Part shown: positions 1 to 64,000 of the stretch, one piece after another
Layout: every line of letters starts with the position of its first letter
Numbering within the stretch: position 1 is the stretch's first letter
Source: an uncultured Verrucomicrobiota bacterium
GTDB lineage: Bacteria; Verrucomicrobiota; Kiritimatiellia; RZYC01; CAZAYP01
Direction of reading: 5' to 3'
DNA: 64,000 nucleotides
Assembly (NCBI GenBank): GCA_964489425.1
Contig: CAZAYP010000004.1
Span: 24,956 to 88,955, forward strand
Program-made: the position numbers and the translations under genes
The notes under the pieces: generated by a model
Databases searched by the model: none
Seen by the model: only the letters and a program-made list of their open reading frames with translations
What the model was told of the DNA's origin: nothing

Positions 1-1369
1 TAGGTTCAGACAACATTGACCAGAGCGGCTGGAGTTGGAGGGCCGGCACCAAGGGGCGCAGGCCGTGCCCGAGGCCGGCCAGGCTCGCCATCAAAAGCAG
101 CATACCCAAGGCGAACGCCGCCGCGCTCCGGCGCCAGGGCGCAGCGCCCATGACCACAAAGCCCAGCATGCAGCCGGCGGCGGCCATGACCGGCAGGCGC
201 AACCCGGCGAGCGCGCCGGGGAACGGCGCCCACGAGGCGAACAGCAACACGCCGACCGCCACCAGCAGACCGATTCCCAGCACGGCCCGGGTCCAGTTTC
301 GCTGCCAGCGCACGGCTGGCCGCCCCCACACCGGGCCCTGGGCCAGGAGCAGGAAAAACGCCGGGAACGCGGGCATGACGTAGTGCGGGAGTTGGGTGAA
401 ATAGAACGAGAAGAACAGGTAGGTTGAGGCCAGCCAGGACACCAGAAACGCGTTGCGCTCGTTCCAGTCGCGCCGCAGCGCATCCCACGCGCAGCCGGCA
501 TACGCGATCCATGGGAACAAGCTGATGAACGCGGTAATAAAGTAGTAAAACACCATGTAGCCCAGACCGGCGAAAGTTCGGATGCCGCGCTCCAACACGT
601 GCTGCTCCATGCCCACCCGCCAAAACTGGCCGTGCGTTTGCCACAGCGCCGGCACGCCCCACGCGCCGACCAGCGCCAGCATCAGCAGCAACCCCGGCAG
701 CAGGTGCAGGTTGCGCCAGGGCAGCGGCCGCCGCCAGAATACCCAGCGATAAAAGGCCGCCGTGAGCAACGGCACCAGCCAGGCCACCGGCCCCTTGGCC
801 AGAAATCCCACGGCCAGCGCGCCGTAAAGCAATATGCACCAACCCCACCCCGCCCACGCATCGCCGCGCACCGGGCGCAGCAGTTCGAACAGCGCCCATT
901 GCGCCAGCGCCACCATCACCACCATGGGCATGTCAGCCACGGCGCTGCGGCCGTGCATGACGAGTTGGAAGCAGGTGAGCAATCCCAGTGCCGCCAGGAA
1001 CCCGGTCCGGGCATTGAACCAGCGCCGGCCCATGGCATACACCACCCATCCCAGGGCCACGGCCGACATGACGGAATGGACGCGGGCGCCCAACTCGCAG
1101 ACGCCGAAGATACGGTAGCCGAGGCTCATCAGCCAGTACGTGAGGATCGGCTTGTCGAAGCGGTATTCACCATTGAAAAACGGCACGATCCAGTTGCCCG
1201 TGATCAGCATCTGGCGGGTGGCCTCGGCAAAGCGTGGCTCGTCGCGATCAATCAGCGGCAGGGCCGCGGTGCCCGGCCACAGCAAGGCCAGGGCGGCCAC
1301 GGCGAGGACCGCAAGGCCGTACCGCCGCGCCCACGCCTCCAAATGATCAGGGGAATTGTATAGCAGCAT
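1..1369 (-). CDS. PMT_2/ArnT-family membrane glycosyltransferase (GT39/GT83-like). The C-terminus runs off the window start; the ATG is at 1369.
   Basis: Hand translation of the minus strand from 1369 gives MLLYNSPDHLEAW...LIDRDEPRFAEATRQMLITGNWIVPFFNGEYRFDKPILTYWLMSLGYRIFG..., the ArnT/PMT_2 loop-1 motif (DE, KPPL-like, YW). A multi-TM hydrophobic profile follows. The frame was checked at three points (1369, about 1198, about 598, and 58 to 4) and stays open to the window edge. This is why it is missing from the ORF track, which only lists ORFs with both ends inside the window. ORFs 6..899(-) and 599..1363(+) are alternative-frame shadows. Confidence 0.6.
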   Translation of the reverse strand, partial: MLLYNSPDHLEAWARRYGLAVLAVAALALLWPGTAALPLIDRDEPRFAEATRQMLITGNWIVPFFNGEYRFDKPILTYWLMSLGYRIFGVCELGARVHSVMSAVALGWVVYAMGRRWFNARTGFLAALGLLTCFQLVMHGRSAVADMPMVVMVALAQWALFELLRPVRGDAWAGWGWCILLYGALAVGFLAKGPVAWLVPLLTAAFYRWVFWRRPLPWRNLHLLPGLLLMLALVGAWGVPALWQTHGQFWRVGMEQHVLERGIRTFAGLGYMVFYYFITAFISLFPWIAYAGCAWDALRRDWNERNAFLVSWLASTYLFFSFYFTQLPHYVMPAFPAFFLLLAQGPVWGRPAVRWQRNWTRAVLGIGLLVAVGVLLFASWAPFPGALAGLRLPVMAAAGCMLGFVVMGAAPWRRSAAAFALGMLLLMASLAGLGHGLRPLVPALQLQPLWSMLSEP

Positions 1370-1405
1370 GGAACCCGGCCGGCGGCTCACCGGCGCGCAC
1401 CGGCA

Positions 1406-2329
1406 TCACAACTCTTCGCGCACGCCGAGCAACCCCAGCAAGCGGTCCAACTCGTCCGCGGAATGGTAATCGATGGTGATCTGCCCTTTGGCCTTGCGAC
1501 CATTGGCGAGCACGGCGCTTGAGGTAATGCTGACCGCGGTTCCCAAGGTGTGCTGGAGCCGGTCCTGCAGGTAGACCAGGTGGTCTGCCGGCACGTCCGG
1601 ACGCTTTACGCGCGGCCGCCGGGGCGTCCGGCGGGCACGGGCCACGTAGGCTTCCACCTGCCGAACCGAGAGCCCATCCCGCGCCACGCGTTGCGCCAGC
1701 AGTTCCTGTTCGGCCGCGATTTCCAGCCCCAGGATCGCCTTGGCATGGCCGGTGGTAAGGCCGCCGCTCTTGAGCATGTCGCGCGCAATTTCCGGGAGCT
1801 GGAGCAGGCGCAGGGCGTTGGTGACCGAGGCGCGGCCCTTGCCCACCCGCTGGGAGATCTGCTCCTGGGTCATGCCGAAATCGCCGCCCAGGCGGCGGTA
1901 CCCCTCGGCTTCCTCGATCGGGTTGAGATCCTCGCGCTGCAAGTTTTCCACCAGCGCGATCTCCAGCGCTTCGCGATCCGACACCTTGACGACAATGACC
2001 GGCACATCCGCCAGCCCGGCGGCGCGGGCCGCGGTCAGGCGGCGCTCGCCGGCAATCAGCTCGTAGCCGCCGGCCGCCGGCCGCACCAGGAGCGGCTGCA
2101 GCACGCCCATCTCGCGGATGGATTGTACCAGCTCCTCAAGCGCCTCGGCCTGAATCTCCTGGCGGGGCTGCTGGGGGTTGCGCGCGATCTGGTCCACCGC
2201 CACCCGCAGCACACCTGGTTCCCGCGGCGGCGCCGGCGGCGGCGGCGCCGCAACGGGCCGGGGCGCGCCATCCTGGATCAACGCGTCCAACCCGCGGCCC
2301 AAACCTGCTCTTTTCGGCGCCATACGCAC
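1406..2329 (-). CDS. parB: Chromosome partitioning protein ParB/Spo0J
   Basis: N-terminal GLGRGLDALI motif, ParB box GERRLTAARAAGL, HTH region, C-terminal dimerisation region. 307 aa. Confidence 0.85.
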   Translation of the reverse strand: MRMAPKRAGLGRGLDALIQDGAPRPVAAPPPPAPPREPGVLRVAVDQIARNPQQPRQEIQAEALEELVQSIREMGVLQPLLVRPAAGGYELIAGERRLTAARAAGLADVPVIVVKVSDREALEIALVENLQREDLNPIEEAEGYRRLGGDFGMTQEQISQRVGKGRASVTNALRLLQLPEIARDMLKSGGLTTGHAKAILGLEIAAEQELLAQRVARDGLSVRQVEAYVARARRTPRRPRVKRPDVPADHLVYLQDRLQHTLGTAVSITSSAVLANGRKAKGQITIDYHSADELDRLLGLLGVREEL

Positions 2330-2491
2330 TCCTTTGCCCGGATCCCGGCCAGCGTACCGGGCTGGTTTTCACGTTTTATGCGGCTGAAACTGGAGGGCGA
2401 ATCTAGCGGATCGTGGGGCCTAAAAAAAGCTTCTTTTTCTGGCTGTCACGGGCGCGGACGGGCGCGGCCACAATTTCATCCACTTACCATC

Positions 2492-2519
2492 TTGACTTCA
2501 GCCGGGCGGTGGTATAGAA
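2492..2519 (+). promoter_or_regulatory. Putative sigma70-type promoter for pckG (TTGACT-16 nt-TATAGA)
   Basis: TTGACT at 2492-2497 and TATAGA at 2514-2519, about 135 bp upstream of the pckG start, in the divergent parB/pckG intergenic region. Pattern match only. Confidence 0.3.
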
Positions 2520-2653
2520 AGCCCCGCCAAGTTGCCGGCAGGTAAGTAAGGGCTGGAGGAATCCGTCAGCCGTGAACAGGCCGGTGCGTTGGCCCGCCCA
2601 AGGCCCCGTGCCGTTCCGCTTGCGGCACGACGTCAGTTCGACAGAGCAATCAA

Positions 2654-4477
2654 ATGGAGAACACAGCGATGACTGTTATATGCAAGAACCAGAAGCTCAT
2701 CAACTGGGTAGCCGACGTCCATGCCATGGTCAAGCCCGACCAGGTGGTATGGTGCGACGGGTCCAAGGCCGAATATGACGCCCTGATTAAGACCATGGTT
2801 GATTCCGGCATGGCGACTCCGCTCGCCAAGCGCCCGAACAGCTACCTGTTCCGCAGCCATCCCAGCGACGTGGCGCGCGTCGAGGACCGCACGTATATTG
2901 CGAGCCGCACGCAGGACGCGGCCGGGCCGACCAACAACTGGATTGATCCGGACGAACTGAAAAAAACCATGCGCGGGCTGTACGATGGCTGCATGCGCGG
3001 CCGCACCATGTACGTCATCCCCTTCAGCATGGGCCCGATCGGGTCGCCCATCTCGAAGATCGGCGTGGAGATTACCGATTCGCCGTATGTCGTGGTCAAC
3101 ATGCACATCATGACGCGCGTGGGCGACCAGGTGATCGCGGCCCTGGGAGAGAACGGTGACTTCATCCCCTGCGTCCACTCCGTGGGCGCCCCGCTGCAAC
3201 CCGGCCAACAGGACAGCACCTGGCCGTGCGCGCCGATCGAGAAGAAGTACATCGCGCACTTCCCGGAAGAGAACCTGATCTGGTCCTACGGCTCGGGCTA
3301 CGGCGGCAACGCCCTGCTGGGCAAGAAATGCCTGGCGCTACGAATCGCCTCCACCATGGCCCGCCGCGAAGGATGGATGGCCGAGCACATGCTCATCCTG
3401 CGCCTGACCAGCCCGGAAGGGAAGCGGTTTCACATCGCGGCGGCCTTTCCAAGCGCCTGCGGGAAAACCAATCTCGCCATGCTCCAGCCCACGATCCCGG
3501 GATGGAAATGCGAGTGCATCGGTGATGATATCGCCTGGATGAAGATTGCTCCAGACGGCCGCCTGCATGCGATCAATCCGGAAGCCGGCTTCTTCGGCGT
3601 GGCGCCGGGCACCAGCTTCAAGTCCAATCCCATGGCCATGGCCACGATCAAATCCAACACCATCTTCACCAACTGCGTCCTGACCGACGATGGCGACGTC
3701 TGGTGGGAAGACATGGACAACCCCTGCCTGCACGGCATTGACTGGAAAGGCAAGGAATGGACGCCCGCCATGAAGGATGCGGACGGCAAGCCCGTCAAGG
3801 GCGCGCATCCCAACGCGCGGTTCACCGCGCCGGCACGGCAATGCCCGGTGATTTGTGCGGACTGGGAGAATCCGGCCGGCGTGCCGATCGACATCTTCAT
3901 CTTCGGCGGCCGCCGGTCCGCGCTGGTGCCGTTGGTGAGCCAGGCCTACAGCTGGGATCACGGGGTCTACATGGGCGCCACGGCCGCGTCGGAGGCCACG
4001 GCGGCCGCGCTGGACGTCAAGAAGGCGATTCGGCGCGACCCGATGGCCATGCTGCCGTTCTGCGGCTACCACATCGGCGATTACTGGCAGCACTGGTTCA
4101 GCATGGGCGACAAGCTCGGCGCCAAAGCGCCCCATATCTTCTATGTGAACTGGTTCAGGAAGTCGCCAACCGGAAAATGGCTATGGCCGGGGTTCGGCGA
4201 CAACAGCCGCGTCCTGAAATGGATGTGCGAGCGCGTGGAAGGCAAGGTCGGCGCGCTGGAGACGCCCATCGGGTTAGTGCCGAACCAGGGCGACCTGGAT
4301 GTCAGCGGCCTCAACATGGACGAGGCTTCGGTATCCGAGTTGCTCCGCATCGACGTGGACGGCTGGAAAAGCGAGGTTCCGGAAATCCAGGCGTACCTCA
4401 ACTCCGCCGGTTCCCGATTGCCGGCGCGGATGAAGGAGCAGCTATCCGCGCTCAAGACGCGGCTTGGTTGTGGTTAA
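2654..4477 (+). CDS. pckG: Phosphoenolpyruvate carboxykinase (GTP)
   Basis: 607 aa. GTP-PEPCK family hallmarks across the full length (N-terminal LINWV...VWCDGS, kinase-1a type [28 protein letters not shown]-loop region, C-terminal guanine-binding region). Confidence 0.95.
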
Positions 4478-4506
4478 GCGTTCTTGTGCCCTATCCGCGG
4501 GATCTA

Positions 4507-4529
4507 CCGGCAAGCCGACGGGTTGCCGG
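4507..4529 (+). terminator. GC-rich hairpin between convergent pckG and nuclease genes (ccggcaa-9 nt-ttgccgg)
   Basis: Perfect 7-bp stem with a 9-nt loop, 30 bp after the pckG stop and 8 bp before the nuclease stop. No U-tract on either side, so it is not a canonical intrinsic terminator. Confidence 0.3.
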
Positions 4530-4536
4530 CCGTGGG

Positions 4537-5130
4537 CTACTTGGTCCGGGTGAACCCGTAAAAGCCCTTGCGCTGCTGCTGGGCCTGCACATTGACCTGG
4601 GCGTAGTGCTCTTTGCGCGGGTGGGGTTCAGGGCGGGGATACACCAAGCCATTGCGCAACAGCATTTCGCCCACGTCCTTGCCGTTACGCTCAATGTAGG
4701 CTAACAGGCGGCCGAACGAATCGTACTCCACCCGGCCGGTGGGGAAAACCAGGTCCACATTCTGTCCGACCAACCGGCCGTTGAGTTCCGTGATGACCAA
4801 CTGGCTGACCTGCATGAGGCTGCCGGCCTGAATCTTCAACATCTTGGCCTGGTCGTTAAGTTTCTTGCCTTCCTTCTTTTCCGGCGCGTCGATCCCGGCA
4901 AACCGCACTTTTTCCTTGGCGCCCTTCCACTCGACTTCGATCGTGTCCGGATCCAGGATGCGCAGGCACTTGGCGGAGATGGCCGTGCGGCCGGAAGATT
5001 TCCACTGGTGATAATAGTAGCCGCCAGCGAACCCCAGCGAGGCGCACAGGAGCGCCACAAGGACCACGACAACTACATGGCCACTGCGGCGGCAAATCAT
5101 GATGCGATCCGAACCCGTAACCGATTTCAT
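4537..5130 (-). CDS. Thermonuclease (SNase/micrococcal-nuclease-like) family protein with an N-terminal TM or signal segment
   Basis: Internal Met MKSVTGSDRIM... (ATG at 5130) followed by the hydrophobic run VVVVVLVALLCASLGF. VRFAGIDAPE matches the staphylococcal-nuclease active-site region (IRLxGIDAPE). The longer ORF start at 5427 adds an implausible low-complexity N-terminus. Confidence 0.6.
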   Translation of the reverse strand: MKSVTGSDRIMICRRSGHVVVVVLVALLCASLGFAGGYYYHQWKSSGRTAISAKCLRILDPDTIEVEWKGAKEKVRFAGIDAPEKKEGKKLNDQAKMLKIQAGSLMQVSQLVITELNGRLVGQNVDLVFPTGRVEYDSFGRLLAYIERNGKDVGEMLLRNGLVYPRPEPHPRKEHYAQVNVQAQQQRKGFYGFTRTK

Positions 5131-5242
5131 TCCATAGGAATAAATACCCTGGCCGCCGCTTCTTGTATGGAGGAATGCCGGCCATTTCCCGGATTGCGGA
5201 AAAAACTGTATTCCGCGGCCGTCCTCATTACACTGTGGCGTT

Positions 5243-6208
5243 ATGTTGAGCGTTGAACATCTGGCCGTGGCCTTTGACACCGATGACGGGCCGTTGACCG
5301 CCGTGGACGACGTGAGCTTCGCGGTGGCGCCAGGCGAGGTGGTGGGCCTGGTGGGCGAGTCCGGTTGCGGGAAAACCGTGACCGCGCTGAGCCTGGTGCG
5401 CCTGCTGCCGACGCCGCCGGGACGCATCGCGGCCGGGCGGGTGCTGTTTCACGGCGCGGACCTGCTCACCTTGCCGATCCGCAAACTAAGAGATCTGCGC
5501 GGCCGGGCCATCAGCTTCATTTTCCAGGAACCCATGACCGCGCTTTCGCCCCTGCACCGGATCGGATGGCAGATGGTGGAGACGCTGCAGTTTCACCGCC
5601 GGATCACGCGGCGGATGGCCTGGAGCCTGTCCGCGGAGTGGCTGGTGCGCGTCGGGCTCCCGGACCCCGGGCGCCAGATGTACGCGTATCCCCACCAACT
5701 CTCCGGCGGCATGCGGCAGCGCGCGATGATCGCCATGGCGCTGATGCTCGAGCCGGAGCTGGTCATCGCGGATGAGCCCACCACCGCGCTGGACGTCACC
5801 ATCCAGGCGCAGATCCTTGAGCTCATGCAGCAGATGAAAACCCGGGACATGGCCATGCTGCTGATCACCCATGACATGGGCGTGGTCCGCGAGATGTGCG
5901 ACCGCGTGGCCGTGATGTATGCCGCGGAAATCGTGGAGTCCGGCCCGGCCCGCGACCTGTTCCACCACCCCCTGCACCCGTACACCGAGGCCCTGCTCAA
6001 GTCGATCCCGCCGCTGGCCGGCCCGCGCGCCGCGCTGCCGGCCATTGCGGGCCAGGTGCCGTCGGCCCTGGCGTTGCCCGCGGGCTGCCGCTTCCATGAC
6101 CGTTGCCCCTTTGCCATGGACCAATGCCGGCGCGCGCGGCCGCCCCGGGACATCCTGGGCGATCGGGAATGCGCCTGTTTCCTGACCCGGGAGCGCCATG
6201 CCGCCTGA
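5243..6208 (+). CDS. Oligopeptide/dipeptide ABC transporter ATP-binding protein (DppD/OppD-like)
   Basis: Walker A GESGCGKT, signature LSGGMRQR, Walker B LVIADEPTTALD, C-terminal oligopeptide-ABC extension with CxFHxRCP motif. Confidence 0.9.
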   Translation: MLSVEHLAVAFDTDDGPLTAVDDVSFAVAPGEVVGLVGESGCGKTVTALSLVRLLPTPPGRIAAGRVLFHGADLLTLPIRKLRDLRGRAISFIFQEPMTALSPLHRIGWQMVETLQFHRRITRRMAWSLSAEWLVRVGLPDPGRQMYAYPHQLSGGMRQRAMIAMALMLEPELVIADEPTTALDVTIQAQILELMQQMKTRDMAMLLITHDMGVVREMCDRVAVMYAAEIVESGPARDLFHHPLHPYTEALLKSIPPLAGPRAALPAIAGQVPSALALPAGCRFHDRCPFAMDQCRRARPPRDILGDRECACFLTRERHAA

Positions 6209-7184
6209 AGCGCCGCTGCTGGAGCTCGACCGGCTGCAGACCTGGTTTCCGATCCGCCGCGGGCTGTTCAGCCGCGTCACGGGCCACGTGCGGGCCGTGG
6301 ACGGCGTGTCCCTGCGCGTGCAGCCCGGCGAGACGTTGGGGCTGGTGGGCGAATCCGGCTGCGGCAAGACCACGCTGGCGCGCACCGTCATGCTGCTGGA
6401 GCAGCCGACCGGCGGCCGGCTGCGGTTCCGGGGCGCGGACCTGCCGACGCTGGCGCCGGCCGCGCTGCGCGCCATGCGCCGCCATCTGCAGATGATATTC
6501 CAGGACCCGATGGCCGCGCTCAACCCGCGCCTGACCACCCTCGACATCGTGGCCGAAGGCCTGCTGGAGCATGGCCTGGCCACGCGCCATGACAAGGCGG
6601 ACCAGGTGATCCGGATCCTGGCCGAAGTCGGGCTGGGCGCCGACACCCTGCACCGTTACCCGCACGAATTCTCCGGCGGCCAGCGCCAGCGCATCTGCCT
6701 GGCGCGGGCGCTGGCCCTCAAGCCCGACCTGGTCCTGTGCGATGAAGCCGTGAGCGCGCTGGATGTTTCCGTGCGCGCCCAGGTGCTGAACCTGTTCGCG
6801 GACCTGCGGGCCAAGCACCGGCTGGCCTACCTTTTTATCTCCCACGACCTGAGCGTGGTCCGGCACCTGGCGGACCGCATTGCCGTCATGTACCTGGGCC
6901 GGATTGTCGAGCAAGGGCCGGCCGTGGATTTGATCGCCCAGCCCCGGCACCCCTACACGCGGGCGTTGATTTCCGCCATCCCGCGAACCGATGGCCAGGG
7001 CCGAACACGGATCATCCTGGCCGGTGACGTCCCCTCCCCGGCCCGGCCGCCGGCCGGATGCCGGTTCCATCCCCGCTGCCCGCATGCGGTGGCCATCTGC
7101 CGCGAACAGGACCCGGCGCTGGAAGACTGCCCGCAAGCTGGCGTCGGCCGCCAGGTTGCCTGCCTGCGCAAGGACGAGCTGTGA
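6198..7184 (+). CDS. Oligopeptide/dipeptide ABC transporter ATP-binding protein (DppF/OppF-like)
   Basis: Walker A GESGCGKTT, signature FSGGQRQR, Walker B LVLCDEAVSALD, C-terminal CRFHPRCP motif. Overlaps the upstream ATPase gene by 11 nt. Confidence 0.9.
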   Translation: MPPEAPLLELDRLQTWFPIRRGLFSRVTGHVRAVDGVSLRVQPGETLGLVGESGCGKTTLARTVMLLEQPTGGRLRFRGADLPTLAPAALRAMRRHLQMIFQDPMAALNPRLTTLDIVAEGLLEHGLATRHDKADQVIRILAEVGLGADTLHRYPHEFSGGQRQRICLARALALKPDLVLCDEAVSALDVSVRAQVLNLFADLRAKHRLAYLFISHDLSVVRHLADRIAVMYLGRIVEQGPAVDLIAQPRHPYTRALISAIPRTDGQGRTRIILAGDVPSPARPPAGCRFHPRCPHAVAICREQDPALEDCPQAGVGRQVACLRKDEL

Positions 7185-7195
7185 CCCTGCGCCGC

Positions 7196-7852
7196 ATGCT
7201 CAGGCGCCTGCTGCGCGCGCTGGCCGCCATGGCCGCCGCGCTCGGCCTGCTGACTGTGGCGGTGGCGATCTGGGGGGTTCCCCGGCCCGTGGTGCAGTGG
7301 TTGAGCGCGGACCGGCTCCCGGACGGCATGGCCCCGGACTACATCATCGTCCTCGGCGGCGGCGGGATTCCCAGCGAGTCCGGCCTGATCCGCTGCTACT
7401 ATGGGGCCGCGGCGGCAAACAAATACACCAACGCCGCGATCGTCGTCAGCCTGCTCTGCGATTATGATCCAGACCAGCACGGCGTGGGACACATGCGCGA
7501 TGAACTGGTGCTGCGCGGCGTGGCGGCCGGCCGCATCCAGCTCGAAACCCGGGCGCGGAACACGCATGAGCAGGCGGCCAACATCCTGGCCTTGTTGGGC
7601 GCCGCCGCCAAGGACCGACCCGTGCTGCTGGTCACCTCGCGGCTGCACTTGCGCCGCAGCCTGGGCAGCTTCCGGCGGGTGGGCTTCACGACGGTGTATG
7701 GCGTTTCCACCCGGCCCGCGCCCGACGAGGGCGACCCCGGACGGTGGACCTTCCTGCGCTATGATCTGTGGCAGCACCTGGACACGGCCGTGGAATGCGC
7801 GCGGGAGCTGTGCGCGCTGCTGTATTACAAGGCCCGCGGCTGGACGGGCTGA
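7196..7852 (+). CDS. DUF218 (YdcF/SanA/ElyC-like) domain protein
   Basis: N-terminal TM, then YIIVLGGGG and HMRDE...L motifs typical of DUF218. Start placed at the ATG right after the upstream stop; the longer ORF from 7058 overlaps the ATPase gene. Confidence 0.6.
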   Translation: MLRRLLRALAAMAAALGLLTVAVAIWGVPRPVVQWLSADRLPDGMAPDYIIVLGGGGIPSESGLIRCYYGAAAANKYTNAAIVVSLLCDYDPDQHGVGHMRDELVLRGVAAGRIQLETRARNTHEQAANILALLGAAAKDRPVLLVTSRLHLRRSLGSFRRVGFTTVYGVSTRPAPDEGDPGRWTFLRYDLWQHLDTAVECARELCALLYYKARGWTG

Positions 7853-7880
7853 TACCATCCAGATCAGTACCGATCCGCCG

Positions 7881-8786
7881 TCAGTGCGCCGGGAGCGGGC
7901 GGGTCGAGGGCGAGACCACGACCTGGCTGCCGCCGATTTTTTGCTCCAGCGAATCCCGCAGGCGGTCGATCACCACCTGGACCTCGGCCATGGAACGCGC
8001 GCCATCGAACTCGAGGAAGATCTCGATGAAGATATCACCGCCCGACCGGCGCGAGCGCACCCCGTGGAACTTGACATACTCGTCGAAAAACGCCACCAGC
8101 TCGCGCACAATGATCATCTGCAATTCTTCTTCCAGCGTCCGGTCCATCAGGTCATACACCGTGTGCGCCACGACGCTGTACACCGAGAACACCAGGAATC
8201 CGACAATCACGAACGAGGCCGCGGGATCAATGTACGCGGACCATGCGTAGCCGCGCAGGGCATGACTCAGCACCAGCGCCAGTAGCACCGTGCCATCGGA
8301 AAACGCCTTGGCCCGGAACAGGCGCCACTGCGACTCCATCACCGGCGAGTAGGCGCGGCGCGCCACCGTGCGGTTCCGGAACCACAGCCAGGTGTTGACC
8401 ACCACGCCCAGCGTCATCATGACCGAGCCCAGCCACAAGCCGCCCGGATGCAGGAACTGCGGGTGCCGCAGGCGCTCGACGGCCGTGACCAGGACAATCA
8501 GCAGGGACACCAGCATGAACCCGGCCACGATCAGGCTGCTAAGGTTCTCCAGCTTGCCAATCCCGTAGTTGTACACGTGATGCTTGTTGCGGGCGACACG
8601 CACGATGGTGAGCCAGGCAAGGAACGTCGCCAACAGTTCCGTGGCGCACTTGAGCACATCGGCCAGCAGCGTAATGGAACTGGCCATGACCGCGGCCACG
8701 ATGTCCGGCAGCAGGAGCACGAAATCCACAACCAGGCTCAGCAGGATCGAGCGGCTTTTTTCCGCGTACCCGCGGCTGGCCGGCAT
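7881..8786 (-). CDS. Cation diffusion facilitator (CDF) family metal efflux transporter
   Basis: Six predicted TM helices. C-terminal cytoplasmic domain (IFIEIFLEFDG...EVQVVIDRLRDSL) typical of the CDF family. Start set at MPASRGY (ATG at 8786), immediately after the stop of the upstream GT gene. Confidence 0.65.
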   Translation of the reverse strand: MPASRGYAEKSRSILLSLVVDFVLLLPDIVAAVMASSITLLADVLKCATELLATFLAWLTIVRVARNKHHVYNYGIGKLENLSSLIVAGFMLVSLLIVLVTAVERLRHPQFLHPGGLWLGSVMMTLGVVVNTWLWFRNRTVARRAYSPVMESQWRLFRAKAFSDGTVLLALVLSHALRGYAWSAYIDPAASFVIVGFLVFSVYSVVAHTVYDLMDRTLEEELQMIIVRELVAFFDEYVKFHGVRSRRSGGDIFIEIFLEFDGARSMAEVQVVIDRLRDSLEQKIGGSQVVVSPSTRPLPAH

Positions 8787-8820
8787 ATGTAGCGAATGGC
8801 TCACGGATGAGGCGGGTGCG

Positions 8821-10896
8821 TCATGGCCGCACTTCCACCCGCTCCACGAGGAGGGGGATGCTGGCCCGGCCCCCCATGACGTCCTGCAGGGCCACGGTAT
8901 TTTTCCCGGGGGCCAACGGCAAGGGCCCGAACGTGCCGCTGTGGCGCTGGAACGGCGGGTAATCAACCGGCGCGCCGCCGGCCACCTGCACGCGCTTGGC
9001 GCCATTGATGGCCAGGCCATGGACCACGAGCGTGGCCTGGGTCGCGCCCGGCGCCAGGTTATAGACATCCAGGGTGGCCGCCGCGGTCATGACCCGGAAG
9101 TCCGTGAAGTCGCCCTGGCGCCAGGGCTTGAAGTAGCCCCAGTCCGGACCGAACAGCACCAGGAACGGCTTGTGCTCGGCGCGCCACTTGGCAAGGATGT
9201 CTTCCAGGGTGTTGTAATAGATTGTCACGATCAGCCGGTTGGTGCTGGGGGCGTAAAAGTCGCTGCGGTTGCCGAGTCCCATGGCCCGCAACTTCAAGGC
9301 CGCGAAGTTCGTGATCCCGGCCTGGCGAGCAAAATAGGTCTGCGGCCAGTCCCATGGGCCGATCTCCGGATCGTCCACGTAGGAGAGGTTCAGGGGCAAG
9401 TACGCGGCGTCCGGGAACTTTTCAAAGAAGTCTTTGGCCGTGTCGCGCCAGCGGTTGGCGAGAAAGGTCGCGGGCGGCTCGTTGGGCACGGTGAACGTGT
9501 ACGTGACGTTGGTTGACGGGTATACGGCCAACTCGTTCCATGGCTCGAACCACCGGTCCACCAGCACCAGGCTGTTGCGCGGCATGTGTTGATCAAACCA
9601 GGCGGTGATGTCGCGGTACGGTGTGGTCTTGCCGGTCAGCCGGGTGGCCTGCCAGTCCGGGTACACCGCCAGCAGCAGCGCCACGGCCAGTAGACCGCCG
9701 GCGCCCCACGCCAGCGCGCGCGCGGCGCGCGCGCCGCCCAGGGCCGGCAGGCCGCCGATGCCCAGCGCCACGCCCGCCACCAGGACCGGCAGGTAGCCGA
9801 CCAGGTAGCGGGATTCGTAGCCAGCCCCGGTCTTGCCGCGCGAGAGCAGGAAAAACAGGAACCCGGCCACGATCAAGCCTGGCCCCAGCCAGTAGGTCCG
9901 GTCGCGCCGCGCCCTGGCCACCAGCACGACCACGGCCAGGATCACGGCCAGCAGGGAAACTCCGGCGCGGATGGGCGTGGCGCCGAACAGGAACGAGGTG
10001 CACACCTCGCGGATCATGCGGCCCAGCAGGGTCCAGTCGATGAACTGCTTCATGCTGGCCGAAATCAGGGTGTTTTCCGAACCCGGCGTGGTGCCCAGGA
10101 TCTGCTTGAGGCCCCAGGGATAGATCAGCAACGGCAGGCTGACCAGCACGTAACCCGCGGCCAGCACCACCAGATTGAGCAGGCCGGATTGTTTCCTGCG
10201 CCACAGCAGCAGCTCGCAGATCATGACTGTCACGGCGCAAAACAGGGCGATGGACCAGATGGTTACCTGGCCGTACAACACCAACCCCGTGCCGAGCACC
10301 TGGGTGGCCACGTAGCCGATAGTGAACCGCTCCCCGCGCCGGACCCGCTGCACGGCCCACAGCGCCCCCAGGTAAACCAGCGCCGCGCCGAGCACGCCCG
10401 GAGGGTAATAGTAGGCCTCGCGCGTGACCAGGATATGGAACGTGTTGAACGCCATGAGCGCCGCGGCCACCAGGCCCACCCGCCGGCCGCCCAAGCGCAC
10501 GCCGATGGCATACAGCACCGGCACCGTGGCGATGCCCCACAGCGCGGCCGGCAGGCGTATGGTGACATGATTGAGGGGCAGGTGCAGCACCGTGATGAAC
10601 AGCTTGGTGAAGGCCAGCGGCGTGGGCATCTGACCGCCACCCACGAGGTTCATCCACTGCGTGCAGATGGCGCCCGGCGACAGCGGCTGCTGGCACACGG
10701 TCAGGAACAGGATCGTGTCCGCTCGCAGCGCAGACAGCCCCAGGTGCGCCAGCCGGAAATAGGCCGCCGCCGCCAGCACCAGGCCCAGCAACGCCAAGGC
10801 CATCTTGCGCGCCGGCCAATCCGGCAACGCGACCACCACGGGCGGGGGCGGGGGTGCGACGGATGCCGTCGGCGGGGTCCGCTTTTTCCGGCTCAC
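8821..10896 (-). CDS. PMT_2/ArnT-like polytopic membrane glycosyltransferase with a large C-terminal extracytoplasmic domain
   Basis: 691 aa. About 11 TM segments in the first 420 aa. LMAFNTFHILVTREAYYYP resembles the conserved PMT_2 region. Soluble C-terminal domain of about 270 aa. Its start overlaps the rmlC stop by 4 nt. Confidence 0.5.
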   Translation of the reverse strand: MSRKKRTPPTASVAPPPPPVVVALPDWPARKMALALLGLVLAAAAYFRLAHLGLSALRADTILFLTVCQQPLSPGAICTQWMNLVGGGQMPTPLAFTKLFITVLHLPLNHVTIRLPAALWGIATVPVLYAIGVRLGGRRVGLVAAALMAFNTFHILVTREAYYYPPGVLGAALVYLGALWAVQRVRRGERFTIGYVATQVLGTGLVLYGQVTIWSIALFCAVTVMICELLLWRRKQSGLLNLVVLAAGYVLVSLPLLIYPWGLKQILGTTPGSENTLISASMKQFIDWTLLGRMIREVCTSFLFGATPIRAGVSLLAVILAVVVLVARARRDRTYWLGPGLIVAGFLFFLLSRGKTGAGYESRYLVGYLPVLVAGVALGIGGLPALGGARAARALAWGAGGLLAVALLLAVYPDWQATRLTGKTTPYRDITAWFDQHMPRNSLVLVDRWFEPWNELAVYPSTNVTYTFTVPNEPPATFLANRWRDTAKDFFEKFPDAAYLPLNLSYVDDPEIGPWDWPQTYFARQAGITNFAALKLRAMGLGNRSDFYAPSTNRLIVTIYYNTLEDILAKWRAEHKPFLVLFGPDWGYFKPWRQGDFTDFRVMTAAATLDVYNLAPGATQATLVVHGLAINGAKRVQVAGGAPVDYPPFQRHSGTFGPLPLAPGKNTVALQDVMGGRASIPLLVERVEVRP

Positions 10897-11417
10897 GACG
10901 GGGCCCCCGGGGAAGACGCGTTGCGATCGCGCGGCGACAAGATGGGATCCTTGAGCGGCCAGGGAATGTTCAGCCCGGGATCGTCCCAGGCAATGGTTGT
11001 CTGCCGGCGCAGATCATAGTCCTCGGACTGCTTGTAATGCAGCATGGCCTTGTCGCTCAGAACCTGGAACCCCACGCCAAATCCGGGTGGGATCAGGAGC
11101 AGGCGGTGGTTATCGCCGGAAAGGATGAGGCCTTCCCACTGCCGGTACTGAGCCGCACCGGGGATGTTGTTGACCGCCACGACATACATGCGGCCGTGCA
11201 GGCAGGTGATCAGCTTCCATGCGCGGCTGTCGCAATGGATGCCCCGCACCACGCGGTGGCACGAGATGGACAGGTCGTCCTGGACGAACCGCACCTCGAC
11301 CCCGGATTTATGGAACAGGGTCTCGTTGTAGGTTTCCAGGAACTCGCCGCGGAAATCCTCGAACACCATGGGGCGGATGGACCAGACCCCGTCCAGCTTT
11401 GTTTTCTCAAAATGCAT
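10893..11417 (-). CDS. rfbC: dTDP-4-dehydrorhamnose 3,5-epimerase
   Basis: 174 aa, full-length cupin. RmlC motifs (FEDFRGEFLETY, VQDDLSIS...GIHCD, KLITCLHGRMYVVAVN). Confidence 0.85.
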   Translation of the reverse strand: MHFEKTKLDGVWSIRPMVFEDFRGEFLETYNETLFHKSGVEVRFVQDDLSISCHRVVRGIHCDSRAWKLITCLHGRMYVVAVNNIPGAAQYRQWEGLILSGDNHRLLLIPPGFGVGFQVLSDKAMLHYKQSEDYDLRRQTTIAWDDPGLNIPWPLKDPILSPRDRNASSPGAPS

Positions 11418-11525
11418 GCCTGTTCTCCCGTGCCGGCCGGGGGCGGCCGGACTCCATTAGTGCCTCATTATATACGCCGCCCTCCTTGAAGCAAACTCCG
11501 CCCGGATATTTTTGCGCGTAAGAAG

Positions 11526-12287
11526 GTGGACAAGTTCCCGGCCAGCCTCTATTTTTCCGGCATGACTGCTGTGCGGCAATCGCCGGCGCCGGTTGACTAC
11601 GAGGAACTCTGGAGCGGTGGCTGGAACGACGCCACCCGCTACGGACCCGCCTGCCGCCACCGGCGGCGGATTGTCGGCCACCTGGTCCGCGGACTGGGCG
11701 GCCGCCGCGTCTGCGACCTGGGCTGCGGCGACGGCATGCTCCTGGCCGAGCTGGCCGCCCACACGCCGGCCGAGTACTGGGGCTACGACATCTCGCCGGC
11801 CGCCATCCAGGCTGCCCAACGCCGCCTGCCGGCGGCCCATTTCGCGGCCATGGACCTGGCCGACTTCAAGCCGGAACAACGCTTTGACGTGGTGATCCTG
11901 TCCGAGGTGCTGGAGCACCTCGAGGATGACGCCGCCCTGCTCGCTCGCGTGGCGCCCCATGCGCGCCACGTCGTGGTTTCCGTGCCCGGCGGGCCGGCCG
12001 ACCAGGTGGACCGGCGCTTCGGTCACCTGCGCAACTACCATGGCCGCACGCTGCCTGATCTGCTGGAACGGAGCGGCTTCGAGTGTGTGTTTTTTCGGCG
12101 CTGGGGATGGCCGTTCCACGAAGCCTTGCAGGCCCTGATGCGCGGCGGGGACCAACCCGTGACCTCTGGCGCCTTCAGCCCAGCCAAACGCGCCGTGTCC
12201 CAGCTGCTGTACGGGCTGTTTTTCCTCAACGTGTTGCCGAGCGGTTCCCAGGTTTTTGCCGTGGGGAAAAGCCGCGTGGCCGGCTGA
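11526..12287 (+). CDS. Class I SAM-dependent methyltransferase
   Basis: Motif I VCDLGCGDGML, motif II-like DVVILSEVLEHL. The true start may be the internal Met at 11562. Confidence 0.7.
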   Translation: MDKFPASLYFSGMTAVRQSPAPVDYEELWSGGWNDATRYGPACRHRRRIVGHLVRGLGGRRVCDLGCGDGMLLAELAAHTPAEYWGYDISPAAIQAAQRRLPAAHFAAMDLADFKPEQRFDVVILSEVLEHLEDDAALLARVAPHARHVVVSVPGGPADQVDRRFGHLRNYHGRTLPDLLERSGFECVFFRRWGWPFHEALQALMRGGDQPVTSGAFSPAKRAVSQLLYGLFFLNVLPSGSQVFAVGKSRVAG

Positions 12288-12293
12288 ATCGTC

Positions 12294-13442
12294 ATGCGTA
12301 TTCTCCTGGTTTCCAACTACCAACCGCCGCACATGGGCGGGATCGAATACGCGGTCCAATCCTTGAAGAACTGCTGGCAGCGCGACGGGCACGAAGTCAC
12401 ATGGCTGACCACGGACCTGCCGCGCGGCGGCCGGAGTTCGACGCCCGACAACATCCGCGTGCCGGCCTGGAACATCCTGGAATCGCGCTGGCAGATCAAC
12501 TCGCCCCTGCCCTGCCCGGCGGCCTGGCCGGTGCTCCGCCACGAAATCGCGCGCGCGGACGTGATCAACCCGCACAGCCTCGCGCCGGGCCTGGCGGCGC
12601 TGGCGCTGCACCTGGCCTTGCGCCGGCACCGGCCGGTGGTCGCCACCCAGCACGTCGGCATCATCAACTTCAAGAATCCGCTGCTGGACATGGCCCAGAA
12701 ACAATTCATCTGCCGCATGGCGCGCTGGGGCATTCACCACGGAATGATCCTCACCTTTGTCGGACTGGCAGTGAAGGATTGGTTCCTGGAACACGCCCGC
12801 CTGCCGCCGGATCGCGTGGCCTGGACCCCGGTGGGCGTGGACCAGCAGGACTTCCACTTTGTGGACGACGGCGAACGCCGCCACTACCGCGAAAAGTGGG
12901 GGTGTGGCGGGCCGGGTCTGAACGTCTTGTTCGTGGGCCGGTTTTACGAGAAAAAAGGGCTGCCCCTGCTCCGCGACGTGGCGACGCAATGCCCGGGGAT
13001 CCGGTTCACGCTGTTGGGCGGCGGGCCGCTGGATCCGGCGGGCTGGGGATTGCCCAACATTCGAATCATTGCGCACGTGTCGACGGCGGAGCTGCGCGAG
13101 TTGTACGGCGCCCACGACCTGTTCATCATGCCCTCGTACGGCGAAGGCTGGCCCGCGGTGGTGTGCCAGGCCATGGCCTGCGGCCTGCCGTGCCTGGTGT
13201 CCGAGGAGGCGTTCAGCGGGCACCGCCGCGACGCCGGCCGGTTCCTCGTGTGCCGGCGGGAAGCCGCGGTGATCACACCTCTGCTGCAGGCCGCCGCGGC
13301 CGGCCAGGTCCCACTGCTGGCGCAACGCCAGGCCACGGCCGCCTACGCCGCGGTGGAGTGGGACTGGATGCGCACGGCGCGCACCTACGCCAAGCTGTTT
13401 GAGCAGGCCATGCGCGAGCGGCAGGGAATCTCAGCGCGGTAG
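12294..13442 (+). CDS. Glycosyltransferase family 4 (GT4, GT-B fold)
   Basis: N-terminal MRILLVSNY...GG(I/V)E; C-terminal EGWPAVVCQAMACGLPCL is the E-X7-E region of retaining GT4 enzymes. Confidence 0.8.
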   Translation: MRILLVSNYQPPHMGGIEYAVQSLKNCWQRDGHEVTWLTTDLPRGGRSSTPDNIRVPAWNILESRWQINSPLPCPAAWPVLRHEIARADVINPHSLAPGLAALALHLALRRHRPVVATQHVGIINFKNPLLDMAQKQFICRMARWGIHHGMILTFVGLAVKDWFLEHARLPPDRVAWTPVGVDQQDFHFVDDGERRHYREKWGCGGPGLNVLFVGRFYEKKGLPLLRDVATQCPGIRFTLLGGGPLDPAGWGLPNIRIIAHVSTAELRELYGAHDLFIMPSYGEGWPAVVCQAMACGLPCLVSEEAFSGHRRDAGRFLVCRREAAVITPLLQAAAAGQVPLLAQRQATAAYAAVEWDWMRTARTYAKLFEQAMRERQGISAR

Positions 13443-14063
13443 CGCCCGCAGGGTGCGGCCCAGCTTGCGGCCCAAAGCCTGCGCGCCGGTGAAGTACGAG
13501 TCTGGATTGGTTTTGCCATAGCCGACCCCGCCGGCGAACAGCGATCCCTCCAGCTTGGCGTTCAGAAAGCACGGCAGGTTGCCACGCATGAACCGGGTGG
13601 CATCGTCACAAAAAAAGCGCAACCAAACCGGCACCAGGCCGGCGCTGAGCAGCAGGATCGCCGCTTTTTTCCGGGGGTTACGCGGGCGCGGGCACCCCTT
13701 GAGCGGCCACCGGGCAGTGGGGGAACTCAAGACCCAGGTGATCCGCTCGATAAACACCTTCAGGATCCCGGTCATCGAACCATCAAACACGGGGCAGCCG
13801 AAAATATAGCCATCGGCCGCGTCCAGCTGCGGGTAAATCGCCTGCATGTCATCATCCACCGGGCAGCGGGCGATCCGCTTGGCCGGGTCGTCCCGAAAGC
13901 AGGTGAGGCAGGAAGTGCAGTAGCGGATGTTACGTTCCACCAGGTTGATCGTGTCCACCTGCACGTCCGGGATTTCCGCCCGCAAGCCGGCGGCTGCCTG
14001 CTCGATCAGCCGGTTGGTGGTCATGCCGATGCGGTAGCTGCCGCTGATGGCCACGACCTTCAT
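13431..14063 (-). CDS. NADPH-dependent FMN reductase-family flavoprotein (iron-sulfur-flavoprotein-like)
   Basis: MKVVAISGSYR flavodoxin-like start. Compact Cys cluster CTSCLTC...C reminiscent of the Isf family. Confidence 0.5.
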   Translation of the reverse strand: MKVVAISGSYRIGMTTNRLIEQAAAGLRAEIPDVQVDTINLVERNIRYCTSCLTCFRDDPAKRIARCPVDDDMQAIYPQLDAADGYIFGCPVFDGSMTGILKVFIERITWVLSSPTARWPLKGCPRPRNPRKKAAILLLSAGLVPVWLRFFCDDATRFMRGNLPCFLNAKLEGSLFAGGVGYGKTNPDSYFTGAQALGRKLGRTLRALPR

Positions 14064-15376
14064 TGCGCCCTCCGCTGCCATTTTTTCATTTTTTTCATCA
14101 TCTTGCGCGCCTGATCAAAGGTGCGCAGAAGCTGGTTGACGTCGCTGACATCCGTACCGCTGCCTGCCGCGATCCGCCGTTTGCGGCTGGCATTGATCAG
14201 GTCCGGCCGGCGGCGCTCTTTGGCCGTCATGCTGAGGATGATCGCCTCGACCTTTTTCATTTCGTCGCCCGAGCCCGCGGCCATCTGCTCGCGCGCGGCG
14301 GCCGGGATCTGGCCGGCGCCGGGGATCATGTCCATCAACCGCTCCAGGGGCCCCAGCTTCTTGAGCTGCCGCATCTGGGCCAGGAAATCCTCGAGGCTGA
14401 AGTTGTCCTTCAGCAGGCGCTCCTGCATGTCCACCATGTCATCCGTGGCCATGGCCGCCTGGGCTTTTTCCACGAAGCTGACCACATCGCCCATGCCGAG
14501 GATGCGCGCCGCCATGCGGTCGGGATAAAACGGCTCCAGGTCGGCCAGGCGTTCACCGCTGCCGACCATGAGGATCGGGCACCCGGTGACGGCCTGCACC
14601 GACAACGCCGCGCCGCCGCGGGCGTCGCCGTCCAGCTTGGTCAGGACCAGCCCGGTCAGCCCGACCTCCTTGTGGAAAGTTTCCGCCACGCGCACGGCTT
14701 CCTGGCCGATGGCCGCATCCAGCACCAGCAGGACATTGCGCGGCTTGACCGCCGCGCGCAAATCCTTGAGTTCCTGGACCAGTTCGGCGTCCACCTGGAA
14801 CCGCCCGCCGGTATCGTAGATGATGGTGTCCAGGTTGCGTGCGGCCGCCTCTTCGAGCGCGCGCCGGCCAAGGGCAGGCACGGTTTCGCCGGCCGCTGGC
14901 GCGAGCAGTTCGACGCCCACCTGGCCGGCAAGGATCCGCAACTGGTCCACGGCCGCGGGCCGGCGGATATCGCACGCGGCCAGCAGCACCCTCCGCCCGC
15001 CCTGCTTGAGGCGTTGGGCCAGCTTGGCGCTGGTGGTGGTTTTGCCGGCGCCATGCAAGCCGAGCATCAGGACCTGGGCCGGCGGATGAGACAAGTCCAG
15101 GTCGCGGTGCGTGCCGCCGAGCAGGTTGACCAACTCGTCGTGCACCCGCTTGATGACTTGCTGGCCCGGGGTGACGCTGTGCAGCACTTCCTCGCCCAGG
15201 CACTGCTCGCGCACGCGCTGGATAAAATCCTTGGCCACCTGGAAATTGACGTCCGCCTCCAGCAGCGCCAGCCGCACTTCGCGCAGGGCGTCCTGGATGT
15301 TCTTGTCCGTCAGCGCGCCATAGCCCCGCAGGTTGCGGAACACTTTTTGCAGGCCTTGGGTCAGGGTATCAAACAT
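14060..15376 (-). CDS. ffh: Signal recognition particle protein Ffh
   Basis: N domain, G domain (GLHGAGKTTT, DTGGR, TKLDGDARGG), Met-rich M domain. Start at MFDTLTQ (ATG at 15376); the longer ORF start looks spurious. Confidence 0.95.
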   Translation of the reverse strand: MFDTLTQGLQKVFRNLRGYGALTDKNIQDALREVRLALLEADVNFQVAKDFIQRVREQCLGEEVLHSVTPGQQVIKRVHDELVNLLGGTHRDLDLSHPPAQVLMLGLHGAGKTTTSAKLAQRLKQGGRRVLLAACDIRRPAAVDQLRILAGQVGVELLAPAAGETVPALGRRALEEAAARNLDTIIYDTGGRFQVDAELVQELKDLRAAVKPRNVLLVLDAAIGQEAVRVAETFHKEVGLTGLVLTKLDGDARGGAALSVQAVTGCPILMVGSGERLADLEPFYPDRMAARILGMGDVVSFVEKAQAAMATDDMVDMQERLLKDNFSLEDFLAQMRQLKKLGPLERLMDMIPGAGQIPAAAREQMAAGSGDEMKKVEAIILSMTAKERRRPDLINASRKRRIAAGSGTDVSDVNQLLRTFDQARKMMKKMKKWQRRAQ

Positions 15377-15471
15377 GGTCGCGGCTCCCGTTTCATCGCG
15401 CTCAAGATACGCGAGGCAGCCACGCCAGTTCAACCACTTTCCGGCCCGGGCGCACGGGCCCGGAAAATGGG

Positions 15472-18066
15472 TTGAGGCAGGCGCCGGTCTGGGGCATAGT
15501 CCGGCGCATGCGCAGACTGTGGCATAACCGGGTTTGGCTAGCGCTGGCCATCACGCTGGGGGTATGGGTTTGGTTCGCCTGGCCCCTGCCCCGCCATGCC
15601 GCGACCGCCATCCCTTTTGGCGCCACCAAGTTTTCCGCGGCTGGGCGTAATGAGCGCATGGTGCCGGGCGATCACCTGCAACTCCTGTACCACCTCTGGC
15701 TGGGACAGGACATGGTTTTCGGCCGCACGCCGCTGTTTTACAACCTGTACGAATTCAATACCGGCGACGATGAGGCGCGCCGGGCGCCCAGCTCGTACTA
15801 TGTTCCGTTTTCGCTCCTGTTCGCCCTGGGCTTCCACGCGGGCGGCATGGCGCTGGGCTGGAACCTGGCCGGGTTGCTGGCCTTGTGGGGCACGTATTAC
15901 TTCACCTGGCGGCTGGTGCGGCGCTACAACCGCGACGAGATCTGCGCGGCCCTGGCCGCGCTGCCGGCGATCACCCTGCCGGTGCTGTGGATCAACCTCG
16001 GCGGCGGCAGCCCGGCCGGGTTTGCCATGATGTGGCTGCCGGCGCTGCTCTGGGGCCTGGACCTGGCGCTGCGCGAGGACCGCGTCGGTGGCGGCCTCCT
16101 AGCCGGTGGGGCCATCCTGGGGGCCTCGTTCTGCGACATGCACGTCTTCTTTTTCGGCGCCCTGCTGCTGCCCGGTTGGGGCTTGGTGGCGATCCTGCAG
16201 CGGCCGGGATTCTGGCGCCGGCCATGGGCCGCGTGGCGGCGCACGGGCGCGGCCCTGGCGCCGCTGGCCGCGGGCTTGGCGCTGGCCGTCGGCATATCGC
16301 AGTTGATCGTGGCGCAGCGCACCCAGCAGACCGGCGGCGGCAACGCCGACCGGCTGGTGCCGGAAGTGGCCCTGTTCACCCCCACGCCAGCCGGGCTCTT
16401 TTCCTGGCAGACGCACGGCGTGCAAGACCACATTTACCTGGGCTATGCCATCCTGCTCCTGCTCGCGCTGGGCGCCGCCGCAGCCCTGGCGCTGCGCCGC
16501 CGGCTCGACTGGCGGCTCGCGGTCACCGGCGCGCTCCTGCTGGCCGGCATCACCGGCGTGATCCTACTGGCGTTCGGGCCGCTGGGACCAGCCGACGGCC
16601 TGCTGTTCAACGCCCTGCGCAAGCTCGCGCCACCCTTCCGCATGGTCCGCCAGCCGGCCAAGATATTCTGCCTCATGCCGGTCCTGCTGTCCGCAGCCGC
16701 TGCCGTATCCTTTGGGTTGATGGCTGGCTGGTGGACCCGACCGTGGGCCCGCCGCCTGGCCATGGCGGGCCTGGCCGCCCTGGTGGTGCTGGATTACCGG
16801 CTGCAAACCCGGGTGCTGCTCTGCGGCCTGGATCCCGGCCAAGGCGCGTACCAGGCCGTGTCCGCATCGGCCGGGGAATCCGGATCGCCGCTGGCGCTGG
16901 TCATCCCGTTGTGGCCCGGCGACACGCATTTCTCGGCCATTTACCAGTATTATGCCATGCTCTACCACATCCGCCTGGTCAACGGATACAAGCCCACCCT
17001 GCGCAAGGCGTATGTCGAGGAGATCTACGCGCCGCTGGAAAGCATCAACTGGGGCGTGCTGACCGAAGCCCAGGCAGACAACCTGCAGCGCCGGGGCGTA
17101 GGCTACCTGATCCTGCACGAGGACCTGTTCCCGGAGAAAGTCAGCCCCCTGCCCGCAGGCCATACGCTGCAGCAGTTCCTGCGAAACCCGCGCCTGCGCC
17201 TGATCGCGCAGGATGGCCCAGTGTGGGCTTTTGCGCTGGTCCCGGCCGACGCACCCGCCGCCGATCCCACGTCCGTTCTGCCGGAATGGCCGTACGCGTT
17301 CACCCACCGCCACCTGCAACTCGAATACCCGGCCCATTCCAACGGTGTGGTCATGGCGGACACAGACGCCGGCGCCGGGCAGTTCCGCCGCCTGCAGGCC
17401 GGCGACGTCGTAACCCTCGGCCCCGGGTTGGGATTGATGACCAACCAGCTCCGCTGGCTGGTCCGCCTGCGCGGGCATGCCACGCTGGCCACGGTTTCCA
17501 CAACGGACAACTCCGGCACAACCCCCGACACGGCCGACATCCAAGCCGACGCATGGACATGGCAGGCGTGGCCCGCCCCAGCCGCCCAGGCACCGGTCCA
17601 GGCCACGCTGGTGATTTCCAACATCACCGGCACGGTGGATCTCGACATGGCCATCCTGGCCCACGGGCCATGGCCCGCCACATGGCAGCGCGGCGAACGC
17701 ATGACGCTGCCCGCGGCCGGCTTTTTCCACGCCGGGCACACGGACCCCAGCGATGGCGCCGTGGTGTTGACCGCAGATCGCGACCGGCGTGGGGCCGTGT
17801 TTTATGGCCCCAAGATGCCGCTGCCCGCCGGCCGCTACCGCGCGGACCTGGCCTTCAGCACGCCGGCAGCCCCGAACACCGTGTTGGGATTCTGGGCGGC
17901 ATTCAGCCCGCCAGGGAATGAGTCAGGCCGCGCAGACATTGTGGCTGGCCAGCCAGCGACTTTGGAATGGTTGCAGAGCGGCAACCTGCCGTTCTCGCTG
18001 GTGGTTGACTTTGCCGGCGCGGCCGACCTGCGCCTGCTGGCGGTCACGGTCGAGCGGGTGGACTGA
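15472..18066 (+). CDS. Large polytopic membrane protein of unknown function. About 480 aa with 10-12 TM segments, plus a C-terminal soluble domain of about 380 aa.
   Basis: 864-aa ORF; hydrophobicity pattern only. No catalytic motif recognised. The architecture resembles lipid-linked glycosyltransferase/polymerase-type proteins. Confidence 0.4.
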   Translation: MRQAPVWGIVRRMRRLWHNRVWLALAITLGVWVWFAWPLPRHAATAIPFGATKFSAAGRNERMVPGDHLQLLYHLWLGQDMVFGRTPLFYNLYEFNTGDDEARRAPSSYYVPFSLLFALGFHAGGMALGWNLAGLLALWGTYYFTWRLVRRYNRDEICAALAALPAITLPVLWINLGGGSPAGFAMMWLPALLWGLDLALREDRVGGGLLAGGAILGASFCDMHVFFFGALLLPGWGLVAILQRPGFWRRPWAAWRRTGAALAPLAAGLALAVGISQLIVAQRTQQTGGGNADRLVPEVALFTPTPAGLFSWQTHGVQDHIYLGYAILLLLALGAAAALALRRRLDWRLAVTGALLLAGITGVILLAFGPLGPADGLLFNALRKLAPPFRMVRQPAKIFCLMPVLLSAAAAVSFGLMAGWWTRPWARRLAMAGLAALVVLDYRLQTRVLLCGLDPGQGAYQAVSASAGESGSPLALVIPLWPGDTHFSAIYQYYAMLYHIRLVNGYKPTLRKAYVEEIYAPLESINWGVLTEAQADNLQRRGVGYLILHEDLFPEKVSPLPAGHTLQQFLRNPRLRLIAQDGPVWAFALVPADAPAADPTSVLPEWPYAFTHRHLQLEYPAHSNGVVMADTDAGAGQFRRLQAGDVVTLGPGLGLMTNQLRWLVRLRGHATLATVSTTDNSGTTPDTADIQADAWTWQAWPAPAAQAPVQATLVISNITGTVDLDMAILAHGPWPATWQRGERMTLPAAGFFHAGHTDPSDGAVVLTADRDRRGAVFYGPKMPLPAGRYRADLAFSTPAAPNTVLGFWAAFSPPGNESGRADIVAGQPATLEWLQSGNLPFSLVVDFAGAADLRLLAVTVERVD

Positions 18067-18145
18067 GAGTCACCGCGCTGACGCTCAGCGTTTCCCCAAA
18101 CCGCACTCACCGCGCCGGGAAACCGATTGCAGCCGTGACCAGATT

Positions 18146-18160
18146 ATCATATTATATGAT
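18146..18160 (+). promoter_or_regulatory. 15-bp palindrome ATCATATTATATGAT upstream of the TA operon (probable antitoxin operator) with ATTAT direct repeats
   Basis: Palindrome ends 24 bp upstream of the antitoxin TTG start, in a local AT-rich stretch. GGGAGGG RBS at 18172-18178. Confidence 0.4.
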
Positions 18161-18183
18161 TATTAGAACCAGGGAGGGCGCCA

Positions 18184-18465
18184 TTGAATGCCAAGATTCT
18201 GACGGTTACTGAGGCGGTAAGGCACTTCTCCGACTATGTCAGTCGGGTCGCCTATCGTCATGAGACGTTCGTGTTATGCAAGGGGAAGAAACCCGTGGCG
18301 GAGCTTCGCCCATTGCCCAGCGGGATGCGGCTAGGTGAGTTGCCCGCCATGCTGCGCTCGCTGCCCCACCTGTCTCCATCGGATGCCGCCACCTTTGGCA
18401 AGGACCTCGAGGCGGCGCGGGCTACCCTCGGAGCCAGCGATCTGAGGGATCCATGGGCATCCTGA
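18184..18465 (+). CDS. Type II antitoxin, Phd/YefM family
   Basis: 93 aa starting at TTG. The N-terminal pattern KILTVTEAVRHFSDYVSRVAYRHETFVLCKGKKPVAELRPL is typical of Phd/YefM. Overlaps the downstream PIN gene. Confidence 0.7.
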   Translation: MNAKILTVTEAVRHFSDYVSRVAYRHETFVLCKGKKPVAELRPLPSGMRLGELPAMLRSLPHLSPSDAATFGKDLEAARATLGASDLRDPWAS

Positions 18466-18857
18466 TCGATAGCAGCGTTTTAATCGACATCGAGAGATCC
18501 GGCGCGGATATATCCAAGTACATTCGGGGCCACGAAGAAGAAGATACGTTTCTCTCCGTTGTTTCCGCCAGTGAGTTGCTCCATGGAGTACACCGGGCAA
18601 CAGATGCCAAAACCAAAGCGAAGCGGCTGGCTTTCGTCGAGGGCGTGCTGGCGGCCATTCCCGTCCTCGCGATTGATTTGGCTACCGCGCGATCTCACGC
18701 GCGGTTGTGGGCCGCACTGGCCAGGCAAGGCAAGATGATCGGCGTTCACGATTCATGGTTGGCCGCGACTTGCATTGCGCATGGGCTGCGGCTCGCCACG
18801 AGCAACCTCCGAGAGTTCAAGCGAGTGCCAGGCCTGGACCTGGAGCAGTGGCAGTAG
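18453..18857 (+). CDS. vapC: Type II toxin, PIN-domain ribonuclease (VapC-like)
   Basis: 134 aa. N-terminal ILIDSSVLID (first acidic residue), conserved later acidic positions, about 130 aa length, 13-nt overlap with the antitoxin gene. Confidence 0.75.
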   Translation: MGILIDSSVLIDIERSGADISKYIRGHEEEDTFLSVVSASELLHGVHRATDAKTKAKRLAFVEGVLAAIPVLAIDLATARSHARLWAALARQGKMIGVHDSWLAATCIAHGLRLATSNLREFKRVPGLDLEQWQ

Positions 18858-18933
18858 ACGGCGCCACCCTACCCGTCTTGCGTTGGGACACCACGGTAGC
18901 CGGCTGGGCGGCTACACGCCTGGTTCATCGGCG

Positions 18934-20385
18934 CTAACGCCCGATCTCGCGCAGCGGTTTTCCGGCCAGCAAATTGGCTTCGATCTTCTCGAGCGACACG
19001 CCCTTGGTCTCCGGCGCGAACTTGATGAAGAAGACGATGAAGGCCACCTCGATCAGCCCGTACAGCAGGAAGGTGTTGCCGTGGCCGAAACCTTCCAGCA
19101 ACGACAGGAAGGTCACGCCGACAATGCCGTTCACGATCCAGTTGGTGCAGGTGGAGACGGTAACGCCCAGGTCACGGCCGGACAGGGGATAGATTTCCGA
19201 GCACATCACCCAGATAATCGGGCCGGCGCTGGCCGCGAAACCCACGATGAAAAGCAACAAGGCCGCAATCGCCACGAACGACAAGCTGGCCAGTTGCGGG
19301 GAGACATCGTTCGGGTCCGGAGTCAGGGCGGCATGATGTTCCAGACCGGCGTAGAAGCACAGCGCCACCGAGACCATGGCCAGGCCCATGACCACGAACC
19401 CGCCGTACATGATCGGCTTGCGTCCGACCCGGTCCACGAAGGCGATGGCGATGAAGGTTGCCAGGACATTGATGCAGCCTACCAGGACCGTGCCCCACAT
19501 CTGCTCGGCATGGGTGCCGAAGCCGGCAATCTCGAAGATCTTGGGCGCGTAATACATCACCACGTTGATGCCCGTGAGCTGCTGGATCACCTGCAAGGCA
19601 ATGCCCAGGAAAATGGCGTGACGGAAGAACTTGTTCTGCCGGAAGAGCTGGATGCCGTTTTGCTTCATGGCCAGGCTCTGCTCGATCTCGGCCACTTCCT
19701 CGGCGATTTCCTGCTCCGTGTTGCGCACGGTCTTCAGCACGTCGCCGGCCCGTTGCTTGAACCCCTTGAGGATCAGCCAGCGCGGGCTTTCGGGCAGGAA
19801 ATAGATGGCGATGAACATGACGGTGGCCGGCACCACCAGGACGCCGAGCATCAGGCGCCAGTGGCCGCCGAGGACCTGGTTGATCCGGCAGTAGGTCGAG
19901 AAATACGTGTCGCTCAGGAACGCCATGACGATGCCGATGGTGATCAGCAACTGGTACATGCTGATCAGCATGCCGCGCACTGATTTCGGGGCGATTTCGG
20001 AGAGATAAAGCGGCGCAGTGAACGATGCCATGCCCACCGCCACGCCCAGGACCAGCCGCAGGGCGATGAGGATGCTGGGATTGGGCGCGATGGCGCAACC
20101 CAGCGACCCGCCGGCGAAAATGATCGCCGAGATCAGCATGGTCCGCCGCCGGCCAAGGTAGTTGGTGAAGAAGCCGCTGACCAGCGCGCCCAGGGTCGCG
20201 CCCCACAGCAGGGCCGCCACGATTTCCTCGCGCACCACCGTGCCTACCGCGAAGTCGTCCCCAATAAACGGCAGGGCTCCGGAAATGACGCCGATATCCA
20301 GCCCGAACAGCAAACCCGCCAGGGCGGCGGTCATGCCAACGATATAAACCATGGGTTTGTGCCTGCCGACGGATTCTGCCTGCAT
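18934..20385 (-). CDS. MFS sugar porter family transporter (sugar:H+ symporter)
   Basis: 12 TM. Sugar-porter signatures (GRRRTMLISA, PESPRWL, PETKGVSLEKIE). Start at MQAESVG (ATG at 20385). Confidence 0.85.
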   Translation of the reverse strand: MQAESVGRHKPMVYIVGMTAALAGLLFGLDIGVISGALPFIGDDFAVGTVVREEIVAALLWGATLGALVSGFFTNYLGRRRTMLISAIIFAGGSLGCAIAPNPSILIALRLVLGVAVGMASFTAPLYLSEIAPKSVRGMLISMYQLLITIGIVMAFLSDTYFSTYCRINQVLGGHWRLMLGVLVVPATVMFIAIYFLPESPRWLILKGFKQRAGDVLKTVRNTEQEIAEEVAEIEQSLAMKQNGIQLFRQNKFFRHAIFLGIALQVIQQLTGINVVMYYAPKIFEIAGFGTHAEQMWGTVLVGCINVLATFIAIAFVDRVGRKPIMYGGFVVMGLAMVSVALCFYAGLEHHAALTPDPNDVSPQLASLSFVAIAALLLFIVGFAASAGPIIWVMCSEIYPLSGRDLGVTVSTCTNWIVNGIVGVTFLSLLEGFGHGNTFLLYGLIEVAFIVFFIKFAPETKGVSLEKIEANLLAGKPLREIGR

Positions 20386-20437
20386 GCCAACAGCTCCTTT
20401 TTGACGGTTTATCTTGCCACACGCCACACAGGAAATG

Positions 20438-21340
20438 TCACCATAGCGGCGACGGGTACTGCCTGTCCAGCACCATGTCACGGATGCCGGCCATGACGGC
20501 GGCCTTGTCTTCCGGATAGGTCACGCCCAGCCACTTCGCACTTGTGGCCAGGACCCGCACCCGCGCCGCGCCACATCGAATGGCCGCAGCCACGACCGAT
20601 GGCAATTGGAACTCGGCCTTGAGATGGTTCCCGGACCCGGCCAGAAAGCCCTTGAATTCTTGTTCCAGCACCGGGAACAGGGTTGGGGTGAAACCCCAGC
20701 AGTTCATGGATACCGGCGTATCCGCCGGCAGTTCCAGGACGCGCCCCTCCTCCACACACCGGGCCCCGCCCCCGCTCTTCTCGACCTGCTGCCGCTCCAC
20801 AATGGCGTCCAGGCTGCCGTCCGCGGCCATGTGGCATACGCCCCGCGAAACCTGTCCGTTGTCCGACAAGGTATTGGCGATGCGGAACCCGACCATGCAG
20901 TAGTCGGTAGCGGTGGCGGACAACCCAGCCAGATGGCCGGCCAGCGCCCGGAACGATTCAGCGCCGTAGAAGTCGTCCGCATTAATCACCGCGAACGGCT
21001 CGTGCACCGCGGTGCGCGCCGCGTAGACGGCATGGGCCGTGCCCCACGGTTTGGCGCGCTCCGCCGGCACGGCATACCCGGCCGGAACATCCGCGAGTTG
21101 CTGGAACACGCATTGCCATCCAGCGGCCCGCGCTGCCCAGCGCGCGGCGACCGACGCCGTGAACGCATCGGCAAAATCCTTCCGGATCACGAACACCACC
21201 TTGCCAAACCCCGCCCGCAGCGCATCAAAAATGGAGTAATCCATCACGATTTCGCCGGCCGGCCCCACCGGCTCCACCTGCTTCAGGCCACCATACCGGC
21301 TGCCCATGCCCGCGGCCATGATGACTAGGGTGGGCTTCAT
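20438..21340 (-). CDS. Sugar-phosphate nucleotidyltransferase (NTP_transferase family)
   Basis: MKPTLVIMAAGMGSRYGG... is the G-x-G-x-R nucleotidyltransferase N-terminal motif. Start at the internal Met (ATG at 21340). Confidence 0.65.
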   Translation of the reverse strand: MKPTLVIMAAGMGSRYGGLKQVEPVGPAGEIVMDYSIFDALRAGFGKVVFVIRKDFADAFTASVAARWAARAAGWQCVFQQLADVPAGYAVPAERAKPWGTAHAVYAARTAVHEPFAVINADDFYGAESFRALAGHLAGLSATATDYCMVGFRIANTLSDNGQVSRGVCHMAADGSLDAIVERQQVEKSGGGARCVEEGRVLELPADTPVSMNCWGFTPTLFPVLEQEFKGFLAGSGNHLKAEFQLPSVVAAAIRCGAARVRVLATSAKWLGVTYPEDKAAVMAGIRDMVLDRQYPSPLW

Positions 21341-21401
21341 CCGGGGAAGCTCCGGCCGGGCAGGCAGCGCGCGGGATGGTCGTGGCGGGTCATGACAAAT
21401 C

Positions 21402-24400
21402 TCAGACGGGTGCCGGTTCGGGCACCGCCTGAGCCACGGGCGCCGCCATGGCGGCCGGTTCCGGCGGCGGAGATTTCGCCCGGCTTTCATGGTCGGAGAA
21501 CTTCACGGAGACGATCTTCGACACCCCATGCTTCTCCATGGTCACGCCGTAGAGCACGTCGGCCGCGCTGATCGTCTGGCGGTTGTGGGTGATGACGATG
21601 AACTGCGAGCTGGCCAGGAAATCCTTCACCGACTGGACAAAGCGCCCGATGTTGGACTCGTCCAAGGCGGCATCCAGCTCGTCCAGCAAACAGAACGGGC
21701 TGGGCTTGACCTGGTACAGCGAAAACAGCAGCGCCACGGCGGTCAGCGTCCGTTCGCCGCCGGAGAGCAGCGACACGGACTGCAGCTTCTTGCCCGGGGG
21801 CCGGGCAATGATCTCGATGCCGGTTTCCAGCACATCCTCCTCGTCCACCAGCACCAGCTTGGCCGATCCCCCGCCGAAGAGCTTCTTGAACATCTCCTGG
21901 AAGTTGTCGTTCACCTTGCGGAAGGTCTCGGAAAAGAGCTCCGTGGTGGTGCGGTTGATTTTCTTGATCATCTCCATGAGCTGGTTCTTGGCCCTGACCA
22001 GGTCATCCTGCTGCTGGGTGAGGAAAGCGTAACGCTCCTCGAGTTCCTTGTACTCCTCGATCGCCACGAGGTTGACCGGGCCCATGGACTCCAGCTTGGC
22101 GCGCAGTTCGGCAATCAGCGTGTCCAGGGTTTCGCGGTCCGGCCGGGCCTCGGCCTCCCAGGCGGGCTCCGGCTCGCGGGCCACCTGCTCGATCGTGATT
22201 TTGTAATCACCGGTGACGCGCTCGACCAGCGTCTGGCGCCGCATGCGATGCTCGGCCACGCTGATCTCCAGCTCTGACTTCCGCGTGCGGACCTGCTCCA
22301 GCGCCGCGCGTTTCTGGCGCAGCACGCCTTCCCGGGCCGTGAGATCGCGGGCCTGGGTTTCGCGGGCCTGGTGCCCGGCGTCCACCTCGGCCTGGCGTTC
22401 GGTCACGTTGTGCTCCAACGGCGCCACGCGCGCCGCGGCCTCCGTGTTCGCCTGCTCCAGCGCGGCAATGCGCTGGGCATAGGACGAGAGGCCTTTCTGG
22501 CGCTCCTGGATCTGCTGCTGCAGGGATGTCATCTGGGCCACCAGGGGCTCGCGGGTCGCCGTCAAATGGGCCAGGGCCTGGCGGCACTCCGAATCCCGGA
22601 TCCGGCAGTCGGTCAGCTCGTTTTGCAGCCGGCTGCGCTGCCGCTCCATGACGGCCAGTTCGTCGTTCTGGCGCTGGCTCAAGGTGCGCACCTCGGCCTG
22701 GCGGTCGCGCGCCGCGTCCAGCGTGGCAATGATTTCATGGCGCCGGCGCTCGCCGGACCCGGCCTGCGACGCCAGCTCCTGGAGCTCCCACTCCACGGTT
22801 TCGCACCGTTCGCGCGCCTGGCGCGCTTCCTGGGCGATGACCCGGCACTCGCCTTCGTGGATCGCCAACGCCTGCTGTTTTTCGGCCTGCACAGCCTGGG
22901 CAGCGGCCACCTCCTGCTCACAGCGCTGCCCGGTTTCGCGGAGGCGGTTGACCTCTTCCTGGCATTGCTGCGCCCGGGCCTCCAGGGCATCCCACTCGTG
23001 CTGCTGGGCCGCGATCAGGTGCTTGCGCGACAGCGGATTGGCGTCCTGCGCCCCCCCCGCCCAGATCTCGGCCGCGCCATGGGCGTGCCAGACCGCGCCA
23101 TCCTGCGAGACCACGGTCCATCCGGCCGGCACGGCCTCGGGCAGGTCGGCCACTGCCGCCACTACGCGCGTGCAGCCAAGAACCCGGGCCATGAGCGGCC
23201 GCAAGTCGTCGGCGCAGGTCACGTGGTCCAGCAGGGCCGCGCCCACCGCGCACTGGCTTTGCGGTTCGGCCGCCGCCGGACAGGTCTCCGCCAGCAGGCG
23301 GGCGGCGCCGGCTTGCCGGCTTTGCAGCAGGGCCAGGGCCTGGCGCGCCGCCGCCGGGTCCTTGACAATCACGGCATCCAGCCAGGACCGCAGGGCGGCT
23401 TCCAGCGCCAGCTGGTAGCCGGGCGCGGCCTCGATCCGGTCGGCCAGCGCGCCGCGCACGGCATCCGCCGGCAAGTCCGCGCCGGCCGCCCCGCGCAGCA
23501 GGAACCGGGCGCCGCCGGGGAACGGATCCTCTTCCGCCTGCTGCTGCTTCAACAGATCGATCTGGCCGCGCTTGGCCGCGGACTTGTTTTGCGCCTCGAC
23601 CTGCCGCCGCACGGCCGCGGCCTGCGCCTCGGCGCTGGCCCGCAAGGCCTGGCGCGCGGCGTCCACGGCCGCGGCGGCGGCGGCGGCCGCCGCCTTGAGG
23701 TCGGCCTGGCGCGCCGCAGACTCTTCCTGGCGGCTGGTGAACGCATCCACCATGCGCTTGAGCTCGCCCTGTTCGGCCAGCAGCTTCTCGCGCTTGACGA
23801 TGGCGCTGCGCTCGCGGTTTTCAAGTTCGGCAAGTTCCGTCTGTTGATGGGCGCGGCGGTTGTCGAGCTCGAACAGCTCGGTGCGCAGCGCTTCCAGGGC
23901 CGTGCGGGCCTGGTCCACGGTTTTCTCATAGTCGGCCGCCGCCGCGGCCTTGGTCTTCAACGCCTGGTCCGCGGACTCCCGGGCATCGCGGGCGGCGACC
24001 AGCTTGGCATCCAGCGCGGTGAGGTTGGCGCGGTGCTCCTCCACGCGCGTTTCCATGGCGCTGGCGTCGCGCGAGTCGCGCTCGGAAAATGAATGCTGCT
24101 CGGCGATGCGCTCCTGGTTCACCTTCAACGTCTGGCGCGTGCGCTCCAGCTCGGCGCGCGCCTCGTTGACCGCCTGGCGCACCGCCTCCATCTGCTGGTC
24201 CAGGCCGGCCAGGCTTTCGCGGGCGGCGGCGATGCCCTGTTCATCCTGGGCGATGTCGGCGTGCAGCGCCTCGTGCTGCTCGTTGACCCCGGCCAGCTGG
24301 GTGTCCAGTTGGCGGATGTGCTCATCCATATCCCCCAGGCGCTCGCGCGAGCAGTACAAGTCCAGCGCGCGCAGCCGCGTCTGGATTTCCTGGTAGCGCT

Positions 24401-25037
24401 TGGCTTTGCCGGCCTGGCGCTGGAGGGAGATGATCTGGCGCTTCACCTCGCGGATGATATCGTCCAGCCGCAGCAGGTTGGCCTCGGTGTGCTCCAGCTT
24501 GCGGATGGCTTCTTTCTTGTCCGCCTTGAACTTGGTGATGCCGCTGGCTTCTTCAAACACTTCGCGCCGGTCCTCGGGCCGCGAGCTCAGGATGCGGTCG
24601 ATCTTCCCCTGCTCCATCACCGAGTAGGAATCCGTGCCAATGCCGGTGTCCATGAACAAGCGCTGGATATCTTTCAGCCGGCACGGCGTGCGGTTGATGA
24701 AATACTGGCCCTCGCCGGAGCGGAACACGCGGCGCGTCACCGTGACCTCGTGATAGTCCGTGCCCAGCGCCGCCTCGCAGTCCGCCATCGTCAGGCTGAC
24801 CTCGGCGAGCCCCATGGGCTTGGTGTCGTCGGTGCCGTTGAAAATGCAGTCCGTCATGCTGCCGCCGCGCAACGCCTTGGAACTTTGCTCGCCCAGCACC
24901 CAGCGGATGGCGTCCGATATATTGCTTTTGCCGCACCCGTTGGGGCCGACAATAGCGGTCATGCCAGGCTCAAAATCCAAGCGGGTTTTGTTGGCAAAAC
25001 TCTTGAAACCGACCAGTTCCAAATGTTTCAGATACAC
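21402..25037 (-). CDS. smc: Chromosome segregation protein SMC
   Basis: 1211 aa. N-terminal Walker A GPNGCGKSN, long coiled coils, hinge, C-terminal signature LSGGE and Walker B DE. Confidence 0.95.
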   Translation of the reverse strand: MYLKHLELVGFKSFANKTRLDFEPGMTAIVGPNGCGKSNISDAIRWVLGEQSSKALRGGSMTDCIFNGTDDTKPMGLAEVSLTMADCEAALGTDYHEVTVTRRVFRSGEGQYFINRTPCRLKDIQRLFMDTGIGTDSYSVMEQGKIDRILSSRPEDRREVFEEASGITKFKADKKEAIRKLEHTEANLLRLDDIIREVKRQIISLQRQAGKAKRYQEIQTRLRALDLYCSRERLGDMDEHIRQLDTQLAGVNEQHEALHADIAQDEQGIAAARESLAGLDQQMEAVRQAVNEARAELERTRQTLKVNQERIAEQHSFSERDSRDASAMETRVEEHRANLTALDAKLVAARDARESADQALKTKAAAAADYEKTVDQARTALEALRTELFELDNRRAHQQTELAELENRERSAIVKREKLLAEQGELKRMVDAFTSRQEESAARQADLKAAAAAAAAAVDAARQALRASAEAQAAAVRRQVEAQNKSAAKRGQIDLLKQQQAEEDPFPGGARFLLRGAAGADLPADAVRGALADRIEAAPGYQLALEAALRSWLDAVIVKDPAAARQALALLQSRQAGAARLLAETCPAAAEPQSQCAVGAALLDHVTCADDLRPLMARVLGCTRVVAAVADLPEAVPAGWTVVSQDGAVWHAHGAAEIWAGGAQDANPLSRKHLIAAQQHEWDALEARAQQCQEEVNRLRETGQRCEQEVAAAQAVQAEKQQALAIHEGECRVIAQEARQARERCETVEWELQELASQAGSGERRRHEIIATLDAARDRQAEVRTLSQRQNDELAVMERQRSRLQNELTDCRIRDSECRQALAHLTATREPLVAQMTSLQQQIQERQKGLSSYAQRIAALEQANTEAAARVAPLEHNVTERQAEVDAGHQARETQARDLTAREGVLRQKRAALEQVRTRKSELEISVAEHRMRRQTLVERVTGDYKITIEQVAREPEPAWEAEARPDRETLDTLIAELRAKLESMGPVNLVAIEEYKELEERYAFLTQQQDDLVRAKNQLMEMIKKINRTTTELFSETFRKVNDNFQEMFKKLFGGGSAKLVLVDEEDVLETGIEIIARPPGKKLQSVSLLSGGERTLTAVALLFSLYQVKPSPFCLLDELDAALDESNIGRFVQSVKDFLASSQFIVITHNRQTISAADVLYGVTMEKHGVSKIVSVKFSDHESRAKSPPPEPAAMAAPVAQAVPEPAPV

Positions 25038-25211
25038 CCTAAGGTCCTCCTAATTTTCAAGTTTTTCACTATATCCAGTAGCGGCGCCAGGAGGCAAACA
25101 CAATATGTAGTTTTTTGCAAAAAATGGTTGGGGCGCTGTTTTTCATGTCGATCTCCCGGCTCGGACGTGGTAATCATGATAGATGGAACTTTATAGGATG
25201 CAGGATGTTAA

Positions 25212-26177
25212 ATGACTGAAAGCAAGCTGGTCTCCATCGTGGTCCCGTTCCTGAACGAGGAAGCCAATCTCCCGCTCTTGTACGACCGCCTCGTCGCGGC
25301 CCTGGGCCATGGTCCCGAGCGCCTGGAAATGCTTTTCGTGGACGATGGCAGCAGTGACGGATCCGTGCCGTGGCTCAAGGCGCGCGCGGCCGAGGATCCC
25401 CGGGTCAAGCTGCTGCGGCTGTCGCGGAACTTTGGCCACCAACTGGCGATCACGGCCGGGTTGGATTACGCCGGCGGCGACGCGGTAATCATCATGGACG
25501 CGGACCTGCAGGATCCGCCCGAGGTCACGCCTGAACTGCTGGCCCAGTGGCGCAACGGCTTCGAGATCGTTTACGCCGTGCGCCGGTCGCGCGAAGGCGA
25601 GACGTGGATCAAAAAAATGCTGGCCGCCGGCTTCTACCGGATCTTCCACCGGATCACCAAGGTCAACATGCCCATGAACGCCGGCGATTTCCGCCTGCTG
25701 GACCGGCGCGTGGTGCGGGCCATGCGCCAGGTGCGCGAGACGCACCGCTTCATGCGCGGCCTGACCTGCTGGACCGGGTTCGCGCAAACCGCAGTGCACT
25801 ATGACCGGGCCGCCCGGCACAGCGGGGTCACCAAGTACCCCACGTGGAAGTCCGCCCAGCTCGCCTGGGACGCGATCACTTCATTTTCCGGAACCCCGCT
25901 GCGTTGGGTCACGGGCCTGGGCATCCTCATCGCCTTGCTGGGCGTGGCCAAGGCGGTGGAGATCGTGGTGCAAAAGATTGTCAACCCGGACGGCTTCGTG
26001 GCCGGCTGGACCACCACGGTATGTTTTGTCCTGGTGATCGGCGGCCTGCAACTCCTGTGCCTCGGCCTGATCGGCCAGTACGTCAGCCGGGTTTTCGAGG
26101 AAACCAAGAAACGGCCGCTGTATTTTGTGCGCGAAACCGTTGGGGAGTTGAACGGTCCGCCGGATACGGGCTGGTAA
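25212..26177 (+). CDS. GT2 polyprenol-phosphate glycosyltransferase (ArnC/GtrB/dolichol-phosphate-mannose-synthase-like)
   Basis: VSIVVPFLNEE, DDGSSDGS, DADLQDPPE (DXD) motifs and two C-terminal TM helices, the usual GtrB/ArnC topology. Confidence 0.85.
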   Translation: MTESKLVSIVVPFLNEEANLPLLYDRLVAALGHGPERLEMLFVDDGSSDGSVPWLKARAAEDPRVKLLRLSRNFGHQLAITAGLDYAGGDAVIIMDADLQDPPEVTPELLAQWRNGFEIVYAVRRSREGETWIKKMLAAGFYRIFHRITKVNMPMNAGDFRLLDRRVVRAMRQVRETHRFMRGLTCWTGFAQTAVHYDRAARHSGVTKYPTWKSAQLAWDAITSFSGTPLRWVTGLGILIALLGVAKAVEIVVQKIVNPDGFVAGWTTTVCFVLVIGGLQLLCLGLIGQYVSRVFEETKKRPLYFVRETVGELNGPPDTGW

Positions 26178-26224
26178 GGCCCGCGAAACACAAGCGCTCG
26201 ACTCAGAGCCAACAGGAGATGCCC

Positions 26225-27451
26225 ATGAAGCGCGGGTTGATGACGTGGGGGTTGTGCAGCTTGGCCGCGCTGCCGTTGCGCGCGCAGGATACCAACGTGG
26301 CGGTGTTGCCCAACGCCGTGGCCGCGGAGACGCAGGTGAGCGAGTCGCTGCAGCGCGAGGCGCTGGCGGCGGTGGACCGGGGCATCGCCTGGCTGATCGC
26401 CAAGCAGGACCCGGCGGGATACTGGTCCAACGCCGAGTTCCCGGCCTTGACCGCCCTGCCCCTCTGGGCGCTGCTCAAGGCCCATGCCGGCGACAGCAAC
26501 CGCATCCAGCAAGCCGTGGGCGTGCTCCTGTCCTGTGCGCACACCAACGGCGCCATCTTCCGCGAGCCCACCGCGGCCCGCAAGGGCGGCGGCTTGCCCA
26601 ACTACAACACGGCGGTATGCATGGTGGCGCTGAACGCCACGGGCGACCCGGCGCTTGCGCCCGTGATCCGCGCCGCGCGCGCGTACCTGGCGCGCAGCCA
26701 GCTCATCAGCGATACCGTATACAGCGGCGGCATGGGGTATGACCCCGAGACCGGCCGCGACTACACGGACCTCTCCAACTCCTACATGGCGTATGAAGCC
26801 ATGCGCCTGACCGGCAACGTGGACCAGGATCAACCCGCCGCGGAGCGCCATGACCTTAATTGGGAAGCCGCCCGCGGCTTTATCCAGCGCACGCAGAATG
26901 ACCCGGACTTCAACAAACAGGCCTGGGTATCCGACGACCCCGCCGAGAAGGGCGGCTTCGTGTACCACCCCGAGCAGACCCGGTCCGGCGCCTACACCAA
27001 TGCGGACGGGGTGGTCAAGTTTCGCTCCATGCGCGGCATGACCTATGCCGGGCTGCTCAGCTACATTTACGCCGAGGTCCAGCGGGATGACCCGCGCATT
27101 CAGGCCACGATCCGGTGGATCGTGGATCACTGGACCCTGGACGCCAACAACCGCGCCGGCGCCGACTCCATGACCGCGGACGACAAGGAAGGCCTGTACT
27201 ACCTCTATAACGTCATGGCCAAGGGCATGGCCGCCTACGGCCAGGACGTGTTCACCGCGCGCGACGGCCGCGCGTTCAACTGGCGCGTGGAACTGATCGA
27301 ACGGTTGCTGGCGTTGCAGAAAATCGACGATCAGGGCCGCGGTTACTGGGTGAACGAGGTCAGCCGTTACTGGGAAGGCGACCCTGTGCTGGTCACGGCC
27401 TATTCCCTCCTGGCGCTGGAAGTGGCGCTGCAGGACACGCCGTCACGGTAG
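26225..27451 (+). CDS. Secreted prenyltransferase/squalene-oxidase-repeat (terpenoid-cyclase-like alpha/alpha toroid) protein
   Basis: Signal peptide MKRGLMTWGLCSLAALPLRA. Repeated QW-like aromatic motifs (GYW, GGF, GYWVN). The ORF-track start at 25844 adds an implausible N-terminus. Confidence 0.5.
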   Translation: MKRGLMTWGLCSLAALPLRAQDTNVAVLPNAVAAETQVSESLQREALAAVDRGIAWLIAKQDPAGYWSNAEFPALTALPLWALLKAHAGDSNRIQQAVGVLLSCAHTNGAIFREPTAARKGGGLPNYNTAVCMVALNATGDPALAPVIRAARAYLARSQLISDTVYSGGMGYDPETGRDYTDLSNSYMAYEAMRLTGNVDQDQPAAERHDLNWEAARGFIQRTQNDPDFNKQAWVSDDPAEKGGFVYHPEQTRSGAYTNADGVVKFRSMRGMTYAGLLSYIYAEVQRDDPRIQATIRWIVDHWTLDANNRAGADSMTADDKEGLYYLYNVMAKGMAAYGQDVFTARDGRAFNWRVELIERLLALQKIDDQGRGYWVNEVSRYWEGDPVLVTAYSLLALEVALQDTPSR

Positions 27452-27465
27452 GGTGTCGCGCGCGC

Positions 27466-28269
27466 TCACGGTTTGCGGGCAATGAACATGGCCTGGATCA
27501 GGGCGCCGCGGTTGGCCAGGTGCCGCAAGAACTGCATCTCGTAAAGAAAATTGCGCCACGCCTCGGCGTCCTGGCCCAGGATGTCCAGCGCATCCGCCGA
27601 CACTTGCAGGGCCAGCAAGTTATAGTACAAATCCATGAACGGCGACAGCCGCCCCGTGTCCGTGGCCAGGATCACATCGCAGCCCCGCTGTTCCAGTTCC
27701 TCGCAGTAGACCGCCACGTCCGGGACCACCGGATAATTCATGAACACGCACAGGCGGCGCGCTTCCAGCGGCTCCAGTTCCACGCGGCCCAGCACCCAGT
27801 CCGTGAACGCCACCACGCCGCCCGGCCGGATCACGCGCAGCGCCTCGCGCACCACGGCCACATGGCTGGCTGCACGGCCCCAGGCATCCTCGCCCCAGAC
27901 AAAATCCGCCCCGCCATCCGGCAGCGTGGTGGCGGTCATGTCCGCCGGAACCAGGCGGACCCGGTCTTCCAGGCCTGCCTGCCGGCACGCCGCCTCGCCG
28001 CGCTCCACGACCCCGACCGAGCAATCCACCCCGGTCATGGTGGCAGCGCCGCGACACCGCACCAGGTACCGCATGCTTTCGCCCAGGCCGCACCCAAGGT
28101 CCACGCCATGCAACCCCGGCCGGAGATTCGCCTCGTCGGCCAACTCCTCGGTGGCGACCTGGCCACCGAGATGCGTCATGCTACCCATCACCAGTTCCCA
28201 CAAGCGGCCCACGGCGGGATCCGGCGAATCGGCGGGTGGCAGGACGGGTTGTGAGGTCGCATCCATGGT
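27466..28269 (-). CDS. Class I SAM-dependent methyltransferase
   Basis: Motif I VDLGCGLGESMRYL, post-I acidic residue, motif II/III region. Confidence 0.6.
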   Translation of the reverse strand, partial: TMDATSQPVLPPADSPDPAVGRLWELVMGSMTHLGGQVATEELADEANLRPGLHGVDLGCGLGESMRYLVRCRGAATMTGVDCSVGVVERGEAACRQAGLEDRVRLVPADMTATTLPDGGADFVWGEDAWGRAASHVAVVREALRVIRPGGVVAFTDWVLGRVELEPLEARRLCVFMNYPVVPDVAVYCEELEQRGCDVILATDTGRLSPFMDLYYNLLALQVSADALDILGQDAEAWRNFLYEMQFLRHLANRGALIQAMFIARKP

Positions 28270-28394
28270 TGCTGGTAGCCCGCGTTTATAAGGGGCCGGC
28301 GGACACCTGTCAAGGACCGGATTTGACCTTGGCAACGCCGGCCCGGCCATGCTCTAATCGGGTCCATGCAACCGGTTGCTCCAAGGAGGCTGCC

Positions 28395-29246
28395 ATGTGG
28401 GATTATACGGATAAGGTCCGCGACCATTTTCTGAACCCGCGCAACGTGGGCGCCATGGACCATGCCGACGGGGTCGGCGAGGAAGGGTCCATGGCTTGCG
28501 GCGACGCGCTCAAGCTGATGTTCCGGGTGGATGACCAGGGACGCATCGCGGACGTCAAGTTCCAGACCTTCGGCTGCGCCAGCGCCATTGCCTCGGCCTC
28601 GGCGCTCACCGAGATGGTCAAGGGCAAAACCCTGGCCGAGGCGGAAAAGGTCACCAACCGTGACATCGCCGCCTATCTCGGCGGGCTGCCGGCGCAGAAA
28701 ATGCACTGCTCCGTGCTGGGCCAGGAAGCCCTGGCCGCGGCGATCCGCAACTACCGCCAGAAAACCGGGCAGACGCCCCCGCCCCCGCCGGCGCCGGAAG
28801 ACCGCATCGTCTGCAACTGCTTCGGCGTGACGGAAAAGGAAATCCGCCGCGTGGCCCGCGAGAACAACCTGAAAACCGTGGACGACGTGACCCATTACAC
28901 CAAGGCCGGCGGCGGCTGCGGGTCATGCCGCGACGACATCCAGGCCATCCTCAACGACCTGCTCGGCGCCCAGCCCGCGCCCATCAAGCCGCCCAAACCG
29001 CGCTTGACCACCCTGGAAAAGATCAAGCGGATCGAGGAAACCCTGGCCCAGGAAATCCGCCCCGCCCTGCAGCAGGATGGCGGCGACATCAAGCTCGTGG
29101 ACGTGGACGGCAACCGGGTGCTGATCTCGTTCCTGGCCGCGTGCGCCGGGTGCCCGGTGGCGGCCTTCACCAAGAAAGAGATCGTGGAAGCCAAGCTGCG
29201 CGAGTTCGTGTCCGACGACCTGGTGGTGGAAGAGGTGAAGCCATGA
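28395..29246 (+). CDS. nifU: Three-domain NifU Fe-S cluster scaffold (IscU-like N domain, central ferredoxin-like domain, C-terminal Nfu domain)
   Basis: N domain GSMACGDALKL...FGCASAIASASALTEM. Central domain CNCFGVTE...GGGCGSCR. C-terminal CAGCP motif. AGGAGG RBS upstream. Confidence 0.9.
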   Translation: MWDYTDKVRDHFLNPRNVGAMDHADGVGEEGSMACGDALKLMFRVDDQGRIADVKFQTFGCASAIASASALTEMVKGKTLAEAEKVTNRDIAAYLGGLPAQKMHCSVLGQEALAAAIRNYRQKTGQTPPPPPAPEDRIVCNCFGVTEKEIRRVARENNLKTVDDVTHYTKAGGGCGSCRDDIQAILNDLLGAQPAPIKPPKPRLTTLEKIKRIEETLAQEIRPALQQDGGDIKLVDVDGNRVLISFLAACAGCPVAAFTKKEIVEAKLREFVSDDLVVEEVKP

Positions 29247-30400
29247 AGGTCATCTACCTGGACAACAACGCCACGACGCAGGTGGCGCCTGAAGTCATCG
29301 AGGCCATGCTCCCGTTTTTCCGCGATTACTGGGGCAACCCCTCGAGCATGCACACGTTCGGCGGGCAGGTTAAAAAGCACGTGGAGCGCGCCCGGGACCA
29401 GGTGGCAGCGCTGATCGGCGCGGACCCCGCGGAGATCATTTTCACCAGCTGCGGATCGGAGAGCGACAACATGGCCATCCGCGGCGTGGTGGACACGCTC
29501 GGCGGGCGCACCCACCTGGTCACCACCTGCGTCGAGCACCCCGCGGTCCTGTCCGTGTGCCATTACCTCGAAACCATGGGCTGCCGCCTGACCGTGCTGC
29601 CGGTGGACGCGGGCGGCCACCTGGACATGGACCAGCTCCGCGCCGCCCTGGCGCGCGACACGTCGCTGGTCAGCATCATGTGGGCCAACAACGAGACCGG
29701 CGTGATTTTCCCCATCGACCAGATCGCGCCGCTGGTGAAGAACGCGGGCAAGATCATGCACACCGACGCCGTGCAGGTGGTGGGCAAGCTGCCGGTGGAC
29801 GTGCGCCGCACGCCGGTGGACATGCTGGCGCTCTCGGGGCACAAGCTGCACGCGCCCAAGGGCGTCGGCGCCCTGTACATCCGGCGCGGCACGCGGGTCA
29901 ACCCGCTGATTGTCGGCGGCCACCAGGAAGGCGGCAAGCGCGCCGGCACGGAAAACGTGCCTTACATTGTCGGCCTGGGCGTGGCCTGCGAATTGGCCCA
30001 GCGCCACCTGGCCGAGGAGCAGACCCGCGTGGCGGCCTTGCGCGACCGGCTCGAGGCGGGCGTTCTGGCCTCCTGCAAGGATGTGCGCGTCAACGGCGAC
30101 CCGCGCGCGCGGCTGCCCAACACCACCAACGTCAGCTTCGAGTTCATCGAGGGCGAGGCCATCCTGCTGCTGCTCGACCAGTTTGGGATCGCGGCGTCGT
30201 CCGGATCAGCCTGCACGTCCGGCTCGCTGGAGCCGTCGCATGTCATCCGCGCCATGGGCGTGCCGTTCACGGCCGCGCACGGGTCCATCCGCTTCAGCTT
30301 GAGCCGCTACAATACGGACGCCGAGATCGACCACACCCTGAAGCATCTGCCGGGCGTGATCGAAACGCTGCGGAAGATCTCGCCGTTCGTGGCGGCGTAG
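29243..30400 (+). CDS. nifS: Cysteine desulfurase NifS (class I)
   Basis: MKVIYLDNNATT..., PLP-lysine region SGHKLHAPKGVGALY, active-site SSGSACTS. 4-nt overlap with nifU. Confidence 0.9.
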   Translation: MKVIYLDNNATTQVAPEVIEAMLPFFRDYWGNPSSMHTFGGQVKKHVERARDQVAALIGADPAEIIFTSCGSESDNMAIRGVVDTLGGRTHLVTTCVEHPAVLSVCHYLETMGCRLTVLPVDAGGHLDMDQLRAALARDTSLVSIMWANNETGVIFPIDQIAPLVKNAGKIMHTDAVQVVGKLPVDVRRTPVDMLALSGHKLHAPKGVGALYIRRGTRVNPLIVGGHQEGGKRAGTENVPYIVGLGVACELAQRHLAEEQTRVAALRDRLEAGVLASCKDVRVNGDPRARLPNTTNVSFEFIEGEAILLLLDQFGIAASSGSACTSGSLEPSHVIRAMGVPFTAAHGSIRFSLSRYNTDAEIDHTLKHLPGVIETLRKISPFVAA

Positions 30401-30594
30401 CTGCGCAAGCAGGGATGCGCCATGCGTGGCGCGGGGCGCCTGTCCCGTGCGCACGCAGAAGACTCTCGCAGCAGGACCAAGGCCACGGCCCGGGAGGGCC
30501 GTGCCACGGTCAGGCGCAGAGGCACGGTCAGCCGAACACCCGCGGGCCGACAGGTCATCTACAATGCAACGCGGATCGCGGCTGACGGCGCCGG

Positions 30595-33500
30595 CTACTT
30601 GGCCGGGACCAGTTCCCGTTCGCGGACCCGGAAGAACATGGCCGGCACCGCTTCGTCCACCAGGATCGTCAGGGACATGGGCCCATCCTGGCCTTGGATG
30701 TACTGGGCGTCGGGATGCACGCGCCACGGTCCGGTCACGGCTTCGGCCACATGAATGGAGAACTCCTTGCCTGCGCTGCCATCCCAGCTGACCGTGATGC
30801 CCACGGTTCCTTCCGCCCCGACCTGGCCCTTGGGTAACGCCGCGCTATCGCGGGCCCCGATGCCCAGGCCCGTGATGACCGGCGACGCCAAACGGGACTC
30901 GGGCGCCAGCACCACCAAGTTGACCGCCGGGCTCCAGTAGCTCAGGTTGGTGGTCGCCATATCCCAGACCCGCACCCGGATGGACACGTCGTTGTACCAC
31001 GTGTTGGTGACCACGGCATTGGTCAACCCGTCCTCCGTGACCCAGTCATAGCCGGGCACCGTGATGTCCTTGCTTTGGTACTCAAAGACGTAGGGCCCCG
31101 TGCCGCCAACCGGGGTCGCGGTGACGACCACGGGGTTGCCAAACGAGACCTGGTTGGTGTTGAGCGCCAGCGAAACACTCACCGGAGGATCCAGCACGCT
31201 GAGCACGGCGACCGCACTCCACTCGCTGATCACGCTGTTGGCATCGATCACCCGGGCGCGATACTCCACGCCCGACAACCATTGATTGGTCGTAACCGCA
31301 CTGACAATCGGCGAAGAACTCCAGGCGACCGCGCCCGTGGCGCGCGTCTCGAATTGGAACACGTAAGGCTCGACCGTATTGGAGACGGTTGCGCTCAACA
31401 CGCTGCTGGCGCCATACACAACCTGGGTTGGGCTGAACGCCAGGCTTACCGCAGGCTGGAGCACGGTCAGGGTTGCGGCCGCCCAGGCGCTGGTCGCGTT
31501 GAAACTGTCCACCACGCGCACGCGGTATTCCAGGTTCGAGCGCCACGCATACGTCGTCACCGGCGATGTGACGCCCGCCACTACCCAGCTGCCCGCGCCG
31601 CCCCAACGATATTCATAGCTGTACCGGTACGGAGCCGTGCCGTTCGTGGCCGTGGCGGTCATCACAGAATTCGACCCGCGGATGACCGTGGTCGGATTGA
31701 ACTCCAGCGTGGCCGAAATCGCCGAGGGCATCACGGTCAACGTGGCCGCGGCGCTCCAATCGCTGGTGATGGTGTTCGCGTCCACGCTGCGGGCCCGGTA
31801 CTGCACCGTGGCCGGCCACACGTTCGTGAGGGCATCGCCGGACCCAACCACGTTGGTCCACCCGGTCAGCAGGTTGGTCGTCAGATTCTGCTGCCACTGG
31901 AAGGTCACCGGCAGGGTCACGTTCGTGGCCAGGGCGCTCACCACGCTGGACTGGCTTTGGGTTATCACGCTGGGAGCGAAAGCCACCGACACCGCCGGCT
32001 GCAGCACCGTCAACGTAGCCGCGGCCCACGCGCTGGTCGCATTGAAGCTGTCCACGGCCCGCACCCGGTATTCCAAGTTCGAGTACCATGCGTAGGTCGT
32101 CACCGCCGAGGTGATACTCGCCGAGTTCCAAGTGCCGGTGCCGCCCCAACGGTACTGATAGCTGTACCGGTATGGCGCGGTGCCGCTCGTGGCTGACGCC
32201 GTCATCACCGTGTTGGATCCCCGGATGATCGTGGTTGGGTTGAACTCCAGGCTGGCCGCAATCTCCGAAGGCAGCACGGTCAGGGTCGCGGCATCGCTCC
32301 AGCCGCTCGTCAGGCTGTTGGCGTCCACGCTGCGCGCGCGGTACTGGATCGTGGCCGGCCAGACGTTGGTGATGGCCGACCCACTGTCGGCCACGTTGGC
32401 CCACCCGCTCCCCGAGTTCTGCTGCCACTCGAAGGTCACCGGCTCGATCGTGTTCGTCGCGGTCGCGCTGACCACGCTGGACCGGCTCTGCGCCACCGAG
32501 GCCGGGCTGAACGCCACGGTCACCGACGGTTGCCGGACCACGAGCGCGGCCGTGGCCCACGCGCTAGCGCCGAAACTGTCCATGACCTGTACACGGTACT
32601 CCACGTTGGACGCCCAGGCGTTCGTGGTCACCGCGGCAGTCATGCCGGCCGCCTCGGTCCAGCCTTCCGAGTCATAACGGTACTCGTAGCTGAAGGTGTA
32701 GGGCGCCATGCCGTTGGTGGCCGTCGCCGTCAGCACGCAGTTTGAACCCCGGTTGACACTCAGCGGGTTGAAGGTGAGCGTGGCGGAAATCGCCGACGGC
32801 AAGATCGTCAGGTTGGCGGCCGCGCTCCACTCGCTGGTCACGCTGTTGGCGTCAATCGTGCGCGCCCGGCACGCCACGTTGGTGGGCCAGATGTTGGTGA
32901 TGGTGGACCCGCTGCCGCTGACATCGGTCCACCCGGGCCCGTAGTTCTGCTGCCACTCGTAGTTCACGGGCAGGGTCGCGTTGGTCACCACCGCGCTGGC
33001 CACGCTCGAGTAGCACTGGGTCACCGCGACCGGGCTGAACGAGACCGTCACCAGCGGCTGGCGCACCATCACCCCGACCGAGCTCCAGGCGCTGGTGGCG
33101 TTGAAGGTGTCCACCGCCTGCACGCGCAACTCCACGTTGGACGTCCAGGCGTTGGTGTTGATCTGCCCGCCCATCCACGCCGCCGTGGCCCACTCGCCGC
33201 CCTCGTGGCGGTACTCGTAATTGTAGGTGTAAGGCGCCATGCCGTTGGTGGCCGAGGCGGTCGAGACGCTGTTGGAGGTTCCCCGGACATAGTTGGTGGG
33301 GTTGCGGGTCAGGGCCACGGAGATGATCGACGGCATGACCGTCAGGGTCGCGGCCGCGCTCCACTCGCTGGTGATGCTGTTGGCGTCAATCGTGCGCGCC
33401 CGGTAATCCACGGTGTTGGGCCAGAAGTTGGTGATCTGCCGGGCGCTGCTGGCCACGTTGCTCCAGCCGCCGCCGCTGTCCTCCTGCCACTCGTAGGTCG

Positions 33501-36500
33501 CCGGCAAGGTGGCGTTGGTCAGCACCGCGCTGACTACGCTGACCCGACTCTGGGTCACCACCGACGGGCTGAACGAGACCGTCACCAACGGCTGGCGTAC
33601 CATCACGCCCACCGCGGTCCAGGCGCTGGTCGCGTTGAAGGTGTCCACCGCCTGCACGCGCAGCTCCACGTTGGACGTCCAGGCGTTGGTGTTGATCTGC
33701 CCGCTCATCCATGGCGCCGAGGTCCAGGATCCGCCCTCGTAGCGGTACTCGTAACTGTAGGTATAAGGCGCCATGCCGTTGGTGGCCGAGGCCGTCGAGA
33801 CACTGTTGGAAGCCCCGCGGATGTAGTTGGTGGGATTGCGGGTCAGGGCCACGGAGATGATCGACGGCATGACCGTCAGGGTCGCGGCCGCGCTCCACTC
33901 GCTGGTGATGCTGTTGGCGTCAATCGTGCGCGCCCGGTAATCCACGGTGTTGGGCCAGAAGTTGGTGATCTGCCGGGCGCTGCTGGCCACGTTGCTCCAG
34001 CCGCCGCCGCTGTCCTCCTGCCACTCGTAGGTCACCGGCGCGGTGGTGTTGGTCGCGTTCGCGCTGACCACGCTGACCCGGCTCTGGGTCACCACCGACG
34101 GGCTGAACGAGACCGTCAGCACGGGCTGGCGTGTGACCGTGGACGCCACGGTCCAGGCGCTGGTGGCGTTGAAACTGTCGACCACCTTCACCCGCAGCAT
34201 TACGTTGGAGAGCCAGGCGTTGGTGTGGATCCGGTCGTTCATCCCCGCCGCCGATGTCCAGGTATCGGTCCCATAGGTGTACTCGTAGTTGTAGGTGTAT
34301 GGCGCCATGCCTTTCGAGGCGGTGGCGGTCGAAATGCAGCTCACCCCGCGGACCGTGCTGGTGGAACTGAAAGCCAGGGCCACGGAGATGACCGAGGGCA
34401 TGACCGGCAGGGTCGCCACGGCGCTCCACTCGCTGGTGATGCTGTTGGCATCAATCGTGCGCGCCCGGTAGTCCACAGTGTTGGGCCAGAAGTTGGTGAT
34501 CTGCCGGGCGCTGCTGGCCACGTTGCTCCACCCGCCGCCGCTGTTCTCCTGCCACACGTAGGTCACAGGCAGGGAGGCATTGGTCACCACCGCGCTTGCC
34601 ACGCTGACCTGGCTCTGGGTCACGATCGATGGGCTGAAGGTGACCGTCACCAGCGGCTGGCGCACCTGCACGCCCACCGCGGTCCAGGCGCTGGTGGCGT
34701 TGAAGCTGTCCACCGCCTGCACGCGCAGTTCCACGTTGGACGGCCATGCGTTGGTGATGACCTGCCCGCTCATCCACGCCGCCGGGCTCCAAGATCCGCC
34801 CTCGTAGCGGTACTCGTAACTGTAGTTAAAAGGCGCCATGCCGTTGGTGGCCGAGGCGGTCGAGACGCTGTTGGAGGTTCCCCGGACATAGTTGGTGGGG
34901 TTGCGGGTCAGGGCCACGGAGATGATCGACGGCATGACCGTCAGGGTCGCGGCCGCGCTCCACTCGCTGGTGATGCTGTTGCCATCCACGGTGCGCGCCC
35001 GGTAATCTACTGAAGCCGGCCAGAAGTTGGTGATCTGCCGGCCGCTGTCCACCACGTTGGTCCAGCCGCCGCCCTCGTCCTTCTGCCACTCATACGTCAA
35101 CGGCGCCGTGGTATTTGACACCACCGCGCTGAGCACGCTGACCCGGCTCTGGGTCACCACCGACGGGCTGAACGCCACGATCACCCGCGGCTGGCGGATG
35201 CCCAGGGACGCCACGGTCCAGGCGCTGGTCGCGTTGAAACTGTCCACCACCTGTACGCGCAGTTCCGTGTTGGAGGCCCAGGCGTTGGTATGCACCCGGT
35301 CGGACATCCACGACGCCGAGGTCCAGGTGTCGGTTCCGTAACGATACGCATAACTGTAAGAATACGGCGCCATGCCGCTGCTGGCGGTGGCGGTCGAGAC
35401 GCTGTTGGAACCCCGCATCGTGTTGGTGGGGCTGAACACCAGGGCCACCGCAATCGCCGACGGCATAACGGTCAGCGTCGATGCGGCGCTCCATTCGCTG
35501 GTCACGTTGTTGGCGTCCACGCTGCGCGCCCGGTAGTCCACGGTGTTGGGCCAGAAATTGGTGATTTGCCGGGCGCTGCTGGCCACGTTGCTCCACCCGC
35601 CGCCGCTGTTCTCCTGCCACACGTAGGTCACCGGCAGGCTGGCGTTGGACACCACCGCGCTGACCACGCTCACCTGACTCTGGGTCACCACCGCCGGGCT
35701 GAACGAGACCGTCACCGCGGGCTGGATCACCGCCACCGCGGCCGTGGCCCAGGCGCTGGTCGAGCTGAAACTGTCCACCACCTGCACGCGGAGATCAACG
35801 TTGGAAGGCCAGGCGTTGGTTTGCACCCTGCCGCTCATCCAGGACGCCGCGGTCCACTCGCCGGCCCCATAGCGGTATTGGTAAACATAGGTGTACGGTG
35901 CGGTTCCGTTGGTCGCGGTGGCGGTCGAGACGCTGTTGGAGCCCCGCAGCATGTTGGTGGGGCTCGCCACGAGGGTGGCCGCGATTTCCGAGGGCATCAC
36001 CATCAGGGTGGCAGCCGTGCTCCAGTCGCTCGTGACGCGGTTGGCGTCCAGGCTGCGCGCCCGATATTGCACCGTGGCCGCCCAGGCATTCGAATAGGTC
36101 GCAACGCCTATGCCGGGCACCGCGGTCCACCCGCTCAGGGGGTTGGTGGTCGTGTTTTGCTGCCACTCGTACACCACCGGGGCCGTGACGTTCGCCACGC
36201 TGGCGCTGACCACGCTGTACTGGCTCTGGGTCACCACCGTCGGGCTGAAGGCCACGGTCACTTCCGGTTGGCGCACGGCCAGGAAAGCCGTGGCCCAAGC
36301 GCTGGTCGAGTTAAAGCTGTCGGCCACCCGTACGCGGTATTCCATGTTGGACCACACCACGAGCGTGTTCACCGCCGAGGTACTGCTCGCCGCGATCCAG
36401 CTGCCTTCGCCGCCCCAGCGATACTCGTAGCTGTAACGATACGGCGCGGTCCCGTTCGTGGGCGACGCCGTCAGTGTGCTGGAGGCGCCCCGCACTATGC

Positions 36501-38247
36501 TGGTTGGATTAAACACCAGGCTGGCGGCAATCTCGGAAGGCATCACGGTCAGGGTCGCCGCCGCGCTCCAGTCGCTGGTGATGCTGTTGGCATCGATGGT
36601 CCGCGCCCGGTAATCCACCGTGGCGGGCCACACGTTGGTCAGCGCCGACCCGGTCCCAGCCACGCTTGTCCACCCACTGCCCGTGTTCTGTTGCCATTGG
36701 TAGGTCACGGGCAAGGTAGCATTCGACACCACCGCGCTCGCCACGCTGGACTGGCTCTGCGTCACGACCGACGGGCTGAACGCCACAGTTACCTCGGGTT
36801 GCCGAACGGTCAAGAACGCCATGGTCCAGGCGCTCGTCGCATTGAAACTGTCCGTTACCCGCACACGGTATTCCAAGTTGGAATACCAGGCATAGGTGGT
36901 CACCGCCGACGTCATGCTCGCCAAGCGCCACGTCCCCTCCCCGCCCCAGCGGTATTCATAGCGGTAGCGATACGGCGCCGTCCCGTTGGTGGGCACCGCG
37001 GTCATTGTGCTGGCCACCCCGCGCACCATGTTGCTGGGATTGAACGTCAGGGTCGCAGCGATCTCAGACGGCATCACCGTAAGCGTTGCCGCCGCGCTCC
37101 AGTCGCTCGTCACGCTGTTGGCGTCAATACTGCGCGCGCGTACGTCCACCGTGGATGCCCATGCGCTCGTGACGGCCGAGCCGCTGCCGGCTACCGTGGT
37201 CCATCCGCTGCCCGTATTCTGCTGCCACTGGAAGGCCACGGGCAAGGTGGCGTTGGAAACGGTCGCGCTGACCACGCTGAACTGGCTTTGGGTCACAACC
37301 TCCGGGCTGACCGCCACGGCCACCCCGGGTTGGCTCACTCTCAGGAACGCCGCTACCCACTGGCTGGTGGCCCCAAAAGTGTCGGTCACGCGCACCCGGT
37401 ATTCCAGATTAGACCACCAGGGATACGTCTTCACCGCCGTGGTAAAGCCCGCCGTGGTCCAGGTCCCGGTGCCATTCCATCGGTACGCATAACTGTACGT
37501 ATACGGCGGGGTTCCATTGGTCGCCACCGTGGTCAGCGAACTGGCCACCCCCCGCACCACGTTGCTCGGGATGAACTCCAGGGTCGCCGCGATCTCCGTG
37601 GGCAGCACGGTCAGGGTCGCCGCGGTGCTCCAACCGCTGGTCACGCTGTTCGCATCCACGCTGCGCGCACGCACATTCACCGTGACCGGCCACACGTTGG
37701 TGATATCCGACCCGCTCCCGACCACATTGGTCCACCCGACCGACGGGTTCGTCGTTGTGTTCTGTTGCCACTGGTAGGTCACCGGCAAGGTCACGTTCGT
37801 GGCCAGGGCGCTTGCCACGCTGGACTGGCCCTGCGTCACCACCGACGGGCTGAGCGTGACCGCCGCCCCCGGCTGGCGGACAATCAGGGTTGCCGCAGCG
37901 CTCCAGACGCTGGTCGCGCGGGCGCTGTCCACCACCCGCGCCCGGTATTGCCGGCTGGCTGGCCAGGCAAAGATATTGGTGGGACTGGTCATGCCGGAGG
38001 CGCCCCAGTTGGTTGCACCGGCGAGACGCGTCTGGTACTGGTACGTGTACGGAGCGGCGCCTCCGGACGGCACGGCAGTCAGCACCGTATTTGAACCGTT
38101 GATGATGATCAACGGATTGAAGCTAAGGGACACCGTTACGGCGGACACGGTGGTAGCCCACAGCGCAGATCCACAACACAGCGCCATGAGCACGGAGATG
38201 CTCCGTTGTGGACGCTTATTCACTGTGGAAACAATGTGCTTTTTCAT
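30595..38247 (-). CDS. Giant secreted repetitive protein. About 13 tandem copies of a roughly 178-aa unit made of two alternating roughly 90-aa beta-rich modules; probable surface adhesin or fibre.
   Basis: 2550 aa from the ATG at 38247, which has an AAGGAG RBS 8 nt upstream. Signal peptide present. See findings for the repeat consensus and the non-repetitive C-terminal domain. Confidence 0.85.
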   Translation of the reverse strand: MKKHIVSTVNKRPQRSISVLMALCCGSALWATTVSAVTVSLSFNPLIIINGSNTVLTAVPSGGAAPYTYQYQTRLAGATNWGASGMTSPTNIFAWPASRQYRARVVDSARATSVWSAAATLIVRQPGAAVTLSPSVVTQGQSSVASALATNVTLPVTYQWQQNTTTNPSVGWTNVVGSGSDITNVWPVTVNVRARSVDANSVTSGWSTAATLTVLPTEIAATLEFIPSNVVRGVASSLTTVATNGTPPYTYSYAYRWNGTGTWTTAGFTTAVKTYPWWSNLEYRVRVTDTFGATSQWVAAFLRVSQPGVAVAVSPEVVTQSQFSVVSATVSNATLPVAFQWQQNTGSGWTTVAGSGSAVTSAWASTVDVRARSIDANSVTSDWSAAATLTVMPSEIAATLTFNPSNMVRGVASTMTAVPTNGTAPYRYRYEYRWGGEGTWRLASMTSAVTTYAWYSNLEYRVRVTDSFNATSAWTMAFLTVRQPEVTVAFSPSVVTQSQSSVASAVVSNATLPVTYQWQQNTGSGWTSVAGTGSALTNVWPATVDYRARTIDANSITSDWSAAATLTVMPSEIAASLVFNPTSIVRGASSTLTASPTNGTAPYRYSYEYRWGGEGSWIAASSTSAVNTLVVWSNMEYRVRVADSFNSTSAWATAFLAVRQPEVTVAFSPTVVTQSQYSVVSASVANVTAPVVYEWQQNTTTNPLSGWTAVPGIGVATYSNAWAATVQYRARSLDANRVTSDWSTAATLMVMPSEIAATLVASPTNMLRGSNSVSTATATNGTAPYTYVYQYRYGAGEWTAASWMSGRVQTNAWPSNVDLRVQVVDSFSSTSAWATAAVAVIQPAVTVSFSPAVVTQSQVSVVSAVVSNASLPVTYVWQENSGGGWSNVASSARQITNFWPNTVDYRARSVDANNVTSEWSAASTLTVMPSAIAVALVFSPTNTMRGSNSVSTATASSGMAPYSYSYAYRYGTDTWTSASWMSDRVHTNAWASNTELRVQVVDSFNATSAWTVASLGIRQPRVIVAFSPSVVTQSRVSVLSAVVSNTTAPLTYEWQKDEGGGWTNVVDSGRQITNFWPASVDYRARTVDGNSITSEWSAAATLTVMPSIISVALTRNPTNYVRGTSNSVSTASATNGMAPFNYSYEYRYEGGSWSPAAWMSGQVITNAWPSNVELRVQAVDSFNATSAWTAVGVQVRQPLVTVTFSPSIVTQSQVSVASAVVTNASLPVTYVWQENSGGGWSNVASSARQITNFWPNTVDYRARTIDANSITSEWSAVATLPVMPSVISVALAFSSTSTVRGVSCISTATASKGMAPYTYNYEYTYGTDTWTSAAGMNDRIHTNAWLSNVMLRVKVVDSFNATSAWTVASTVTRQPVLTVSFSPSVVTQSRVSVVSANATNTTAPVTYEWQEDSGGGWSNVASSARQITNFWPNTVDYRARTIDANSITSEWSAAATLTVMPSIISVALTRNPTNYIRGASNSVSTASATNGMAPYTYSYEYRYEGGSWTSAPWMSGQINTNAWTSNVELRVQAVDTFNATSAWTAVGVMVRQPLVTVSFSPSVVTQSRVSVVSAVLTNATLPATYEWQEDSGGGWSNVASSARQITNFWPNTVDYRARTIDANSITSEWSAAATLTVMPSIISVALTRNPTNYVRGTSNSVSTASATNGMAPYTYNYEYRHEGGEWATAAWMGGQINTNAWTSNVELRVQAVDTFNATSAWSSVGVMVRQPLVTVSFSPVAVTQCYSSVASAVVTNATLPVNYEWQQNYGPGWTDVSGSGSTITNIWPTNVACRARTIDANSVTSEWSAAANLTILPSAISATLTFNPLSVNRGSNCVLTATATNGMAPYTFSYEYRYDSEGWTEAAGMTAAVTTNAWASNVEYRVQVMDSFGASAWATAALVVRQPSVTVAFSPASVAQSRSSVVSATATNTIEPVTFEWQQNSGSGWANVADSGSAITNVWPATIQYRARSVDANSLTSGWSDAATLTVLPSEIAASLEFNPTTIIRGSNTVMTASATSGTAPYRYSYQYRWGGTGTWNSASITSAVTTYAWYSNLEYRVRAVDSFNATSAWAAATLTVLQPAVSVAFAPSVITQSQSSVVSALATNVTLPVTFQWQQNLTTNLLTGWTNVVGSGDALTNVWPATVQYRARSVDANTITSDWSAAATLTVMPSAISATLEFNPTTVIRGSNSVMTATATNGTAPYRYSYEYRWGGAGSWVVAGVTSPVTTYAWRSNLEYRVRVVDSFNATSAWAAATLTVLQPAVSLAFSPTQVVYGASSVLSATVSNTVEPYVFQFETRATGAVAWSSSPIVSAVTTNQWLSGVEYRARVIDANSVISEWSAVAVLSVLDPPVSVSLALNTNQVSFGNPVVVTATPVGGTGPYVFEYQSKDITVPGYDWVTEDGLTNAVVTNTWYNDVSIRVRVWDMATTNLSYWSPAVNLVVLAPESRLASPVITGLGIGARDSAALPKGQVGAEGTVGITVSWDGSAGKEFSIHVAEAVTGPWRVHPDAQYIQGQDGPMSLTILVDEAVPAMFFRVRERELVPAK
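30900..38100 (-). repeat. Intragenic tandem repeat array with a period of about 534 bp; central copies near-identical
   Basis: Alternative-frame ORFs 32852..33364, 33386..33898 and 33920..34429 (each offset by exactly 534 bp) encode almost identical peptides. Copies 34451.. and 35090.. are slightly diverged. Confidence 0.8.
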
Positions 38248-38591
38248 GCCCCGCTCCTTGCTAAACACCACGTTGCGTACTGCTTAAAATCGATATGCTG
38301 CTCAAGATGATCAATATACCCAAAAGGGAGGCTAAAGTTAAAATTGCAGGACCACTTTTTCATGAGATCAATACTACTCTTAAAATCGGCCAAAACTCAG
38401 CTAAATCAAGTAATTCGCCGATCTATAGACTAAAAGGTGCTTGTTCCCTGTATTTCTCACGACCAACCATCGCCATCAGCATAGCCGGCGGCCCGGGGGA
38501 AAAATGCCCCAAAGTCGTTATTTTGAAATATCTTATTTAACTGTTCAACAACAGGTTGTGGAACGGCATCTGCACTTTCGCTTCAACCGAC

Positions 38592-40208
38592 TCAGTGCCT
38601 GAAGTGACGGGTGCCGATGAAGGCCATGGCGATCCCGAACTTGTCGCAAGCGGCAATAACCTCCTCGTCCCGCTTGGACCCGCCCGGCTGGACAATGTAT
38701 CGAATGCCGGCTTGCGCAGCGCCCTCGATATTGTCGGCAAACGGGAAAAAAGCGTCTGAGACCAGCACACTCTCGCCCAGCAGACGGGCGGCAAACTCTA
38801 CAGGCGTCACCCCGTATTCCGTCTTGTAGAGCGCCTCGATGTTTTCGCGCGCCTTGGCCAACGCGAGCCGCTTGACCGAATCCACCCGGTTGGGTTGCCC
38901 GGCACCCATACCCAGCAAGGCGAAGCAGCTCGGTTTGTATTCGCGCACGATCGCTATCGCATTGGACTTGATGTGCTTACAAGCTTTGACACCAAACTCA
39001 GCGAGGGCTTTTTTCCCCTCAGGGAACACCGCCGCCGTGGGGGATATCCATTGCTCCATCAAGGTAAGGTCCCGGTCTTGAACCAGCCACCCGCCGTGGA
39101 TCGGCCGGATTTCATCACGCGACCGCGCCGGCAGGAACGGACACCGCAGCTTGAGCAGGCGGATATCCTTGCTTTTTGCCTTCAGGAATTCGAGCGCATC
39201 AGGCAGAAAATCCGGGGCGATCAGCGCTTCGACAAAGCGGCCTTTCATCAGGCAAGCGGTAGCAAGATCAACGGGGACAGTTACCGCGATCACGCTGCCA
39301 AAGGCGGATACCGGATCGCCCTGCCACGCGGCCTCGAACGCGGCGGCCAGCGTATCACCCATGGCAAACCCGCAAGGATTGGAATGTTTGACGATGGCCA
39401 CGCCCGGCGACCCGACCAGTTCGCGCACCGACTCCACGGCTGCGTCGCCGTCAAGATAGTTGTTGTAGGACATTTCCTTGCCATGCAGCAGTTCGGCATC
39501 TGCAATGCAGGCCTCGTCGATGACCGGGTCCAGGTGCAGGCGGCCGGCCTGGTGCGGGTTTTCGCCGTAACGCAGAGGGATTGCGGGTTGTGCGGAAATG
39601 ACGAGCGGCACCTCTGCCTTATCCCCGGACCAGCCAGCCAAATGCCGGGCAATGGCGGCATCATACAGCGCGGTGCGCGCAAATGCCTTTTGGGCCAGTT
39701 CCAGGCGCAACTCCGGGCCAACTTGTCCGTTGCCGGCGCGCAGGGCATCCAGGACCTGCAGGTAGTCGGCCGGGTCGCAGACCACGACCACATCCGCGTG
39801 GTTTTTGGCTGCCGCGCGCAGCAGGGCCGGCCCGCCAACGTCAATGTTTTCGACGATTTCCTGGCGCGCAGCGCCCGCTTGGGCCGCCACGCGCTCAAAG
39901 GGGTACAGGTTGACGCATACGAGGTCGATCGGTGCGCAGTCGAGCTCACGGACTTGCTCCCGATGCCGTGGGTCGGCGCGCCGGAACAGCAGGCCGGCGT
40001 AGATTTTCGGGTGCAGGGTTTTAACACGGCCATCCAGGATTTCCGGGAACCCGGTCAGGTCGGACACCTCGCGCACGGCCAGCCCCGCGGCGCGCAGGGC
40101 GGCCGCGGTGCCACCGGTGGAAATCAGCTCAAAGCCCAGGCCGGCGAGACCGCGGGCAAAGTCCGTTACGCCGGCCTTGTCCCAAACACTGAGGAGCGCG
40201 CGCATCAT
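38592..40208 (-). CDS. purH: Bifunctional AICAR transformylase / IMP cyclohydrolase
   Basis: 538 aa. N-terminal MGS-like IMP cyclohydrolase domain (ALLSVWDKAG), C-terminal AICARFT domain. 1-nt overlap (TAATG) with tyrS. Confidence 0.95.
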   Translation of the reverse strand: MMRALLSVWDKAGVTDFARGLAGLGFELISTGGTAAALRAAGLAVREVSDLTGFPEILDGRVKTLHPKIYAGLLFRRADPRHREQVRELDCAPIDLVCVNLYPFERVAAQAGAARQEIVENIDVGGPALLRAAAKNHADVVVVCDPADYLQVLDALRAGNGQVGPELRLELAQKAFARTALYDAAIARHLAGWSGDKAEVPLVISAQPAIPLRYGENPHQAGRLHLDPVIDEACIADAELLHGKEMSYNNYLDGDAAVESVRELVGSPGVAIVKHSNPCGFAMGDTLAAAFEAAWQGDPVSAFGSVIAVTVPVDLATACLMKGRFVEALIAPDFLPDALEFLKAKSKDIRLLKLRCPFLPARSRDEIRPIHGGWLVQDRDLTLMEQWISPTAAVFPEGKKALAEFGVKACKHIKSNAIAIVREYKPSCFALLGMGAGQPNRVDSVKRLALAKARENIEALYKTEYGVTPVEFAARLLGESVLVSDAFFPFADNIEGAAQAGIRYIVQPGGSKRDEEVIAACDKFGIAMAFIGTRHFRH

Positions 40209-41434
40209 TACTCCAGCTTGACGCGCGCAAACCCGCGCTTGCCCACGCGCAGGATCTGTGGCTGGTCCAAGATGACCATGGCTTGGGGATCAATGATTTT
40301 TTCCTCGGCCAACCGCACCCCGCCCTGCTGCACGAGGCGCCGGGCCGCGGCGTTGCTTTCGGCCAGGCCCGCCGCCATGATCAGCTTGACGATGTTGACC
40401 CGGCCGTCCACAAGCTGCGCGCGGGGCACAGCGCAGTCCGGCACGTTGTCCGGCAACTGGTCCTTGGAAAAGATCCGTGCGAACTCCTCGACCGCGGCGG
40501 CGGCAGCGGGCTCGTCATGGAACATGGCCACGACGCGCCGGGCCAGGTCTTCCTTCACCGCGCGCGGGTGGCGGGCGCCGGCAACGACTTCCTGGCGCAA
40601 GGCTTGGATCTGGGCGTCCGGCCAGCGCAGGATCAGCGAGAAATAGCGCCACATCAGGTCGTCACTGACCGACATGGCCTTGCCGAAAATCTCGCGGGCC
40701 GGCTCGCTGACGCCGATGTAGTTGCCCAGGCTCTTGCTCATCTTGTGGACCCCGTCCAGGCCCTCGAGCAGCGGCAGGGTCATCACGATCTGGGGCGGTT
40801 GGCCCATGACTTTCTGGAGTTCGCGGCCCAGCAGCAGGTTGAACAACTGGTCCGTGCCGCCCAGTTCCACGTCGGCCTGGATCATGACCGAGTCATAGGC
40901 TTGGATCAACGGGTAGAGAAACTCCACCAGCGAGATCGGCTGGTTGGCAGCGTAGCGCTTGGCGAAGTCGTCGCGCGCCAGCATCTGGGCCACGGTGACG
41001 TGGGCGGCCAGGCGGATGACGTCCCGGAAATGCAGGGGCGAACACCACTCGGAATTGAAACGCACCTCGGTCTGTTCGCGTTTCAGGATCTTGAACACCT
41101 GGTCCTGGTAGCTGCGCGCGTTTTCCTGCACTTTTTCGGGCGAGAGCGCCGGCCGGGTCTGGGACCGGCCGGACGGATCGCCGATCATGCCGGTGAAATC
41201 GCCGATAATGAACACGACGGTGTGGCCGAACTCCTGGAACTCGCGCAGCTTGTTGAGGCCCACGACATGGCCCAAGTGGATGTCCGGGGCAGAGGGATCC
41301 GCCCCGTACTTCACGCGCAGCGGCCGGTTTTCCCTGGCCGCCTGCTCCAACCGCGCCGCCAGTTCCGCACGCGTGTGCAAGTCCACCACGCGGGCTGTCA
41401 GACATTCCAGTTGCTGCTCTAGTTTCGCATTCAT
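40208..41434 (-). CDS. tyrS: Tyrosine--tRNA ligase
   Basis: HIGH motif (PDIHLGHVVGL), KMSKS, C-terminal S4 domain. Start at MNAKLEQQ. Confidence 0.9.
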   Translation of the reverse strand: MNAKLEQQLECLTARVVDLHTRAELAARLEQAARENRPLRVKYGADPSAPDIHLGHVVGLNKLREFQEFGHTVVFIIGDFTGMIGDPSGRSQTRPALSPEKVQENARSYQDQVFKILKREQTEVRFNSEWCSPLHFRDVIRLAAHVTVAQMLARDDFAKRYAANQPISLVEFLYPLIQAYDSVMIQADVELGGTDQLFNLLLGRELQKVMGQPPQIVMTLPLLEGLDGVHKMSKSLGNYIGVSEPAREIFGKAMSVSDDLMWRYFSLILRWPDAQIQALRQEVVAGARHPRAVKEDLARRVVAMFHDEPAAAAAVEEFARIFSKDQLPDNVPDCAVPRAQLVDGRVNIVKLIMAAGLAESNAAARRLVQQGGVRLAEEKIIDPQAMVILDQPQILRVGKRGFARVKLE

Positions 41435-41529
41435 TTCCTGCACCTTTCGCCGTTCAATGTTCACATGGCAAGGCGCTGAGCAGGCTTCCGCCCGTCAGCG
41501 CCTCGCGCCATAGCCACCGGCGTCGCCGG

Positions 41530-43293
41530 TTAACCGCCGGGATGCCATTCCTCCTGGGGTTTCTTCTCCACGCCCGTGCTCATGGCCTGATCAAAGGCGC
41601 CGGCCAGGTCGATGAGCGACTCGCCGGGCTGCAGGCCGGTAAGCATGTCTTCGCTGACCTTGAACTCTTCTTCCGTCATGGTGGCCGCCTTCATGCTCAG
41701 GCCGATCCGCCGCTCCACGGGATCGATTTTCACGATCCGGGCCTCGACGTCCTGGCCCACGGCGAGCTTATCGCGCACGTTCTGCACGCGCTCGTCGCTG
41801 ATCTGGCTGATGTGCACCAAGCCGTCCACGCCCTGTTCCAGTTCCACGAACGCGCCAAAGGACGTCAGCTTGTTGACCTTGCCCTTGACGACCTGGCCCA
41901 CATGGAACTTGGCCACAATGCCGGCCCAGGGATCCTGCTGCGCCTGCTTGAGGCCCAGGCTGATCCGCTGGTTCTGAGCATCCACTTCCAAGACCACGCA
42001 CTCGACCTCGTCGCTCTTCTTGAGGATCTCGGAGGGGTGATTGACCTTGGTGGTCCAGGACAGGTCGGAAATGTGGATCATGCCATCCACGCCTTCCTGC
42101 AGTTCCACGAACGCGCCATAGGACGTGAAGTTCCGCACGCGGCCCTTGATCCGCGAGCCAATGGGGTAATGGTCCGCCACCAGGCTCCAGGGATTGACCT
42201 CGGTCTGCCGGATGCCGAGGGAGATTTTGCGCTCTTCCTCGTTGATGTTGAGCACCACGGCGTCGATGGTTTCGCCCACGGTCAGCACATCCGAGGCCTT
42301 GGCAATCCGCTTGGTCCAGGAAATCTCGGAGACATGCACCAGGCCTTCCACGCCTTCCTCGATCTCCACGAAGGCGCCGTACGGCATCAGGTTCACCACC
42401 CGGCCATGCACGCGGCTGCCAATGGGATACTTCTCGGAGATGTTCTCCCAGGGATTGCTGGACTTCTGCTTCAGGCCCAGCGAAATGCGCTCTTTTTCAA
42501 GGTTCACATCGAGGATGACCACGTCGAGCTCCTGGCCGACGCTGACCATCTCGGACGGATGATTGATCCGGCCCCAGCTCATATCGGTGATATGCAGCAG
42601 GCCGTCCATGCCGTTCAAGTCGATGAACGCGCCAAAGTCGGTGATGTTCTTCACGTAGCCGTGACGAATCTGGCCGACCTGGATTTCGGTTAGCAGGGCT
42701 TTCTTCTGCTCGCGGCGCTGGTCTTCCAGCATCTCGCGGCGCGACAACACGATGTTTTTGCGCTCTTTGTTGATCTTGAGGATCTTGAATTGCAGCTTGG
42801 TGTTCAGGAAGTCATCGATGTTCTTGACCGGGACGACGTCGAGCTGCGATCCGGGCAGGAACGCATCCACGCCGACATCCACGATCAGGCCGCCTTTGAC
42901 CTTCATTTTGACCAGGCCTTCGATCACGCCGCCCTCGGTGAACTGGCTGAGGACGTTATCCCAATTGCGTTGTTCCTCGGCCTTGACCTTGCTGAGGATG
43001 ACCATGCCTTCGTCATCTTCCAGTTTTTCGAGGAGGATTTCGACGACATCGCCGGGCTTGACCGACTCGATATCCTTGAATTCCTCGGCCGGAATCAGGC
43101 CTTCGGATTTGTAGCCAATATCTACCAGCACGGCAGCGGGCCGCACTTCCAATACCTTGCCCTGGATGATGGAACCCTCGTTGAAATCCTTGAGGGTGTT
43201 CTCATACATGGCGGCCATGGCAGCCTGTTCGTTGCTTTCGGTGACCGGCTTTTTCGCTTCGCCGCGCTCTTTCTTCTTCTTCTGTTGTTCCAT
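41530..43293 (-). CDS. rpsA: 30S ribosomal protein S1
   Basis: 587 aa with six S1 repeats (GxV....GaFV....g..GlvHiSe). Confidence 0.95.
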   Translation of the reverse strand: MEQQKKKKERGEAKKPVTESNEQAAMAAMYENTLKDFNEGSIIQGKVLEVRPAAVLVDIGYKSEGLIPAEEFKDIESVKPGDVVEILLEKLEDDEGMVILSKVKAEEQRNWDNVLSQFTEGGVIEGLVKMKVKGGLIVDVGVDAFLPGSQLDVVPVKNIDDFLNTKLQFKILKINKERKNIVLSRREMLEDQRREQKKALLTEIQVGQIRHGYVKNITDFGAFIDLNGMDGLLHITDMSWGRINHPSEMVSVGQELDVVILDVNLEKERISLGLKQKSSNPWENISEKYPIGSRVHGRVVNLMPYGAFVEIEEGVEGLVHVSEISWTKRIAKASDVLTVGETIDAVVLNINEEERKISLGIRQTEVNPWSLVADHYPIGSRIKGRVRNFTSYGAFVELQEGVDGMIHISDLSWTTKVNHPSEILKKSDEVECVVLEVDAQNQRISLGLKQAQQDPWAGIVAKFHVGQVVKGKVNKLTSFGAFVELEQGVDGLVHISQISDERVQNVRDKLAVGQDVEARIVKIDPVERRIGLSMKAATMTEEEFKVSEDMLTGLQPGESLIDLAGAFDQAMSTGVEKKPQEEWHPGG

Positions 43294-43548
43294 GATCTAT
43301 CTGCTATCGGTTACGGGCATTTTATTTCTTGGCCACCCAGGATGGGTCAGCCTTCCACCGGAAGCAGCCCCCTCGCTTCCGGTAAAAGGCCATACGTTTA
43401 GCAGAGCGACCCGGCGGTTACAATGACAATCCGCATTTTTTGCGTCTTTTTTGCATTTGGCTTGATTTCATCCGGCGAAACAACTAAGCGGCTATGCCGT
43501 AGGCGATTGATTTTAAAGAATCATGGCTTGGACCATGGGAGATACACG

Positions 43549-44769
43549 ATGAATTATTTCGTCCACGCGAGCTGGCTGCTGTTGGCCGGAGTTCTTTCCG
43601 CCGCCGGGGTCACCATTCAATACAACTATGACATGGCCGGCCGCCTGGTCGAAGCGCGCTATGACCAGCTGAAAACCATCAGCTACCAGTACGATGCCGC
43701 GGGCAACCTGCTGGAACGCCGGGTCGACACCCCAGCGACGAACTATTATACCATCACCACCTTGACCAACGGCCCCGGGACGATCGTGCCCGGCAACCCC
43801 CAGGTCATGGAGAATGCGGACCAGACCCTGGTTATGACCCCTGCGGCGGGCTACCGCGTGGAGGATGTGCTGGTCAATGGACAATCGGTGGGCATGGTGA
43901 CGTCGTACACGTTTTACGCGGTCGCCAGCAATCAAACCCTGGCCGCCTATTTCGGCGCCGAGCCCGTGGGGTGCAACTACCCACTGGAACCGTCGTCAGC
44001 CATCTTTGGCGCTGATGGCGGAACAGGAACCGTCACGCTGATGACCGGTGAATCGTGCGCCTGGGCGATCACGAATGCCAACCCCTGGATAGCCATCACG
44101 TCGGATAGCAGCGGCACCGGCCCAACCCATATCCGCTACCTGGTGGCCTCGAACAGCGCGGCGGAAAGCCGGACGGGGCTGGTCTACGTGGCCACGAACC
44201 GGTTCCAGCTATCCCAATCCGGCACCGCCCCGGTCCAGCCAGGGCAGGTATCCTGCGTGTTGTACCCGCCCGGCGCGCGCACCGATGGAGCCCTGTGGCG
44301 CATGACCACGGGCGTTGACACCAACTGGCAAGCCAGCGGGGCCGTGGTGTCCAACGTGGCGCCGGGCGTCACGGTTGTGGCGTTCAACAGCCCGGCCGGC
44401 TGGCAGGCGCCCGCGAACCAGTCGGTCACGGTGATAAGCGGCCAGCAGACCAACCTGGCGGCCACCTACACTTGCCAGGTTACGCTCGCCGCCCCCTCGG
44501 CCGAGTATGCTTACATCTCCGCCACCGGACAGGTGAGCGTCATCGCGGGCACCGAATGCGCGTGGACGGCCCAAGTGACGTCCGGCGACGATTGGATCAC
44601 CCTGCTGGGCGTGGGCGGCGGGAAAGTCAACTTTGCGATCACGGAAAACGCCGGCCTGGGCACCAGGATGGGCACGATTGCCGTGGAAGCCAACGTGTTC
44701 ACGGTGCGCCAGCGCGCGCAACGCGACGTGAACGTTGTTCCCTACAGCTTCCTGCTGCTCATGGATTGA
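43549..44769 (+). CDS. Secreted protein with N-terminal YD repeats, an InlB-type B-repeat-like module and BACON-like domains
   Basis: Start at MNYFVHASWLLLAG (signal). YNYDMAGRLVEARYD and YQYDAAGNLLERR are YD-repeat motifs. GCNYPLEPSSAIFGADGGTGTVTL...CAWAITNANPWIAIT matches the BACON pattern (C..W spacing). Confidence 0.5.
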   Translation: MNYFVHASWLLLAGVLSAAGVTIQYNYDMAGRLVEARYDQLKTISYQYDAAGNLLERRVDTPATNYYTITTLTNGPGTIVPGNPQVMENADQTLVMTPAAGYRVEDVLVNGQSVGMVTSYTFYAVASNQTLAAYFGAEPVGCNYPLEPSSAIFGADGGTGTVTLMTGESCAWAITNANPWIAITSDSSGTGPTHIRYLVASNSAAESRTGLVYVATNRFQLSQSGTAPVQPGQVSCVLYPPGARTDGALWRMTTGVDTNWQASGAVVSNVAPGVTVVAFNSPAGWQAPANQSVTVISGQQTNLAATYTCQVTLAAPSAEYAYISATGQVSVIAGTECAWTAQVTSGDDWITLLGVGGGKVNFAITENAGLGTRMGTIAVEANVFTVRQRAQRDVNVVPYSFLLLMD

Positions 44770-44817
44770 CGCCCCTTGGCCGGGGCGCCCGAACACCCGC
44801 GACCTTGGCGCGTTGAA

Positions 44818-46518
44818 TCAACCCGGCTCTTCGGGCCGGGTGGTATCGATGGCGTAGAGATAACGCTTGATCTTGGCCGTGGAGGTTTTCTCGAATTCCT
44901 CAAAGCGCACCTGGATGCGCCGTGGCCACTTGTAATCCGAGAGCTGCTTGCACTGGCGCTTCACCTCTTTGCGGACCAGATCTTCGATGTCGCGGTCGGC
45001 CAGCTTGAGGTGGTGCTGGCGGGCATGCTGATCAATGGCCTCCTGGTTGGGCACCACGATGACCCCGACCCGCTCCCCCACCCGTTCGCCCGGCGCACGG
45101 TACCCCAGCACCAGTGATTCGAGGATGAACGGGCTCTTGGACAGCTGGTATTCGACCTCCTCGGGATAAATATTCTTCCCCTCGCGGTTGACGATCAGGC
45201 TCTTGCAGCGGCCGCTGATGGTCACAAAGCCATCAGCGTCGATGGCGGCCAGGTCACCGGTATGCAGCCAGCCGTCACGGATGACCTCGGCGGTGGCGTC
45301 CGGATTGTTGTAATAGCCCAGCATGACGTTGGGACCGCGCACCAGCAACTCGCCCACCCCCAGCTCGTTGGGATTAGCAATTTTCAGCTCCACATCCGGC
45401 AGCGCCTTGCCCACCGCCCCCGGCTTGTTGAGTTCCATGGGGTTCAGGCACACCACGGGCGAGGCCTCGGTCAACCCATACCCTTCGCGGACCGGAATGC
45501 CGAATTTTTCCCACCCATGAATGATTGCCGGGTCGCACGGCGCGCCGCCGCTGACCATCAACCGCAGGCGGCCGCCCAATTTTTTTAGCAACCCGCGCCC
45601 CACGACGCGCGCGCCGCCGCACTTGACCAGCGCGAACGCCAGGGGCTTTTTCTTCAGCCCGGCCATGATCTTGTAATACATTTTTTCGAGCAGCAACGGC
45701 ACCACCATCATCACGCTGGGCTGGACCTCGGCCATGTTTTCGCCGATGGTTTTCAGGCTCTCCACCAGGGCAATCTCGGCGCCCACCCGCATGGGCACCA
45801 GCAGGGTCGAGGTGAACGCGAACGAGTGGTGCAGCGGCAGGATGAGCAGGAACCGGTCTTCCGCCGTGAGGATCGGCATGGCTTTCAGGGCGCTATCCAC
45901 GTTGGCGATAAAGTTGCCGTGCGAGATCATGGCACCCTTCTGGCGGCCCGTGGTCCCGGAGGTGTAGATCAGGGAGGCGATGTCATGGTCGGCCGGGGTG
46001 TGCCGGTCGTAGGCGCGGCCGGGCCGGTTGATGGCGGCAGCCTGGGCGGCCAGGGAGCTTTCATAATCAAAGTATTGGATGCGCCGGCGGCCGGCCACGG
46101 GCGCCGGAGCCTGCCCGCCGATCAGGAAAATGTACTCCAATTTCTTGAGCGGATCTTCGATGTAGCTCAGCAGCGGATAGCTGGCCACTCCGGCAAACAG
46201 GGCGCGGGCGCCGGAATCCGCGAGGATATGGGCCACCTCCTGCTCCTTGAGCTTGGCATCGATCGGCACGGCCACGGCGCCGAACGCGACCATGCCGTAA
46301 TAGATTTCGGGCCATTCCGGCGAATTTTCGCGGAACAGGGCCACGCGGTCGCCCGGCCGGACACCATGGGCGTGAAGCAACTCGGCCACCTGGGCGGCGC
46401 GATCCTGCAGTTCGCGGTAGGTGCGGGTAAGCCACGCACCCTGCGACTTGAACCGCAACGCGATTGACTCGCTCCGCCTGGCCACGGTTTCGGCCAGCGC
46501 CGTCTTGATGTTCATCAA
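44818..46518 (-). CDS. Long-chain-fatty-acid--CoA ligase (AMP-dependent synthetase/ligase)
   Basis: AMP-binding motif IYTSGTTGRQKG, core YGLTE, A8/A10 regions. 566 aa. Confidence 0.9.
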   Translation of the reverse strand: MMNIKTALAETVARRSESIALRFKSQGAWLTRTYRELQDRAAQVAELLHAHGVRPGDRVALFRENSPEWPEIYYGMVAFGAVAVPIDAKLKEQEVAHILADSGARALFAGVASYPLLSYIEDPLKKLEYIFLIGGQAPAPVAGRRRIQYFDYESSLAAQAAAINRPGRAYDRHTPADHDIASLIYTSGTTGRQKGAMISHGNFIANVDSALKAMPILTAEDRFLLILPLHHSFAFTSTLLVPMRVGAEIALVESLKTIGENMAEVQPSVMMVVPLLLEKMYYKIMAGLKKKPLAFALVKCGGARVVGRGLLKKLGGRLRLMVSGGAPCDPAIIHGWEKFGIPVREGYGLTEASPVVCLNPMELNKPGAVGKALPDVELKIANPNELGVGELLVRGPNVMLGYYNNPDATAEVIRDGWLHTGDLAAIDADGFVTISGRCKSLIVNREGKNIYPEEVEYQLSKSPFILESLVLGYRAPGERVGERVGVIVVPNQEAIDQHARQHHLKLADRDIEDLVRKEVKRQCKQLSDYKWPRRIQVRFEEFEKTSTAKIKRYLYAIDTTRPEEPG

Positions 46519-46667
46519 TCAGCTCCCAACAGTTCGGCGGCACCCGCCCGCCGGGTATTTACGAAACCCGTCTTTGAAGGTATTATTATTACTTGATGAT
46601 CAGAGATCAAGAGCAGGCTATGAGGGAGTCGTAATACGGCCATAAGCCGTGCACCAAGGATACGCCG

Positions 46668-48806
46668 ATGAACAAGCTATTTGCCGTGGCTATGGTTGTG
46701 TCGATGCTCGCCGCAGTTGCCGTTGCCGCGCCGCAACCTTTGCTGAAGTTTGAGGCTGATGACACCCTGGAAGAACTGCAATTCAAAATTGCCATGAACG
46801 GGTTTGACTTCGAGGTCGCCCACAACAAGATTTTCGACATGCCCGCGGATCAGAAAGCGCTGTTCCTGTCGCGCCGGGCGCCCAGCGTCCCGGCCGCGGA
46901 CACGGACCAGGCCTACGACATCGGCCCGCTGGCCGATTACCTGGGCCGCAAGATGCTGCCCACCGCGTTCTGCTGGACCAACGTCAGTGGGCACACGTAT
47001 ATCGGGCCGGTCCGTGACCAGGGCGGCTGCGGGTCATGCTACTCGTTCGGCGCCAACGCCGCGGCGGAAGGCACCTACAACTATGCCATGGGCTTGTACG
47101 ACGGGAACTGCGTGGATTTCTCCGAGTCCTTCATTATCTGGTGCCTGGGCAGCATCGCGCCCTACTCCAGCCACTTTTCCGGGTGCGACGGCGCGGACTA
47201 TGACTATGCCGAGCTGGACGCTCTCTGCGAAACCGGTGTGTGCTACGAGTCCAGCTTCCCTTACGTGGAAACCGATCCCGGCGCCTGCACCCACTGGGGC
47301 GATCCCAAGGTAAAAATGAGCGCCTGGTACCGGGTGCCCTGCGGCGACATCGAGGCCATCAAGACCGCCATCATGACCTACGGCGTGGTGGACGCCGCCG
47401 TCAACGTGGATTCCGGGTTTGAGGCGTATTCCAGCGGCATCTATAACAATACGGCAACCAACTGCGACGCGTCACCGTGTTATTACAAGCCCACCAACCA
47501 TGCCATTTCGCTGATCGGCTGGAACGATAATGGCGGTAACGGGTACTGGATCCTGCGCAACAGTTGGGGCGACACCTGGGGCGAAGACGGCTACATGCGC
47601 ATCAGCTACCGCGCGGCCGTGGTATCCTGCGAGGTGTGCTACTTCGTCTACACCCCCGCGACCACCCTGAACGCGCCCACCGGGCTGAGCGTCACGGCGG
47701 TCTCCGGCACCGGGTTCACCGCCAACTGGCACCAGGTGACCAACGCCACCGGGTACCAACTGGATGTGGCCACCAACAGCGCGTTCAGCGAGGGTGCGGG
47801 GGGCACCATCCTAACGGAAGACTTTGCCCTGTTTACACGTTCCAACAGCAGCACGGACGTCAGCGCCAGTCTTGATTCCTACACGCATACATCCGGGTGG
47901 ACTGGCGCCAAGATTTACGAAAACGTGGGCACGGCCAAGATGGGATCCTCATCGGCCCAGGGATATATCACCACCCCCACAGTCAACCTCTCGGCGCAGG
48001 GCGGGGCGGCCACGCTGCAGTTTGACTTGGGGAAATACGGTACGGATGCCAACCTGGTGCAGGTAATGCATGCTGCGGACGGCAGCACCTTCGTACAAGT
48101 TGGCGAGGATCTGACCCCTCCAGCGTCTATGGCGCAGCAAACGCTTGCGATCACGAACGGCACCGCGGCCTCCAAGGTGCGCGTTCAGGCCAAAGGCACT
48201 TCCAGCAACCGGTTCTACCTGGACAATTTCACGCTGAGCCAGGCAACCAGCGGCGACGCCTACGTGCCCGGATACCGCAGCCGCAGCGTCGGCGGCAGCG
48301 CCACGATCACTTGCGCGGTAACGGGCCTGACTTACCAAACCGCCTACTACTTCCGCGTGCGCGCCACCAACGTAACGCAGGTCAGTTCCAATTCCGTGGT
48401 CACCAATGCCACCACCAGCGCCAGCGGCACCATCCCCACGGATTGGACGGTCCACTACTTCGGCACTACCAACAACCCCTCGGCCGCGCCGACCAATGAT
48501 CCGGACCATGACGGCCTGCCGAATATCGACGAGTATGTCATGGACACGGATCCGACCAACCTCAGCGTGGCCACGCCCCATTTCCAAGTGGGCAGCGGGC
48601 CGGCGGCCAATGCCTACGACATCTCGTTCCTCGCCTCCACGGCCCGGTATTACACGATCCAATACCGGACCAACCTGGTCTGGGACGCCTGGCACGATCT
48701 GCTGGCCAACGTGCGCGGCACCAACAACACCGTCACCATGGTGGACACGAACTACCCGCGGGAACTGGAACGCTACTACCGCATCCGCATCCGCGCGGAC
48801 CCATAA
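46668..48806 (+). CDS. Secreted papain-family (C1A) cysteine peptidase with I29-like propeptide, FN3-like and C-terminal beta domains
   Basis: Signal peptide. Cathepsin-propeptide-like helix region. Catalytic Cys motif QGGCGSCYSFGA, His in NHAISLIGW, NSWG. Downstream GLSVTAVSGTGFTANWHQVTNATGYQLD is FN3-like. Confidence 0.85.
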   Translation: MNKLFAVAMVVSMLAAVAVAAPQPLLKFEADDTLEELQFKIAMNGFDFEVAHNKIFDMPADQKALFLSRRAPSVPAADTDQAYDIGPLADYLGRKMLPTAFCWTNVSGHTYIGPVRDQGGCGSCYSFGANAAAEGTYNYAMGLYDGNCVDFSESFIIWCLGSIAPYSSHFSGCDGADYDYAELDALCETGVCYESSFPYVETDPGACTHWGDPKVKMSAWYRVPCGDIEAIKTAIMTYGVVDAAVNVDSGFEAYSSGIYNNTATNCDASPCYYKPTNHAISLIGWNDNGGNGYWILRNSWGDTWGEDGYMRISYRAAVVSCEVCYFVYTPATTLNAPTGLSVTAVSGTGFTANWHQVTNATGYQLDVATNSAFSEGAGGTILTEDFALFTRSNSSTDVSASLDSYTHTSGWTGAKIYENVGTAKMGSSSAQGYITTPTVNLSAQGGAATLQFDLGKYGTDANLVQVMHAADGSTFVQVGEDLTPPASMAQQTLAITNGTAASKVRVQAKGTSSNRFYLDNFTLSQATSGDAYVPGYRSRSVGGSATITCAVTGLTYQTAYYFRVRATNVTQVSSNSVVTNATTSASGTIPTDWTVHYFGTTNNPSAAPTNDPDHDGLPNIDEYVMDTDPTNLSVATPHFQVGSGPAANAYDISFLASTARYYTIQYRTNLVWDAWHDLLANVRGTNNTVTMVDTNYPRELERYYRIRIRADP

Positions 48807-48947
48807 TCCTTCCGCCGCCGGCGGCAAAGCCCCTGCTGTCTGGCGGCTTTGGGTTCTGGGCCGTTATGCGCCCCAAATGCAACCAATGCCCTGAGATGTA
48901 GATGAATGTGGGGCCTGCGCTATTTGTCGCCAGATCGTTTTAGTGGA

Positions 48948-50084
48948 TCAGGGTAACGCAGTGCGTGCTATCCTAAAACCAATAAAGTTTTCAGAAAAGT
49001 ACGGCAGGGCGTAGTACTCGTCGTTGCGATCAGCGACACGGCAGTAAAACGCGCCCCTATTCCAATCACCGCCGCGGAGTGCGCGCCTGTCACCTGTTGT
49101 AGGTCCGTGGGGATCCGACCATGGCGAAATGCCATAGAAATCATCATCATGCCAATCCCAACACCATTCCCGCACATTTCCCGCCATGTCATACAGACCA
49201 TAGCCATAGGCTTCAAATGAGCCTACCGGACTTGTGTAGGGCACCTCACCAACTGAGTAGAGCGGGTGATAGCCTGAACTCAAATCATAGCTGTATGTTT
49301 CGCTATAACCCCTATAGTTCGCCTTTGCGTGGGCAATTTTGTTGGTAAAGTCGAGCCATGGAAATCGAGCTTCTGCCACACCGCCTCGGGCCGCCTTTTC
49401 CCATTCTGCCTCTGTCGGCATTCGGTAGCCGTTCGCCATCCAGTTGCAGTCGGGAATGCTATTCCCAGTCCGGTACACCCCGCCATTGGTAGTATAACAG
49501 GGAGACAATCCTTCTTTCTGACTGAGTGCGTTGCACCATTTTGCCGCATCATACCAGTTCACCATTTGAACTGGATGATTCGTCGATTTGCCTGCACCTT
49601 GATTAAACCAATATCCATTAGCCAATGCCCACATACGCACTTCATCCCACTTTGCTTTGGTCACCTCATATTTACCCAAGTAAAAAGGGCTAAGATAGTT
49701 CGTATGCCTAGGCCACTCGTTTGCATCTCCCTCTCCGAATGTGTCGCCCATCACAAACTCACCGGAGGGAATCAACACCATGCTTTCGGGTGATGGGATA
49801 GTATTAGAAATAGTCGCGACCACACGGTACAGCATAGGAACTGTGCAGGTGATCATGCCTCCACTGTATCCCGAAATATTGTCCAGATTTATGGCGGCTT
49901 CCATAAAGTTGGTCCACGGGCCCATTGGCATGCGGGCCCATTCGATGCGATACCCCCTTGCGTTCGATACGGTGTTGAAAACAATTTGCCCGGGTCGGTC
50001 GAAAGAACTGATAACCACGTCATCTGCTAGAGCAGCCAACGTGAGAGCCATAATCATCCACATCCGTTGCATTAAAGCCTTCAT
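48948..50084 (-). CDS. Secreted formylglycine-generating-enzyme (FGE/SUMF1) domain protein
   Basis: Signal peptide, then the FGE-sulfatase domain (MVLIPSGEFVMGD, HPVQMVNWYDAAKWC, RLPTEAEWEKAARGG, GNVREWCWDW, RGGDW). Low-GC gene. Confidence 0.85.
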   Translation of the reverse strand: MKALMQRMWMIMALTLAALADDVVISSFDRPGQIVFNTVSNARGYRIEWARMPMGPWTNFMEAAINLDNISGYSGGMITCTVPMLYRVVATISNTIPSPESMVLIPSGEFVMGDTFGEGDANEWPRHTNYLSPFYLGKYEVTKAKWDEVRMWALANGYWFNQGAGKSTNHPVQMVNWYDAAKWCNALSQKEGLSPCYTTNGGVYRTGNSIPDCNWMANGYRMPTEAEWEKAARGGVAEARFPWLDFTNKIAHAKANYRGYSETYSYDLSSGYHPLYSVGEVPYTSPVGSFEAYGYGLYDMAGNVREWCWDWHDDDFYGISPWSDPHGPTTGDRRALRGGDWNRGAFYCRVADRNDEYYALPYFSENFIGFRIARTALP

Positions 50085-50141
50085 AAAACCTTCTCAATCT
50101 TTCTTAAAATAGTCAGTGTAATATTACAGCACCGGTGGCAA

Positions 50142-50537
50142 TCAGTCCAGGTCGCGCAGTTGCAGGTCGCCTTCGTCCAGGCCCAGGTAGTGGCCCATCT
50201 CGTGGAGCAGCGTGGTGCGGACTTCCTCGCGGAACCGTTGGGGATCGCCCTCGGACTCGTCCCACAAGTTGCCGATGAACAGGATGATTTGTGCCGGCAA
50301 CGGGTCCAGGAGTTCCGCCCCATACTCCGCGCCCACGAACAGGCCCAGGGTGTCCGGCGCCACGCCATCGGCCACCAGGCCATCGGACGGCCAGATCTCG
50401 TGGGTGATGGGAATGCCTTCGATCTCGCGCCGGAATTCCGGGGGCAGTTGACGGAGCAGGCGCGTGCCTTCCTGTTCCGCCATGAGCAGGGGCTCGGCCC
50501 ACGGCGACCCCGGCCTGGTTATCCGCACCCGCGCCAT
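50142..50537 (-). CDS. Small zincin-like metallopeptidase-family protein (HExxH)
   Basis: 131 aa with HEMGHYLG (HExxH) and an acidic C-terminus. 1-bp gap from the upstream beta-propeller gene. Confidence 0.55.
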   Translation of the reverse strand: MARVRITRPGSPWAEPLLMAEQEGTRLLRQLPPEFRREIEGIPITHEIWPSDGLVADGVAPDTLGLFVGAEYGAELLDPLPAQIILFIGNLWDESEGDPQRFREEVRTTLLHEMGHYLGLDEGDLQLRDLD

Positions 50538-50538
50538 G

Positions 50539-53500
50539 CTATTCGCTGAGCAGCATCATCCAGGGGATGCCGCGCGGTTCGCCGGCGGCCTGGCGGATGG
50601 TGACCATCTGGTCCGCGACGGAAACCGTGCCAGTGCGGCCGTACAGGTCGGAATTGGCGGCCACGGCCAGGGATACCGTACCGGTCCCCTGCCCCGCGCC
50701 CAACCCTTGCACCGTAATCCAGGCGGCCGACGGCGTGCCGCAGTTCCAGTAACAGGCGGGACTGCCGGGCGTCACAGTGACCGCGGCCATTGCGCCGGTG
50801 CTGGGAACCATGAAATCCTGCGGCGCCACTTGATAGGAACAGGCCGTGTAGCGGCCGGTGACGACCGTGACCTGGCCCGAAACGACCAGCACGGACTGGG
50901 TCCCCGGCGCCATGTATCCGGGCAGGGTTTGGCGGAATCCGACCGTGTAGGTGCCGGCCGGCAAGCTATCGCGCACTTCGCCGTTGGTGAGGGCCGTGTA
51001 CACCCACGGATACACCGACCACGTGGTGACGGCCGCGATATTGGTTGGTTCCAGCCACGCCTGGATGGCGCCCACGCTGGAACCGGCGCCGTCCTGGACA
51101 GCGGTGAACACCTCGTTGGCCACGTACAGCAGGCCGGTGCGCGGCCCGGCGCCGGGCCAGTTGGGCGCCGCGAGGTACTGCACGGTGCCCGTGCCGATCC
51201 CGGTGGCATTGGTCATCACCGTCAGCCACGCGCCCAGGCCGGCGTCACGCGCGCTCCAGGCGCAACCCGCGGCCGCGCCCACCTCGAACGTGCCGTCGCC
51301 GCCCTCGAAGGGGATGGTCACCGCGAACGGGGCCAGGGAATACTGGCAACCGGCGAACCGCACATCCGCCGTGCTATTGGCGGTGATATTGCTCCACGAA
51401 AACACAAAGCGATCCCAACCAATGGCTGCCGGCACGGGTTGGCCATTGGCCAGCAGGCGATCGATGTAGTAGTTGGTTTCCGCAGTGATGACCCACGACA
51501 GGGTGCCGCCGTGCGTCACCGGCGTCAGGCCGGCCGGCGCGATGCTGCCATGCGCCCCGGCCTGCGCCAGGACAAAGTGCTGGGTGCTCACGCCCGAGTA
51601 GGCAAAAGCGTTGGACTTGACCGTCTCGCCCATGCTGGCGGAGAAGACCCGCACATCCCCGGTGCACGCGGAATAGGACCCGCCGGCCAGCACTTCGACC
51701 ATGCCCGCCCGCTGGGTAACAATCGTGGCCATGATGCTACACAACGTCACGTTGGTGATGTCCGTGCCATTGCCGAGGTTCAAGCCGCTCAGGATCACCG
51801 GCGTACCGCCCACCATGGGCGCAAAATCCGGGACCACCTGGTCCAACCGCCCCAGGCTGTGCACGACGCCCAGGCCATACGCGGCGGCCGGGCCCAACTT
51901 GAACAGGTCGCCGCCCACAAACTGGTTGTAGCCGTTGTCCTGGACCGCCCGGACTTCCCAATCCGTGGAATAGATCCAGCCACTGTCCAGCACGCCGGAG
52001 GACGTCTGGACGCGGCCGATGTTGGAGACCGCCACCCCGCCCACCGCGTAAAAACCGCCACCGATGTACACCACCGGGCCGCGCGGGAGAATGGCAGCGA
52101 CCGGTCCGTCCGGGCTGGGCGCCCAGTTGAGGTCCACGGCCCCGGTATTCAAGTCCAGGCGCAGCAGGTTGGTCGGTCCTGTGACCGGTTCAAAGTACCC
52201 GCCCAGGTACAGATGCCCTTCTCCGGCGGCCATGTCCATAAGCATGGGGAACACGTACCCCGCGCCGTTCGTCCAACTTGGATCCAGCACGCCAGTCTGC
52301 AGGTCCAGCCGCCCCACCATGTCGGCCAACCCGCCGCCAATCTCTGAAAATAAGCCCGCGGCATACAGGAATCCGTTGGTGACCACCAGGCTTTGCAGCA
52401 CACCATCGCAGCCGTTGGTCCACCCGGCGCGCGGGGCACCGGAATACCGGTCCACGCATCCAATGGCGGCGAACGCTGCCTGCCCGAGGTTGGTGAAGTC
52501 CCCGGCCACGTACAGGTTGGTCTGCCAAATCGCCAGATCCGCGATGCTCCCATCGGTATCGTTGGACCAAGCCGGGTCTACCGCGCCGTCCGGCAGGCGC
52601 ATCTTGGCCAGGCCGAACCGGGTCAGGTTGCCCGCCGCATAAAACTGCCCGCCGACAAACACATCGGTTCCTTCAGCCGCGAGGCAGGTCACCGGCCCGT
52701 TGACGCTGTTGCTCCACACCGTGTTCACGGTCCCGTCCTCTTCCAGCAGCGCCAGGTTATGTTGCCAGAAGCCATTGATGACATCAAACTCGCCGCCGGC
52801 GATCACTTGCCCGCCGGGCAGGGTCAGCAGGGTCGAAACCACTCCCCCGGCCATGGCGCGGGCAGTATATCCGGGAACCACGCCGCCCGTGGCCCCCACG
52901 ACCAGGCCGCACCCATACCGCGGCCGATCGCCGCCCAGCAGGAAGTTGCCCGCCATCCAGACATTGCTGCCCTGCATTTCCATATCGTAGGGCGTGCCGT
53001 AGATGTTCCACCCACCCTCGCTCAACCTGGCCCCGGTCTGCAGATCGAAGCGCACCAGGTGGCCATCCGCGGCATACAACGCCTGGTCATCCGCGGCGAG
53101 CGCGTAAGGGGCATTGAAGTTATTGGTCCAGGCCGGATCCGCCGCGCCATTGGCCGGCAGCAAGCGCGCCAGGCCCTGGCGCGGCGCGCCACCCACGGTG
53201 GCGAACTCGCCGCCGATGAACAGGCCGGCACTGGTAGGCAGGATGACATTGACGCCACCATCCGCGCCATTGGTCCAGTTGTTGTCCAAGGCCCCCGTGG
53301 CGCCATCAAAACAGGCGATAAACTGCCGCAGCGACCCGTTCACGTTGGTGAACCGGCCGCCCGCGTACAGCCGGCCGTTGTCCCAGGCCAGCGCACGGAC
53401 CGACCCACCGGAAATGCGATTGGTCCAGGCCGGATCGGCTGCTCCGGTGGCCAGGCTGAATCGCGCGAGGCTGGCGAAGGTCATGCCATTGGTCTGCTCA

Positions 53501-53970
53501 AAGGTGCCACCCACGTACAGGTTGGTACCATCCGTGGCCAGGGCATTCACCTCGCCATCGATCAGGTTGGTCCAGGCCGGGGTCAACTGGCCGGTGGTGA
53601 TGTCCAGCCGCCCCAGGCCAACACAAGGCTGGCCGCCCACGGCATGGAAGCTGCCGCCGATATACAGGTGGGTCCCGGCCACCAGGGCCGCCATGACCGA
53701 TCCGTCGCACCCCTGGGTCCAGGCCGTGTCCAGCGACCCGTCCGGGTTGAGCCGCGCCAGGTTTTCGCGCGGCTGGCCGTTGACCAGGTTGAACCAGCCG
53801 CCAATCACCCGGTCGCCGTCCGGGAGCAGTGCGCCGGCCCACACCACGCTGGGCCGCTCCAGGGTCAAGCCGCTGGCGTAGCCAGCCCAGGCCTGGTCCC
53901 AGCCGCCCCACGGGACCATAAGGAACAAGGCCAGAATCGTCGCGATGCATACATGATGGGATCTCTGCAT
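50539..53970 (-). CDS. Large secreted beta-propeller-repeat protein with IPT/TIG-like, InlB-B-repeat-like and BACON-like C-terminal domains
   Basis: Signal peptide after MQRSHHV. More than 15 repeats of the pattern ...G..Y.GG.F..V.G..R..LARL...G..D..W... Late region GCQYSLAPFAV...CAWSA matches BACON. Confidence 0.7.
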   Translation of the reverse strand: MQRSHHVCIATILALFLMVPWGGWDQAWAGYASGLTLERPSVVWAGALLPDGDRVIGGWFNLVNGQPRENLARLNPDGSLDTAWTQGCDGSVMAALVAGTHLYIGGSFHAVGGQPCVGLGRLDITTGQLTPAWTNLIDGEVNALATDGTNLYVGGTFEQTNGMTFASLARFSLATGAADPAWTNRISGGSVRALAWDNGRLYAGGRFTNVNGSLRQFIACFDGATGALDNNWTNGADGGVNVILPTSAGLFIGGEFATVGGAPRQGLARLLPANGAADPAWTNNFNAPYALAADDQALYAADGHLVRFDLQTGARLSEGGWNIYGTPYDMEMQGSNVWMAGNFLLGGDRPRYGCGLVVGATGGVVPGYTARAMAGGVVSTLLTLPGGQVIAGGEFDVINGFWQHNLALLEEDGTVNTVWSNSVNGPVTCLAAEGTDVFVGGQFYAAGNLTRFGLAKMRLPDGAVDPAWSNDTDGSIADLAIWQTNLYVAGDFTNLGQAAFAAIGCVDRYSGAPRAGWTNGCDGVLQSLVVTNGFLYAAGLFSEIGGGLADMVGRLDLQTGVLDPSWTNGAGYVFPMLMDMAAGEGHLYLGGYFEPVTGPTNLLRLDLNTGAVDLNWAPSPDGPVAAILPRGPVVYIGGGFYAVGGVAVSNIGRVQTSSGVLDSGWIYSTDWEVRAVQDNGYNQFVGGDLFKLGPAAAYGLGVVHSLGRLDQVVPDFAPMVGGTPVILSGLNLGNGTDITNVTLCSIMATIVTQRAGMVEVLAGGSYSACTGDVRVFSASMGETVKSNAFAYSGVSTQHFVLAQAGAHGSIAPAGLTPVTHGGTLSWVITAETNYYIDRLLANGQPVPAAIGWDRFVFSWSNITANSTADVRFAGCQYSLAPFAVTIPFEGGDGTFEVGAAAGCAWSARDAGLGAWLTVMTNATGIGTGTVQYLAAPNWPGAGPRTGLLYVANEVFTAVQDGAGSSVGAIQAWLEPTNIAAVTTWSVYPWVYTALTNGEVRDSLPAGTYTVGFRQTLPGYMAPGTQSVLVVSGQVTVVTGRYTACSYQVAPQDFMVPSTGAMAAVTVTPGSPACYWNCGTPSAAWITVQGLGAGQGTGTVSLAVAANSDLYGRTGTVSVADQMVTIRQAAGEPRGIPWMMLLSE

Positions 53971-54146
53971 GGTTTTCTCCTGTCGGTTAGACGATGGCTC
54001 GCACATGGATTCGGCAAAAAATGGCAGCAATAAAAGTTCCGGGCCGGATTGATGTTGGTGTCTTGTAACATCGGATGATAGTATTCCCTCTGTTTGAATA
54101 AGTACAGGCTGAGGCGGGCACGAATCAATCTAAATATTGAGGGATC

Positions 54147-54926
54147 ATGGTCGTTGGTTTGTTTGTCAACGTGGCGGTGCAGGCGATCCTGCTGAGCGCC
54201 CTGCTATATTTGCTGGCGCGGCACGAAGCGGACTTTGACTATCTCAAGACCTTTTACGTAGTGCTGGGCATCGTGCTGATCAACGGCGTGATATTCATGG
54301 TGATCAGCGGCAAGGTGCTGGACGGTGAACTCAGCCCCCTGTTCCTGCTGGCCCTGCCGCTGCTGTCGTTCCTGGTCGTGGTCCTGCTGATCCAGAAGTT
54401 TTGCTGGGTGCCGTGGGGCAAGGCCTTGCTGGTGGCGGCGCTGTTCGTCGGTATTATGACCGCGTTCGATTATGCCAAGGGTTACGTAGCCCGCCGCGTG
54501 TTCGGGGAAATGAGCGCGGAGACACTTGAAGATCATAACATGGCTGCGCTGGACGCGATTTCGAACGAGTTGGCGCAGGCGGAGGTTGTGGTGCCAGCAC
54601 CCGCGCGGCCCGCGCCCCAGCCCACCACACCGCCGCGGCAGTCCAAGCCATCGCATCAGCCCACGCCGCCGCCACCAGTCGCGGCCGCTCCCGGCGCACC
54701 GTCGACCGCCTATAGCCCGGAAGCCTGGCAACAGGCCCGCCAGGCATTGAAAATCTCCGGGGTGGTGGCCGGCAACGGACAAAACAACGTGGCCTTCATC
54801 AACAATGCCACGGTCCGGCCCGGCGACGTTGTGGCCATCCAGCACCAGGGTCAACGGTACGAGTGGACCCTGATGGCCATTGAAAAGGAAGGCCTGCGCC
54901 TGCAGCCGCGGCCGCCGGCGAAATAG
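54147..54926 (+). CDS. Hypothetical membrane protein with Pro-rich linker and C-terminal beta domain
   Basis: Four N-terminal TM segments, a PAPARPAPQPTTPP linker, and a C-terminal roughly 70-aa domain. Confidence 0.5.
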   Translation: MVVGLFVNVAVQAILLSALLYLLARHEADFDYLKTFYVVLGIVLINGVIFMVISGKVLDGELSPLFLLALPLLSFLVVVLLIQKFCWVPWGKALLVAALFVGIMTAFDYAKGYVARRVFGEMSAETLEDHNMAALDAISNELAQAEVVVPAPARPAPQPTTPPRQSKPSHQPTPPPPVAAAPGAPSTAYSPEAWQQARQALKISGVVAGNGQNNVAFINNATVRPGDVVAIQHQGQRYEWTLMAIEKEGLRLQPRPPAK

Positions 54927-55970
54927 TCAGCCGCCGGACGCATAGCCCGGGCCGGGTCGGATCCAGCCGGCGTCCACGTACGCCCGCGCGGTCTGCGCCA
55001 GGCCGGTCTCATTCGTGTACCGGGTCTTGTACCCCAGCACCTCGCGCAGCTTGCGGGTGTCGAACGCGCGATCCTTGGTAAAGAAAGCCACCCGCCGCCG
55101 GTACAGCGGCGGCGCAATGCGCAACGGCCGGCAGACCGCCTCGCAGATCGCTGCGGCCACAAAAAACGGCGTCACGGGCAAATGCAGGGGGCGGAACGGA
55201 TACCCCAGCACGCTGGCGATCTGGCGCCCGATCTCCTCCAGCGTCAGGGCGCGCTCGTTCCCGCAGATAAACACTTCGCCGGCCGCCGCCGGATGCGTGG
55301 CCGCCAGCATCATGATGTCCGTGAGATCCTCGACATGCACCAGGTGGTACAGGTTGCCGGCCCCGAGGATCACAAAAAACGGCCGCGTCGCCATCTTGAA
55401 CAGCTTGAGCAGGCGGCGGTCGCCCGGCCCCAGGATCGCGGCCGGACGCAACACCACGTAAGGCAACCCGGTGTCCGCGCCGAAATTGCGAATCCAGTTT
55501 TCGGCTTCCGCCTTGGTCACTTGATAAATGTCGCCCGGATCAAACCGGTAGCGCTCATCGGCAGGCGGGTGCTCCACGTGGCCATGCACCCCCACGGTGG
55601 ACACATGCACGAACCGCTTGAAGCCGGGATGGGACCGGGCCGCCTGCGCCAGCAGCTGGGTGCTGGCCACGTGCACCTGCCGGTACACGTCATCCGCAAG
55701 CCCGGCTTCGCGGTACGCCGCGGCCACGTGGAAAATATAGTCTGCGCCGGCCGCCGCGCGCCGGACGGTGGCCTCGTCAAACACCTCGCCGCGAATCCAT
55801 TCGACGGGCACCCCGGCCAGCGGCTCGAGGTGGGATGATGGACGGGCAATCGCCGCCACCCGGGCGCCCTGCGCTGCCAGTTTGCGCGCCAGCAAGCTGC
55901 CGGTGAACCCGGTCGCGCCGGTCACCAGGACCCGCGCGCCAGCCAAAGGTTGGTCATCCGTGGTTTTCAT
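54927..55970 (-). CDS. NAD-dependent epimerase/dehydratase (extended SDR)
   Basis: VLVTGATGFTGS Rossmann motif, catalytic YxxxK (YQVTK). Start at MKTTDDQ, overlapping the upstream methyltransferase stop by 4 nt. Confidence 0.8.
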   Translation of the reverse strand: MKTTDDQPLAGARVLVTGATGFTGSLLARKLAAQGARVAAIARPSSHLEPLAGVPVEWIRGEVFDEATVRRAAAGADYIFHVAAAYREAGLADDVYRQVHVASTQLLAQAARSHPGFKRFVHVSTVGVHGHVEHPPADERYRFDPGDIYQVTKAEAENWIRNFGADTGLPYVVLRPAAILGPGDRRLLKLFKMATRPFFVILGAGNLYHLVHVEDLTDIMMLAATHPAAAGEVFICGNERALTLEEIGRQIASVLGYPFRPLHLPVTPFFVAAAICEAVCRPLRIAPPLYRRRVAFFTKDRAFDTRKLREVLGYKTRYTNETGLAQTARAYVDAGWIRPGPGYASGG

Positions 55971-56767
55971 GTGTTTGATTTCCCGGTGGGTTGGGCGGGT
56001 GGCGGACAGCGCGCCATGTGGGCGATCACGGGCGAGCCCCAGCGGCGCGTCCATCCCGCCAGCGAGCAGACCCATTCCAGCCCCGCGGACAAGGGCGCGC
56101 AGCGCAGCGTGCGGTGCAGCACCATGGGCAGGAAGAATTGCGGCTGCCGGGCCACGCATTGGAATCCATGACGCTGGAACTCATCCACCACCTCCGCGTG
56201 GCGGAACAAGGTGTACGGCCGGGTGTTGCCCTCGATGCGCTTCTTGAGGCCAAACAGTTTTTCTGAAAACGCGTTGAGGCTCTGCGAGGTGGGATAATCC
56301 ACGATCACCGAGACCCGCGCCACGCGGCACAGGTCCGCCACCAGCCGGGGCCATTCCGGGCTATGCGGCAGAAGCCGCAGGCACACCAGATGGTCGAACG
56401 CGCCCGAGGTAAACGGCAACTCCACCACGCTGCCCACCACGAACTTCAGGCGGCCGGCCGCGACCTCCTCCGCCAGGCGGACACCGCAGACCGACGCGCT
56501 GCCCAGGACGGTCACGTCGTAGCCGGCGCGCGCCAGGGGGATGGCCACCTGGCCATGTCCGCCGCCCACATCCAGCAGGCGGCCGGCCGGCGCCGGGATC
56601 ATGGACCTGACGATCCGTTCCTGGACCCGCAGCATCCAGGCGCCGGTGCGCCCGGCAAACCGTGCCGCGTAGCCGGCGGAAGAAGTTTCTATATCCGCGG
56701 GCTCCGGCGCGGCGGATCGACGTGCTCCAGGCATTTTTTCAGCGCTCATCCTCTTGGCATCCATCAT
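55967..56767 (-). CDS. Class I SAM-dependent methyltransferase
   Basis: LLDVGGGHGQVAIPLARAGYDVTVL motif I and post-I region. Confidence 0.7.
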   Translation of the reverse strand: MMDAKRMSAEKMPGARRSAAPEPADIETSSAGYAARFAGRTGAWMLRVQERIVRSMIPAPAGRLLDVGGGHGQVAIPLARAGYDVTVLGSASVCGVRLAEEVAAGRLKFVVGSVVELPFTSGAFDHLVCLRLLPHSPEWPRLVADLCRVARVSVIVDYPTSQSLNAFSEKLFGLKKRIEGNTRPYTLFRHAEVVDEFQRHGFQCVARQPQFFLPMVLHRTLRCAPLSAGLEWVCSLAGWTRRWGSPVIAHMARCPPPAQPTGKSNT

Positions 56768-56895
56768 GTTTCAAGCCTTTGCTTCCCCGGCCGATAGCCA
56801 TCCAACCAGGATCGCGGGCTCACGGCATGCACCATGCTAACACAAGCCAGGCGACTCGTTAAGCACGACCATGGTATTTTAAAGACGAGGTTAGT

Positions 56896-57690
56896 ATGGC
56901 GATCACGGAAGCTTTGAGCGCGGCGACGGCCACCTCCCCCGAGGCCAACGGGGTCGAAGTCGGCAAGCCCGGCGGCGAACTGGGCAAGAACGAATTCCTC
57001 AACCTGCTGGTGGCCCAGATGCAGCATCAGGACCCCCTGGACCCGGTAGACAACAAGGAAATGATCGCCCAGTTGGCGCAGTTCAGCGCCTTGGAACAGA
57101 TGCAGAACCTTAACACCCAGACGGAGAAGCTGCGTCAATCGCAAGCATTCAACCTCTACGCCGATATGTTCGGCAACTTCACGGCCTTGGTGCTCAAGAG
57201 CGGCGAGGTCGTGGAAGGCACCCCGGCGGGCATCAACTGGCGCGACGGCGAGGCGTATATCCAGATGGATTCAGCCACCGAAGTACCCCTCTCCGAGGTG
57301 GTCAAATTTGCCATGGTGACCCAGGAAGAGTTGGCCGCGGCCATCGCGGCCCAAAACCCGGCTTCGCGCGAGAGCGGCACCGGGGCGGAGTCAGCCCCGG
57401 CGGCCAAAACGGCGGCCGTGGCCAGCCGTGGCGGCTTTGGCAACCCGGCCGAGCAGAACGCCGCGCAACGCATGGGCGGCTCGATCGTGCGCTCCTCGGA
57501 CGGCCACGCGGTGGCCGGCAACCTGGGCGGCACCATCAACGGCCAGCATCGCAACGACCTGATATTGAACTGGAACTTCGTGGAATACACGGAGAACGGC
57601 CAACTCCACAAGATTCCCATCACGCGCGACCTGAATGTGGTCATGGACAACCGCAACGCCCAGGCGGCCGTGGACCGGTCCCGGCACTGA
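56896..57690 (+). CDS. flgD: Flagellar hook capping/assembly protein FlgD-like
   Basis: N-terminal LGKNEFLNLLVAQMQHQDPLDPVDNKEMIAQLAQFSALEQMQNLN is the conserved FlgD N-domain; a beta domain follows. No other flagellar genes in the window. Confidence 0.65.
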   Translation: MAITEALSAATATSPEANGVEVGKPGGELGKNEFLNLLVAQMQHQDPLDPVDNKEMIAQLAQFSALEQMQNLNTQTEKLRQSQAFNLYADMFGNFTALVLKSGEVVEGTPAGINWRDGEAYIQMDSATEVPLSEVVKFAMVTQEELAAAIAAQNPASRESGTGAESAPAAKTAAVASRGGFGNPAEQNAAQRMGGSIVRSSDGHAVAGNLGGTINGQHRNDLILNWNFVEYTENGQLHKIPITRDLNVVMDNRNAQAAVDRSRH

Positions 57691-57701
57691 GCCGACCGCC
57701 C

Positions 57702-58313
57702 TCAAATCCATCCGAGCCAGCGCAGGCCGACCACGCCCAGGCCGAAGAACCCACCGCCGATGCACGTGCCCTCGATGCACTGGGACAGCGTGTGCCGTTG
57801 CTGGTGGATGCGGGCCCAGGCAGTCAGCACGAGGGCCAGCGTAGCGGCCGCGCCCCAAGCCGGGAAGAATGCCCAGGTGGTCGCACATAACGCGCCCAGG
57901 GCCGTGCAATGGGCGCTGACCTTGGTGAACAGCGTCCGGACCGTGATGGCGGCAAAGCTCAGGACGTAGCAGAACATCAGCACAATCAGGATCCGCGGCC
58001 CCGGCAGCAAGGCCAGCAGCACCTCGGAAATCACGCCGCAAGCCAGGCACAGGGCAAAATACAGGGGCCGCTCGGCGCGGCGGTCGATGTGCAGGTCGCT
58101 GATGTCCCCGCGCCGCATCATCAGGAGCGCCATGATAAACGGCAACACATTGGTGCCCAGCAGCAGGATCCCGAGCACCACCGGGCGTTGCCGGGGCGCG
58201 GTCAGCACGGTGCCCAGCGGGACGAACAGGGCCGGACCGCTGAAAAACGGGGCGCACACCACCGAGAAAAACTGGGCCACCCCGTCGCGCCACCTGGAAA
58301 TAATCCGGCTCAC
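57702..58313 (-). CDS. Hypothetical integral membrane protein (about 6 TM)
   Basis: 203-aa ORF with a consistently hydrophobic profile. No recognisable motif. Confidence 0.4.
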   Translation of the reverse strand: MSRIISRWRDGVAQFFSVVCAPFFSGPALFVPLGTVLTAPRQRPVVLGILLLGTNVLPFIMALLMMRRGDISDLHIDRRAERPLYFALCLACGVISEVLLALLPGPRILIVLMFCYVLSFAAITVRTLFTKVSAHCTALGALCATTWAFFPAWGAAATLALVLTAWARIHQQRHTLSQCIEGTCIGGGFFGLGVVGLRWLGWI

Positions 58314-58385
58314 AGCGGCCGTCTGTTTCCTGTTGCATGCATAAAGCCATCATGTATGAATTGATGGAAACAACAAGGTGAAAAA

Positions 58386-59552
58386 TTGACGACCCGATCT
58401 CTCCCGGGCGTGAACCAGGCCATGGCGTGGTTCGGCCACATGGTGGAGCATTGCCTGGACACCGCCCGGCAGGCCAGCGCCGCCGGACAGCCCATCGTGG
58501 GGATCATGTGCGAATACACCCCGCGCGAGATCATCATGGCCGGCGGCGGCGTGCCGGTGTGCCTGTGCGGCGGATCGGCGCGCATGGCGGCGGCCGCCGA
58601 GGGCATCCTGCCGCCGGCGCTGTGCCCCGTGATCAAGGCCACTTTTGGCTACCACCTGCAAAAAGCCAACCCGTTCCTGGAAATGGCCGACCTGATCGTG
58701 GCCGAAACCACGTGCGACGGAAAAAAGAAAATGTTCGAACTGCTGGCCGGGGATCGCGCCGTACGCGTGCTGGAACTGCCCCAGAAAGCCGGGGACGCCG
58801 ACGCGCTCTTCCACTGGCGCCGGGAACTTGAAAAGCTGATCGAGTTTCTCGAAGCGCGGTGGCGGGTGAGCATCACCGCGGATGCGTTGCGCGCGGCCAT
58901 CCGCGCCATGAACCGCGACCGGGACCTGCGGCGCCGCCTCGCCGGGCTCATGCGCCAGGCCGATCCGCCCCTGACCGGCCGCCAACTCCTGGAGCTGAAA
59001 AGCCTGATTGCCTGCCAGCCGGACGACTGGCAGGTGTATGCACAGGTGCTTGCCGCCGGCGCGGCCGGCACGGATGAGGTGGCGGCCCCCGGCCGCCGGG
59101 TGCGCGTCCTCTTGACCGGCGTGCCCCTGCCCCACGGCGCGGAACGGGTCATGGACCTGGTCGAGGCGCAAGACGCCCTGGTGGTAGCCCAGGAGAACTG
59201 CACCGGCCTGAAACCACTGGAAGAAGACATTGATCCCGAAGCCCAGGACCTCCTGGGCGCCATCGCCGAAAAATACTTCCACCTGCCCTGCTCCGTGATG
59301 ACCCGCAACGACCGCCGGCTGGAAAATCTGGCGCGCCTGGCGCAAGACTATCGCGTGGAATGCATCGTGGAACTGGTCTGGCAGGGCTGTCACACCTATG
59401 CTGTTGAAGCGCGCCAGGTCCAGGCCCTGGCCGACCACCTCAAGCTGCCTTATCTGCGGATCGAAACCGACTATGCGCCGGCGGATTCCGCCCGCATCGT
59501 CACCCGGCTCGAAGCGTTGTTCGAAACCGTCCGCGCCCGGCGCCCAAAATGA
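58386..59552 (+). CDS. 2-hydroxyacyl-CoA dehydratase-family protein (HGD-D component family, YjiM-like)
   Basis: 388 aa. N-terminal IVGIMCEYTPREIIMAGGGVPVCLCGG matches the HgdA/HgdB/BcrB family. Conserved Cys residues (C.EY, TTCDG, ENCTG). TTG start at 58386; an alternative ATG lies at about 58422. Confidence 0.7.
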   Translation: MTTRSLPGVNQAMAWFGHMVEHCLDTARQASAAGQPIVGIMCEYTPREIIMAGGGVPVCLCGGSARMAAAAEGILPPALCPVIKATFGYHLQKANPFLEMADLIVAETTCDGKKKMFELLAGDRAVRVLELPQKAGDADALFHWRRELEKLIEFLEARWRVSITADALRAAIRAMNRDRDLRRRLAGLMRQADPPLTGRQLLELKSLIACQPDDWQVYAQVLAAGAAGTDEVAAPGRRVRVLLTGVPLPHGAERVMDLVEAQDALVVAQENCTGLKPLEEDIDPEAQDLLGAIAEKYFHLPCSVMTRNDRRLENLARLAQDYRVECIVELVWQGCHTYAVEARQVQALADHLKLPYLRIETDYAPADSARIVTRLEALFETVRARRPK

Positions 59553-60328
59553 TCAGCCTTGGAGTGGATGTCGGGTCCCGCGCGATCAAGGTTGCCATCC
59601 TTGACCCGGAGCGGCGCACGGCCCCGTACTTCGCGGCCTGCGACCAGGAACCCGACCCGGTCGCCGCCACCGGGCGGCTGCTGGAGCAAGCCCTGCGGGA
59701 CTGCCGCCGCGCCTGGGCGGACGTGGGCCGCGTCTGGGCCACGGGGTACGGGCGGCGCCAAGTCACGCGCGCGCACCAATGCGTGTCGGAGATCACGGCC
59801 CACGCCCGCGGCGTGGCCCACGTGTGCCCGGGCACGCGCACCGTGCTGGATGTGGGCGGCCAGGACTGCAAGGCCATCCTGCTGGCCCCGGACAGCGGGG
59901 TGGCCGACTTCCAGATGAACGACCGCTGCGCGGCCGGCACCGGCCGGTTTTTTGAGGTCATCGCGCCACGCCTGGGCGTGCCGGTGGATGGGCTGGGCCG
60001 CCTGGCTGCCGCGCGGACGGCGCCTTGCGCCATCTCCAGCATGTGCGCCGTGTTCGCCGAAACCGAGGTGGTTGGCCTGCTGGCAGCCGGGCGGCCACCG
60101 GCCGACATCGCCGCCGGGATCCTGGAAGCCGCGGCGCAGCGCATTGCGCTGCTGGCCGGGCCCCGGCCGCTGGCGCCCGTGGTTGTGACAGGCGGAGGCG
60201 CGCTGGTGCCCGGCCTGCCCGAGGCGCTCGCGGCCGCGCTGAAGATGCCGGTTCACGCCGCGCCCGGCGCGCGCTTTACGGGTGCGCTGGGCGCCGCCTT
60301 GCTGGCCGCGGGCGATGGCGCCACCTGA
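59549..60328 (+). CDS. CoA-substrate-specific enzyme activase (BadF/BadG/BcrA/BcrD ATPase; HgdC/YjiL-like)
   Basis: ISLGVDVGSRAIKVAIL (acetate/sugar-kinase fold phosphate-1), conserved MNDRCAAGTGRFFE cluster-binding motif, C-terminal VVTGGGA. ATGA overlap with the upstream gene. Confidence 0.8.
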   Translation: MISLGVDVGSRAIKVAILDPERRTAPYFAACDQEPDPVAATGRLLEQALRDCRRAWADVGRVWATGYGRRQVTRAHQCVSEITAHARGVAHVCPGTRTVLDVGGQDCKAILLAPDSGVADFQMNDRCAAGTGRFFEVIAPRLGVPVDGLGRLAAARTAPCAISSMCAVFAETEVVGLLAAGRPPADIAAGILEAAAQRIALLAGPRPLAPVVVTGGGALVPGLPEALAAALKMPVHAAPGARFTGALGAALLAAGDGAT

Positions 60329-60394
60329 TCCGCCGCGGCCGGCGGCGCCACGATTCTATTGGATTTCCTGCGCGAAAAATCTTACTGCTGGTGC

Positions 60395-61759
60395 ATGGCG
60401 ACCCTGCACACAGAACCCAGCAGCCAAATCACGAGCGGTCCCCTGCCCCGCGCGATTCTTGGCCTGGCCACGCCCATGCTGGTCGCCGCGCTGTTGCAGA
60501 ACCTGCAAAGCCTCATTGACCTGTTCTGGGTCGGCCGGCTGGGCCCGCGGGCCGTGGCCGCGGTGGCTGTCAGCGGCACCATTGTCATGCTGCTGTATCC
60601 GATGCTGATGGGCCTTGGCACCGGCACGGTGGCGCTCGTCGCGCGCGCGGTGGGCGCCCGCGATTATGCCGGCGCCGGCAACGCGGCGGGGCAGTCGCTC
60701 ATGCTGGCCGTGGTGCTGGGGGCCGCGGGCGGGCTGCTGGGCTGGTGGCTGACGGATGATTTGCTGCGGCTGCTCGGGACGCCGGCCGACGTGTTGCAGG
60801 ATGGTCACGACTACCTGCGGATCATCCTGCTGGGCAGCATCTCGGTGTTCGTGCTGCTCATGGGCAATGCCGCGCTCCAGGGCGCGGGCGACACCATCAC
60901 CCCCATGTACATCATGGGCGCGTCCAACCTGCTGAACATCGTGCTCGATCCGCTGCTGATCTTCGGGCCGGGTCCGTTCCCGGCGCTGGGCGTTTCCGGC
61001 GCGGCCGTGGCCACGGTGCTGGCCCAGGGGCTCGCCGGCGCGGTGGGCATCACGATCCTGCTGACCGGGCGCACCCGCCTGCGCCTGCACTGGCGCCAAC
61101 TGCGGCCGGACTGGAGCATGGCCTGGAGGATCCTGCGCATCGGCCTGCCGGGCTCGGGCCAGATGCTCTCGCGCAGCCTGATGAGCGCAGTGCTCATGCG
61201 CATCGTGGCCGGCCTGGGCACCGCCGCCGTGGCGGCGTACGGCACCGGGTTGCGCTTCCACATGATCATCCTGATGCCGGCGTTTGCCCTCGGCGGCGCC
61301 GCGGCCACCATGGTGGGCCAGAATCTCGGCGCAGGGCAACCGGAGCGCGCGCGGCGGGGAGCCTGGCTGGCCACGGGCATGGACATGGCGTTCATGGCCC
61401 TGGCCGCGGTGCTCATGATGGGGTTTGCCAAAGAGCTGACCGGCCTGTTCAATAAAGATCCGGAAGTGGTCCGGCTGGGCGCCCGCTACCTGGTTATCGT
61501 GTCGCCGTTCTACGTGGCCGCGGCCCTGGGGATCGTGCTGGGCCGCGCGCTGAACGGCGCGGGCGACAGCCTGGCGCCCATGATATGCACCGTGGTCAGC
61601 CTCTGGGGATTGCAGGTGCCCCTGGCCTTATACCTGCCCCGAATCTGGTCACCGCCCATCGAGGGCGTCTGGTGGGCCGTGGGCGCAGCCATGACGCTGC
61701 ATGGCTTGCTGATTGCCGGCTGGTTTGCAACCGGACGCTGGCGCCACAAGAACATATGA
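60395..61759 (+). CDS. MATE family efflux transporter
   Basis: 12 TM. N-terminal ILGLATPMLVAALLQNLQSLIDLFWVGRLG and the duplicated 6-TM architecture typical of NorM-like MATE. Confidence 0.85.
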   Translation: MATLHTEPSSQITSGPLPRAILGLATPMLVAALLQNLQSLIDLFWVGRLGPRAVAAVAVSGTIVMLLYPMLMGLGTGTVALVARAVGARDYAGAGNAAGQSLMLAVVLGAAGGLLGWWLTDDLLRLLGTPADVLQDGHDYLRIILLGSISVFVLLMGNAALQGAGDTITPMYIMGASNLLNIVLDPLLIFGPGPFPALGVSGAAVATVLAQGLAGAVGITILLTGRTRLRLHWRQLRPDWSMAWRILRIGLPGSGQMLSRSLMSAVLMRIVAGLGTAAVAAYGTGLRFHMIILMPAFALGGAAATMVGQNLGAGQPERARRGAWLATGMDMAFMALAAVLMMGFAKELTGLFNKDPEVVRLGARYLVIVSPFYVAAALGIVLGRALNGAGDSLAPMICTVVSLWGLQVPLALYLPRIWSPPIEGVWWAVGAAMTLHGLLIAGWFATGRWRHKNI

Positions 61760-61850
61760 GCAAAATGGATGAGCGACAAAAGATGAGATTGGATAGCACT
61801 AACAAAACCCTCAGGATCATGATACCACTTACGCATGAGAACAAGCATAC

Positions 61851-61990
61851 GAGCTCCCCTCCGTTGCAAGGAGGGGTGGCCGCAGGCCGGGGTGGTTATG
61901 GATGGTCCGCGCCCCGATATCACGGTGGGTGGAACCCGGAACAACCGCCCCACCCTGCGGGTCCCCCCCGCCTTGCAAAGGCGGGGAGCC
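61851..61990 (+). repeat. Composite inverted-repeat structured element: two about 40-bp arms, each containing a C-rich hairpin with a TTGCAA loop, flanking an about 50-bp core
   Basis: Hairpin A cccctcc-gttgcaa-ggagggg (61856-61876). Hairpin B ccccgcc-ttgcaaa-ggcgggg (61966-61986). The arms are mutually reverse-complementary (ccgcaggccggggtgg / ccaccctgcgg). Lies in an AT-rich gap after the MATE gene. Confidence 0.5.
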
Positions 61991-62012
61991 CAGATAAATA
62001 CCGATCCTCATG

Positions 62013-62469
62013 CAAAAGTGATATGAGGCATGCCATGTGGATTGTTGATCGTTCCTGGTTCTTGGGTTTCTTCCTCACCCTATTCATAACCACGCAAGGG
62101 CTGGCCGACCTGGCAGCCGACATCCGCGCCTGGCAACTGGACGACGGCACCCGGCTTGAAGCCCGCTACGTCGGAATGGTCAACCAGGTGGTCCGTTTGC
62201 AGGAAACCAACGGCCTGGTGCGCGCGGTGTGGTTCGGGCAGCTCAGCGAGGCGGACCGCAACCACTTGTTTCCGGAGCTTGCGGAAGATCAGCAGGCCGC
62301 GGTGCGTGCGCTGGTGCCGGCCCTGCAAACCACGGCCGAATCCGCCCGCCGGGCTGCCGTGCGCCAGCGCCTGGACGCCATGCGCAGCGCGGGCCGGATC
62401 AGCGCCGAGGAGTATAACGCCGCCCTGGGCGAGATGTACGAGGCCCGGCCGGCGGAACCTGAGAAGTAG
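62013..62469 (+). CDS. Small secreted hypothetical protein with C-terminal SHOCT-like motif
   Basis: 152 aa from the ATG at 62013. Signal/TM segment WFLGFFLTLFITTQGLA. C-terminal GRISAEEYNAALGEMYEAR resembles a SHOCT domain. Confidence 0.45.
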
Positions 62470-62519
62470 CGCAGCGCCACCGGCGCGCTCAACTGCGGCA
62501 GAAGAAACAGCCACCCGCG

Positions 62520-63779
62520 CTACGGCGCTGCCGCGAGGTGCTTCATCAAGTCAGGCAGGCTGACTTCCTCCTGGGTGCTGGCGGTCATGTTTTTCAGGAG
62601 GAACACGCCGGCATCCAGTTCGCGGTCGCCCCGGATGACCACCCACTGGGCGCCGGACCGGTCCGCGCCGCGCATTTGCGCCTTGAGGCTGCGGCCGGAG
62701 AGGTCCATCTCCACGAACAGGTTCCGCTCGCGCAGCATCATGGCCAGGATCAAGTTCTCCCTGAACGCGCGTGGGCCTTGCGCCACCAGGACCGCCCGCG
62801 GCTTGGGCGCCAGCGATTCCGGCTTGCATCCGCCGTTGATCAGGGCCAGCACCAACCGCTCCATGCCCATGGCAAAGCCCACGCCCGTCACCGGATGGTC
62901 GTCCAAATCCAACTGGTACCGGCCGCCGCCGGCCAGGGCATCCTGCGCACCCAGTTCCGGGCACGTGATCTCCCAGACCGTGTGCTGGTAATAGTCCAAG
63001 CCCCGCACCAGGCGCGGGTTGATGCGCACCTCGAGGTTCAGCAGGCGCAGGTAGTCGCACACCTGCTGGAAATAATCCCGGGCCGGGGCGCCCATGAAAT
63101 CGGTGACCGGCGGCAGGCGGTCCAGGATGCCGGCACATGCCGCCTGCTTGCAGTCGAGCACGCGCAAGATGTTTTCCTCGAAACGCCGCTGGCAGTCCGG
63201 GCACAGCGCCGCGCGGTGGTCGGCCAGCGCAGCCCGCAAGCCCGCGGCCACGGGCGCCCGATCTTCGGGCAAGCCGCGCGTGTTGAGGTGGATGGTAAAC
63301 TTGGTCAGCCCCAGGGCTACCAGGAGGTGCCGCTGCATCGCCAGGCATTCGGCATCCGCGGCCGGATTGGGCGGGCCCATGATCTCGGCGCCGACCTGGT
63401 GGAACTGGCGCTTTCGCCCGGCCTGGGGCCGTTCCGCGCGGAACATCGGCCCGAGGTAGAAAACGCGGGCCCGCTCGCGGTCCGCGCCGCCCGTGGCCAT
63501 GAACCGCATGACGCCGGCCGTGCCCTCGGGGCGCAGGCACAATTCCCGCCCCCCGCGGTCGATCAACGTGTACATTTCTTTTTGCACCACCTCGGTGGTG
63601 TCGCCGAGCGACCGGACAAACAATTCCTTTTTTTCCAGCAAGGGGGTGCGGATTTCCTGGCAACCGTACAGCGCCAGAATGTTGCGCGAGCGATCCTCCA
63701 CCATCTGCCACAAAGCGACGTCCGGCATGCACAAATCGGCCATGCCTTGGATGGGTTGGAAATCCGGTGCTGACATCAA
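62520..63779 (-). CDS. hisS: Histidine--tRNA ligase
   Basis: Class II aaRS motifs (YGCQEIRTPLLE, FRAERPQAGRKRQFHQVGAE, GGGRYQLD), C-terminal anticodon-binding domain. Confidence 0.9.
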   Translation of the reverse strand: MMSAPDFQPIQGMADLCMPDVALWQMVEDRSRNILALYGCQEIRTPLLEKKELFVRSLGDTTEVVQKEMYTLIDRGGRELCLRPEGTAGVMRFMATGGADRERARVFYLGPMFRAERPQAGRKRQFHQVGAEIMGPPNPAADAECLAMQRHLLVALGLTKFTIHLNTRGLPEDRAPVAAGLRAALADHRAALCPDCQRRFEENILRVLDCKQAACAGILDRLPPVTDFMGAPARDYFQQVCDYLRLLNLEVRINPRLVRGLDYYQHTVWEITCPELGAQDALAGGGRYQLDLDDHPVTGVGFAMGMERLVLALINGGCKPESLAPKPRAVLVAQGPRAFRENLILAMMLRERNLFVEMDLSGRSLKAQMRGADRSGAQWVVIRGDRELDAGVFLLKNMTASTQEEVSLPDLMKHLAAAP

Positions 63780-63825
63780 GGGTCTTTTATTTTCGGCGCC
63801 GGCGGGCGCCGGCAGCGGAACCGGC

Positions 63826-64000
63826 CTAGGTGGTCGCCGGGGGCGGCGTGACCGGCCGTTCGCTGAGCTTGATCTTCATCACCTTGCCGGCCTTGAACTT
63901 GACGACGTTGCGCGGCGGAATATGCACCGTGTCCTGGGGGCGGTTGGGATTGCGTCCCACGCGCGCCTTGCGGCGCTGGACTTCAAACACCCCGAAATTG
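63826..64000 (-). CDS. HU/IHF-family DNA-binding protein (partial; N-terminus beyond window end)
   Basis: Hand translation of the minus strand gives ...FGVFEVQRRKARVGRNPNRPQDTVHIPPRNVVKFKAGKVMKIKL..., the conserved HU arm and C-terminal region, with the stop at 63826-63828. Confidence 0.7.
   Translation of the reverse strand, partial: NFGVFEVQRRKARVGRNPNRPQDTVHIPPRNVVKFKAGKVMKIKLSERPVTPPPATT

Follow-up and report, generated by a model that had tools for sequence, protein, structure and literature searches.

Described systems related to the locus

2-Hydroxyacyl-CoA dehydratases (HgdAB, HadBC, and FldBC) are α/β heterodimers with 3-Cys [4Fe-4S]/[4Fe-5S] clusters, and their CoA esters are supplied by a CoA-transferase; class I benzoyl-CoA reductases (BcrABCD or BzdNOPQ) comprise four subunits, of which two belong to HGD-D and two are ATPase subunits of different kinds. 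In the BzdN/MbdN subunit of the latter enzymes (8S02 and 9G87), an HGD-D fold, accompanied by an ASKHA ATPase module, carries an [8Fe-9S] double-cubane cluster, whose role is to store electrons and not to serve as the catalytic site (PMC11971306). The double-cubane cluster protein (DCCP) family, for which structures have been solved and ATP-dependent reductase chemistry has been demonstrated (PMC7317905, PMC9351452), includes the Carboxydothermus hydrogenoformans DCCP and its reductase, DCCP-R (CHY_0487/CHY_0488; 6ENO, 7YYL, and 7YZM). Two genes make up this system, one of them for an ASKHA [4Fe-4S] ATPase, and the DCCP needs no partner other than its reductase for catalysis (PMC7317905). Family traits of the DCCPs are an [8Fe-9S] cluster, a homodimeric state, and the ATP-dependent reduction of acetylene, hydrazine, or azide. 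Asn111 of this DCCP (DCCPCh) touches a cluster cysteine of DCCP-R (PMC9351452), and its ∼35-45 N-terminal residues comprise, according to a review, the helices that close its channel (PMC7317905). A short form, termed 'class II' and represented by E. coli YjiM/YjiL, has the full seven-cysteine motif and is missing the N-terminal helices (PMC7317905).

An overlapping gene pair encodes a DCCP and its reductase

Within the window (the whole 64-kb stretch of DNA analysed here), two overlapping + strand genes encode (i) a YjiM-like DCCP with the HGD-D fold (positions 58386 to 59552), recognized by PF06050, NF040772, alignment to 6ENO/7YYL, and an AF2 model searched with Foldseek, and (ii) a 259-residue DCCP-R, an ATP-dependent reductase/activase ('archerase') of the ASKHA fold (59549 to 60328), recognized by PF01869 and TIGR00241. 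We put the probability that this pair is a two-component DCCP-family reductase, driven by ATP and working at very low potential, at roughly 85%; the locus adds a Kiritimatiellia-like PVC bacterium to the hosts of a family already recognized by curated models. A preliminary description of this DNA had reported both reading frames with their overlap and had quoted the motifs MCEYTPREIIMAGGGVPV and MNDRCAAGTGRFFE, all of which we located. It had further (i) recognized a single HGD-D subunit with an HgdC-type ATPase, in line with the Pfam matches and with the one HGD-D gene in 64 kb; (ii) set the locus apart from conventional HgdAB/HadBC dehydratases and bcr/bzd clusters, in agreement with equivalog scores far under the cut-offs; and (iii) likened the pair to E. 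coli yjiM/yjiL, to which the two proteins are 37% and 40% identical, respectively, NF040772 being common to both DCCPs. It had also spoken of PVC genomes, and the host does belong to the PVC group, as the best named matches of its Ffh (65 to 72% identity) are from Kiritimatiellia, Lentisphaerae, and Verrucomicrobiota. Its label of a radical dehydratase-type module has to be dropped, as the pair is a DCCP:DCCP-R system and not a dehydratase missing a subunit, and the single HGD-D subunit, which it contrasted with the two of canonical dehydratases, is no anomaly, because DCCPs are homodimers. YjiM-type proteins, described there as functionally uncharacterized, now fall into a family with known structures and reductase chemistry (PMC7317905, PMC9351452). 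Its description of the substrate as unknown holds across the whole family.

The DCCP comprises 388 residues from TTG 58386, which has an SD-like AAGGTGA 5 nt on its 5' side, and 376 residues from ATG 58422 (public gene calls; P0001). Its stop codon and the activase start overlap as ATGA at 59549 to 59552, as checked on the sequence, which implies translational coupling of the two genes. A selenocysteine-containing N terminus in frame 5' of TTG 58386 (ATG 58356-AAT-TGA 58362, 'MNUWKQQ...') was considered and rejected; ATG 58356 is without an SD sequence, and the fold downstream (−14.2 kcal/mol) is no better than those of shuffles (−12.3 ± 2.9). The GC3 of the three + strand frames (DCCP, activase, and the downstream MATE gene) is 0.83 to 0.89, and the long antisense ORFs are therefore high-GC artefacts. 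A pseudogene or decaying copy of the DCCP is likewise ruled out by the intact ORFs, the high GC3, and the exclusively conservative nature of the substitutions, which affect 11 out of 153 residue positions of high conservation. Promoter and terminator scans of the locus were uninformative; on the + strand, terminator-like sites turned up solely within the activase gene or upstream of the DCCP start.

Family assignment of the DCCP

Pfam HGD-D (PF06050) matches the DCCP at 2e-88, far above the cut-off. NF040772 (the 'double_cubane' equivalog), an NCBI curated model for a "double-cubane-cluster-containing anaerobic reductase", matches it with 378.3 bits (cut-off, 350), over profile positions 11 to 371 of 372; E. 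coli YjiM and the relative L018 reach 531 and 416 bits, respectively. As its score is just 28 bits over the cut-off, the window DCCP is a peripheral NF040772 member on a long branch; NCBI gives its 60 to 63% identical PVC homologs the same product name. The rival equivalogs score far lower (BzdN, 58.8 bits where 453.8 would be required; BcrC, 52.9 against 421; HadC, 40.1 against 700), and the HadB model gave no match to the window DCCP. Among solved relatives, 7YYL/6ENO are closest by sequence (3e-57), followed by BzdN (4e-13; ∼21% identity) and HadC (1e-5). Moreover, the five top Foldseek matches of the AF2 model (pLDDT 86.6, pTM 0.88) are all DCCP chains (TMq 0.89 to 0.91, E 2e-26; 7YZM/7YYL at ∼0.90), with BzdN and HadC behind them, both at 0.85. 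While BzdN pairs with BzdO in a heterodimer that is served by BzdPQ, itself a heterodimeric ATPase, a single HGD-D gene and a single ATPase gene are present in the window, and not the four subunits of a benzoyl-CoA reductase of class I.

All seven signature cysteines of the window DCCP align to those of 6ENO/7YYL. These residues (388-residue numbering, + strand codons) are C42 (58509-58511), C61 (58566-58568), C80 (58623-58625), C110 (58713-58715), C272 (59199-59201), C302 (59289-59291), and C335 (59388-59390); with the ligand numbering of the 2020 review (PMC7317905), C61 is the counterpart of the nonligand Cys94 in DCCPCh. The seven columns do not vary in alignments of 20 and 32 sequences that cover the window protein, PVC homologs, and YjiM, and the spacing is near-identical between the window (18/18/29/161/29/32) and YjiM (18/18/29/164/28/32). 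The published pattern CX19CX18-19CX29CX166-170CX32-34CX32C has no literal match in the window protein, YjiM, or any homolog; since YjiM also fails it, its spacers are unusable as a criterion.

E. coli YjiM is of a similar short length (383 versus 376 to 388 residues), and its activase gene also lies directly downstream; however, yjiM and yjiL are 9 bp apart instead of overlapping, their neighbors (yjiN, mdtM, and ytiA) differ from those in the window, and the window's CLCGG motif reads SLCSTS in YjiM, its first Cys being absent. Judged by its sequence, the window protein is a class II DCCP, with the full seven-Cys motif and without the N-terminal helices. Its alignment to 6ENO begins at query residue 30 and chain residue 64 (TMt 0.81 versus TMq 0.90), and the 421-residue C. 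hydrogenoformans DCCP, which is ∼30% identical by Foldseek and shares the fold, the seven cysteines, and NF040772 membership, has ∼35-45 N-terminal residues that are missing from the window protein. In addition, the interface residue Asn111 of DCCPCh appears to be replaced by Ala in the window ('LPPALCP'), by residue counting from the 6ENO/7YYL alignment, whereas the clade consensus ('LPANLCP') and YjiM ('LPRNLCP') have Asn at this position.

The activase

The activase matches BcrAD_BadFG (PF01869) at 2.7e-46, far above the cut-off, and TIGR00241 with 207 bits (cut-off 125), whereas it scores 128 bits against a cut-off of 380 for BzdQ and 120 against 313 for BcrD. Its PDB matches are MbdQ (1.9e-50), HgdC (1HUX, 1.4e-44), and DCCP-R (7YYL_E, 2.2e-33); in sequence, it is thus nearer to the BCR/HAD activators than to the C. 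hydrogenoformans DCCP-R, which is also shorter (243 residues). The dehydratases HgdAB/HadBC and their activators HgdC/HadI belong to the same superfamily, and both cluster cysteines of HgdC are conserved in the window activase, where C127 (59927-59929) and C166 (60044-60046; both + strand) stand in the HgdC-aligned segments MNDRCAAGTGRF and SSMCAVFAE. The phosphate motifs read GVDVGSRAIK and DVGGQD.

Proposed mechanism

Modelled by homology on the C. hydrogenoformans system, the 259-residue ATPase would form a homodimer with one bridging [4Fe-4S] cluster, to which each monomer contributes C127 and C166. After reduction by a ferredoxin or flavodoxin of the cell, this ATPase would bind MgATP and dock on its 388-residue, presumably homodimeric partner, and ATP hydrolysis with product release would then drive the electron uphill into a predicted [8Fe-9S] double-cubane cluster. 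The putative ligands of this cluster are C42, C80, C110, C272, C302, and C335, with C61 adjoining it. Once super-reduced, the cluster could reduce a substrate beyond the reach of ordinary cellular reductants. The active site may be less enclosed than DCCPCh's small-molecule channel, because the channel-closing N-terminal segment is missing. That the double-cubane cluster is itself catalytic is something that we infer, since the same cluster stores electrons in BzdN (PMC11971306).

Gene neighborhoods and alternative readings

We compared the window with the 58 closest DCCP genomic loci and 21 outer-clade loci. The closest relatives (60 to 65% identical) form a PVC-type clade from Kiritimatiellia, Verrucomicrobiota, Planctomycetota, and Phycisphaerae metagenome-assembled genomes, and share with the window protein the same core and the extra conserved cysteines C11, C47, and C314 (376-residue numbering). 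Most members have (i) a Cys-rich N-terminal tail (MSKCCG..DPCxPP..C), (ii) two extra HGD-D genes, (iii) an adjacent methyltransferase gene, and (iv) neighboring selA/selB/selD, all of which are absent from the window locus; indeed, the 64-kb window contains no genes for X1, X2, SelA/SelB/SelD, or NapH-like proteins. X1 (∼325 residues, 3 conserved Cys) and X2 (∼460 residues, 7 conserved Cys) are both HGD-D paralogs, and the order DCCP-X1-X2-activase occurs in 35 of the 58 closest loci, where it is complete in 25, cut by contig ends in 7, without an activase in the DNA examined in 2, and in one (L060) represented by X1-X2 lying upstream of an ORF that fuses DCCP and activase. Independent gene calls confirmed this long operon in L084. 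Bare overlapping pairs in unrelated surroundings were found in 13 of the 58 loci, as well as in L085. These pairs speak for the DCCP:DCCP-R reading of the window locus, whereas the small NF040772 margin, the apparent Ala in place of Asn111, the nearness of the activase to BCR/HAD activators, and the longer gene sets of most of the closest relatives speak against it.

The long operon could mean that the window DCCP is a BzdN-like electron store or relay in a larger BCR-like enzyme, whose X1 and X2 parts would have their genes elsewhere in the genome and depend on the same activase. Such an enzyme would accord with the frequency of the long operon, with the conserved cysteines of X1 and X2, with the long-operon type of the window protein's nearest neighbor in the NJ tree (L004), with the ability of the BzdN cluster to store electrons (PMC11971306), and with a window gene (27466 to 28350) whose product is 40% identical to the long-operon methyltransferase. 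However, this methyltransferase may be a paralog, because it scores 205 bits against 309 to 424 bits for the full-length copies beside DCCP genes in other loci; the lack of X1 and X2 homologs in 64 kb, the bare pairs among relatives, and the activity of the C. hydrogenoformans DCCP with its reductase alone (PMC7317905) also make such an assembly unlikely. We give hardly any credence to a CoA-ester-converting enzyme, whether a homomeric radical 2-hydroxyacyl-CoA dehydratase of atypical make-up or another, that the ATPase activates once. The HGD-D fold, the HgdC-type activase, the structural match to HadC (TM 0.85), and the YjiM-like short N terminus, which has been suggested in a review to admit a CoA ester or large substrate (PMC7317905), would suit such an enzyme, but the protein has the seven-Cys double-cubane signature instead of the 3-Cys [4Fe-4S] set, and its HadC and HadB results (40 bits and nothing) compare with cut-offs of 700 to 750. 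A conventional dehydratase operon would, as the preliminary description had pointed out, show an adjacent second HGD-D subunit gene together with CoA-transferase or acyl-CoA genes; phmmer searches with the DCCP and the two paralog families retrieved no second HGD-D gene in the 64-kb window, and a Pfam/NCBIfam scan of the window genes found no CoA-transferase adjoining the pair. The only acyl-CoA-type gene in the window encodes an AMP-binding enzyme 12 kb away, the remaining window genes being housekeeping, and to our knowledge no dehydration has been demonstrated for any DCCP family member.

The two-gene DCCP:DCCP-R reading leaves the third + strand gene to be accounted for. This gene (60395 to 61759; ORF open from 60359) encodes a MATE-family efflux transporter (PF01554 [MatE], 6.7e-73, far above the cut-off; TIGR00797, 314 bits), with a likely start at ATG 60395 (gene call), 66 bp past the activase stop. 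The proposal that it exports a product, which extends to a three-gene unit whose reductase product or detoxified compound leaves through the pump, draws on the common strand, the short gap without a terminator-like site in our scan, and the proximity of E. coli yjiML to mdtM, an efflux pump gene at a distance of two genes. Comparative support is lacking: MATE homologs occur within 8 kb of the DCCP in none of the 58 closest loci and in one of the 21 outer-clade loci (L081), a phmmer search of every ORF in 80 related loci with the window MATE protein giving a single match, in a distant Tissierellaceae locus. Further, mdtM encodes an MFS and not a MATE transporter, with yjiN between it and yjiM. 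The MATE gene may be cotranscribed with the pair, but it is probably a chance neighbor, and a functional three-gene unit is very unlikely. None of the other flanking genes recurs meaningfully near related DCCPs either, and those for the PAP2-like protein, FlgD, a methyltransferase (55967-56767), the NmrA-like protein/epimerase, the SHD1-like protein, and HisRS, as well as DUF5122, zincin, and FGE-sulfatase genes, were rejected as conserved context. Since nothing around the pair is conserved, the window locus offers no new handle on function.

The locus is nonetheless valuable as a contrast, as it presents the minimal two-gene form in a clade that usually has paralogs, a methyltransferase, and selenocysteine/selenophosphate machinery. 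An association between HGD-D/activase genes and selenium genes has been noted (PMC5322559, Table 1), and NF040772 proteins are almost confined to SelD-containing genomes (10.1101/2022.07.06.499078); the contrast fits both findings and points to selenium/metalloid chemistry as a place to seek the DCCP/YjiM substrate. We regard it as rather doubtful, though worth stating, that the PVC group as a whole has a selenium-linked double-cubane system of which the window pair is a pared-down member. If the family served to reduce selenium or organo-metalloid species at very low potential with ATP as the driver (for example, to supply selenide to SelD or to reduce a methylated metalloid), the role of DCCP/YjiM enzymes would become testable, and the window gene would stand for the system's minimal catalytic core. 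The nine-gene SAO (selenocysteine-assisted organometallic) locus comprises an ABC transporter, the ArsP-like SaoE, the MerB-like SaoL, and others (Haft preprint, 10.1101/2022.07.06.499078); a general, not sao-specific, Pfam/NCBIfam scan of the window genes found nothing sao-like, and the MATE protein is not an ArsP-like SaoE. In some PVC-type relatives, the Cys-rich N-terminal tail may itself contain selenocysteine.

Identification of a probable double-cubane reductase gene pair

Three plus-strand ORFs, present as given in the preliminary description, make up the locus. The first, encoding the double-cubane cluster protein (DCCP; 58386-59552), yields 388 aa from a TTG start and matches Pfam HGD-D at 2e-88; an SD-like AAGGTGA lies 5 nt upstream of this TTG, and public gene calls begin at ATG 58422, giving 376 aa (P0001). 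The second, encoding the activase (59549-60328; 259 aa; Pfam BcrAD_BadFG, 2.7e-46), starts at an ATG that overlaps the DCCP TGA (ATGA at 59549-59552). The third is a MATE ORF (60359-61759; Pfam MatE, 6.7e-73), whose probable start, ATG 60395, leaves a gap of 66 bp after the activase stop. GC3 values of 0.83-0.89 identify the three plus frames as the coding ones in a region with a GC content of 65-73%.

The locus is real, was correctly spotted, and belongs to a known, curated family. The window DCCP scored 378 bits, only marginally over the cut-off of 350, against NCBIfam NF040772 ("double-cubane-cluster-containing anaerobic reductase"), the model to which E. coli YjiM scores 531 bits; identities are 37% between the window DCCP and YjiM and 40% between the window activase and YjiL. 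The BzdN, BcrC, and HadC equivalogs gave only 40-59 bits against cut-offs of 421-700. The analogy to a YjiM/YjiL-type module is thus correct, although the family now goes by the name DCCP:DCCP-R, where DCCP-R is the activase partner. The closest solved structures by sequence are those of the Carboxydothermus hydrogenoformans protein, DCCPCh (7YYL and 6ENO, 3e-57), followed by BzdN (4e-13) and HadC (1e-5). An AlphaFold model built with 32 homologues as input (pLDDT 86.6, pTM 0.88) matched DCCP chains with TMq values of 0.89-0.91, whereas BzdN and HadC gave a lower 0.85. Homologues in the protein database number in the thousands; the closest, 60-65% identical, belong to bins assigned to Kiritimatiellae, Verrucomicrobiota, Planctomycetota, and Phycisphaerae, and NCBI already labels several of these proteins double-cubane reductase.

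All seven family-defining cysteines, namely C42, C61, C80, C110, C272, C302, and C335 (388-aa numbering), are present, align to those of 6ENO, and occupy columns that are invariant in alignments taking in YjiM. Their spacing is 18/18/29/161/29/32, compared with 18/18/29/164/28/32 in YjiM; the published literal cysteine regex was not used as a criterion, because none of these proteins match it, YjiM included. Six of the seven cysteines are ligands of the [8Fe-9S] cluster, and the second, Cys94 in DCCPCh, lies beside it (PMC7317905); its window counterpart is C61.

The activase scored 207 bits against TIGR00241 (cut-off 125) and retains the phosphate-binding motifs DVGS and GGQD. Its C127 and C166 are likewise kept, aligning to the HgdC motifs MNDKCAAGTGRF and SSTCTVFAE, whose cysteines are the [4Fe-4S] ligands of HgdC. 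The counterparts of C127 and C166 in DCCP-R are C115 and C152 (PMC9351452).

With family membership, fold, cysteine set, and a coupled partner gene established, the best-supported reading, to which we assign a probability of about 0.85, is that the pair works as a minimal DCCP:DCCP-R reductase and belongs to the short, YjiM-like class. By homology, it would share the cluster, the oligomeric state, and the electron flow of DCCP:DCCP-R: the reduced activase would bind ATP, dock on the DCCP, and drive an electron into the double-cubane cluster, which would then reduce the substrate. A 2025 paper (PMC11971306) still gave the physiological substrate of DCCP as unknown. Besides the narrow NF040772 score, caution is advised by (i) the long branch of the window DCCP in our neighbour-joining tree, (ii) conservative replacements at 11 highly conserved positions, and (iii) an Asn-to-Ala replacement at the position that we mapped to Asn111 of DCCPCh, which is an interface residue (PMC9351452).

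Genomic context in relatives and alternative readings

For comparison, we fetched 80 genomic loci, using the window proteins as queries to score the ORFs in them. A longer operon, DCCP-X1-X2-activase, in that order and with a single activase, occurs in 35 of the 58 close loci (for example, L018:7893-12258, and also L006, L012, L013, L022, L028, L045, L084, and others). Both extra genes encode HGD-D paralogs: X1 has ∼325 aa and three conserved cysteines, and X2 has ∼460 aa, an N-terminal extension of ∼100 aa, and seven conserved cysteines. Neither has a close solved or curated relative, the top PDB match being 6ENO at 1e-7 (X1) and 1e-11 (X2). The bare pair, as in the window, was found at 13 of the 58 close loci, and independent gene calls bear out both forms (four genes in L084; a stand-alone overlapping pair in L085). 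Moreover, a 268-aa methyltransferase adjoins DCCP in 31 of the 35 long operons but in none of the 13 short ones.

These long operons bear on the possibility that the window DCCP is a relay subunit serving X1 and X2 encoded elsewhere in the genome. Its nearest neighbour in the neighbour-joining tree, L004, has the long operon; in the same tree, two-gene forms are scattered through the close clade, and the outer clades (Firmicutes, Desulfobacterota, Vibrionaceae, and YjiM) are two-gene. We consider a relay role unlikely. Less probable still is a true three-gene unit of DCCP, activase, and MATE pump, for which the 66-bp spacing would speak: a MATE homologue lay within 8 kb at none of the 58 closest loci and at 1 of the 21 more distant ones, which leaves the earlier suggestion that the pump exports a product without comparative support. 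The other window neighbours likewise did not recur in the compared loci. The least probable alternative is a CoA-ester dehydratase, and we give it very little weight: HadC shares the general fold, but the score to its equivalog was far below the cut-off, and neither a second HGD-D gene nor a CoA-transferase was found within the 64-kb window.

In E. coli K-12 (L001:9700-13520, yjiM-yjiN-mdtM), the gene for the MFS multidrug efflux pump MdtM lies two genes from yjiML. This echo of the window MATE is probably a coincidence, since it is unsupported across 80 other loci.

Selenium genes and selenocysteine-like tails

The locus is of modest interest in its own right; the lead to follow lies in the clade, with its link to selenium genes and its extended operon. 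Within 8 kb of DCCP, selA, selB, or selD fused to an AhpD/CMD domain, often accompanied by a NapH-like ferredoxin, occurs at ∼27 of the 58 close loci (for example, L018:123-7880; L006, L021, L025, L049, L050, L056, L058, and others), compared with 2 of the 21 outer loci. Many members of the close clade carry a Cys-rich N-terminal tail, and in three of them an in-frame TGA falls inside the tail at homologues' Cys positions: L021 (∼7893-7910; MTSUKPDK, compared with MSKCCGDK), L026 (∼3120), and L013 (∼7959), the latter two reading ..SGSGUAP.. and ..PPAGUAT.. against ..xCG... L021 also has a strong SD ahead of its ATG and a hairpin ∼15 nt downstream of the TGA. Judging from these sequences, the three DCCPs may be selenoprotein forms cut short by standard gene calls. 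Previously, STRING was reported to associate HGD-D/activase genes with the Slackia selenium cluster (PMC5322559, Table 1), and NF040772 proteins were reported to be nearly confined to SelD-containing genomes (10.1101/2022.07.06.499078). The sel-gene context of the clade fits both of these unexplained reports and extends the published hints of a double-cubane/selenium link.

The window DCCP locus has no N-terminal tail, X1/X2, or sel genes. An in-frame ATG-AAT-TGA-TGG ("MNUW..."; 58356-58385, TGA at 58362) upstream of its TTG superficially resembles the short, putatively Sec-containing N-terminus of L021; we rejected a selenocysteine reading and judged the likeness a chance one, because neither an SD nor a SECIS-like fold supports it. 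The sole related methyltransferase in the window (27466-28350, minus strand), 30 kb from DCCP, shows 40% identity to the long-operon type, and its 205 bits fall below every full-length DCCP-adjacent methyltransferase in other loci (309-424 bits); it may be a paralog. Divergent from it is nifS, encoding a cysteine desulfurase (28925-30400, plus strand; TIGR03402, 610 bits).

Window surroundings

Ffh places the organism within the PVC group, its nearest relatives being Kiritimatiellia-labelled bins (65-72% identity). Upstream of the pair lie genes for a PAP2-like membrane protein (minus), FlgD (plus), a methyltransferase (minus), and an NmrA/epimerase-like protein (minus); downstream lie those for MATE (plus), an SHD1-like protein (plus), and HisRS (minus). 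The flgD-like gene (flagellar hook cap; 56896-57690, plus strand; PF03963, 1.5e-24), flanked by the methyltransferase and PAP2-like genes, is isolated: the window shows no further flagellar genes around it. The rest of the window holds housekeeping genes (for example, those for ParB, PEPCK, Ffh, PurH, TyrRS, S1, and NifS) and large secreted proteins. Three very large minus-strand ORFs, namely 30595-38271 (2558 aa), 21402-25037 (1211 aa), and 50539-54030 (1163 aa, with DUF5122/Rax2-like repeats), look like the giant secreted or surface proteins typical of PVC bacteria.
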